In this document: piece after piece, positions 1 to 64,000 of the stretch
Numbering within the stretch: the stretch's first letter is position 1
Layout of the letters: each line of letters begins with the position of its first letter
Source: Eledone cirrhosa
Lineage: Eukaryota
Assembly (NCBI GenBank): GCA_964016885.1
Contig: CAXHJY010000575.1
Location: 1 to 64,000, forward strand
Length of the DNA stretch: 64,000 nucleotides
Reading direction: 5' to 3'
The notes under the pieces: model-generated
Seen by the model: only the letters and a program-made list of their open reading frames with translations
What the model was told of the DNA's origin: nothing
Databases searched by the model: none
Made by a program: the position numbers and the translations under genes

Positions 1-606
1 ACGATATAAGGATATCCTATTAAATAAACGATATAAGGATATCCTATTAAATAAACGACAGGAATTAATTATATCGTGTAATCATAAACTAAAAAAACAT
101 TTAAATATTATAAACCTAATTAATAACATTATTTTAGAAATTAATTTAATTTAAATGTTAGTTAACCTATAAATTTAATTTAATTAAAATTCTATTACAG
201 ATGAGAATATAAAATATTGTGTAATCATAAATTGTGAAAAACCTTTAAATATTACTAATATATACTTAGTAATTTAATTTATAGATTAATTTTAATTTAT
301 TTAAACCTTTTATTAAAATTCCTTTACAGATAAAATATAACAAAATATCGTGTATCCAATGACAGAGAAATAATTTTTAGTATTATAGACCTAATTAATA
401 TACATTTTAGAAATATATTTATAATTTGGTTTTAAATTTAGTCAACCTAAAAATTTAATTGGCTTAAAATTAGTATCCTTATACAGACGGATTGCAGAAT
501 GTCATGTAATCATAGAATGGGATGTGTTTTGGATATATACCTAGTTAATATATTCTTTGCAATTTTTGAAAAAATATGTATATGTATGTATGTATATGTA
601 TGTGTA

Positions 607-643
<37 letters not shown>

Positions 644-670
644 GTGTATATATATGTATATATATATGTG

Positions 671-701
<31 letters not shown>

Positions 702-1488
702 TAATTTTGATTTCTATTTGCATATAATTATATTCTGCTATTGATAAAATACAATATCTGTTTTATTTATTATATACCTAATTAACATATACTATAGAAA
801 TTAATATATAATTTTTAATTTAGTTAACCTATAATTTATATTCTACTACCGATGTAATACTTTATTTGTTTTTTCCCTATTACTAAATTCATTTCCTAAT
901 ATTGATACCATAACGTTATTAACTTTAATTTAGTTATACTATAATTAATACTCTACTACTATTTAACTTCAAAATTCTGCTTCAAATATTATAAACCTAA
1001 CTAATTTACACCTTAGAAATCAATATGTTAACTATCTTTAGTTTAGTTAACATATAATTAATGGTATACTTATTTATTTTGAAATGCATAAATTTTGCCT
1101 TATTTCTTGTATTTCCTAACACTGAAACTATGTAAAAACATACATTGGATCCAGATACAGATAATATTCTATGTTTCTTGAAACATATATTTACTATAAT
1201 CCCCTTCTCCAACCCCCCCCCCCTTTCCCCCATACTATTATCATCTGTGTTTGTAAGCGTGTATGTATGAATATATATGTAGGTAGGTATATATATGTTT
1301 GGGTATTTATATCTGAATATAAAAATACATATATGCGCATGCAAATAAGAATGTAAGATTGTGTGTATATATATGTGTGTATGTATATATATATGTGTAT
1401 ATATGCATGTGTATATATATGTGTATGTGTATGTGTGTATGTATATATATGTGTATATGTGTATATGTGTGTGGGCATGTATGTGTGT

Positions 1489-1522
<34 letters not shown>

Positions 1523-1807
1523 ATGTATGTATGTATATATGTGTGTGTATATATATGTATGTCTCTCTATTTATATGTCTATCTTCGTATCTATGTGGGT
1601 ATATGTGTGTGTGTGCATGTATGCACATGTATGTGTTTACGTGTATATGTGTGTATGTGTATATATGTACGTGTGCGCACATATATATGTGAGTGTGTGT
1701 GTGTGTGTGTGTGTGTATATGTATATATATATATATATCTATGTGTGTATATATGTCTATATTCGTATGTGTATATATATATATTTCACCGTATATATAT
1801 ATATTTC

Positions 1808-1925
1808 ACCGTTTATCTTTCACCGAAAGTGATTTTTCATTACATCTCTTCTTTCCATGATATCCGGAATACATTGAGTTCTTCATACGGATTGGACACT
1901 ACCGTAAACTCTTGGTAGATTTATC

Positions 1926-1928
<3 letters not shown>
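1808..1928 (+). repeat. Extra copy of the family A 3' terminal tail nested inside the element
   Basis: Near-identical to 4163-4283 with the same end TTGGTAGATTTATCTAC followed by (AT)n. Preceded by stuttered TTTCACCG. Confidence 0.85.
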
Positions 1929-1960
<32 letters not shown>

Positions 1961-2529
1961 TATTATTATAATATAACTTATGTGTATGTGTGTATATGTG
2001 AGGGTGTGTATATGTATATATATGTGTATATATATGTGTAAAAAAATATATATGTGTATGTCTGTTTTTTGTGTGTGTGTATATATATGTATGTGTATAT
2101 ATATGTGTATGTGTGTGTTTGTATGTGTGTTTATGGTTGTATGTGTGTGTGGGTGTATATATATAAATGTATGTGTATATATATATATATATATATGTGT
2201 ATATATATCTCTATTAATGCGTGTATATATGTATATGTATATGCCTTTTTCTTTGTATGTCTGAGTTGTGTGAGGGTGTAGTGGTGTTTGTATGTATATA
2301 CGCATATATGGATGCGTATGTATTTGTATATATGAGTATATGTAAGTGCGTATGTATGTATGAATATATATCTAATTCTATGTATGAGTATATATGTGTG
2401 TGTATGTATGTTGTGTGTGTATGTATGTATGTGTCTATGTGTGTGTATACATATGTATATATGTGTGTGTATGTATGTATGTATGTGTATGTATGTACAT
2501 ATATGTCTATGTATGTGTGTATGTATATG

Positions 2530-2574
<45 letters not shown>

Positions 2575-2765
2575 TTATTTTATATATATGTGTGTGTGTG
2601 TATGTGTGTGTGTGTATATATATCTTTATATATGTGTATGTGTATGTTCGTGTAGGTGTATGTGTGTGTATGACTATATATGTATGTGTGTATGTGTGTA
2701 TGTATGTATATGTATGTGTGGGTACATGTATGTATGTGTATGTATGTATATGTGTGTATATGTGT

Positions 2766-2821
<56 letters not shown>

Positions 2822-3098
2822 GTATCTCTATTTGTATATGTATATGTGTATAGGTATATACCTTTTTCTTTGTATGTCTGAGTTGTGTGAGAGTGTAGTG
2901 GTGTTTGTATGTATATACCGATATATGGATGCGTAAGTATTTGTGTGTATGTATGTATGTATGTCTGTATGTATTTGTGTGTATATATAGGTATGTATGT
3001 GTATATCTGTATGTATATAAGTATGTATGTGTATGTATATGTGCGTGTATGTGTGTATATACATGTGTGTCTATATAGTATGTGTGATTATATGTGTA

Positions 3099-3153
<55 letters not shown>

Positions 3154-3250
3154 GTATGTGTGTATATGTGTGTATGTGTGTATATGTATATGTTTATATA
3201 TGTGTGTGTATGTATGTTCTAAGTGTGGATGTGTGTATATGTATGTGTGT

Positions 3251-3314
<64 letters not shown>

Positions 3315-3932
3315 TTTCTTGATATATTTCTTTTTTCTTTTTTCTTTTTCTTTTCTTTCCTTTTTAATTTTTATTTTTTATTTTCTTAGTTTATAGATAC
3401 ATCTATAATAAGCAGTCTGCCCAAACCGTTGAATACTGACCTCTCCCCCCCTCCCACCTAATTTCTGTATCTTGATCTAAAAATGTGTGTGGCAGTGTTT
3501 ATGTGAGTGAATTAATATCCATGTGCTTATGATATTATATCCACATATATATATGTGAGTGGGGGTGTGTGTGTGTTTGTATGTTCGTAATTATGTGTAT
3601 GTTTATGCATATACGCGCGCGTGTGTGTGATTGTACGGATATGTGTGAGTATGAGAATATGTGTATACACTTATTTCATATTTATGTGTCTATACGCACC
3701 TTATCTGTGCATTATAAACTTACAGAGACATTAACCTTGAAATTTTGTATTTGCATCCATCCTTTTGGTATGCATATACATGTTGAGCATACATTTTTGT
3801 AAAATATGTGTAAGGGTAGTTACATGTATATACACACACCGAACTGCATAAAACCTTTTGTATTTTCATTGGTCAATTTTGTTCCCAAACGGACCTGAAA
3901 TTTTGAATTGTTGTTATTATCAATAAATATAT

Positions 3933-4086
3933 TTCATTATTTCTGAAGACGGCGTATATATGTGTTGGTATGTATATTTAATCTTGATAGTTTGTATAAT
4001 TTTGTATAATTTTGTACATAGATCTGTTGAATATGCATGCCAATTCTAACACATATATATCCTAGAAACGATCGTTAAATAATGAA
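3933..4086 (+). ncRNA. Type I hammerhead ribozyme with long stem II (family A)
   Basis: Stem I TTCATTATTT/AAATAATGAA (10 bp); core CTGAAGA 3943-3949; ~115-nt stem II with imperfect closing pair; GAAA 4065-4068; palindromic stem III ACGATCGT; predicted cleavage after GUU at 4076. Confidence 0.65.
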
Positions 4087-4322
4087 CTTTTTTTGTTTAA
4101 TATAAGGAACTGTTTCATTGTTTTATTCATTATTTGTTTAATATTTTATCTTGACTCTGTATACCGTTTATCTTTCACCGAAAGTGATTTTTCATTACAT
4201 CTCTTCTTTCCATGATATCCAGAATACATTGAGTTCTTCATACGGATTGGACACTACCGTAAACTCTTGGTAGATTTATCTACATATATATATATATATA
4301 TATGTATATGTATATATATATA

Positions 4323-5474
4323 GCGGTAATTTACTTCCTCATTTTTTTAATCAGTTTGAGCATTTCTTTAGAACTGCTGGACTACCAACCTGACAGATAT
4401 CTCAGGCACTGATGACGATTATCGCTAAATACTGATGTTGGTTAGATTATCAATATTAGTATTATTGGGGCACCCACTGATGAATTATAGGAGCCCACTT
4501 GAATATATATCTATTGATGGTATACAAGCTCCTACATAATTTGGTATAATTTCACCCAAATTGTAGGAATCCTATAATGAAACGAGACGTCCGCCTGGGA
4601 AGAGATATATTCGATATGTCTCATATGAAATAATACAGCCAATGTTCCCCGTAATACTTTTAGTTAGCACCCCGAACGCTTAATTATGAATATAATCACT
4701 TATTTCCTAATATTTGTTGAGTGAGTTGGAATTTGGCCGGAGTATCGCTAAAAAATTTTCTCCGATATTGTATTTATTTATTTACTCTTGGTGCAACAGA
4801 TTTGAAATTCCCGGTAAAAGGTTAGACTTTCTTTGTTTATTTTTTTATATATGAATATTGATTGTTCCTATATCTCATTCTGTTATTTTGCCCGAGAAAA
4901 TATATGTGTATGCCATCAAACGTTGTACACACAGATATTTTTTCAATTTCCAATTGAGTTCTAGCACGTGGCCTGAATTCCTTTTAGAGTTCATTGTCAT
5001 GCGCATGTATTGTTTTTTTTGCGGTAATTTACTTCCTCATTTTTTAATCAGTTTGAGCATTTCTTTAGAACTGCTGGACTAGCAACCTGACAGATACCTC
5101 AGGCATGATGATGATTATCGCTAAATATTGATGTTGGTTAGATTATCAATATTAGTATTATTGGGGCACCCACTGATGAATTATAGGAGCTCACTTGAAT
5201 ATATATCTATTGATGGTATACAAGCTCCTACATAAATTGGTATAATTTCACCCAAATTGTAGGAATCCTATAATGAAACGAGACGTCCGTCTGGGAAGAG
5301 ATTTATTCGATATGTCTCATATGAAATAATACAGCCAATTTTCCACGCAATACTTTTAGTTAGCACTCCGAACGCTTAATTAGGAATATAATCACTTCTT
5401 TCCTAATGTTTGTTGAGTGAGTTGGAATTTGGCCAGAGTATCGCTAAAAAGCTTTCTCCAATATTGTATTTATT
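4323..5474 (+). mobile_element. Terminally redundant ~698-bp non-coding unit (about 1.6 copies) with hammerhead-like motif, flanked by (TA)n
   Basis: GCGGTAATTTACTTCCTC recurs at 4323 and 5021. CTGATGA at 4477, stem II ATTATAGGA/TCCTATAAT, then GAAACGAGACGTC at 4579-4591. The motif repeats at ~5173-5287. Confidence 0.65.
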
Positions 5475-5487
5475 ATATATATATATA

Positions 5488-5629
5488 CTAGCAGAATGGG
5501 CCGACGTTGCTCGGGATTTGCCCTAGGGTTCTTATATATTTGATATATATTTATCCTTATCGAGCCTCGTCAAATAAATACGTTTGTTTATGTGTTGTTA
5601 CTGTGTATGCAAAAATATCTGTATACGAA

Positions 5630-5630
<1 letters not shown>
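5488..5630 (-). mobile_element. Helitron-like 3' terminus fragment
   Basis: The minus strand ends in hairpin CCGA-GCAACG-TCGG followed 9 nt later by CTAG|T, the canonical Helitron 3' end. Confidence 0.45.
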
Positions 5631-8759
<3,129 letters not shown>

Positions 8760-8944
8760 GATAAATCTACCAAGAGTTTACGGTAGTGTCCAATCCGTAT
8801 GAAGAACTCAATGTATTCCGGATATCATGGAAAGAAGAGATGTAATGAAAATCCACTTTCGGTGAAAGATAAATGGTATACAGAGTCAAGATAAAATATT
8901 AAACAAATAATGAACAAACAATTCCTTATATTAAACAAAAAAAG

Positions 8945-9099
8945 TTCACTATTTAACGATCGTTTCTAGGGCATATATGTGTTATAATTGGTATGCATAT
9001 TTAACAGATCTATGTACAAAATTATACAAAATTATACAAATTATCAAGATTAAATATACATACCTAACTCATATATACGCCGTCTTCAGAAATAATGAA
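8945..9099 (-). ncRNA. Hammerhead ribozyme (family A, antisense arm)
   Basis: Reverse complement of 14425-14579. Confidence 0.6.
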
Positions 9100-9866
9100 G
9101 TATATTTATTGATAATAACAACAATTCAAAATGTCAGTTCAAAATTGACCAATAAAAACACAAAGGGTAAAAAACAGTTTGGTGTGTGTATATACATGCA
9201 AAAACCTTACACATATTTTACAATAATGTGTGTATAATTTGTATGTGTATACTAAAAAGATGGATGTAAACACAAAATTTCAAGGTTAATATCTCTGTAA
9301 GCTTAATGCGCTGATAAGATACGCAAAGATACTTATGGAGTCAAGCATATAAATATATTTTTTTCATACTCACACATATCAGTATAATCACACATACATG
9401 TGCGTATATGCATAAATATACACATAACCACGAACATACAAACACACACACTCCCCCACTCACATTTATATATGTGGATATAAAATCATAAGCAAATAGA
9501 AATTAAGTCACTCACATAAAAACACTGGTACACACATTTCAAGATCAAGATACAGAAATTAGGTGGGAGGGGGGGGGAGGGGTCAGTATTAGATTGTCAG
9601 ACCAGACAGCCTAAAATAAATGTATCTATAAATTAAGAAAAATAAAAAAATAAAAATAAAAACAATAAAATATAATAAATGTATATACACATACAGATAT
9701 ACATACACATACATACATGTACGCGCACATAGAGATATCTACACATACATACATACACACATACCTATACTGTCATACGCACACATACATTTACACGAAC
9801 ATACACATACACATATAAAAAGATATAAATACACACACACTCACGCGCAACACATACACACATACA

Positions 9867-9904
<38 letters not shown>

Positions 9905-10018
9905 TATACACACACACATAGACTACATATATATATATATATATACACATATACATATATATATAAACATATATATCCCCACACTCATACCACCATAAAT
10001 ATACATACAAACACCCAC

Positions 10019-10052
<34 letters not shown>

Positions 10053-10431
10053 ACATACACACACGTACACATATATATATATATATATACACATATATAC
10101 ACATACACACATATATATACACACACATAAAAAACAGACATGCACATATATACACACACATATATATATATATTTCATTACTCTTATATATACACATAGT
10201 ATATATACATACACAACCTCACTTATACACATATACACATAAGTTATATTACAATAATAATAAAGAATAATATATATATATATATATACATATATACACA
10301 CATATACATATATACACATACATATATATATACACACACATACATACACATACATACATACACCTAAACATATACATACATAAATACACACATACGAATA
10401 AAGACATATATTCACACATAGATACCCATAT

Positions 10432-10467
<36 letters not shown>

Positions 10468-12244
10468 ATATATATACACATACATACATACATATATATA
10501 CACACATATATACACATACACACACACACACACACACAGACACACATACACACTCACATATACATATATATATATATGTGTATGTGAGTGTGCGCAAATA
10601 CATATATATATACACACACACATACAAACACACACAAACACATACATATGCATATATGCACACACACACACATATATCACATAGATATGAAGATAAACAT
10701 ATAAATAGAGAGACATACGAATATATACAGAACCCATATACACATACATACAACCACGCATATACATATATATACATATATACACATATATATATTCCTA
10801 TATACAAGCATACACATACATACACATATATACATATACATACACATATACATACCACACATTCACATACACATACATATATAATACATATATATACATA
10901 TATATACATACACATGTATGTACAATCATATATACACACTCAATCTTACATTCATATTTACATGCTCATATATGTATTTTTATATTTAGAAATAAATACC
11001 AAAACCTATATAGACACCCACCTACACATATATTCATACATATACTCTTACAAAAACAGATTATAATAGTATGGGGGAAAGGGGGGGTTTGGAGAAGGGG
11101 ATCAAAGTAAATATTTGTTTCAAGAAACATATAATATTTTCCGTATCTTAATTCAATGTATGTTCTTACATATTTTCAGTGCTAGGAAATACGAAATCTA
11201 TGCATCCCAAAATAAAAAAGTATACCATTAATCATATGTTAACTAAACCAAAGATAGTCAACATATTGATTTCCAAGGTGTAAATTAGTTAGGTTTATAA
11301 TATTTGAAGCAAAATTATGAAGTCAAACAGTAGTAGATTATTAATTACATTATAACTAAATTAAAGTTAATAACGTTATGGTATCAATATTAGGAGATGA
11401 ATTTAGTAATAGGGAAAAGAAACCCAAATAAAAATAAAATAAAGTATTACATCGGTAGTAGCATATAAATTATATGTTAACTAAATTAAAAATTATATAT
11501 TTATTTCAATAGTATACGTTAATTAGTATATGTTAATTAGGTATACAATACATAAAGCAGATATTGTATTTCATCAATAGCATAATATAATTATATGCAA
11601 ATAAAAATCAAAATTAATACGCATACATATACATATACATACACATATACATACATATACATATACACACATATATATATATATATATACATATATATAC
11701 ACATACATACATATATAGTCACATAAATATACATATAGATACACATACAATACACACACATACATATACATATAGATATACATATCTTTTTCAAAAAATT
11801 GCACAGAATATATTAACTAGGTATATATCCAAAACACATCCCATTCAATGATTACATGACATTCTGCAATTCGTCTGTACAAGGATACTAATTTTAAGCA
11901 AATTAAAATTAAAGTTTTAGGTTGATTAAAACTAAAACCAAATAATAAATATATTTCCAAAATGTATATTAATTAGGTCTATAATACTAAAAATTCTTTC
12001 TCCGTCATAGGATACATGATATTATTTTGTTATATTTTATCTGTAAAAGAATTATAATAAAAAAAGGTTAAAATAAATTAAAATTAATCTATAAATTAAA
12101 TTACTGAGTATATATTAGTAATATTTAAATGTTTTTCAAAATTTATGATTACATAATATTTTCTCATCTGTAATAAAATATTAATTAAATTAAATTTATA
12201 GGTTAACTAACATTTAAATTAAATTAAATTCTAGAATAATGTTA

Positions 12245-12376
12245 TTAATTAGGTTTATAATATTTAAATGTTTTTTTTAGTTTATGATTACACGATATAA
12301 TTAATTCCTGTCTTTTATTTAATAAGATATCCCTAGACTTCATTATTTCAAATAGTTCTTGGGAACATAATCTACA
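12245..12376 (-). pseudogene. C-terminal fragment of Naiad-like PLE GIY-YIG domain
   Basis: Manual translation CRLCSQELFEIMKSRDILLNKRQELIISCNHKLKKTFKYYKPN* matches the CxLC..E...LN.R.E...C.H pattern also seen at ~39240-39330. Confidence 0.75.
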
Positions 12377-13050
12377 TAAAATATTATATGTTTCTTGAAA
12401 CAAATATTTACTTTGATCCCCTTCTCCAAACCCCCCCTTTCCCCCATACTATTATAATCTGTTTTTGTAAGAGTATATGTATGAATATATGTGTAGGTGG
12501 GTGTCTATATAGGTTTTGGTATTTATTTCTAAATATAAAAATACATATATGAGCATGTAAATATGAATGTAAGATTGAGTGTGTATATATGATTGTACAT
12601 ACATGTGTATGTATATATATGTATATATATGTATTATATATGTATGTGTATGTGAATGTGTGGTATGTATATGTGTATGTATATGTATATATGTGTATGT
12701 ATGTGTATGCTTGTATATAGGAATATATATATGTGTATATATGTATATATATGTATATGCGTGGTTGTATGTATGTGTATATGGGTTCTGTATATATTCG
12801 TATGTCTCTCTATTTATATGTTTATCTTCATATCTATGTGATATATGTGTGTGTGTGTGCATATATGCATATGTATGTGTTTGTGTGTGTTTGTATGTGT
12901 GTGTGTATATATATATGTATTTGCGCACACTCACATACACATATATATATATATGTATATGTGAGTGTGTATGTGTGTCTGTGTGTGTGTGTGTGTGTGT
13001 ATGTGTATATATGTGTGTATATATATGTATGTATGTATGTGTATATATAT

Positions 13051-13092
<42 letters not shown>

Positions 13093-13471
13093 ATATGGGT
13101 ATCTATGTGTGAATATATGTCTTTATTCGTATGTGTGTATTTATGTATGTATATGTTTAGGTGTATGTATGTATGTGTATGTATGTGTGTGTATATATAT
13201 ATGTATGTGTATATATGTATATGTGTGTATATATGTATATATATATATATATATTATTCTTTATTATTATTGTAATATAACTTATGTGTATATGTGTATA
13301 AGTGAGGTTGTGTATGTATATATACTATGTGTATATATAAGAGTAATGAAATATATATATATATGTGTGTGTATATATGTGCATGTCTGTTTTTTATGTG
13401 TGTGTATATATATGTGTGTATGTGTATATATGTGTATATATATATATATATATGTGTACGTGTGTGTATGT

Positions 13472-13507
<36 letters not shown>

Positions 13508-13621
13508 GTGGGTGTTTGTATGTATATTTATGGTGGTATGAGTGTGGGGATATATATGTTTATATATATATGTATATGTGTATATATATATATATATATG
13601 TAGTCTATGTGTGTGTGTATA

Positions 13622-13655
<34 letters not shown>

Positions 13656-14424
13656 AGTGTATGTGTGTATGTGTTGCGCGTGAGTGTGTGTGTATTTATA
13701 TCTTTTTATATGTGTATGTGTATGTTCGTGTAAATGTATGTGTGCGTATGACAGTATAGGTATGTGTGTATGTATGTATGTGTAGATATCTCTATGTGCG
13801 CGTACATGTATGTATGTGTATGTATATCTGTATGTGTATATACATTTATTATATTTTATTGTTTTTATTTTTATTTTTTTATTTTTCTTAATTTATAGAT
13901 ACATTTATTTTAGGCTGTCTGGTCTGACAATCTAATACTGACCCCTCCCCCCCCCTCCCACCTAATTTCTGTATCTTGATCTTGAAATGTGTGTACCAGT
14001 GTTTTTATGTGAGTGACTTAATTTCTATTTGCTTATGATTTTATATCCACATATATAAATGTGAGTGGGGGAGTGTGTGTGTTTGTATGTTCGTGGTTAT
14101 GTGTATATTTATGCATATACGCACATGTATGTGTGATTATACTGATATGTGTGAGTATGAAAAAAATATATTTATATGCTTGACTCCATAAGTATCTTTG
14201 CGTATCTTATCAGCGCATTAAGCTTACAGAGATATTAACCTTGAAATTTTGTGTTTACATCCATCTTTTTAGTATACACATACAAATTATACACACATTA
14301 TTGTAAAATATGTGTAAGGTTTTTGCATGTATATACACACACCAAACTGTTTTTTACCCTTTGTGTTTTTATTGGTCAATTTTGAACTGACATTTTGAAT
14401 TGTTGTTATTATCAATAAATATAC

Positions 14425-14579
14425 TTCATTATTTCTGAAGACGGCGTATATATGAGTTAGGTATGTATATTTAATCTTGATAATTTGTATAATTTTGTAT
14501 AATTTTGTACATAGATCTGTTAAATATGCATACCAATTATAACACATATATGCCCTAGAAACGATCGTTAAATAGTGAA
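14425..14579 (+). ncRNA. Hammerhead ribozyme (family A)
   Basis: TTCATTATTT-CTGAAGA...GAAA-CGATCG-TT-AAATAGTGAA. Relative to the 3933 copy, an A>G change keeps stem I paired as G-U. Confidence 0.6.
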
Positions 14580-14624
14580 CTTTTTTTGTTTAATATAAGG
14601 AATTGTTTGTTCATTATTTGTTTA

Positions 14625-14765
<141 letters not shown>

Positions 14766-14766
14766 G

Positions 14767-14810
<44 letters not shown>

Positions 14811-14824
14811 TATATATATAATAT

Positions 14825-14858
<34 letters not shown>

Positions 14859-14956
14859 ATATATATATATATAATATATATATATATAATATATATATAT
14901 AATATATATATATATATATAATATATATATAATATAAATATATATATATATAATAT

Positions 14957-15681
14957 AGTAATAATAATAACATTGAAGACTAAAATCCAAAGAGGGCTCG
15001 ATAAGGAAAATATATATCAAATATATAAGAACCGAAGAGCAAATATTTATTAAAATAACAGATTAAAGTTTAAGCAAAGAATCGTTGCTTTCACCCTTAA
15101 CGGGATCTTCTGAAACTAACAAAGTCAATCTGTAAACGCAGTACTGGATATTTCAAAAAACGTTGCAACCGGAGGAAGACAGGAAGACGATACTTTGGTT
15201 CATGGTGACGTTCGCTGGCAAAGAACGGGAAAAAACCAATAATACGTCATTAATAGGAGCGGTGAAAAACAATTACGCGCAAAGACAGAACCACGTTTAT
15301 GGTATAAAAGAGGTCGTAGACTAATGTTCTCTAAGTGGTGCATAGAGACGTTCTCTGGCAATGAACGAAAAAACGAAGATAATAAGTCATATGTGGAGCG
15401 TGGAGAACAATAGCACGCAAAGACAAAACCACGTAAATGGTATAGCAGAAGTTGTAGACTAAAATTCTAACTAGGAGACCGAATGAATCTCCGCAACAGA
15501 GTTAAGAACAAAGTAAATAAATACAATACTGAAGTAATAGAAACAAATAAATACATACGCGCAAACAGATACGTACATACACAAGCATACGCAAAACCTT
15601 ACCATAGGTATACAAAACCACGCACATATAAATATGTGTATGTGTGTATGCTTGTGTACAAATAAATAAATAATTATATAT
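14957..15681 (-). mobile_element. Antisense 3' pLTR fragment of Naiad-like family B, with tail
   Basis: 15044-15681 is the reverse complement of ~39745-40386. 14957-15045 matches 38128-38216. Degenerate HHR (core CAGAAGA) at 15058-15133. Confidence 0.85.
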
Positions 15682-16025
15682 ACACATCCATGTTAAACCC
15701 TGCACGTGCACACACATATATCTATATATATATATGCGCACACAGAATTCACCACTGTCGGTTGCGGGGCCTAATCTACATGAAGAACTCGATGTGATCA
15801 GAATGACTTGTATTTTAATTTCACTGTCCCAACTTCTTATATTATGGAAAAAATATATGTGTATGTATGTATATATATATATATTTGGAGGCCATTTCTC
15901 TGTGTGTGGGTGTATGTATGTGTATATGTGTGTGTGTGTGTATGTGTGTGCATGTGGATGTATGTATTGTGTGTGCGTGTGTGTGTGTGTGTATGTATGT
16001 GTGTATTTGGATGTATGCGTATGTG

Positions 16026-16056
<31 letters not shown>

Positions 16057-16148
16057 ATATATGTGTGTGTATGTGTATATATATGTGTGTGTGTGTGTAT
16101 GTTTGTATGTGTGTATGTATATATATGTGTGTGTGTATGTATGTGTGG

Positions 16149-16188
<40 letters not shown>

Positions 16189-16251
16189 ATATATATATGT
16201 GTGTGTGTGTGTATGTATGTGTGTATCTGGATGTATGTGTATGTATATATA

Positions 16252-16294
<43 letters not shown>

Positions 16295-16757
16295 ATGTGT
16301 ATATATGTGTGTGTGTGTATGTGTGTATGTATATGTATGTGTGTGTGTATGTATGTGTGTATATGTATATATATATATATATACGTATATGTGGATGTAT
16401 ATGTATATGTATGTATGTGTGGATGAAGGTATGTGTGTATATATAGGTGTAAGTGCACTAAATCCCTTTCTATCACGCTCCACTCTCCTACCCACCACAG
16501 GAAGATATATGTATGTAATTGCTTCCACCCCCTCACTGATCAGGAGCTGGCCAGTTGGCCATTGCTAAATCTGACCTTTATAAAATAACCCACACCCCAA
16601 ATAACTTCTCATTCACTACCAGAAAGGGACACAGCAGTCAACTTGTTGTTGCTACCTAGATGAAAACTACTATGAAATCCCACAATGAATTTTATACTTG
16701 AATTTTCAAATCTCAAATTTTAACTCTTCGTATTATTAATTTTTATTAATATTAATC

Positions 16758-16805
16758 AACATTTGAAAAGATGGTTTTTGCAGACCCATCGAAACCGGTC
16801 ATTTT
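16758..16805 (+). ncRNA. Minimal hammerhead, U3-A8 core variant, in 5' pLTR
   Basis: TTGAAAA, stem II GATGG/CCATC, GAAA, palindromic ACCGGT, then C (GUC site at 16800). Stem I is weak (AACAT/ATTTT). Confidence 0.55.
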
Positions 16806-16976
16806 TTATACTCTTTATTATTTCCTTACCTTATAAAATTATATGTTTTTTCACAAAAAAGTATTCTGTCGCTTATATATTCCATGTGCCATTACCAACC
16901 TCAATTTTCTCTATAACCTTCGTTTTGTGTAGAAAATTACACTTTTCATATATACTAACCTACGCAAATCCGGAAA

Positions 16977-19900
16977 ATGGCACTGGAACAAGACAACACA
17001 ACTTCAAACTCCAATATAAATGAGGAAATCCTGAAAATCCTAAAAGAGATAAATGGAAAACTCACCATTCTGACAAAAAAAAACAGGATATACCCCCAAA
17101 CCACCACACCGACTGACAACCAAATTTATTTAAACTTTCAAAACGTATGCAACTCCATCGAAAAACTTATGAATACCAACACAGAACAAACGACATTGCT
17201 CCATATCAAAAACCAAATGGGACACCTCTGGAAAAAACATCTAAAAACCAGAAAATTCACTTTCTGAAATATGATAAAAAACCTCAACAAAGCTGGAATT
17301 TACCAAAAATGGATTAACTCAACACCGATAGTTTTACCACGTAAATTCCAAATAAAGCATATTACAAACGAACCTGAACCAGAAAGAAAACTCCGTGAAC
17401 AAATGTCACTCAACAGGATAAACATGGAAATAGAACTCCTAAAATTAAGGGCCACCTCAAACGAGCAAGAGTATAAGGATACTGATAAAAATATGGAGGA
17501 AGAATGCACTAAAAAGGCCGAGGGAACAACCCTACAAAATTTAATCAAATCGTGGAAACAGGACTGCGAGAATGCAGAAATTATTTCCCTTAAACGGTGG
17601 GAAAAATCCGAAAACTGGTTCCTCAAATATGAAGGAGACTTTAAAAGGACGCACCAAATAGGTAACCCCTTTTTTAAGCATTTGAACATAACAAGAACTA
17701 CAACAGACACATTTACACCACCAAACCCAACACACACTAACCACAGGCACATCCCCCACCAACACAAACCAAATACGGCTAACTACACCAAAAGAAACAC
17801 ACCCAACCACCACAACACAGGTTTCCGTAGAAATGCCCCCTACATAAACCAACGACGAAATAACATAGATCCAACTCACAACACACACACCACATTCCCC
17901 AGAAGAAATCCACCCAGACCACTTGAAATCACAACAGAACTTACCCACAACCACACCAGACATCACCCTCAATCCAACAAAAGACAACCCCCCAAACTCA
18001 ACACTCTGTACCACAGAAATAACGCACCCAGACCACATGAACCAACAACAGAACCCTTGCTCATCAACAACCACAACACATACCACCCCCACCATCACAT
18101 TCACCCTCATGAAACAACAAGCTACAGACCCACACGCAACAGACCAACAAAATATAATCACACACAAAACTACATTCCTTTTTTAGGGAAAAGCCTGAAA
18201 TACCAGGATACTCGATGCCCCCCCCCCCCCCCCCAGGAGAAACCAAAAATAATCAACCTCTCAAAGACACCTCTAACCAACACACAAATCAACATTTTAA
18301 GTAAGGGCCTGAAATTTACACCTACACCACGTAAACCAAACTTCCCCGAAATGAAGGATGACATCATGGAATACTGCCGAAAGCTGCGACTAACGGAATT
18401 CTTCCACAACGACACCAACACTGAAGTCGAATCACTGGTTAGAAATAAAAGCAATTTCTGCCCACAAAAGGGAAGAAATAAAGCACTGGACACGTACTGC
18501 GAACACATCACCAACTTTCCCTATGAAAAAATTACAAATAAACACACGAAATCAAACCTATCTACACACGAATGGGAAGAATTATTCACACTTAGAAACA
18601 ACCCTGAGATAACTATCAAAGAAGCCGATAAAGGCAGTACTGTTGTCATTATGAATACGGACTACTATAGGACCCTCGCACTTAACATTTTAGAAAACAA
18701 CACATACTATGAAAAAACAGAAAACTACAAACACACCAAAACAATGGGGAACCTTTTGACCTTACTGAATAAATACCGCAACAGCTTAACCACAAAAGAG
18801 TTTAACTATATAAGCCACTTCAAATGCAATACAAGCTCTTTTTACGGCTTACCGAAACTCCACAAATGTAAACCCATAAACGATGCATGTGACACCTCAA
18901 CCAACAATTACATTGAACTAACACCACCAGAAGACCTAAAACTCAGGCCAATTATAGCAGGCCCTACATGTGAAACCCACAGACTTAGCAACTTTCTGGA
19001 CATCCTACTGAAACCCTTTCTACAACATATACAGAGCTACATACGAGATGACCTTGACATGCTGAAACACCTCCCTAAAACAGTAAGTGCAAATACAATT
19101 CTTGTCTCCTTTGACGTAATAAACCTCTACACAAACATACCCCACAACTATGGAATAACAGCAGTCCAATACTGGCTTAACACACACCCATCAGAAATAC
19201 CGACACGCATCAACACAGATTTTATCACTGACGGACTCCACTTTATCCTACAAAATAACTACTTCACATTCAATGGTTCAACATATAGACAAGTATCAGG
19301 TACGGCAATGGGCACGAAAGTAGCACCCACATATGCCAACCTAGTCATGGGATTCCATGAACAACAAATATACAGTCAATCCCTTCTCTTATTTGGAGAC
19401 TCTTTCCACACACACCTCAAAGCCAATTGGAAAAGACATCTAGACGACTGCTTTATCCTATGGCAAGAAGACATGAACTCACTTACTACGTTTAAAAACA
19501 TGATAAACAACATAGATAATAACATACAATTCACAATGGAATCCAATCCTAAGGAATTAGCCTTCTTGGATATTCTCGTCTCTGTAATAGACGGGAAATT
19601 AGATACAGATATATTCTATAAACCCACAGATTCCAAGCAATACCTCTTTTTCACATCAAGTCACCCAAAACATACAAAATTTAACATTCCTTACAATTTG
19701 GCCAAACGTATATGTACCATAGTATCAGATCCACCTAAACGGGAGCAAAGACTAAAGGAACTAAAAGACACCCTTATCTTAAGAGCCTTTCCACTTGAAA
19801 TAATCAACAATGGAATAGACAGGGCAAAACACCTAAATCCCCATCAACTTAACAATCCAAAACAGAAAACCACACTCAACACCCTGCCATATGTATCCAC

Positions 19901-20498
19901 TTTCAACCCCAGAAATACCGAAATGTTTGATCACCTACACAAAAACCTCCCCATCCTACTTAAAGATGTAAAAATGAAGTCTATTCTTGAAACACACAAG
20001 ATCCTTAAAAGTAAAAGACAACCTAAATCACTTAAACGCATTCTCACTGGACCAAATATACCCAAACCAATCCTCAACCCTACAGTTACCAAATGTGGTA
20101 GAACAAACTGTGGAACGTGCCTCTACCTCACTGAAGGACAAACATTTACATTCAAAGATGGCCAAACATTTACAGTAAAAAACAATTTCACCTGCAACTC
20201 GGAGAACTTGATTTACGCAATAACTTGCGGTGGGTGCAAACACAACTACATAGGACAGACGGGCACCTCATTACGCAAAAGAATGACCATCCACCGCCAA
20301 CAAATCCGGGACGCTAACACAAGAAAAATCCCCTTGAGCAGCCATATTGCGAACTGCGCAGGAATGACACTACCCAACTTTAAAATCTTCCCCTTCTACA
20401 AGTGCTCAGATTCGTTCACACAGCAACAAAGAATAAACAAAGAAAATCTATTCCTTAACAAATTTAAACCAAAACTAAACGGGTTATCACCCCAATAG
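16977..20498 (+). pseudogene. PLE polyprotein: reverse transcriptase + GIY-YIG endonuclease, with one in-frame TGA at 17265-17267
   Basis: Motifs LSKGLKFTPTP, IKEADKGSTVVIM, FYGLPKLHK, LRPII, SFDVINLYTNIP, GTAMGTKVAPTYANL, RHLDD, FLDI, linker CGRTNCGTC, and NLIYAITCGGC..YIGQT..RMTIHR..H. ORFs 16977-17267 and 17271-20498 are in the same frame. Confidence 0.92.
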
Positions 20499-20852
20499 AA
20501 TTGTCATAAAATATAAACACACATACGCACGGAATCACTACTATTAAAGACCAGAGACCAATTCTGTAGAATCAGGTTTATTCGTTGACAGACCATGCCT
20601 TTATGTGACCAACACATCCATGTTAAACCCTGCACGTGCACACACATATATCTATATATATATATGCGCACACAGAATTCACCACTGTCGGTTGCGGGGC
20701 CCAATCTACATGAAGAACTCAATGTGATCAGAATGACTTGTATTTTAATTTCACTGTCCCAACTTCTTATATTATGGAAAAAATATATGTGTGTGTGTGT
20801 GTATGTTTGTATGTGTGTATGTATATATATGTGTGTGTGTATGTATGTGTGG

Positions 20853-20886
<34 letters not shown>

Positions 20887-21075
20887 GTGTATATATATAT
20901 GTGTGTGTGTGTGTATGTATGTGTGTATCTGGATGTACATATGTGTATGTATATATATGTGTGTGTGTGTATATATAAATATATATATATATATACATGT
21001 GTGTGTATGTGTATATATGTGTATATATATATGTGTGTGTGTATGTATATGTATGTGTGTGTGTATGTATGTGTG

Positions 21076-21116
<41 letters not shown>

Positions 21117-21485
21117 GTGGATGTATATGTATATGTATGTATGTGTGGATGAAGGTATGTGTGTATATATAGGTGTAAGTGCACTAAATCCCTTTCTATC
21201 ACGCTCCACTCTCCTACCCACCACAGGAAGATATATGTATGTATATTGCTTCCAACCCCTCACTGACCGGCAGCTGGCCAGTTGGCCATTGCTAAATCTG
21301 ACTTTTATAAAATAACCCACACCCCAAATAACTTCTCATTCACTACCAGAAAGGGACACAGCAGTCAACTTGTTGTTGCTACCTAGATGAAAACTACTAT
21401 GAAATCCCACAATGAATGTTATACTTGAATTTTCAACTCTCAAATTTTTAACTCTTCGTATTATTAATTTTTCTTAATATTAATC

Positions 21486-21533
21486 AACATTTGAAAAGAT
21501 GGCTTTTGCAGACCCATCGAAACCGGTCATTTT
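21486..21533 (+). ncRNA. Minimal hammerhead, U3-A8 core variant, in 3' pLTR
   Basis: Same motif as 16758-16805. Confidence 0.55.
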
Positions 21534-21665
21534 TTATACCCTTTATTATTTCCTTACCTTATAAAATTATATGTTTTTTCACAAAAAAGTATTCTGTCTC
21601 TTATATATTCCATGTGCCATTACCAACCTCAATTTTCTCTCTCTATATATATATATATAATATAT

Positions 21666-21699
<34 letters not shown>

Positions 21700-21779
21700 A
21701 TATATAATATATATATATAATATATATATATATTATATATATATATATATAATATATATATATATATATAATATATAAT

Positions 21780-21830
<51 letters not shown>

Positions 21831-21864
21831 ATATATATATATAATATATATATATAATAGATAT

Positions 21865-21896
<32 letters not shown>

Positions 21897-22994
21897 CATG
21901 GAAAGTTATATTTAAATTGTTGGGTTACAACTAGTAAATATTTATAACTGATATAAAAGCACTCGACAAGTATTTGGAGTATATTTACGATATTAAATAA
22001 ATGGAAACTATATTTATAAAACCATATTTATTTCATTATATATATTTCAGGGATATCATATCAGACAAAATACAATATAAACAGTTTTATAGATAAATAG
22101 ATTTGACATACCGTACAACATCGACTTGTATTTGAAAAGTTGAATTGGCAGTGAAAAAATTGTACACAGAGAGAAAGAAAGAGAGAAAAAGGAAAGAAAG
22201 ACAGAAAACGAAGAAAAAAGAAGAAAAAGAAGAAATGCATGGAACAAAATAGAGAGATGGAAAGATAGATAAAGAGAAGAACTTCATGTAAAGAAACAGA
22301 GAGATATATATATATAGAGAGAGCAAATAGAGATAGATATATATATAGAAAACTAGGTAGTGGGACATCCGTTGAGTAAACGTATCAATGATACATTTAT
22401 TTATTTATTTATTTATTTAGCTCTAGTATTAATGTAAGGGAGATATATGTGGTTAGGAGAGAAACCAGCTGTTATATAGAGAGAAAAATTAAAAATAACC
22501 AGACATAGGCGAGGCAAAAACCCTATGTTTTAATGTAGACGTATTAGTATGTATAAAAACCAGCCACTATATTGTAAATATCAGTATTCCTGAATGAGAC
22601 ATGTATCCATAATGTGTGAAAAGTAATGATCTTATGTTTAGTTTTTTTTTTTAAATTCATGTTTATGTGATAACTACAAACATCTATGTGAATTTACATG
22701 ATCAACTCTGCAAACCCTAAGTTCACGGAAAACATTCTCATTGTGCTATAAAAATTTAAGTATACATATATGTGTATATATATACACACATATATATATA
22801 GAGTCTATATTACTACTATTCTTGTCTTTACTCTACAAGATTATCTATCAAGCAGAAATAGAGAGCAGATTTCAATATATTAATAAAAACATATATATCA
22901 GAAACAAAAACCAAAAAAATAACAATAATAATAATAATAATAATAAATAATAATAAAATAGAAAAATAAAATAGAAAATAGAAAATAGAAAAAT

Positions 22995-23174
22995 AAAATA
23001 GTCTCAAGAGGGATTCCTTTTAATTCATCCTCTGAGACATGTGACCTCTGCGCAGAGGACATATTCTTTATACTAAAATCTAAAAATTCCCTTAATCTAC
23101 GGACAAATTTATTCAGTTGCTGCAAACATAGATTAAACTCAACTTTTAAATATAAATTTAAATTTAAAATGTAG
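22995..23174 (+). pseudogene. C-terminal fragment of Naiad-like GIY-YIG domain (family C)
   Basis: Manual translation KIVSRGIPFNSSSETCDLCAEDIFFILKSKNSLNLRTNLFSCCKHRLNSTFKYKFKFKM*. Confidence 0.75.
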
Positions 23175-24514
23175 TATATTTAGTTTGATTTATAATTATA
23201 TGGGAAACTAGCCGATAAGTCTTTCGATTTCTTCTTTTTATTCTTTTTATTTTTATTTTTATTTAAACATTCTTCATGAAAAATTAAGCTACCCTAAAAG
23301 TTGATGCTCCAAATATTTCGAATAAACGTTACACTAGATAAACTTCTATATTAAATATAAGAACACATGTAGACCAAATGGGCATCCTAAACTTTTTGAA
23401 ATGATTTTTGCTAGATGCGATTTGATAAATAATTTTTAGCTTTATCTGTTTTTCGACTCTGATGCTTATAATGAAATTGGCAATATATTGTCAATTAATT
23501 TTGAAGGGTTGATCTTTGTGGTTTATTTTTATTATTGTAGTATTTTCTAATATTTTTATTTTTAATATGTAATATTTTTAATATGTAATACTCTTTCGTA
23601 ATATTTTTTAGTTTTCTCTTTTATTATTATTTATTATTTATTATTATTATTATTATTGTTATTTTTTTGGTTTTTGTTTCTGATATATATTTTTTTATTA
23701 ATATATTGAAATCTGCTCTCTATTTCTGCTTGATAGATAATCTTGTAGAGTAAAGACAAGAATAGTAGTAATATAGACTCTATATATATATGTGTGTATA
23801 TATATACACATATATGTATACTTAAATTTTTATAGCACAATGAGAATGTTTTCCGTGAACTTAGGGTTTGCAGAGTTGATCATGTAAATTCACATAGATG
23901 TTTGTAGTTATCACATAAACATATGAATTTTTTTAAAAAAACTAAACATAAGATCATTACTTTTCACACATTATGGATACATGTCTCATTCAGGAATACT
24001 GATATTTACAATATAGTGGCTGGTTTTTATACATACTAATACCTCTACATTAAAACATGGTTTTTGCCTCGCCTATGTCTGGTTATTTTTAATTTTTCTC
24101 TCTATATAACAGCTGGTTTCTCTCCTAACCACATATATCTCCCTTACATTAATACTAGAGCTAAATAAATAAATAAATAAATAAATGTATCATTGATACG
24201 TTTACTCAACGGATGTCCCACTACCTAGTTTTCTATATATATATCTATCTCTATTTCCTCTCTCTCTATATATATATATATATATCTCTGTTTCTTTACA
24301 TGAAGTTCTTCTCTTTATCTATCTTTCCATCTCTCTATTTTCTTCCATGCATTTCTTCTTTTTCTTCTTTTTTCTTCGTTTTCCGTCTTTCTTTCCTTTT
24401 TCTCTCTTTCTTTCTCTCTGTGTACAATTTTTTCACTGCCAATTCAACTTTTCAAATACAAGTCGATGTTGTACGGTATGTCAAATCTATTTATCTATAA
24501 AACTGTTTATATTG

Positions 24515-24580
24515 TATTTTGTCTGAGGAAGGCATAGCATATTGTTAATATGATATCCCTGAAATATATATAATGAAATA
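24515..24580 (+). ncRNA. Type I hammerhead ribozyme (family C)
   Basis: Stem I TATTTTGT/ATGAAATA; core CTGAGGA 24523-24529; stem II AGG..CATATT/AATATG..CCT; GAAA 24561; stem III ATATATAT; cleavage after AUA at 24572. The antisense arm copy (~22030-22073) has an internal deletion. Confidence 0.7.
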
Positions 24581-24620
24581 AATATGGTTTTATAAATATA
24601 GTTTCCATTTATTTAATATC

Positions 24621-24680
<60 letters not shown>

Positions 24681-24807
24681 TATATATAATATATATATAT
24701 ATATATAATATATATATATATATAATATATATATATAATATATATATATAATATATATATATATAATATATATAGATATATATATATAATATATATATAT
24801 ATATATA

Positions 24808-27280
24808 GTAAAGCCAGAGTCCTGGTGTTTCTCCAGTGCAAGGCGCATACAATAGTCCACTACGATGATAAAAAGGTAGGGATCCAATGTATCTCCCTGG
24901 AGCACTCCAGCCAGTATCTCAAAGAACTCTGTCATCCCATCAGGTGTAATGACTTGGGCTTTGGTGTTGGTGTAGAGCAGTGATATCAGGTCCACTATCC
25001 TCTTGGGGATTCTATAAGCCTGTAAGATCTTCATCAGGCAGTAACGGTCCACAGAATCAAAGGCCTTCCTAAAGTCAATGAAAACCATGACCGCAGGAAG
25101 GCACTTTGCTCTAACTCCCTCTAATATCCTCCTCAGCATCAGGATGTGACTGGTGGTTGATCTACCCTCTCTGAAGCCGTTCTGGTTATCTCTGAGCTTC
25201 TTCTCCATCTCAGGCTGGATCCTGTTAAGAATCATCCTGTTACGTCAGTGAGATCACCCGGTAGTTGTTGGTGTTAGAGAGATCTCCCTTCTTTGGCACT
25301 GGGACGATGTTACTGATCCTCCACTGATTCGGGGCAACTCCTTTCTCCAGTGCCCCGTTACAGAACCCCAGGATGATATCATCAAAATCACACCTCTTCA
25401 TCACCTCTGATGCCACTCCATCTTCTCCATGAGCCTTGCCCTCCTTGATCTTCTTCTTGGCTCTCTGAAGCTCCTCTCTGGTGACGGGCTCTGTCTCAAC
25501 ATCCAGTTCCTCAAACAGCCGCCTGATCTCCCCAGTGCTCTGGGCTGTGGAGGGTGGCTCTCCTAGTAGGGTCCTAAAATGGTCTAGCCATTTCCTCTTC
25601 CTATCCTCGGGCCCCGTTCCCTGTATCTGACTCGAACACCTTTTCTTCCTCCCTGTGATCTCGTTGATGATCATCCAGCTCTCCTTACATCCAGATCTGT
25701 CAACCGCTCTCTCCACACTTCTGATCTTCTCTATCAGTGCCTCCTCTCTGACCTCAGTGTAAGCAGTACAGAGCTCTTCCCTCATCACCTCCACAGTCTC
25801 CATCCTCTCCTCCGTAGGATCAGCATAGAATTGGTCCCTGGCAGCTTTCAGGTGTTCTCTGGCTGCACACACTTTTGGGTTTGCAGAGCTGACGTGCTTC
25901 CCTTTGTTCTTTTTCCTCGGCACCAGGGTTTCACTTGCTTTCGCCACTGCATTGGTGAAGTGCCCGTACCTCCTCGTCACACTCTCCTCAGTCCATCCAA
26001 TCTCTCTCTCCTCTGACTCTCCACACAGAGCACTAAACCTGTTTCTCACTTCCACTGTGAACCTCTCCTGTAGCTTATCATCTTCCTTGAAAGCTCCCCA
26101 GTCATAGATTGTTCTCCGGGGCTGAGCCTTGCTCTTTCTTAAGCTCACGCGGACCTCACTCATAACAAGCCGGTGGTCACTACCCAGTGTACTGAAATAG
26201 CTGTATGGTTCCATGTTCAGAACACTATTCAGCCACTTTTTCCTCACCAGAATGAAATCAATCTGGGACTTGGACAGGTGCATATCTGAGATGTAGGTCC
26301 ACATCTTCCCCACATTCTTCCTAAACCTTAGGTTGGTCGCCATCAAGTTCGCCTCCAGCAGGGTGTCTCTCAGTAGTCTTCCATTTCGGTTGGTGTTGTT
26401 ATGGAAGTACCAGCAAGGATCTTCACTGCCCTCCTTACTCAGATGTGCATTGAAGTCCCCCAAAACAAGCAGGATATTGTGTGCCTGAGTGGTGTTGACA
26501 GCTCTACACACCTCCTCATGGAACTCCTCGGCATTCACATCACTGTCCCCCTCGGTTGGACTATAGGCTGAGATGACTGTCAGTCTTGGGTTTCCATTGA
26601 AGGTCACCCTCAACACTCGCGGGGAGATAGGCATTATTTCCCTCACCAACAGATTGGTTTTTGCACTGAACACAAAACCCACTCCTCCTACTGCAGCATT
26701 TGTTGTGTTCTTCACTGCCGATGTGGTGATGAGCTGGCTCTTCCTCCCGATCATCACACTCCTCACGGGCTCATCGTGTAGAATCCTGTGTTCTTGGATC
26801 GCAAGTATCTGTATACCACTCTCCTCGAACAGATGTCCCAACTCCTCTCTCTTCTCCAGCGTTCAAATAGTCCTCACATTCAAAGTGCCCATTTTGATGG
26901 CTCTTCTGCAGGACAAAACCGCATTCTTTATATTTGTCTCAGAGACAGCTGATCCATCATCCACTGGCCCTCTCTGTGGCTCTAAGCCAGCAGAGTCATA
27001 ACGACCAGGCTGCTCCTTGACAGTGTAATTAGGGGCTCTAACCCTAGTGCTGTTAGATCGACTCTCCATATTTCTTTTCAAAGGCTGACAATACCTTACC
27101 GGCGCTATTCGAATAAGGTAGTTATTTAACCCATAAATGGAGCCCTATCAGGTACTACCACCCCGGGCCAGGGCAGACCTGGGAGTCATGACAACTAAGG
27201 GGTAACTCCACATTCCCCACATCTCCTGAACTCCCGAACTGGAGCCTTGCCACTGGATGTAGTTTAATGTCATACCCAGG
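24808..27280 (-). mobile_element. RTE-clade LINE, 5' portion (5' UTR, APE endonuclease, N-terminal RT), inverted
   Basis: APE motifs MGTLNVRT, LAIQEHR, SAYSPT, LGDFNAH, QIDFIL, SDHRLV; RT motifs VPVPKKGDL..NYR.ISL, QNGFREGRST, FIDFRKAFDSV, GVLQGDTLDPYLF. In-frame TGA at 26863 and a frameshift near 25240. Confidence 0.93.
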
Positions 27281-28066
27281 GGCGAAAAAGGTATCGGATG
27301 CTGAATTTGCAGACAACATAGTTTTGGTGACAAATACAGTGAAGGAGGCAGAGGATTTGATGCGGGAGGTTGAGACTGTGTCGATGAGTGTGGGGCTGAG
27401 AATGAATGAGTCTAAAACAAAATATCTGGTAGAGAATGTTGAGAAGCCAGAGGGGATCACTAAAGTAGGCGGGAGGCCACTGGAATTGGTTGAGGACTTC
27501 CTGTATTTGGGAGCAAAGATTGGGAATACGGAAGATGATGTGGTTGAGAGGAAGAGCAAAAGCCTGGGCGGCGTGTCACAGCTTGAGATCGGTGTGGAAG
27601 TCGGACCTTCGTAGAGACCTGAAAATCGCCTCTTCATTGCTGTAGTGGAGTCTATACTGCTGTATGGGTCTGAGACTTGGACACTGACCAAGAGACTCAC
27701 TCAGATGGTGGATGGGTGCTACACGAGAATGCTGAGGATGGCTCTGAACATTAATCAGTATACACTGAGGATGAAAAACTCAGAGCTGTATGGGAGCATC
27801 CCAAAAGTCAGCTCAAAAGTGACACAGAGGAGACTGAGGTTGGCTGGACATGCTCACCGACATCCAGAGTATGACATTGCACTCAGTGCTCCTTTGGGAG
27901 CCCCTACATGGGACACACTAGAAGAGGAAGACCAAGGTTAACATATGTTGATGCCCTAAGGACAGACACTGGTCTGTTGGAGATGCAGGATATGGCAGCG
28001 ATAATGAGGGACAGAGACCGCTGGAGGGAACTCGTCCATGGATCTCGGGAATTTTACCCGCCTTAG
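27281..28066 (+). mobile_element. RTE-clade LINE, 3' portion of the same element
   Basis: AEFADNIVL (YADD site decayed), GLRMNESKTK, FLYLG, ESILLYGSETWTL, RRLRLAGH. Frameshifted. Ends in TAG followed by (AT)n. Confidence 0.92.
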
Positions 28067-28704
<638 letters not shown>

Positions 28705-29164
28705 ATGGAAAGTTATATTTAAATTGTTGGGTTACTACTAGTAAATATTTATAACTGATATAAAAGCACTCGACAAGTATTTGGAGTATATTTACAATAT
28801 TAAATAAATGGAAACTATATTATAAACCATATTTATTTCATTATATATATTTCAGGGATATCATATTAACAATATGCTATGCCTTCCTCAGACAAAATAC
28901 AATATAAACAGTTTTATAGATAAATAGATTCGATATACCGTAACAACATCGACTTGTATTTTGAAAAGGTTGATTTGGCAGATCAACCTTTTCAAATACA
29001 AGTCACGATGTTGTTACGGTATGTCGAATCTATTTATCTATAAAACTGGTTTATATTCTATTTTGTCTGAGGAAGGCATAGCATATTGTAATATGATATC
29101 CCTGAAATATATATAATGAAATAAATATGGTTTTATAAATATAGTTTCCATTTATTTAATATTG

Positions 29165-29165
<1 letters not shown>
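28705..29165. mobile_element. Short family C pLTR palindrome with two hammerheads
   Basis: Arms ~28793-28973 and ~28982-29165. HHR at 28834-28899 (-) and 29059-29123 (+). Tail 28705-28792 equals 21898-21985. Confidence 0.85.
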
Positions 29166-29202
<37 letters not shown>

Positions 29203-29238
29203 TATATAATATATATATATTATATATAATATATATAA

Positions 29239-29298
<60 letters not shown>

Positions 29299-29421
29299 TA
29301 AATATATATATATATATAATATATATATATATAATATATATATATATAATATATATATATATATAATATATATATATATAATATATATATATATAATATA
29401 TATATATAATATATATATATG

Positions 29422-29463
<42 letters not shown>

Positions 29464-29464
29464 T

Positions 29465-29545
<81 letters not shown>

Positions 29546-29640
29546 ATATATATATAATATATATAATATATATATATATATAATATATATATATATATGT
29601 AATATAATATATATATATATATAATATAATATATATATAT

Positions 29641-30248
29641 TCGTATGCATATATATATATTCATATGCATACTAGTATTTCAGTATACATATGTGGATGT
29701 ACATTTTTAACTTAATTGTTTAAGCGTCAGTCATACAAAAGTGAGTTACAAACGAAGCGAAATTTAATTTCGTTTCGTTATTTGTTTTTATCGTCTCCGT
29801 TGAACCGGTACGTACTCACGCTCTATGCAAATTAGTCTGCCCACTACTAATTTTCATAGAAAAAGCATATAACGATATGTGCTTTTACGATTCTCTAGAA
29901 AGGCCGGAAGATAGGTAAATATTGCTGATGAGTTGTAACAACAACGAAACTAGTTCAATATTCCTTGTCTGGCTTTCTGGAGAATAGAGGAAAGGTGTTT
30001 CCTCAAAAACCAGTATGACTCTAAAAACCGGTTTGTCTGTGTGTTTACATACAGAATAGCTGGACACTCACAGTAAAGTGACCAGTGAAAAACTCGGTAC
30101 ATCTACATATGTATACGTGTGTGTATTCATATGCATACTAGTATTTCAGTATACATATGTGGATGTACATTTTTAACTTAATTGTTTAAGCGTCAGTCAT
30201 ACAAAAGTGAGTTACAAACGAAACGAAATTTAATTTCGTTTCGTTATT

Positions 30249-30256
<8 letters not shown>
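29641..30256 (+). mobile_element. Solo ~1.3-unit copy of the 463-bp hammerhead repeat (retrozyme-like), flanked by (TA)n
   Basis: Homologous to the array unit at 40789-60017. About 130 bp of terminal redundancy (29660-29790 repeated at 30126-30256). Confidence 0.9.
29918..29962 (+). ncRNA. Minimal type I hammerhead ribozyme
   Basis: AATATTG-CTGATGA-GTTGT AACA ACAAC-GAAA-CTAG-TT-CAATATT, with a GUU cleavage triplet. Confidence 0.85.
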
Positions 30257-31854
<1,598 letters not shown>

Positions 31855-32566
31855 ACGAAGGAAATGTGGTAAGGAACCAGGTGGACCATAACGCACCAAA
31901 GTACTCAATACTTGAGGTAGTAGAGTGGGTAATAGGAACCAGTAAGACCCCGACAGCTGAGCTCAAGCCGTTTCGACGGCTAATTCTGGACTAAATGAAA
32001 ATTTATCCTGGTATTTAAATAGCCGATCTTCTCAAGGGGTAATTCCATATATGGTCAAAGTGATTGTCAAAAATCAGTAGTAATTCTGTGGTTGCAAATT
32101 AGTAGGGGAGATGGTGGCTAAACCTGCCAGTAGGAGAAAGAGGGGAGGGGGTGGAGTAGACCCAATCAAACGTTGGTAGTGCCAGCTACAGCTGGGCATG
32201 AGGTCAAAGAAGATACAGGGGAGGGGGAGGGGGACGAAGTCGGAACGGTAGGTAGAACAATGGGGGGTAGAAATATATATTTCTACCCCCCATGACCTCA
32301 TGCCCAGCTGTAGCTGGCACTACCAACGCTTGATTGGGTCTACACCACCTCCTCCCCTCTTTCTCCTACTGGCAGGTTTAGCCACCATCTCCCCTACTAA
32401 TTTGCAACCACAGAATTACTACTGATTTTTGACAATCACTTTGACCATATATGGAATTACCCCTTGAGAAGATCGGCTATTTAAATACCAGGATAAATTT
32501 TCATTTAGTCCAGAATTAGCCGTCGAAACGGCTTGAGCTCGGCTGTCGGGGTCTTACTGGTTCCTA
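31855..32566. mobile_element. Fold-back pLTR-like element (family D) with hammerhead on each arm
   Basis: Arms 31933-32206 and 32293-32566, an inner mini-palindrome at 32260-32292, and a one-sided tail at 31855-31932. Confidence 0.8.
32459..32552 (+). ncRNA. Type I hammerhead, U3-A8 core variant (mirror copy at 31947-32040, minus strand)
   Basis: Stem I ACCCC/GGGGT; core TTGAGAA; stem II GA(T)CGGCTA/TAGCCGTC; GAAA; stem III CGGCT/GGCTG; GUC site at 32547. Confidence 0.7.
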
Positions 32567-32638
32567 TATATAATATATATATATATATATATAATATATA
32601 TATATATATAATATATATATATATATATAATATATATA

Positions 32639-32722
<84 letters not shown>

Positions 32723-32852
32723 TAATATATATATATATATATATAATATATATATATAATATATATATATATAATATATATATATATATATAATATATAT
32801 ATATAATATATATATATATATATAATATATATATATATAATTTATATATATG

Positions 32853-32890
<38 letters not shown>

Positions 32891-32912
32891 TATATATATA
32901 ATATATATATAT

Positions 32913-33491
32913 ATATTGTTATACTTTGGGAGGGTCATGTTGTCAATAAGAAACACACGCACCAGTTGCTTTCACTTCAATTTAATTTAATATATATTTA
33001 TAAATTTACAAATTTATAAATTTCTGGTTGGTTGGTTGGTTCCACAACCAGATAGTTGTTTATATATATATAGTCATAGTTCTTTCGTCACACACTCTGT
33101 GACCTCTTCAGTGACTGGGGATTTCTTTCTTCGTTTCTGTGCCTTTCCTTTCTTCTATCCTACGCCATTTTGAAAAAATGGCGTAGGATAGAAGAAAGGA
33201 AAGGCACAGAAACGAAGAAAGAAATCCCCAGTCACTGAAGAGGTCACAGAGTGTGTGACGAAAGAACTATGACTATATATATATAAACAACTATCTGGTT
33301 GTGGAACCAACCAACCAACCAGAAATTTATAAATTTGTAAATTTATAAATATATATTAAATTAAATTGAAGTGAAAGCAACTGGTGCGTGTGTTTCTTAT
33401 TGGCAACATGACCCTCCCAAAGTATAACAATATCGGTTTCAACACACGATTTCAGATAAAGAATCTTGCTAAACAAATTCAGAAACGAAAT
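32913..33491. mobile_element. Near-perfect 521-bp palindrome (family E pLTR-like) with one-sided tail
   Basis: Arms 32913-33171 and 33175-33433 around a 3-nt loop. Tail 33434-33491. (TA)n flanks. Confidence 0.85.
33230..33274 (+). ncRNA. Minimal type I hammerhead (mirror copy at 33072-33116, minus strand)
   Basis: AGTCA-CTGAAGA-G-GTCACA GAGTG TGTGAC-GAAA-GAAC-TA-TGACT; cleavage after CUA at 33269. Confidence 0.7.
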
Positions 33492-34570
<1,079 letters not shown>

Positions 34571-35500
34571 ATTTATTATGTAATAAACAACATAAGGCAA
34601 TTATTCCATTTACCAGTGGTTTCTTAAAAGCAAAAGGTTTTGCTTTCAATCCTCAGAACGAAAAAATCCTGGTTTGTTTATTAAATTTGGATTACAAAAA
34701 TAAAAATGCAATCTATATGAAAGTGAGGCTGGAGAAGGGAGAAGGAAAGGAAAAATAAAATAAAATAAAACTACACATGCAAACACACACACAAAAAAAC
34801 CCAAAAGCATACTTACACACACATACATATATACATATATATATGTACGCATACATACATACATATACACATATATATAAAACGTACACTTACATACACA
34901 TACACATATATACACACATATACACATACATACATTAATACATATACACACACGCACACACACATACACACACACACACACACATACGCATACACACACA
35001 TATATATATATGTACATATATATATATATATATATACATATATATATACACATATACACACATACACATGCACACACATACACATGTGTGTGTACAAGCA
35101 TACACATACACAAACATAGCCATACACACACACATATATATACACACATACATACATTCACACAAACATACAAAACGTACATACATACATATACATGAAT
35201 GCACTCCTCTACATATTCACACGCAAATAAATATAAGAAAATATAAAGGAAAAAAAAATATATATATATATATATTAAAAAAATTTTGACACCGATACAT
35301 GACCCAGCTAACAGGACAGCCACGCGTGGTAAGTAATACACACAAAAGCACGTATACATACGTACGAAATAGTAAACACATACACACACTCTCATACATA
35401 AATATACATAAACAAATACAAAAACACATACATACACATACATACACAAACACGCACACGTATACAATATAAACACACACACATGTATATGTAATTATAT

Positions 35501-35533
<33 letters not shown>

Positions 35534-35672
35534 CATATATATATATACATATATATACAAAAATATAAAAATATAAACGCACACACACACACACACACAT
35601 ATACGTAAACACACATATACATACATAGCTAAACAATTATACACATGCAAATACGTATATATCAAAAACACG

Positions 35673-35903
35673 CATCAAAAGTACTCTATTGATTGGACTA
35701 TATTAGACCATTCGAGGGAGTACCAAAGGGGCACAAAGAATTGTTCTTTGTGCACCACAGAAAAGTATAGGATTTTGCTAAACTTAAGAGCCACTTCCGC
35801 TTGCCTTAACTCAAAGACTGAGATCTTCAGATGCTGTCCTCATCTGAAATCGCATCTGATCTGTAACTGGATTGACACTCCTATGATAAATCAACCGCCT
35901 TGA
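35673..35903 (+). pseudogene. C-terminal fragment of Naiad-like GIY-YIG domain (family F)
   Basis: Manual translation HQKYSIDWTILDHSREYQRGTKNCSLCTTEKYRILLNLRATSACLNSKTEIFRCCPHLKSHLICNWIDTPMINQPP*. Confidence 0.8.
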
Positions 35904-36106
35904 ACTCCTTTCCTGCTCTTTACTTCTGCTACGGTTTTTATTTTGCTGATTCTACCTTCTGTACTCCTGTATATTTACAAAAATTTTTTCTCCCTTACCT
36001 CCCCTTATATTTTACCTCCTCTTAGCCCCCCCCCCCATATATTCTTTATGTTTTGCCCTTCACATACCTATGTGTATGTGTATGTATTTTTGTGTGTATA
36101 TATATA

Positions 36107-36185
<79 letters not shown>

Positions 36186-36563
36186 ATGTGTATGTGTATA
36201 TATATGTATATTTGTGTGTGTATATGTATGTATATGTGGATAAATCAGGTTTCTTTAAACTTTTTTTTTTCATTCTGAAGATTGAAGGAAACATTTTTTG
36301 CTTTTAAGAAACCTCTGGTGAATGGAATAATTGCCTTATGTTGCTTTATTACTTTACTACTATATATACGTTTATGTAAGGTTCATTTGTCTTTTCTAAT
36401 ATTGAGTTTTACACATACACACATGTATATGTGTGTGTGTATGTGTATGCATATGTGTATATGTACGTATATGTGTATGTGTGTGTATATATATATATAT
36501 ATGTATGTATGTATGTATATGTGTGTGTGTATTTATTATTTTTTTATGTATGTGTGTGTGTGG

Positions 36564-36625
<62 letters not shown>

Positions 36626-36759
36626 TTGGTTGTGCGTGTTTTTGATATATACGTATTTGCATGTGTATAATTGTTTAGCTATGTATGTATATGTGTGTTT
36701 ACGTATATGTGTGTGTGTGTGTGTGTGCGTTTATATTTTTATATTTTTGTATATATATG

Positions 36760-36848
<89 letters not shown>

Positions 36849-37173
36849 ATATAATTATATATACATGTGTGTGTGTTTATATTGTATACGTGTGCGTGTC
36901 TGTGTATGTATGTGTATATGTGTGTATATATGTGTATGTGTATGTAAGTGTACGTTTTATATATATGTGTATATGTATGTATGTATGCGTACATATATAT
37001 ATGTATATATGTATGTGTGTGTAAGTATGCTTTTGGGGTTTTTTATGTGTGTGTTTGCATGTGTAGTTTTATTTTATTTTATTTTTCCTTTCCTTCTCCC
37101 TTCTCCAGCCTCACTTTCATATAGATTGCATTTTTATTTTTGTAATCCAAATTTAATAAACAAACCAGGATTT

Positions 37174-37233
37174 TTTCGTTCTGAGGATTGAAAGCAAAAC
37201 CTTTTGCTTTTAAGAAACCACTGGTAAATTGAA
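37174..37233 (+). ncRNA. Type I hammerhead ribozyme (family F)
   Basis: TTCGTT-CTGAGGA-TTGAAAGCAAAA CC TTTTGCTTTTAA-GAAA-CCACTGG-TA-AATTGAA; GUA site at 37226. Confidence 0.7.
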
Positions 37234-37340
37234 TAATTGCCTTATGTTGTTTAGTACATAATAATAATGATTAAGCTCTGTTGCCTACATAGAGCACTCT
37301 TTTTTCCTGGACTTTTCCGATGGAATTACTTCATTCACAC

Positions 37341-40505
<3,165 letters not shown>

Positions 40506-40526
40506 TATATAATATATATATATAAT

Positions 40527-40571
<45 letters not shown>

Positions 40572-40633
40572 TATATATAAATAATATATATATATATATA
40601 TATAATATATATATATATATAAATAATATATAT

Positions 40634-40680
<47 letters not shown>

Positions 40681-40749
40681 TATATATATAAATAATATAT
40701 ATATATATATATAATATATATAATATATATATATATAATATATATACAT

Positions 40750-40781
<32 letters not shown>

Positions 40782-40788
40782 ATATATA

Positions 40789-43700
40789 TAAAACTCGGTA
40801 CATCTACATATGTACACGTGTGTGTATTCATATGCATACTAATATTTCAGTATACATATGTGGATGTACATTTTTAACTTAATTGTTTAAGCGTCAGTCA
40901 TACAAAAGTGAGTTACAAACGAAGCGAAATTTAATTTCGTTTCGTTATTTGTTTTTATCGTCTCCGCTGAACCGGTACGTACTCACGCTCTATGCAAATT
41001 AGTCTGCCCACTACTAATTATCATAGAAAAAGCATATAACGATATGTGCTTTTACGATTCTCTAGAAAGGCCGGAATAGGTAAATATTGCTGATGAGATG
41101 TAACAACATCGAAACTAGTCCAATATTCCTGTCTAGCTTTCTGGAGAATAGAGGAAAGGTGTTTCCTCGAAAACCAGTATGACTATAAAAACCGGTTTGT
41201 CTGTGTGTTTACATACAGAATAGCTGAACACTCACAGTAAAGTGTCCAGTGAAAAACTCGGTACATCTACATATGTACACGTGTGTGTATTCATATGCAT
41301 ACTAATATTTCAGTATACATATGTGGATGTACATTTTAACTTAATTGTTTAAGCGTCAGTCATACAAAAGTGAGTTACAAACGAAGCGAAATTTAATTTC
41401 GTTTCGTTATTTGTTTTTATCGTCTCCGCTGAACCGGTACGTACTCACGCTCTATGCAAATTAGTCTGCCCACTACTAATTTTCATAGAAAAAGCATATA
41501 ACGATATGTGCTTTTACGATTCTCTAGAAAGGCCGGAATAGGTAAATATTGCTGATGAGATGTAATAACATCGAAACTAGTCCAATATTGCTGTCTAGCT
41601 TTCTGGAGAATAGAGGAAAGGTGTTTCCTCGAAAACCAGTATGACTCTAAAAACCGGTTTGTCTGTGTGTTTACATACAGAATAGCTGAACACTCACAGT
41701 AAAGTGTCCAGTGAAAAACTCGGTACATCTACATATGTACACGTGTGTGTATTCATATGCATACTAATATTTCAGTATACATATGTGGATGTACATTTTT
41801 AACTTAATTGTTTAAGCGTCAGTCATACAAAAGTGAGTTACAAACGAAGCGAAATTTAATTTCGTTTCGTTATTTGTTTTTATCGTCTCCGCTGAACCGG
41901 TACGTACTCACGCTCTATGCAAATTAGTCTGCCCACTACTAATTTTCATAGAAAAAGCATATAACGATATGTGCTTTTACGATTCTCTAGAAAGGCCGGA
42001 ATAGGTAAATATTGCTGATGAGATGTAACAACATCGAAACTAGTCCAATATTCCTGTCTAGCTTTCTGGAGAATAGAGGAAAGGTGTTTCCTCGAAAACC
42101 AGTATGACTCTAAAAACCGGTTTGTCTGTGTGTTTACATACAGAATAGCTGAACACTCACAGTAAAGTGTCCAGTGAAAAACTCGGTACATCTACATATG
42201 TACACGTGTGTGTATTCATATGCATACTAATATTTCAGTATACATATGTGGATGTACATTTTTAACTTAATTGTTTAAGCGTCTGTCATACAAAAGTGAG
42301 TTACAAACGAAACGAAATTTAATTTCGTTTCGTTATTTGTTTTTATCGTCTCCGCTGAACCGGTACGTACTCACGCTCTATGCAAATTAATCTGCCCACT
42401 ACTAATTTTAAATAGAAAAAGCATATAACGATATGTGCTTTTACGATTCTCTAGAAACGCCGGAATAGGTAAATATTGCTGATGAGATGTAACAACATCG
42501 AAACTAGTCCAATATTCCTGTCTAGCTTTCTGGAGAATAGAGGAAAGGTGTTTCCTCGAAAACTAGTATGACTCTAAAAACCGGTTTGTCTGTGTGTTTA
42601 CATACAGAATAGCTGAACACTCACAGTAAAGTGTCCAGTGAAAAACTCGGTACATCTACATATGTACACGTGTGTGTATTCATATGCATACTAATATTTC
42701 AGTATACATATGTGGATGTACATTTTTAACTTAATTGTTTAAGCGTCAGTCATACAAAAGTGAGTTACAAACGAAGCGAAATTTAATTTCGTTTCGTTAT
42801 TTGTTTTTATCGTCTCCGCTGAACCGGTACGTACTCACGCTCTATGCAAATTAGTCTGCCCACTACTAATTTTCATAGAAAAAGCATATAACGATATGTG
42901 CTTTTACGATTCTCTAGAAAGGCCGGAATAGGTAAATATTGCTGATGAGATGTAACAACATCGAAACTAGTCCAATATTCCTGTCTAGCTTTCTGGAGAA
43001 TAGAGGAAAGGTGTTTCCTCGAAAACCAGTATGACTCTAAAAACCGGTTTGTCTGTGTGTTTACATACAGAATAGCTGAACACTCACAGTAAAGTGTCCA
43101 GTGAAAAACTCGGTACATCTACATATGTACACGTGTGTGTATTCATATGCATACTAATATTTCAGTATACATATGTGGATGTACATTTTTAACTTAATTG
43201 TTTAAGCGTCAGTCATACAAAAGTGAGTTACAAACGAAGCGAAATTTAATTTCGTTTCGTTATTTGTTTTTATCGTCTCCGCTGAACCGGTACGTACTCA
43301 CGCTCTATGCAAATTAGTCTGCCCACTACTAATTTTCATAGAAAAAGCATATAACGATATGTGCTTTTACGATTCTCTAGAAAGGCCGGAATAGGTAAAT
43401 ATTGCAGATGAGATGTAATAACATCGAAACTAGTCCAATATTCCTGTCTAGCTTTCTGGAGAATAGAGGAAAGGTGTTTCCTCGAAAACCAGTATGACTC
43501 TAAAAACCGGTTTGTCTGTGTGTTTACATACAGAATAGCTGAACACTCACAGTAAAGTGTCCAGTGAAAAACTCGGTACATCTACATATGTACACGTGTG
43601 TGTATTCATATGCATACTAATATTTCAGTATACATATGTGGATGTACATTTTTAACTTAATTGTTTAAGCGTCTGTCATACAAAAGTGAGTTACAAACGA

Positions 43701-46700
43701 AGCGAAATTTAATTTCGTTTCGTTATTTGTTTTTATCGTCTCCGCTGAACCGGTACGTACTCACGCTCTATGCAAATTAGTCTGCCCACTACTAATTTTC
43801 ATAGAAAAAGCATATAACGATATGTGCTTTTACGATTCTCCAGAAAGGCCGGAATAGGTAAATATTGCTGATGAGATGTAACAACATCGAAACTAGTCCA
43901 ATATTCCTGTCTAGCTTTCTGGAGAATAGAGGAAAGGTGTTTCCTCGAAAACCAGTATGACTCTAAAAACCGGTTTGTCTGTGTGTTTACATACAGAATA
44001 GCTGAACACTCACAGTAAAGTGTCCAGTGAAAAACTCGGTACATCTACATATGTACACGTGTGTGTATTCATATGCATACTAATATTTCAGTATACATAT
44101 GTGGATGTACATTTTTAACTTAATTGTTTAAGCGTCAGTCATACAAAAGTGAGTTACAAACGAAGCGAAATTTAATTTCGTTTCGTTATTTGTTTTTATC
44201 GTCTCCGCTGAACCGGTACGTACTCACGCTCTATGCAAATTAGTCTGCCCACTACTAATTTTCATAGAAAAAGCATATAACGATATGTGCTTTTACGATT
44301 CTCTAGAAAGGCCGGAATAGGTAAATATTGCTGATGAGATGTAACATCGAAACTAGTCCAATATTCCTGTCTAGCTTTCTGGAGAATAGAGGAAAGGTGT
44401 TTCCTCGAAAACCAGTATGACTCTAAAAACCGGTTTGTCTGTGTGTTTACATACAGAATAGCTGAACACTCACAGTAAAGTGTCCAGTGAAAAACTCGGT
44501 ACATCTACATATGTACACGTGTGTGTATTCATATGCATACTAATATTTCAGTATACATATGTGGATGTACATTTTTAACTTAATTGTTTAAGCGTCAGTC
44601 ATACAAAAGTGAGTTACAAACGAAGCGAAATTTAATTTCGTTTCGTTATTTGTTTTTATCGTCTCCGCTGAACCGGTACGTACTCACGCTCTATGCAAAT
44701 TAGTCTGCCCACTACTAATTTTCATAGAAAAAGCATATAACGATATGTGCTTTTACGATTCTCTAGAAAGGCCGGAATAGGTAAATATTGCTGATGAGAT
44801 GTAATAACATCGAAACTAGTCCAATATTCCTGTCTAGCTTTCTGGAGAATAGAGGAAAGGTGTTTCCTCGAAAACCAGTATGACTCTAAAAACCGGTTTG
44901 TCTGTGTGTTTACATACAGAATAGCTGAACACTCACAGTAAAGTGTCCAGTGAAAAACTCGGTACATCTACATATGTACACGTGTGTGTATTCATATGCA
45001 TACTAATATTTCAGTATACATATGTGGATGTACATTTTTAACTTAATTGTTTAAGCGTCAGTCATACAAAAGTGAGTTACAAACGAAGCGAAATTTAATT
45101 TCGTTTCGTTATTTGTTTTTATCGTCTCCGCTGAACCGGTACGTACTCACGCTCTATGCAAATTAGTCTGCCCACTACTAATTTTCATAGAAAAAGCATA
45201 TAACGATATGTGCTTTTACGATTCTCTAGAAAGGCCGGAATAGGTAAATATTGCAGATGAGATGTAATAACATCGAAACTAGTCCAATATTCCTGTCTAG
45301 CTTTCTGGAGAATAGAGGAAAGGTGTTTCCTCGAAAACCAGTATGACTCTAAAAACCGGTTTGTCTGTGTGTTTACATACAGAATAGCTGAACACTCACA
45401 GTAAAGTGTCCAGTGAAAAACTCGGTACATCTACATATGTACACGTGTGTGTATTCATATGCATACTAATATTTCAGTATACATATGTGGATGTACATTT
45501 TTAACTTAATTGTTTAAGCGTCAGTCATACAAAAGTGAGTTACAAACGAAGCGAAATTTAATTTCGTTTCGTTATTTGTTTTTATCGTCTCCGCTGAACC
45601 GGTACGTACTCACGCTCTATGCAAATTAGTCTGCCCACTACTAATTTTCATAGAAAAAGCATATAACGATATGTGCTTTTACGATTCTCTAGAAAGGCCG
45701 GAATAGGTAAATATTGCTGATGAGATGTAACAACATCGAAACTAGTCCAATATTCCTGTCTAGCTTTCTGGAGAATAGAGGAAAGGTGTTTCCTCGAAAA
45801 CCAGTATGACTCTAAAAACCGGTTTGTCTGTGTGTTTACATACAGAATAGCTGAACACTCACAGTAAAGTGTCCAGTGAAAAACTCGGTACATCTACATA
45901 TGTACACGTGTGTGTATTCATATGCATACTAATATTTCAGTATACATATGTGGATGTACATTTTTAACTTAATTGTTTAAGCGTCAGTCATACAAAAGTG
46001 AGTTACAAACGAAGCGAAATTTAATTTCGTTTCGTTATTTGTTTTTATCGTCTCCGCTGAACCGGTACGTACTCACGCTCTATGCAAATTAGTCTGCCCA
46101 CTACTAATTTTCATAGAAAAAGCATATAACGATATGTGCTTTTACGATTCTCTAGAAAGGCCGGAATAGGTAAATATTGCTGATGAGATGTAATAACATC
46201 GAAACTAGTCCAATATTCCTGTCTAGCTTTCTGGAGAATAGAGGAAAGGTGTTTCCTCGAAAACCAGTATGACTCTAAAAACCGGTTTGTCTGTGTGTTT
46301 ACATACAGAATAGCTGAACACTCACAGTAAAGTGTCCAGTGAAAAACTCGGTACATCTACATATGTACACGTGTGTGTATTCATATGCATACTAATATTT
46401 CAGTATACATATGTGGATGTACATTTTTAACTTAATTGTTTAAGCGTCTGTTATACAAAAGTGAGTTACAAACGAAGCGAAATTTAATTTCGTTTCGTTA
46501 TTTGTTTTTATCGTCTCCGCTGACCCGGTACGTACTCACGCTCTATGCAAATTAGTCTGCCCACTACTAATTTTCATAGAAAAAGCATATAACGATATGT
46601 GCTTTTACGATTCTCCAGAAAGGCCGGAATAGGTAAATATTGCTGATGAGATGTAACAACATCGAAACTAGTCCAATATTCCTGTCTAGCTTTCTGGAGA

Positions 46701-49700
46701 ATAGAGGAAAGGTGTTTCCTCGAAAACCAGTATGACTCTAAAAACCGGTTTGTCTGTGTGTTTACATACAGAATAGCTGAACACTCACAGTAAAGTGTCC
46801 AGTGAAAAACTCGGTACATCTACATATGTACACGTGTGTGTATTCATATGCATACTAATATTTCAGTATACTTATGTGGATGTACATTTTTAACTTAATT
46901 GTTTAAGCGTCAGTCATACAAAAGTGAGTTACAAACGAAGCGAAATTTAATTTCGTTTCGTTATTTGTTTTTATCGTCTCCGCTGAACCGGTACGTACTC
47001 ACGCTCTATGCAAATTAGTCTGCCAACTACTCATTTTCATAGAAAAAGCATATAACGATATGTGCTTTTACTATTCTCCAGAAAGGCCGGAATAGGTAAA
47101 TATTGCTGATGAGATGTAACAACATCGAAACTAGTCCAATATTCCTGTCTAGCTTTCTGGAGAATAGAGGAAAGGTGTTTCCTCGAAAACCAGTATGACT
47201 CTAAAAACCGGTTTGTCTGTGTGTTTACATACAGAATAGCTGAACACTCACAGTAAAGTGTCCAGTGAAAAACTCGGTACATCTACATATGTACACGTGT
47301 GTGTATTCATATGCATACTAATATTTCAGTATACATATGTGGATGTACATTTTTAACTTAATTGTTTAAGCGTCAGTCATACAAAAGTGAGTTACAAACG
47401 AAGCGAAATTTAATTTCGTTTCGTTATTTGTTTTTATCGTCTCCGCTGAACCGGTACGTACTCACGCTCTATGCAAATTAGTCTGCCCACTACTAATTTT
47501 CATAGAAAAAGCATATAACGATATGTGCTTTTACGATTCTCTAGAAAGGCCGGAATAGGTAAATATTGCTGATGAGATGTAACAACATCGAAACTAGTCC
47601 AATATTCCTGTCTAGCTTTCTGGAGAATAGAGGAAAGGTGTTTCCTCGAAAACCAGTATGACTCTAAAAACCGGTTTGTCTGTGTGTTTACATACAGAAT
47701 AGCTGAACACTCACAGTAAAGTGTCCAGTGAAAAACTCGGTACATCTACATATGTACACGTGTGTGTATTCATATGCATACTAATATTTCAGTATACATA
47801 TGTGGATGTACATTTTTAACTTAATTGTTTAAGCGTCAGTCATACAAAAGTGAGTTACAAACGAAGCGAAATTTAATTTCGTTTCGTTATTTGTTTTTAT
47901 CGTCTCCGCTGAACCGGTACGTACTCACGCTCTATGCAAATTAGTCTCCCACTACTAATTTTCATAGAAAAAGCATATAACGATATGTGCTTTTACGATT
48001 CTCTAGAAAGGCCGGAATAGGTAAATATTGCTGATGAGATGTAATAACATCGAAACTAGTCCAATATTCCTGTCTAGCTTTCTGGAGAATAGAGGAAAGG
48101 TGTTTCCTCGAAAACCAGTATGACTCTAAAAACCGGTTTGTCTGTGTGTTTACATACAGAATAGCTGAACACTCACAGTAAAGTGTCCAGTGAAAAACTC
48201 GGTACATCTACATATGTACACGTGTGTGTATTCATATGCATACTAATATTTCAGTATACATATGTGGATGTACATTTTTAACTTAATTGTTTAAGCGTCT
48301 GTTATACAAAAGTGAGTTACAAACGAAGCGAAATTTAATTTCGTTTCGTTATTTGTTTTTATCGTCTCCGCTGACCCGGTACGTACTCACGCTCTATGCA
48401 AATTAGTCTGCCCACTACTAATTTTCATAGAAAAAGCATATAACGATACGTGCTTTTACGATTCTCCAGAAAGGCCGGAATAGGTAAATATTGCTGATGA
48501 GATGTAACAACATCGAAACTAGTCCAATATTCCTGTCTAGCTTTCTGGAGAATAGAGGAAAGGTGTTTCCTCGAAAACCAGTATGACTCTAAAAACCGGT
48601 TTGTCTGTGTGTTTACATACAGAATAGCTGAACACTCACAGTAAAGTGTCCAGTGAAAAACTCGGTACATCTACATATGTACACGTGTGTGTATTCATAT
48701 GCATACTAATATTTCAGTATACATATGTGGATGTACATTTTTAACTTAATTGTTTAAGCGTCAGTCATACAAAAGTGAGTTACAAACGAAGCGAAATTTA
48801 ATTTCGTTTCGTTATTTGTTTTTATCGTCTCCGCTGAACCGGTACGTACTCACGCTCTATGCAAATTAGTCTGCCCACTACTAATTTTCATAGAAAAAGC
48901 ATATAACGATATGTGCTTTTACGATTCTCTAGAAAGGCCGGAATAGGTAAATATTGCTGATGAGATGTAACAACATCGAAACTAGTCCAATATTCCTGTC
49001 TAGCTTTCTGGAGAATAGAGGAAAGGTGTTTCCTCGAAAACCAGTATGACTCTAAAAACCGGTTTGTCTGTGTGTTTACATACAGAATAGCTGAACACTC
49101 ACAGTAAAGTGTCCAGTGAAAAACTCGGTACATCTACATATGTACACGTGTGTGTATTCATATGCATACTAATATTTCAGTATACATATGTGGATGTACA
49201 TTTTTAACTTAATTGTTTAAGCGTCAGTCATACAAAAGTGAGTTACAAACGAAGCGAAATTTAATTTCGTTTCGTTATTTGTTTTTATCGTCTCCGCTGA
49301 ACCGGTACGTACTCACGCTCTATGCAAATTAGTCTCCCACTACTAATTTTCATAGAAAAAGCATATAACGATATGTGCTTTTACGATTCTCTAGAAAGGC
49401 CGGAATAGGTAAATATTGCTGATGAGATGTAATAACATCGAAACTAGTCCAATATTCCTGTCTAGCTTTCTGGAGAATAGAGGAAAGGTGTTTCCTCGAA
49501 AACCAGTATGACTCTAAAAACCGGTTTGTCTGTGTGTTTACATACAGAATAGCTGAACACTCACAGTAAAGTGTCCAGTGAAAAACTCGGTACATCTACA
49601 TATGTACACGTGTGTGTATTCATATGCATACTAATATTTCAGTATACATATGTGGATGTACATTTTTAACTTAATTGTTTAAGCGTCTGTTATACAAAAG

Positions 49701-52700
49701 TGAGTTACAAACGAAGCGAAATTTAATTTCGTTTCGTTATTTGTTTTTATCGTCTCCGCTGACCCGGTACGTACTCACGCTCTATGCAAATTAGTCTGCC
49801 CACTACTAATTTTCATAGAAAAAGCTTATAACGATACGTGCTTTTACGATTCTCCAGAAAGGCCGGAATAGGTAAATATTGCTGATGAGATGTAACAACA
49901 TCGAAACTAGTCCAATATTCCTGTCTAGCTTTCTGGAGAATAGAGGAAAGGTGTTTCCTCGAAAACCAGTATGACTCTAAAAACCGGTTTGTCTGTGTGT
50001 TTACATACAGAATAGCTGAACACTCACAGTAAAGTGTCCAGTGAAAAACTCGGTACATCTACATATGTACACGTGTGTGTATTCATATGCATACTAATAT
50101 TTCAGTATACATATGTGGATGTACATTTTTAACTTAATTGTTTAAGCGTCAGTCATACAAAAGTGAGTTACAAACGAAGCGAAATTTAATTTCGTTTCGT
50201 TATTTGTTTTTATCGTCTCCGCTGAACCGGTACGTACTCACGCTCTATGCAAATTAGTCTGCCCACTACTAATTTTCATAGAAAAAGCATATAACGATAT
50301 GTGCTTTTACGATTCTCTAGAAAGGCCGGAATAGGTAAATATTGCTGATGAGATGTAATAACATCGAAACTAGTCCAATATTCCTGTCTAGCTTTCTGGA
50401 GAATAGAGGAAAGGTGTTTCCTCGAAAACCAGTATGACTCTAAAAACCGGTTTGTCTGTGTGTTTACATACAGAATAGCTGAACACTCACAGTAAAGTGT
50501 CCAGTGAAAAACTCGGTACATCTACATATGTACACGTGTGTGTATTCATATGCATACTAATATTTCAGTATACATATGTGGATGTACATTTTTAACTTAA
50601 TTGTTTAAGCGTCTGTTATACAAAAGTGAGTTACAAACGAAGCGAAATTTAATTTCGTTTCGTTATTTGTTTTTATCGTCTCCGCTGACCCGGTACGTAC
50701 TCACGCTCTATGCAAATTAGTCTGCCCACTACTAATTTTCATAGAAAAAGCATATAACGATATGTGCTTTTACGATTCTCCAGAAAGGCCGGAATAGGTA
50801 AATATTGCTGATGAGATGTAACAACATCGAAACTAGTCCAATATTCCTGTCTAGCTTTCTGGAGAATAGAGGAAAAGTGTTTCCTCGAAAACCAGTATGA
50901 CTCTAAAAACCGGTTTGTCTGTGTGTTTACATACAGAATAGCTGAACACTCACAGTAAAGTGTCCAGTGAAAAACTCGGTACATCTACATATGTACACGT
51001 GTGTGTATTCATATGCATACTAATATTTCAGTATACATATGTGGATGTACATTTTTAACTTAATTGTTTAAGCGTCTGTCATACAAAAGTGAGTTACAAA
51101 CGAAGCGAAATTTAATTTCGTTTCGTTATTTGTTTTTATCGTCTCCGCTGAACCGGTACGTACTCACGTTCTATGCAAATTAGTCTGCCCACTACTAATT
51201 TTCATAGAAAAAGCATATAACGATATGTGCTTTTACGATTCTCCAGAAAGGCCGGAATAGGTAAATATTGCTGATGAGATGTAACAACATCGAAACTAGT
51301 CCAATATTCCTGTCTAGCTTTCTGGAGAATAGAGGAAAGGTGTTTCCTCGAAAACCAGTATGACTCTAAAAACCGGTTTGTCTGTGTGTTTACATACAGA
51401 ATAGCTGAACACTCACAGTAAAGTGTCCAGTGAAAAACTCGGTACATCTACATATGTACACGTGTATGTATTCATATGCATACTAATATTTCAGTATACA
51501 TATGTGGATGTACATTTTTAACTTAATTGTTTAAGCGTCAGTCATACAAAAGTGAGTTACAAACGAAGCGAAATTTAATTTCGTTTCGTTATTTGTTTTT
51601 ATTGTCTCCGCTGAACCGGTACGTACTCACGCTCTATGCAAATTAGTCTGCCCACTACTAATTTTCATAGAAAAAGCATATAACGATATGTGCTTTTACG
51701 ATTCTCTAGAAAGGCCGGAATAGGTAAATATTGCTGATGAGATGTAACAACATCGAAACTAGTCCAATATTCCTGTCTAGCTTTCTGGAGAATAGAGGAA
51801 AGGTGTTTCCTCGAAAACCAGTATGACTCTAAAAACCGGTTTGTCTGTGTGTTTACATACAGAATAGCTGAACACTCACAGTAAAGTGTCCAGTGAAAAA
51901 CTCGGTACATCTACATATGTACACGTGTGTGTATTCATATGCATACTAATATTTCAGTATACTTATGTGGATGTACATTTTTAACTTAATTGTTTAAGCG
52001 TCAGTCATACAAAAGTGAGTTACAAACGAAGCGAAATTTAATTTCGTTTCGTTATTTGTTTTTATCGTCTCCGCTGAACCGGTACGTACTCACGCTCTAT
52101 GCAAATTAGTCTGCCAACTACTCATTTTCATAGGCCGGAATAGGTAAATATTGCTGATGAGATGTAACAACATCGAAACTAGTCCAATATTCCTGTCTAG
52201 CTTTCTGGAGAATAGAGGAAAGGTGTTTCCTCGAAAACCAGTATGACTCTAAAAACCGGTTTGTCTGTGTGTTTACATACAGAATAGCTGAACACTCACA
52301 GTAAAGTGTCCAGTGAAAAACTCGGTACATCTACATATGTACACGTGTGTGTATTCATATGCATACTAATATTTCAGTATACATATGTGGATGTACATTT
52401 TTAACTTAATTGTTTAAGCGTCAGTCATACAAAAGTGAGTTACAAACGAAGCGAAATTTAATTTCGTTTCGTTATTTGTTTTTATCGTCTCCGCTGAACC
52501 GGTACGTACTCACGCTCTATGCAAATTAGTCTGCCCACTACTAATTTTCATAGAAAAAGCATATAACGATATGTGCTTTTACGATTCTCTAGAAAGGCCG
52601 GAATAGGTAAATATTGCTGATGAGATGTAACAACATCGAAACTAGTCCAATATTCCTGTCTAGCTTTCTGGAGAATAGAGGAAAGGTGTTTCCTCGAAAA

Positions 52701-55700
52701 CCAGTATGACTCTAAAAACCGGTTTGTCTGTGTGTTTACATACAGAATAGCTGAACACTCACAGTAAAGTGTCCAGTGAAAAACTCGGTACATCTACATA
52801 TGTACACGTGTGTGTATTCATATGCATACTAATATTTCAGTATACATATGTGGATGTACATTTTTAACTTAATTGTTTAAGCGTCAGTCATACAAAAGTG
52901 AGTTACAAACGAAGCGAAATTTAATTTCGTTTCGTTATTTGTTTTTATCGTCTCCGCTGAACCGGTACGTACTCACGCTCTATGCAAATTAGTCTGCCCA
53001 CTACTAATTTTCATAGAAAAAGCATATAACGATATGTGCTTTTACGATTCTCTAGAAAGGCCGGAATAGGTAAATATTGCTGATGAGATGTAACAACATC
53101 GAAACTAGTCCAATATTCCTGTCTAGCTTTCTGGAGAATAGAGGAAAGGTGTTTCCTCGAAAACCAGTATGACTCTAAAAACCGGTTTGTCTGTGTGTTT
53201 ACATACAGAATAGCTGAACACTCACAGTAAAGTGTCCAGTGAAAAACTCGGTACATCTACATATGTACACGTGTGTGTATTCATATGCATACTAATATTT
53301 CAGTATACATATGTGGATGTACATTTTTAACTTAATTGTTTAAGCGTCAGTCATACAAAAGTGAGTTACAAACGAAGCGAAATTTAATTTCGTTTCGTTA
53401 TTTGTTTTTATCGTCTCCGCTGAACCGGTACGTACTCACGCTCTATGCAAATTAGTCTGCCCACTACTAATTTTCATAGAAAAAGCATATAACGATATGT
53501 GCTTTTACGATTCTCTAGAAAGGCCGGAATAGGTAAATATTGCTGATGAGATGTAACAACATCGAAACTAGTCCAATATTCCTGTCTAGCTTTCTGGAGA
53601 ATAGAGGAAAGGTGTTTCCTCGAAAACCAGTATGACTCTAAAAACCGGTTTGTCTGTTTGTTTACATACAGAATAGCTGAACACTCACAGTAAAGTGTCC
53701 AGTGAAAAACTCGGTACATCTACATATGTACACGTGTGTGTATTCATATGCATACTAATATTTCAGTATACATATGTGGATGTACATTTTTAACTTAATT
53801 GTTTAAACATCAGTCATACAAAAGTGAGTTACAAACGAAGCGAAATTTAATTTCGTTTCGTTATTTGTTTTTATCGTCTACGCTGAACCGGTACGTACTC
53901 ACGCTCTATGCAAATTAGTCTGCCCACTACTAATTTTCATAGAAAAAGCATATAACGATATGTGCTTTTACGATTCTCTAGAAAGGCCGGAATAGGTAAA
54001 TATTGCTGATGAGATGTAACAACATCGAAACTAGTCCAATATTCCTGTCTAGCTTTCTGGATAATAGAGGAAAGGTGTTTCCTCGAAAACTAGTATGACT
54101 CTAAAAACCGATTTGTCTGTGTGTTTACATACAGAATAGCTGAACACTCACAGTAAAGTGTCCAGTGAAAAACTCGGTACATCTACATATGTACACGTGT
54201 GTGTATTCATATGCATACTAATATTTCAGTATACATATGTGGATGTACATTTTTAACTTAATTGTTTAAGCGTCAGTCATACAAAAGTGAGTTACAAACG
54301 AAGCAAAATTTAATTTCGTTTCGTTATTTGTTTTTATCGTCTCCGCTGAACCGGTACGTACTCACGCTCTATGCAAATTAGTCTGCCCACTACTAATTTT
54401 CATAGAAAAAGCATATAACGATATGTGCTTTTACGATTCTCTAGAAAGGCCGGAATAGGTAAATATTGCTGATGAGATGTAACAACATCGAAGCTAGTCC
54501 AATATTCCTGTCTAGCTTTCTGGAGAATAGAGGAAAGGTGTTTCCTCGAAAACCAGTATGACTCTAAAAACCGGTTTGTCTGTGTGTTTACATACAGAAT
54601 AGCTGAACACTCACAGTAAAGTGTCCAGTGAAAAACTCGGTACATCTACATATGTACACATGTGTGTATTCATATGCATACTAATATTTCAGTATACATA
54701 TGTGGATGTACATTTTTAACTTAATTGTTTAAGCGTCAGTCATACAAAAGTGAGTTACAAACGAAGCGAAATTTAATTTCGTTTCGTTATTTGTTTTTAT
54801 CGTCTCCGCTGAACCGGTACGTACTCACGCTCTATGCAAATTAGTCTGCCCACTACTAATTTTCATAGAAAAAGCATATAACGTTATGTGCTTTTACGAT
54901 TCTCTAGAAAGGCCGGAATAGGTAAATATTGCTGATGAGATGTAACAACATCGAAACTAGTCCAATATTCCTGTCTAGCTTTCTGGAGAATAGAGGAAAG
55001 GTGTTTCCTCGAAAATCAGTATGACTCTAAAAACCGGTTTGTCTGTGTGTTTACATACAGAATAGCTGAACACTCACAGTAAAGTGTCCAGTGAAAAACT
55101 CGGTACATCTACATATGTACACGTGTGTGTATTCATATGCATACTAATATTTCAGTATACATATGTGGATGTACATTTTTAACTTAATTGTTTAAGCGTC
55201 TGTCATACAAAAGTGAGTTACAAACGAAGCGAAATTTAATTTCGTTTCGTTATTTGTTTTTATCGTCTCCGCTTAACCGGTACGTACTCACGCTCTATGC
55301 AAATTAGTCTGCCCACTACTAATTTTCATAGAAAAAGCATATAACGATATGTGCTTTTACGATTCTCTAGAAAGGCCGGAATAGGTAAATATTGCTGATG
55401 AGATGTAACAACATCGAAACTAGTCCAATATTCCTGTCTAGCTTTCTGGAGAATAGAGGAAAGGTGTTTCCTCGAAAACGAGTATGACTCTAAAAACCGG
55501 TTTGTCTGTGTGTTTACATACAGAATAGCTGAACACTCACAGTAAAGTGTCCAGTGAAAAACTCGGTACATCTACATATGTACACGTGTGTGTATTCATA
55601 TGCATACTAATATTTCAGTATACATATGTGGATGTACATTTTTAACTTAATTGTTTAAGCGTCAGTCATACAAAAGTGAGTTACAAACGAAGCGAAATTT

Positions 55701-58700
55701 AATTTCGTTTCGTTATTTGTTTTTATCGTCTCCGCTGAACCGGTACGTACTCACGCTCTATGCAAATTAGTCTGCCCACTACTAATTTTCATAGAAAAAG
55801 CATATAACGATATGTGCTTTTACGATTCTCTAGAAAGGCCGGAATAGGTAAATATTGCTGATGAGATGTAACAACATCGAAACTAGTCCAATATTCCTGT
55901 CTAGCTTTCTGGAGAATAGAGGAAAGGTGTTTCCTCGAAAACCAGTATGACTCTAAAAACCGGTTTGTCTGTGTGTTTACATACAGAATAGCTGAACACT
56001 CACAGTAAAGTTCCAGTGAAAAACTCGGTACATCTACATATGTACACGTGTGTGTATTCATATGCATACTAATATTTCAGTATACATATGTGGATGTACA
56101 TTTTTAACTTAATTGTTTAAGCGTCTGTCATACAAAAGTGAGTTACAAACGAAGCGAAATTTAATTTCGTTTCGTTATTTGTTTTTATCGTCTCCGCTGA
56201 ACCGATACGTACTCACGCTCTATGCAAATTAGTCTGCCCACTACTAATTTTCATAGAAAAAGCATATAACGATATGTACTTTTACGATTCTCTAGAAAGG
56301 CCGGAATAGGTAAATATTGCTGATGAGATGTAACAACATCGAAACTAGTCCCAATATTCCTGTCTAGCTTTCTGGAGAATAGAGGAAAGGTGTTTCCTCG
56401 AAAACCAGTATGACTCTAAAAACCGGTTTGTCTGTTTGTTTACATACAGAATAGCTGAACACTCACAGTAAAGTGTCCAGTGAAAAACTCGGTACATCTA
56501 CATATGTACACGTGTGTGTATTCATATGCATACTAATATTTCAGTATACATATGTGGATGTACATTTTTAACTTAATTGTTTAAGCGTCAGTCATACAAA
56601 AGTGAGTTACAAACGAAGCGAAATTTAATTTCGTTTCGTTATTTGTTTTTATCGTCTCCGCTTAACCGGTACGTACTCACGCTCTATGCAAATTAGTCTG
56701 CCCACTACTAATTTTCATAGAAAAAGCATATAACGATATGTGCTTTTACGATTCTCTAGAAAGGCCGGAATAGGTAAATATTGCTGATGAGATGTAACAA
56801 CATCGAAACTAGTCCAATATTCCTGTCTAGCTTTCTGGAGAATAGAGGAAAGGTGTTTCCTCGAAAACGAGTATGACTCTAAAAACCGGTTTGTCTGTGT
56901 GTTTACATACAGAATAGCTGAACACTCACAGTAAAGTGTCCAGTGAAAAACTCGGTACATCTACATATGTACACGTGTGTGTATTCATATGCATACTAAT
57001 ATTTCAGTATACATATGTGGATGTACATTTTTAACTTAATTGTTTAAGCGTCAGTCATACAAAAGTGAGTTACAAACGAAGCGAAATTTAATTTCGTTTC
57101 GTTATTTGTTTTCATCGTCTCCGCTGAACCGCTACGTACTCACGCTCTATGCAAATTAGTCTGCCCACTACTAATTTTCATAGAAAAAGCATATAACGAT
57201 ATGTGCTTTTACGATTCTCTAGAAAGGCCGGAATAGGTAAATATTGCTGATGAGATGTAACAACATCGAAACTAGTCCAATATTCCTGTCTAGCTTTCTG
57301 GAGAATAGAGGAAAGGTGTTTCCTCGAAAACCAGTATGACTCTAAAAACCGGTTTGTCTGTGTGTTTACATACAGAATAGCTGAACACTCACAGTAAAGT
57401 GTCCAGTGAAAAACTCGGTACATCTACATATGTACACGTGTGTGTATTCATATGCATACTAATATTTCAGTATACATATGTGGATGTACATTTTTAACTT
57501 AATTGTTTAAGCGTCAGTCATACAAAAGTGAGTTACAAACGAAGCGAAATTTATTTTCGTTTCGTTATTTGTTTTCATCATCTCCGCTGAACCGGTACGT
57601 ACTCACGCTCTATGCAAATTAGTCTGCCCACTACTAATTTTCATAGAAAAAGCATATAACGATATGTGCTTTTACGATTCTCTAGAAAGGCCGGAATAGG
57701 TAAATATTGCTGATGAGATGTAACAACATCGAAACTAGTCCAATATTCCTGTCTAGCTTTCTGGAGAATAGAGGAAAGGTGTTTCCTCGAAAACCAGTAT
57801 GACTCTAAAAACCGGTTTGTCTGTGTGTTTACATACAGAATAGCTGAACACTCACAGTAAAGTGTCCAGTGAAAAACTCGGTACATCTACATATGTACAC
57901 GTGTGTGTATTCATATGCATACTAATATTTCAGTATACATATGTGGATGTACATTTTTAACTTAATTGTTTAAGCGTCAGTCATACAAAAGTGAGTTACA
58001 AACGAAGCGAAATTTATTTTCGTTTCGTTATTTGTTTTCATCATCTCCGCTGAACCGGTACGTACTCACGCTCTATGCAAATTAGTCTGCCCACTACTAA
58101 TTTTCATAGAAAAAGCATATAACGATATGTGCTTTTACGATTCTCTAGAAAGGCCGAAATAGGTAAATATTGCTGATGAGATGTAACAACATCGAAACTA
58201 GTCCAATATTCCTGTCTAGCTTTCTGGAGAATAGAGGAAAGGTGTTTCCTCGAAAACCAGTATGACTTTAAAAACCGGTTTGTCTGTGTGTTTACATACA
58301 GAATAGCTGAACACTCACGGTAAAGTGTCCAGTGAAAAACTCGGTACATCTACATATGTACACGTGTGTGTATTCATATGCATACTAATATTTCAGTATA
58401 CATATGTGGATGTACATTTTTAACTTAATTGTTTAAGCGTCAGTCATACAAATGTGAGTTACAAACGAAGCAAAATTTAATTTCGTTTCGTTATTTGTTT
58501 TTATCGTCTACGCTGAACCGGTACGTACTCACGCTCTATGCAAATTAATCTGCCCACTACTAATTTTCATAGAAAAAGCATATAACGATATGTGCTTTTA
58601 CGATTCTCTAGAAAGGCCGGAATAGGTAAATATTGCTGATGAGATGTAACAACATCGAAACTAGTCCAATATTCCTGTCTAGCTTTCTTGAGAATAGAGG

Positions 58701-60017
58701 AAAGGTGTTTCCTCGAAAACCAGTATGACTCTAAAAACCGGTTTGTCTGTGTGTTTACATACAGAATAGCTGAACACTCAGAGTAAAGTGTCCAGTGAAA
58801 AACTTGGTACATCTACATATGTACACGTGTGTGTATTCATATGCATACTAATATTTCAGTATACATATGTGGATGTACATTTTTAACTTAATTGTTTAAG
58901 CGTCTGTCCTACAAAAGTGAGTTACAAACGAAGCGAAATTTAATTTCGTTTCGTTATTTGTTTTTATCGTCTCCGCTGAACCGGTACGTACACACGCTCT
59001 ATGCAAATTAATCTGCCCACTACTAATTTTCATAGAAAAAGCATATAACGATATGTGCTTTTACGATTCTCTAGAAAGGCCGGAATAGGTAAATATTGCT
59101 GATGAGATGTAACAACATCGAAACTAGTCCAATATTCCTGTCTAGCTTTCTGGAGAATAGAGGAAAGGTGTTTCCTCGAAAACCAGTATGACTCTAAAAA
59201 CCGGTTTGTCTGTGTGTTTACATACAGAATAGCTGAACACTCACAGTAAAGTGTCCAGTGAAAAACTCGGTACATCTACATATGTACACGTGTGTGTATT
59301 CATATGCATACTAATATTTCAGTATACATATGTGGATGTACATTTTTAACTTAATTGTTTAAGCGTCAGTCATACAAAAGTGAGTTACAAACGAAGCGAA
59401 ATTTAATTTCGTTTCGTTATTTGTTTTCATCGTCTCCGCTGAACCGGTACGTACTCACGCTCTATGCAAATTAGTCTGCCCACTACTAATTTTCATAGAA
59501 AAAGCATATAACGATATGTGCTTTTACGATTCTCTAGAAAGGCCGGAATAGGTAAATATTGCTGATGAGATGTAACAACATCGAAACTAGTCCAATATTC
59601 CTGTCTAGCTTTCTGGAGAATAGAGGAAAGGTGTTTCCTCGAAAACCAGTATGACTCTAAAAACCGGTTTGTCTGTGTGTTTACATACAGAATAGCTGAA
59701 CACTCACAGTAAAGTGTCCAGTGAAAAACTCGGTACATCTACATATGTACACGTGTGTGTATTCATATGCATACTAATATTTCAGTATACATATGTGGAT
59801 GTACATTTTTAACTTAATTGTTTAAGCGTCAGTCATACAAAAGTGAGTTACAAACGAAGCGAAAGTGTCCAGTGAAAAACTCGGTACATCTACATATGTA
59901 CACGTGTGTGTATTCATATGCATACTAATATTTCAGTATACATATGTGGATGTACATTTTTAACTTAATTGTTTAAGCGTCAGTCATACAAAAGTGAGTT
60001 ACAAACGTTATTTGTTT
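40789..60017 (+). repeat. Tandem array of ~41.5 x 463-bp units, each with a minimal type I hammerhead ribozyme (retrozyme-like satellite)
   Basis: The 463-bp period is read from repeated landmarks and ORF-track spacing. I count 41 HHR-bearing units, which differ by only a few SNPs or indels. (TA)n on both sides. Confidence 0.97.
41083..41127 (+). ncRNA. Minimal type I hammerhead ribozyme, first of 41 array copies
   Basis: AATATTG-CTGATGA-GATGT AACA ACATC-GAAA-CTAG-TC-CAATATT; GUC cleavage after 41120. Stem I extends through TTCTCTAGAAAG/CTTTCTGGAGAA. Confidence 0.92.
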
Positions 60018-61620
<1,603 letters not shown>

Positions 61621-61629
61621 CATTTTTAT

Positions 61630-62050
61630 CATCATGAAATCTCTTTTCAGTATTTTTCCTGAGGGCGCTTACTGAAAGCTAGTTCACCATAAAGTAACTA
61701 CTTCGGATAATGTGATCAGTGCATATTATATCTAATACGGCGAGGTTAGATAATCAGACAGCATCCATAATCCAGTACTTCTGCGTTAGGTGCAAAGGAT
61801 TTTTAGTTAATGTTCAAAGTACGCCCCAGAAATCTCTTATGGAATTTTTGAGAGATCTAGATGGCCGCTATATTCCACAGTAATACAGCTGCGAAACTGC
61901 GACACATGGAACAAAGATTCACAGTTTGCTGAAAAGTTTTAAAACTTCTGTAATTTCATACGTTTATCGAATACACCAAACACAATGAAGTCCATATCAC
62001 AAGGAATCTTCGTTGAAGCTACGTTTTCTCTAGCTGACTGACGCTAAAAT
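61630..62050 (-). pseudogene. Highly decayed RTE-type LINE 3' fragment
   Basis: Manual translation gives QKFHKRFLGRTLNIN*KSFAPNAEVL and PK*LLYGELAFSKRP, resembling the RTE C-terminal motifs RFH.R.LR.IL.I.W...N.EVL and PK.LLYGEL..GKR. Confidence 0.55.
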
Positions 62051-63593
62051 CAGATGTGTGATTTTATTACAATAGGGCGTAAGTGTTTCTGCGGTCGATT
62101 CAGTAGAAATCTCGAAAATATCATTCCAGCCGTTACCAATAAGGAAATACACGGAATGTTACCACAGCATGACTTGGCATACGTTCCCTTCATTAGCGTA
62201 ATATAATGGTTGCATCTCAGTTTCGAGAATTGCGATTTCTTGCCCTTTTTGCAGTACATGGGTGGCAATAGACATAATATATTAGCTCTTCCAACCACTT
62301 AGGTTTATTTTCTGCATATGGGACACCGAAGAAAGAAGAAGAGACCATGCTCACGCTACACACGTGAAAGTCGTTTAGATCAAGCGATTCCTGTGCTTGA
62401 AGTTTTAGTATATAAAAACGTTGCACAGAAACAATCCCGCTTTGGAAACCGATGACAAGTATACAAAAAGAAAAACAAGTCAATATCATTGGTTGTTATC
62501 GAATCTCAGTTTTTACATCAGTGTCTCCTTTCTCAGAGAACGATATTCTAAGAAGAACTAGGGGTCTCTCACTGCCGATGGGATAACAACGCTCTCAGTC
62601 ACAAATCCGAGTATCACCTTACCATGTCCGTTGGTAATATAAATGCATACATACATGGTAATATATATTATTAATTTGTTATTTGTTTTCTGCCCTCTTC
62701 ACTGTATCACCTTATATTTATTTTAAGTTGAGATAGATTATAACACAAACACATTGAATATCTCATCTTAACATCTTGTATCATACCAATCTATCCAACA
62801 TATTCTGACCTTGAGATTGGTTATAGCACACACACACACACACTTTATCCTACGTTATTTCTCACTTCTCCATATACATTATCATTACTTTTTCACCAAT
62901 CTCTCATTTACTCTTTATTCTTTATTCTCTATTTATTTATTTATTTTCAAATTACACAAATTATATTAATTATTTTATTTTATTATATTATTTATTTATT
63001 TTCTGTTTTCTTCATTTATTGCCTTATATTTCTTCATATACATGAAAGAACCCCCCCCCCCACCACCACCACCACCACTACGATGGTGGCGGGAGGGATG
63101 AAGAAAAAACACAAACTGGATACTTCTAAATTGTTAGCAGCAGCAAGATATAAGCTGACCACTACAACAACAACAGTACCAAAATAATGGTGGAGGTCAA
63201 ATGTACTGAACAATAGCAGACAAAAACACTACAGGGAGCCTCACCCCAGAAAGAATTCTATAGACTTCTGACTGAGGAATGCTCTCAGAACTGAACAATG
63301 GGAAGTTTGACACTTTTTTTGTTATTTTGTTCCTTTAACACCTTGTCCCTTCTACCATTTTATCAATTTTAAGCTAACTCCAACAATAACAACACTTAGA
63401 ATGAGGAATGTTCTAAAAACTGACCAATGAGAGGAGAATGGGGACATGTGACACAAAAATTCGTTTGTTTGAATTCATATGACTCCAGTTCCCCAGTGAA
63501 TTAACAACCCAACAAGGAACTGGGCATATCAGAGTATTGACAATATCATACACCTAAACAACATATGTACTTGTCTATACCATACTAATTCAA

Positions 63594-63648
63594 ACTGTCT
63601 GAAGAGGTCACAGCCAAAGATGGCTGTCACTGAAATATATATAGCAGT
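63594..63648 (+). ncRNA. Type I hammerhead ribozyme upstream of a PLE ORF
   Basis: ACTGT-CTGAAGA-GGTCACAGCCA AAGA TGGCTGTCACT-GAAA-TATATA-TA-GCAGT; cleavage after AUA at 63643. Confidence 0.78.
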
Positions 63649-63850
63649 AATAAACGAAGCTAAATTTTAATCATTTGACTTTTATTTAACTTTATTTTAC
63701 ACTACTCCGGAGTAACCAAACCAACCTGCGCACTTCGTCGAGTGCTCCAGCCTGCATACTGAGGTGTTGGTATACAACCAACATAAACTCAAAATCTATC
63801 TAGCTCCCACACGGGTTGAGCGCTTCAAACAGTAGCGGACCTAAGTCACT

Positions 63851-64000
63851 ATGGATAAACTGGCAACCTTAGCGTCACTGAAGGACATCCCCCTACCTGA
63901 TAAACGAGAATACACCAGTGATCTCATCAAGAGTACGGACTCCCTCATCCGTAGGATGAGATGGAAGGCGTTCCACTTCGAAAGAGGAACGCAGAAAACT
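63851..64000 (+). CDS. N-terminus of a Naiad-like PLE ORF, running off the window
   Basis: MDKLATLASLKDIPLPDKREYTSDLIKSTDSLIRRMRWKAFHFERGTQKT has the S.K.IP.P and LI.RMRWKA motifs and lies ~200 nt downstream of an HHR. Confidence 0.72.
   Translation, partial: MDKLATLASLKDIPLPDKREYTSDLIKSTDSLIRRMRWKAFHFERGTQKT

Follow-up and report, generated by a model that had tools for sequence, protein, structure and literature searches.

Two tandem-repeat insertions in the window, that is, the entire 64-kb unplaced contig analysed here, which is rich in (TA)n and simple repeats and belongs to a 3.0-Gb genome, bear on two questions: which enzyme moves animal retrozymes, and how the inverted arms and the one-sided tail of PLEs originate. 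The mobiliser of retrozymes has been described as unknown, with PLEs as a strong candidate (PMC7229834). In the available text of a preprint, PLE mobilisation is argued from shared hammerheads, co-occurrence and pLTR homology, with no end mapping (Li, Clavereau & Pollet 2026, bioRxiv 10.64898/2026.07.22.740005). A literature search with subscription papers and older Penelope work outside its scope found no study that mapped retrozyme ends or counted tail pairing.

A non-coding retrozyme with two insertions in the window

Features of the two insertions, in window coordinates:
29165..29641, no strand: left (TA)n target run of the solo copy
29640..29659, + strand: 5′ junction of the solo copy, a 10-nt partial duplicate of its 5′ end plus (TA)5
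29660..30256, + strand: one-armed solo retrozyme copy of ∼1.28 units (unit ∼170–463 plus 1–300), with its 3′ end at site A
29825..29832, + strand: octamer-like ATGCAAAT, unit 335–342, common to both retrozyme families
29918..29962, + strand: type I hammerhead of the solo copy (core from 29925, predicted cut after 29955, GUU, palindromic 2-bp helix III)
30097..30168, + strand: long stem-loop, ending 13–18 nt ahead of site B
30171..30188, + strand: site B, unit 227–232, the 3′ end of other copies and internal in the solo copy
30217..30245, + strand: hairpin within the ∼70-nt tail between B and A
30242..30256, + strand: site A, the 3′ end joined to (TA)n in the solo copy
30257..31855, no strand: right (TA)n target run of the solo copy
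40790..60017, + strand: retrozyme array of 41.5 units, starting at unit position 133 and ending at site A (unit 297), with (TA)n on both flanks
59862..60017, + strand: end of the array, rearranged by a 151-nt jump-back and a deletion in the hairpin, with no second occurrence in the genome

Unit positions are counted from the first base past the predicted hammerhead cut (window 41583). The array has a repeat period of 463 nt with 99% matches and a GC content of 0.36. No ORF was found in the unit, the sole stop-to-stop frame in the array being 95 aa long, and it has neither an LTR, PBS or PPT nor the RT and GIY-YIG ORF of an autonomous PLE. As a tandem, non-coding unit of a few hundred nucleotides with a type I hammerhead, it is classified from its sequence as a non-autonomous non-LTR retrozyme, with predicted RNA forms and cleavage.

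The type I core was found in 40 array and solo copies of the window, and an Rfam scan returned no family at gathering score. The sequence-only reading had described the solo copy as terminally redundant and reading through an intact hammerhead; the redundancy is there (∼130 nt), and the ribozyme is a subfamily variant, in which GUU replaces GUC and helix II contains a compensatory pair. Across seven sequences of the main and sister families, 89.8% of the cells are paired (26–52% in slid controls) and 7 of 14 pairs are changed on both sides, although the support from covariation is only moderate because the seven sequences really represent two lineages. Helix III consists of 2 bp with a palindromic loop, and hammerheads with such a short, palindromic-loop helix III have been reported to require dimeric folding (PMC4209133). 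Old hammerhead relics at scattered loci (L226–L233) have the same palindromic helix III and a covarying helix II, with no tandem units. Type I hammerheads of a different family, with a long helix II, are located at 34656 (− strand), 36275 (+) and 37181 (+) in the element at 34580–37357, and at L043. Of 238 main-family units, most retain the octamer-like ATGCAAAT (the commonest 12-mer occurs in 224), and so does the sister family; it is possibly an internal promoter element and a candidate counterpart of the promoter octamer of newt satellite 2.

The starting observation for this locus, a 3′ end common to the solo copy and the array, holds: both stop at CGTTATTTGTTT adjoining (TA)n (unit 297–300, ∼300 nt past the cut). 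The site is the same but the ends are not identical, as they lie 3 nt apart and the solo copy retains TTA ahead of the TA run, which the array does not. The 5′ ends differ, as had been noted (unit ∼170 in the solo copy and 133 in the array). The hairpin that was said to lie just before the end in both copies is absent from the terminal copy of the array, which lacks 23 nt of it and comes after a 151-nt jump-back. This hairpin-deleted form has a single match genome-wide, which rules out hairpin skipping as a frequent event, and its read-through version has none. Elsewhere in the array, the unit at 51712–52132 carries a 43-nt deletion.

Two fixed 3′ ends adjoining TA repeats

The 3′ ends were mapped in 69 insertions from two samples: all 38 places visible among 150 listed of 244 matches to the full unit, and the complete set of 31 insertions represented in the first 100 listed hits, out of 4,468, of a 22-mer located within the unit upstream of A and B. 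These insertions have 118 visible 3′ ends, with 56 at site A (unit 294–303), 54 at a second site, B (223–234), and 8 elsewhere; 110 of the 118 ends are therefore located in two intervals that together cover 22 of the 463 unit positions. End scoring was scripted, except for L053 and L187, which were classed manually. Site A corresponds to unit ∼297–301 and site B to ∼227–233, 70 nt upstream of A, and (TA)n adjoins both. TA-rich DNA lies next to 104 of the 108 script-scored A/B ends, which is the microsatellite or AT-rich setting of PLE-mobilised elements. The junctions hold the TA register, and element and target have 1–3 nt in common. Direct target-site duplications of 46 and 52 bp were found at L188 and L190 and one of 35 bp at L161; otherwise they are hidden in TA.

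Genome-wide, exact forward-strand junctions with (TA)5 numbered 1,144 for A and 524 for B, against 1 and 1 for the controls, and the control junctions at the ribozyme cut site and at unit ∼390 were present at 2 places each. The site-A end is thus not due to chance, given 1,144 junctions against 2 + 2 control places. Together with 7,328 exact read-through matches at site A, these junctions describe dispersed retrotransposed copies. The reverse-strand junction counts were inflated through overlapping matches, and the A:B ratio varies with the patterns chosen. In short-read data, 12 contigs of run X1 break into TA at 41883, which is site A, and one opposite-strand joint is present in two raw-read runs; other pile-ups (RAD-seq) at AATT, probably restriction ends, were left out.

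The clustering of 3′ ends and the (TA)n flanks that the sequence-only reading predicted were thus found, as were variable 5′ ends, scattered among the 69 insertions mapped. Its proposal that reverse transcription into (TA)n is target-primed and starts internally, well away from the ribozyme site and by a PLE-like logic, is supported by the mapped ends. Its one fixed internal end is real as site A and incomplete, as B, ∼70 nt away, and the head-to-head A/B architecture described below, the most informative feature, had been missed. Judged from their DNA, the fixed A/B ends with TA flanks give the retrozyme an insertion footprint like that of a PLE.

Strict pairing of A and B in head-to-head insertions

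Two arms arranged head-to-head, i.e. 5′-truncated partial tandems with an inverted 5′ arm as in PLE-mobilised elements, make up 51 of the 69 insertions. Both outer ends are visible in 49 of them (L055 and L068 were excluded from pairing because the second end lies beyond the examined stretch), and these comprise 41 A/B, 5 A/other and 3 B/other insertions, with no A/A and no B/B. All 41 insertions with both ends at A or B are therefore A/B, with a probability of about 5 × 10−13 under 50:50 pairing. The result is a two-site, one-sided tail like that of PLEs, although its length is ∼70 nt and not 30–40 nt. The remaining 18 insertions are one-armed (9 A and 9 B), and an inverted mini-A arm of 10–12 nt is present on at least 2 of them. 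Since the (TA)n target is symmetric and the A/B pairing strict, we infer that the asymmetry must come from the RNA–protein complex. Start sites that are paired yet unequal at either end of the target would then be expected.

The two arms of an insertion are independent in length and in their 5′ ends. Among the 41 A/B insertions, 21 have their longer arm on the A side and 20 on the B side (Spearman 0.03), and paired 5′ ends lie within 35 nt of each other in 7 of 41 (6.3 expected). Arms exceed one unit in 52 of 82 cases, which supports copying past one full unit as earlier proposed, and no 5′ end is located at +1 of the ribozyme cut (16 of 117 starts are nearby, against about 18 expected). Fold-back or self-priming of the first cDNA or of antisense RNA, as suggested for PLEs (PMC3846280), and L1-type twin priming on one linear RNA are highly improbable sources of the inverted arm on these data. 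The unit is hairpin-rich and a few inversion points coincide at a hairpin (unit 261/261 twice and 261/265 once), but neither arm is consistently the shorter one, both exceed one unit in 15 of 41 insertions, the two 5′ ends are not adjacent, and 3 of 41 A-arm 5′ ends fall near B (2.3 expected), without the clustering there that twin priming needs. As general routes, simple fold-back and L1-type twin priming are largely refuted by the independent arms and 5′ ends.

It is scarcely credible that artefacts of assembly or library preparation gave rise to the palindromes and fixed ends. The window is an unplaced 64-kb contig rich in simple repeats, with an array terminus that is odd and unique, but the arms are asymmetric, unequal and ∼0.7% diverged, they are found on large contigs, and the A junction and one opposite-strand joint are seen in independent short-read runs.

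A single start at A, with B generated when the endonuclease trims back one arm at the resolution step, an origin put forward for the PLE tail (PMC8557442), would likewise yield strictly one-sided tails. Site B includes AATT, and the anole PLE protein prefers ATT (PMC11167929). Against trimming, the TA-register micro-variants found at A junctions recur at B junctions, a variable (CT)n stutter that looks like priming slippage is present at the short end of the PLE in the window, and both tail borders are RT starts in vitro (PMC11167929). We consider trimming an unlikely source of B.

Stems ahead of the two sites and the RNA template

Both sites are located 3′ of stems, B 13–18 nt past the long stem and A 8–12 nt past the hairpin (z −7.7), and the sister family retains both stems despite its other sequence. 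The hairpin is a candidate RT recognition signal, but a longer stem precedes B, and the DNA of the terminal array copy is without the hairpin.

Arms belonging to one insertion resemble each other more closely than they resemble those of other insertions (mean rank 0.12, n = 39), and they diverge by ∼0.7%. At L063 and L186, both arms contain common unit-specific variants that are in register from the outer ends (4/10,970 vs 8/83,399 cells), which tentatively suggests one heterogeneous multimer with both starts in one unit. L041 does not fit this pattern, and gene conversion could mimic it. Also against it, the units of L061 are near-identical, as a monomer circle would give. Higher-order repeats inside arrays comprise 9 units at L225 (the whole array), 6 at J69 (L034/L035), 5 at L041 and 4 at L069; these periods of 4–9 units fit either multimeric circles or later local duplication. 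In run X4, labelled as another organism, a 495-nt contig spans nearly the whole unit with few differences.

The same pairing in a sister retrozyme and in PLEs of the genome

A sister retrozyme with a 434-nt unit (851 + 861 hammerhead matches), homologous to the main unit throughout, uses the aligned sites: all 7 clean two-armed loci among the 20 examined are A/B (L214 and L215 were ambiguous and left out, and L206 and L217 are not members). The left junction of L177 has an 18-nt inverted mini-arm like the A end of the sister family, facing a main-family B arm, a possible mixed insertion that would speak against one RNA as the source of both arms.

PLEs and other elements of the window:
15684..21645, + strand: Neptune/Nematis-type PLE, ORF 17268–20498 with RT and C-terminal GIY-YIG, direct pLTRs, short site on (TA)n
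8757–14630, 21897–24621, 28707–29164, 31856–32564 and 32918–33498: other head-to-head elements bounded by (TA)n, one arm ∼65–135 nt longer at its outer end
38130–40372: 5′-truncated fragment of another PLE family, ORF 38369–39301 with a GIY-YIG-like C-terminus
24612–27700, − strand: broken LINE fragment with endonuclease and RT matches, between TA runs

The translated ORF of the Neptune-type PLE contains a CX4CXXC linker, within the CX2-5CXXC form, and a GIY-YIG-like motif. Its relatives bear PF00078 and PF01541, and no solved structure matched the protein. The endonuclease domain is identical in 150 of 150 scored copies of this PLE, in a genome with >20,000 PLE candidates. Its two ends lie 36 nt apart and are paired long/short in 10 of 10 two-armed loci among the 38 examined. 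A second young PLE, with a palindromic-loop hammerhead, has a 58-nt tail and the same pairing in the 1 locus examined, and the five other head-to-head elements of the window show the same one-sided tail in further families. In the fragment at 38130–40372, the left arm comprises hardly more than the tail of ∼100 nt, after which comes a stutter repeat of 15 nt. At the short end of the Neptune-type PLE, a variable (CT)n run often precedes (TA)n (L133, L140, L143, L153, L155, L159 and others), which is reminiscent of telomerase-style, reiterative copying at the start of synthesis. The family of the 38130–40372 fragment also contributes an inverted long-end arm (14958–15683) that adjoins the Neptune-type element at 15684; since the latter terminates at its short site, the joint represents either a chimeric long/short insertion made from two RNAs or the simple nesting of one element in another.

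No pLTR homology to the unit was found in three PLE families and nine hammerhead variants, in a genome with more than 20,000 candidates. The PLE of the window, the second young PLE and the third family resemble the unit only in simple repeats. Two near-identical hammerheads 4,226 bp apart proved to mark a higher-order repeat of 9 units in a 470-nt subfamily, and eight singleton hammerheads are old relics with no unit similarity at the hammerhead. The lack of a homologous PLE in this set, the LINE fragment in the window and the 4-, 5-, 6- and 9-unit higher-order repeats of long arrays, which may be local DNA amplification, would suit another TA-targeting retroelement (e.g. the LINE at 24612–27700) or DNA-level satellite spread as the mover. 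However, the retrozyme has no poly(A) or simple-repeat 3′ tail of its own, its ends are internal to the tandem unit, PLEs in this genome leave a matching head-to-head footprint with two sites, and DNA-level spread accounts for array growth, not for fixed ends. Such a mover is very unlikely.

Proposed insertion mechanism and relation to known systems

In PMC11167929, a PLE protein is reported to cut and extend both strands, with two internal starts bounding the tail, uncleaved RNA and a predicted dimer; the bulk in vitro data in this report give start sites without a strand difference. The PLE tail is described as 30–40 bp long, frequently at one end only and ascribed to endonuclease resolution, in elements with a (TA)n bias that include the non-autonomous MRC1 (PMC8557442). 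Elsewhere the tail is optional on one inverted pLTR and the head-to-head arms are ascribed to self-priming (PMC3846280).

In the reading we favour, and regard as probable, a PLE drives target-primed reverse transcription that begins at both ends of the cut target and copies uncleaved retrozyme RNA, multimeric or circular; the two internal starts match the PLE tail borders in vitro (PMC11167929). A PLE RT/GIY-YIG protein would cut both strands of a (TA)n run, and each cut end would prime cDNA internally on retrozyme RNA via 1–3 nt of U/UA pairing, with site A used by one end and site B, 70 nt upstream, by the other. Both cDNAs would extend through hammerheads, each for a random length. The two would then be joined head-to-head, or one arm would be lost or tiny, giving one-armed copies, including both in the window. 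If a single RNA serves both starts, the A-primed RT would have to displace the B-primed cDNA. More tentatively, and in our estimate falling a little short of an even chance, every two-armed insertion may be made by one asymmetric PLE complex, in which two coupled RT active sites engage two sites of the same RNA unit, one per cut (TA)n end. Such a complex would explain head-to-head arms and the one-sided PLE tail generally, and retrozymes would hijack it via structure alone, with no pLTR homology.

The retrozyme and PLE classes and the tail are already known. The additions made here are evidence, at the level of insertion ends, that a PLE mobilises a retrozyme, and an A/B rule that is strict and counted and holds with independent arms, which favours priming from both target ends. 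Like metazoan non-LTR retrozymes (PMC7229834; bioRxiv 10.64898/2026.07.22.740005), the element is a non-coding tandem unit of a few hundred nucleotides with low GC and a type I hammerhead, dispersed as monomers to long multimers in a genome that also contains PLEs. Unlike metazoan retrozymes as described in these sources (Cervera & de la Pena 2020, PMC7229834; bioRxiv 10.64898/2026.07.22.740005), the ends themselves, known here from DNA alone, show the PLE tail and head-to-head arms. With EN+ PLEs of the Neptune/Naiad type (PMC8557442, PMC3846280, PMC11167929) it shares partial tandems, an inverted 5′-truncated arm, a one-end tail, the (TA)n bias, two internal RT starts and hammerhead read-through. 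It differs from them as a retrozyme without an ORF, with a ∼70-nt tail, arrays of up to 40+ units and one-sidedness counted in 41/41 cases with independent arms. Chlamys elements such as MRC1 (PMC8557442) are likewise non-coding, multicopy, head-to-tail and microsatellite-associated PLE dependants; as described there, they have no canonical hammerheads and their 3′ ends resemble those of partners, whereas no such partner was found for the retrozyme. Newt satellite 2 (PMC7229834, PMC2220036) is similar in being a hammerhead tandem repeat that needs dimeric folding, and it may contain an internal promoter of the snRNA type. With its RNA unit of 463 nt, its thousands of recent insertions and the young, intact PLEs that share its genome, the retrozyme offers a compact experimental system.

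What the first reader, a model, noticed from the sequence alone, without database searches (positions are those of the whole stretch)
40789..60017. 19-kb satellite built from 41 hammerhead-ribozyme units: a retrozyme-like element expanded into satellite DNA
Seen: every 463-bp unit contains stem I AATATTG/CAATATT, core CTGATGA, stem II GATGT/ACATC, GAAA, a tiny stem III and a GUC site, inside a longer helix (TTCTCTAGAAAG/CTTTCTGGAGAA). The unit has no credible ORF. Known: type I HHRs in tandem repeats occur in newt satellite 2, schistosome Sm-alpha, cave-cricket pDo500 and animal non-LTR retrozymes, where multimeric transcripts self-cleave to monomers that can circularise. Inference: + strand transcription would yield 463-nt linear or circular RNAs, mobilised by the PLE RT/GIY-YIG machinery that surrounds the array. 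The array is long and homogeneous. I cannot verify whether this family is already described.
Basis: partly seen in the sequence, partly recalled or inferred. Interest (0 to 1): 0.92.

Follow-up and report, generated by a model that had tools for sequence, protein, structure and literature searches.

The report
Hammerhead retrozyme with Penelope-type insertions
The 19-kb array is an unusually long copy of a non-coding jumping repeat (a retrozyme, a known kind) whose units each carry a self-cutting RNA motif; its copies elsewhere in the genome bear the insertion marks of Penelope-like retrotransposons, which points to how such repeats are copied.

Summary
In detail: 41 units of about 463 bp (40790-60017), each with a type I hammerhead; 36 of 41 match the consensus exactly. 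It is not a stand-alone satellite. It is one long copy of a young, dispersed family (9,129 motif matches in the 3.0-Gb assembly), and a sister family is 67% identical over the whole unit with compensatory changes in the ribozyme stems. This is a new member of the known animal non-LTR retrozymes; arrays of 62-300 units are in print. The added result is the insertion anatomy. Of 47 insertions, 32 are two head-to-head arms. In 29 of these one arm ends at site A and the other at site B, about 70 nt apart; none is A+A or B+B; 69 of 79 ends run into (TA)n. This is the tail-plus-inversion signature of Penelope-like elements (PLEs) and fits two-site internal priming. Long arms show later block duplications, so part of the 41 units probably arose in place. 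Not shown: cleavage, transcription, a circle, and which PLE is the partner; the neighbouring PLEs share no DNA with the unit.

The parts
40790..60017 (+). Single-armed retrozyme array: 41 hammerhead-bearing units of about 463 bp, 5' end joined to (TA)n, 3' end of type A
41058..41148 (+). Type I hammerhead of unit 1 with outer helix; GGUA bulge in stem I, 5-bp stem II, helix III reduced to one A-U pair with a palindromic loop; predicted cut after C41120
40884..40890 (+). Site B in unit 1 (unit positions about 94-100): one of the two recurrent 3' ends of the family, just downstream of a long hairpin
40952..40958 (+). Site A in unit 1 (unit positions about 163-169): the other recurrent 3' end, at the foot of a 13-bp hairpin
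59865..60017 (+). Rearranged 3' end: a jump back that repeats 151 bp, then a skip over the A hairpin to the usual A-type last bases (template switches inferred)
51897..52317 (+). The one 420-bp unit (43-bp deletion that removes the 5' strand of the outer helix)
40381..40789 (.). (TA)n target, left flank
60018..61619 (.). (TA)n target, right flank
29658..30256 (+). Independent 1.3-unit insertion of another subfamily of the same family, in (TA)n, 3' end of type A, with a compensatory pair change in stem II

Best explanation
A non-autonomous, non-LTR retrozyme that is copied by a Penelope-like element. Steps: (1) tandem copies are transcribed on the + strand (inferred; promoter unknown). (2) The hammerheads cut after the GUC, probably as dimers because helix III is one pair with a palindromic loop, releasing 463-nt monomers that a host ligase may close (inferred from newt/axolotl retrozymes). 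(3) A PLE RT/GIY-YIG protein nicks (TA)n DNA on both strands and starts reverse transcription inside the RNA, at site A for one strand and site B for the other (anatomy shown; enzyme inferred). (4) Each cDNA runs through the ribozyme cut site for one or more units and stops at a variable place; the two 5' ends join head to head (shown as anatomy; circle versus uncut multimer as template is undecided). (5) Some arms then grow by DNA-level block duplication (best reading of the variant patterns). The window array is a single A-ended arm that reached 41 units.
For: Dispersed on many chromosomes at 97-99% identity; 9,129 motif matches, control 0. 47 distinct insertions typed: 32 head-to-head, of which 29 A+B, 0 A+A or B+B, 3 with one atypical end; 15 single-armed (8 A, 7 B); 69 of 79 ends enter TA. 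Sister family, first found by similarity outside the ribozyme, is 67% identical over 426 aligned columns with the same order of hairpins; 14 of the 14 cleanly two-ended loci among 60 are A+B. Ribozyme helices covary: 13 of 19 pairs change on both sides, slid controls 1-8. Units differ by 0.77% within and 1.47% between insertions, and 7 of 30 head-to-head insertions carry a rare variant in all covering pieces of both arms. Two young PLE families in this genome also show two 3' ends into TA. PMC8557442 describes an inverted 5'-truncated copy, a tail at one end only and (TA)n bias for PLEs; PMC11167929 shows both-strand cleavage and two internal RT start sites that bound the tail.
Against: No autonomous partner was found: no DNA similarity to 60 neighbouring-family PLE loci; PLE frames do lie near some of 92 loci searched, most of the sister family, but as different families and orientations with no recurrent join (read by eye). 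The tail here is about 70 nt against the 30-40 published. No cleavage or expression data; in the 2026 preprint 8 of 9 predicted Xenopus retrozyme dimers did not cleave in vitro, and in PMC11167929 hammerhead mutants did not affect insertion in vitro. The motif is below Rfam's gathering score. The 47 insertions are not a random sample: 38 came from best full-length matches. The alignment for one search has 15 related rows, most picked by a core pattern, so core invariance there is partly by construction.
Confidence: 0.8

Rival explanations
1. Same PLE-driven insertion, but the template is an uncut linear multimer from an existing array; the ribozyme and any circle play no part in copying.
For: Hammerhead mutants insert normally in vitro and unprocessed RNA is the main substrate for the anole PLE (PMC11167929). 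In L033 a locus-private variant lies in some units of both arms, and in L034 and L054 a variant is shared in register between arms but not fixed, as a mixed multimer would give.
Against: The catalytic core is kept and the stems covary across families 33% apart, so the ribozyme fold is under selection. Several insertions have near-identical units (L051: 7 units, mean difference 0.29). In-register arm mismatch (0.73%) is barely below out-of-register (0.90%). This rival concerns step 4 only and is compatible with the rest of the best explanation.
Confidence: 0.4
2. The unit is the detached terminal repeat (pLTR) of an autonomous PLE still in the genome; the arrays are its truncated partial tandems, not an independent retrozyme.
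For: PLE ends carry hammerheads and form tandems; 24 of 57 Xenopus retrozyme families match known elements, nearly all PLEs (10.64898/2026.07.22.740005). Only 47 of some thousands of insertions were inspected.
Against: In the 47 insertions the 5' side is the opposite arm, TA or unrelated DNA, with no shared upstream sequence seen. Patterns for the same ribozyme type with other stem II bases gave only 29 and 158 matches, point variants and scattered old copies among those listed. The unit predicts a closed, highly paired circle like published retrozymes.
Confidence: 0.12
3. A satellite spread by DNA-level means (unequal exchange, extrachromosomal DNA circles), with a relic ribozyme.
For: The window array has regional shared variants (24 shared types; left and right halves differ), and long arms elsewhere show 4-, 5- and 6-unit block repeats confined to one arm.
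Against: It cannot explain two fixed 3' ends, variable 5' ends, the A+B pairing or TA targeting. It explains growth of arrays after insertion only.
Confidence: 0.04
4. The length of the window array is an assembly artefact.
For: The window is on a 108,789-base unplaced contig; raw long reads were not available.
Against: 30 of 40 monomers differ, with position-dependent variants; a 31-unit arm lies on a chromosome-scale contig.
Confidence: 0.07

Closest known systems
Metazoan non-LTR retrozymes (Cervera and de la Pena 2020, PMC7229834): coral 220-245 bp, mussel 350-390 bp, axolotl/newt satellite 330-350 bp
   Same: Non-coding tandem units with one type I hammerhead each, GC under 50%, strongly self-paired, thousands of copies, arrays up to 62-mers. 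Helix III of one pair with a palindromic tetraloop is as described for axolotl HHR_Amex1 and newt, which cleave well only as dimers.
   Different: Unit is longer (463-469 bp; sister 420-540 bp). No sequence relative is known to me; the scan's own index has none, Dfam/Repbase could not be searched. Head-to-head A+B insertions in (TA)n are not mentioned in the main text (0 hits for inverted, tail, microsatellite, head-to-head). Cleavage and circles are shown there, not here.
Animal retrozymes as non-autonomous PLE derivatives (Li, Clavereau and Pollet 2026, bioRxiv 10.64898/2026.07.22.740005)
   Same: Same class; units 51-972 bp, up to 180 and 300 units per array; PLE origin and mobilisation proposed.
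   Different: Their evidence is co-occurrence and pLTR similarity, mainly in vertebrates. Here pLTR similarity was not found, and the evidence is insertion anatomy (0 hits for tail or head-to-head in their main text; supplements not seen).
EN+ Penelope-like elements: insertion structure (Craig et al. 2021, PMC8557442) and anole PAc biochemistry (Frangieh et al. 2024, PMC11167929)
   Same: Partial tandems, 5' truncation, inverted copy at the 5' end, tail at one end, (TA)n or AT-rich targets, two internal RT start sites.
   Different: No ORF; arms are many copies of one short unit; tail about 70 nt. It inserts like a PLE but is not a PLE. Non-autonomous PLEs with multicopy head-to-tail insertions are known in Chlamys, which mostly lack hammerheads.

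Membership tests
Non-LTR retrozyme | Short tandem units, each with a type I hammerhead | tested here: met
   41 units; 36 exact, 37 pass the descriptor; 0 of 3000 shuffles; covariation
Non-LTR retrozyme | Non-coding | tested here: met
   Longest ATG frame 30 codons, longest stop-free frame 93 codons on the minus strand
Non-LTR retrozyme | No LTR, PBS or PPT | not tested
   No LTR arrangement seen in 47 insertions; PBS and PPT were not searched
Non-LTR retrozyme | GC under 50% and a stable self-paired monomer with the ribozyme free to fold | tested here: met
   GC 0.36; circle z -8.3; stems I and II form in the MFE, open core costs 1.5 kcal/mol
Non-LTR retrozyme | Dispersed, high copy, mobile | tested here: met
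   9,129 motif matches; many chromosomes; subfamilies
Non-LTR retrozyme | Self-cleavage of transcripts | not testable with these tools
   Needs in vitro transcription
Non-LTR retrozyme | Expressed as linear and circular monomer RNA | not testable with these tools
   Only assembled contigs of runs of unrecorded kind were available
Non-LTR retrozyme | Co-occurs with active PLEs | tested here: met
   RT + GIY-YIG frame at 17268-20495; 150 of 150 scored copies of its C-terminal 182 aa are 99-100% identical
Non-LTR retrozyme (PLE-derived, Li et al.) | Sequence similarity to the pLTR of a PLE | tested here: inconclusive
   None to two neighbouring families; other PLE families of the genome were not catalogued
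Penelope-like element | RT and GIY-YIG reading frame | tested here: not met
   Unit is non-coding; so not an autonomous PLE
Penelope-like element | Inverted 5'-truncated copy next to the 5' end | tested here: met
   32 of 47 insertions; the window array itself is single-armed
Penelope-like element | Tail at one end only (two 3' termini) | tested here: met
   29 A+B of 32, no A+A or B+B; sister family 14 of 14; length about 70 nt, not 30-40
Penelope-like element | Bias for (TA)n targets | tested here: met
   69 of 79 3' ends
Satellite DNA | Long arrays at few loci shaped by local exchange | tested here: inconclusive
   Local shared variants in long arrays, but the family is mainly short dispersed insertions

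The most novel reading that the evidence does not exclude
Each head-to-head insertion is the fossil of one event in which a PLE protein dimer primed both target strands at two fixed internal sites of one ribozyme-made RNA circle and copied it round and round. This would be direct genomic evidence for the proposed but unshown step of the retrozyme cycle, and would hand over a defined 463-nt substrate with known start sites for testing PLE rolling-circle reverse transcription.
Probability: 0.35. Interest if true: 0.72.

Novelty: new member of a known kind. Interest (0 to 1): 0.42.

Why it matters
That PLEs move animal retrozymes has been argued from co-occurrence and from likeness to PLE ends. 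Here the insertions themselves carry the PLE signature, with a strict pairing of the two ends in two families a third apart in sequence. That names two RNA sites where reverse transcription should start and makes the circle-versus-multimer question testable with one small RNA. The array as such, its length and its ribozyme are ordinary for the class.

Tried and rejected
Rfam at gathering score: nothing. RNA evidence: no RNA holder listed. Laying contigs of four coded runs gave head-to-tail joints in three, but tandem DNA collapses to the same circular contig, so this says nothing on circular RNA or expression. Partner search: neighbouring PLE families share no DNA with the unit; tblastn of four window or contig proteins on 92 loci showed no recurrent join; two solo ribozymes of an older type have no PLE frame within 5 kb; patterns with other stem II bases showed no further large family among the matches listed (29 of 29 and 100 of 158). 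A 10-base match between the A end and the end of another element at 14621 was noted and left as a lead. Single-pass rolling-circle origin of all 41 units: rejected, because variants are shared in blocks, as in 23 units of the 31-unit arm (11 shared types, 7 private). In-register test of the two arms: not decisive. An unbiased census of 20 further regions on contig C1 was not done, so the end counts rest on the sample described. Literature: six searches; none showed this family or an A+B rule for retrozymes; the terms octopus and cephalopod were my guess at the host from genome size and microsatellite content, the host was not established. Earlier scan notes: none by sequence or in this genome.

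Full report
Observation. The array is as described. TRF finds period 463 at 98-99% matches from 40790 to 59864 between two (TA)n runs, and BLAST of the first unit gives 41 units and two partial pieces, plus a separate 1.3-unit copy at 29658-30256. The 40 cleavage-to-cleavage monomers are 463 bp in 32 cases and 420-464 in the rest; 30 are distinct. Each unit has a type I hammerhead with a predicted cut after C41120 in unit 1. 36 of 41 match the consensus exactly; 37 pass a structural descriptor that 0 of 3000 shuffles pass. Rfam gives nothing at gathering score and Hammerhead_HH9 at 31 bits, E 1.4e-5, below its cut-off of 52. The unit has no ATG frame over 30 codons and folds at z -9.55, or -8.3 as a circle, with stems I and II formed in the minimum-energy structure. 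Helix III is one A-U pair with a palindromic loop; forcing it in a monomer costs about 7 kcal/mol, whereas two palindromes pair at -4.8. PMC7229834 reports this build for the newt and axolotl ribozymes, which cleave well as dimers, so dimer cleavage is my inference.

The family. The unit is dispersed through the 3.0-Gb assembly at 97-99% identity (39 of 690 candidates scored). A 34-letter pattern for its ribozyme has 9,129 matches, control 0, about 4.2 Mb or 0.14% of the assembly if each is a whole unit. The same listing shows an arm of 31 units on contig C1, so the window array is long but not alone. Subfamilies of 463, 465 and 466 bp exist. A sister family turned up by similarity outside the ribozyme. 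It aligns over the whole unit at 67% (287 of 426 columns) with the same order of hairpins, and keeps the core, the GGUA bulge and the palindromic loop while stems I and II change. A pattern that excludes family 1 has 13,211 matches, control 0; the 100 listed are all of the sister type. On 15 ribozyme rows, 13 of 19 pairs change on both sides, against 1-8 when partners are slid; the rows are related and mostly pattern-picked, so this is support, not a probability. A consensus fold of 12 dereplicated monomers has two-sided changes in 24 of 96 pairs.

Insertion anatomy. 32 consist of two arms joined head to head at variable 5' ends. 3' ends fall at two sites, A (unit position about 163-169) and B (about 94-100; the class used was 84-114): 38 A, 38 B, 3 other. 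Of the 32, 29 are A+B and none is A+A or B+B; three have one atypical end, one of which reaches the A bases through a jump. Independent choice at even odds would give 29 mixed pairs about twice in a billion. The 15 single arms are 8 A and 7 B; at least two of them may be halves of one interrupted insertion. 69 of 79 ends enter TA. In the sister family a cruder pattern typed 60 loci: 14 A+B, 0 A+A or B+B, 25 single, 1 complex, 20 untyped. The window array is a single arm ending at A after a 151-bp jump back and a skip over the A hairpin.

What this points to. PMC8557442 (passages read) describes PLE insertions as 5'-truncated partial tandems, often with an inverted copy at the 5' end, a 30-40-bp tail at one end only, and a bias for (TA)n. 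PMC11167929 (parts 1-2 of 4 read) shows that a PLE protein cuts and extends both target strands, is predicted to be a dimer, and starts reverse transcription at two internal RNA sites that bound the tail. The family matches this point by point, with a tail of about 70 nt. Two young PLE families here show the same two-ended pattern: the RT + GIY-YIG frame at 17268-20495 (Neptune-like by its linker motif, my reading) and the one at 38369-39298 (Hydra-like, recalled label), with tails of roughly 45 and 90 nt.

Circle or multimer. Sites A and B lie inside the monomer, so any arm longer than about 300 nt must have been copied across the ribozyme cut site: from a circle or from an uncut multimer. 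Units differ by 0.77% within and 1.47% between insertions, and 7 of 30 head-to-head insertions have a rare variant in all covering pieces of both arms, which shows that both arms come from one RNA sequence but not its form. Against a pure monomer circle, three insertions share an unfixed variant between arms. PMC11167929 found the ribozyme dispensable for insertion in vitro. Conservation of the ribozyme across the two families argues that cutting matters somewhere in the cycle. The question is open.

Growth in place. The window array has 24 shared variant types in regional blocks. Long arms elsewhere repeat blocks of 4, 5 or 6 units, mostly in one arm only, and 23 units of the 31-unit arm show 11 shared types. 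So long arrays are best read as insertions enlarged by local duplication. This is the true part of the word satellite.

Comparison and novelty. Tandem type I hammerhead units that yield circles are the non-LTR retrozymes (PMC7229834; parts 2-4 of 6 read, supplement not opened), with arrays up to 62-mers and PLEs named as likely drivers. The preprint 10.64898/2026.07.22.740005 (parts 1-3 of 5 read; supplements not seen and they may list related families) reports units of 51-972 bp, arrays of 180 and 300 units and a PLE origin; 8 of its 9 tested dimers did not cleave. So this is a new member of a known kind. Term searches in both main texts found no tail or head-to-head, and six library searches (other papers seen as listings only) showed neither this family nor the A+B rule for retrozymes; subscription journals, Dfam and Repbase were out of reach. 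Two unchecked notes of this scan report PLE-type insertions for ribozyme-free tandem units in other genomes, which suggests the anatomy is general for PLE passengers.

Verdict. Real, well-formed, ordinary in kind; interest 0.42, carried by the insertion signature and the test it offers. Shown: anatomy, dispersal, covariation, end pairing. Inferred: transcription, cleavage, circularisation, the PLE enzyme. Unknown: the partner family and the promoter.

Noticed in passing
window 28700-29170 and 23606-24620 (ribozyme cores at 24523 +, 28891 -, 29067 +): A second, unrelated hammerhead-bearing element; at 28700-29170 two short arms lie head to head in (TA)n, one with a longer 3' tail: the same insertion build in another family.
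   Followed up: partly
window 17268-20495 +: Open 1076-codon frame with PLE RT and C-terminal GIY-YIG; very young family (150 of 150 scored copies 99-100% identical over 182 aa, 23,871 candidates). My descriptor found no canonical hammerhead downstream of it in 30 copies.
   Followed up: partly
window 38369-40390 +: 5'-truncated PLE of another clade; most of 30 copies have a hammerhead-like motif near the 3' end with CAGAAGA in place of CUGANGA, further changed in the window copy. An inverted partial copy lies at 14958-15683.
   Followed up: partly
window 14430-14575 +: Hammerhead-like motif with a stem II insertion of about 110 nt and a palindromic loop III, about 50 nt before the element's 3' end; that end shares its last 10 bases with site A. 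Read by eye; a lead for the partner search.
   Followed up: no
window 34656 - and 63599 +: Two more hammerhead types, each recurring in other loci; the one at 63599 precedes a PLE frame that continues past the window.
   Followed up: partly
window 24800-27611: Broken non-LTR retrotransposon with APE endonuclease and RT on the minus strand, cut off by (TA)n.
   Followed up: no
L128-L217 (for example L135:1492-1923): Sister retrozyme family, units 420-540 bp whose length varies by a TA microsatellite inside the long hairpin; at least 13,211 motif matches, more than family 1.
   Followed up: yes
L218:5005-5040 and L219: Solo, older ribozymes of the same type with a longer stem II and no tandem copy within 5 kb; more such motifs are scattered in the genome.
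   Followed up: partly
L002 against window units 36-38 and 41: An insertion on contig C4 has the window array's haplotype, including one variant otherwise seen only in those units: the array may be a source locus. One base only, next to a T run.
   Followed up: partly
runs X4 and X6: Runs labelled as two other organisms each hold one 495-496-letter contig that closes on itself and is 95-99% identical to the unit; relative, carry-over or transfer could not be told.
   Followed up: no
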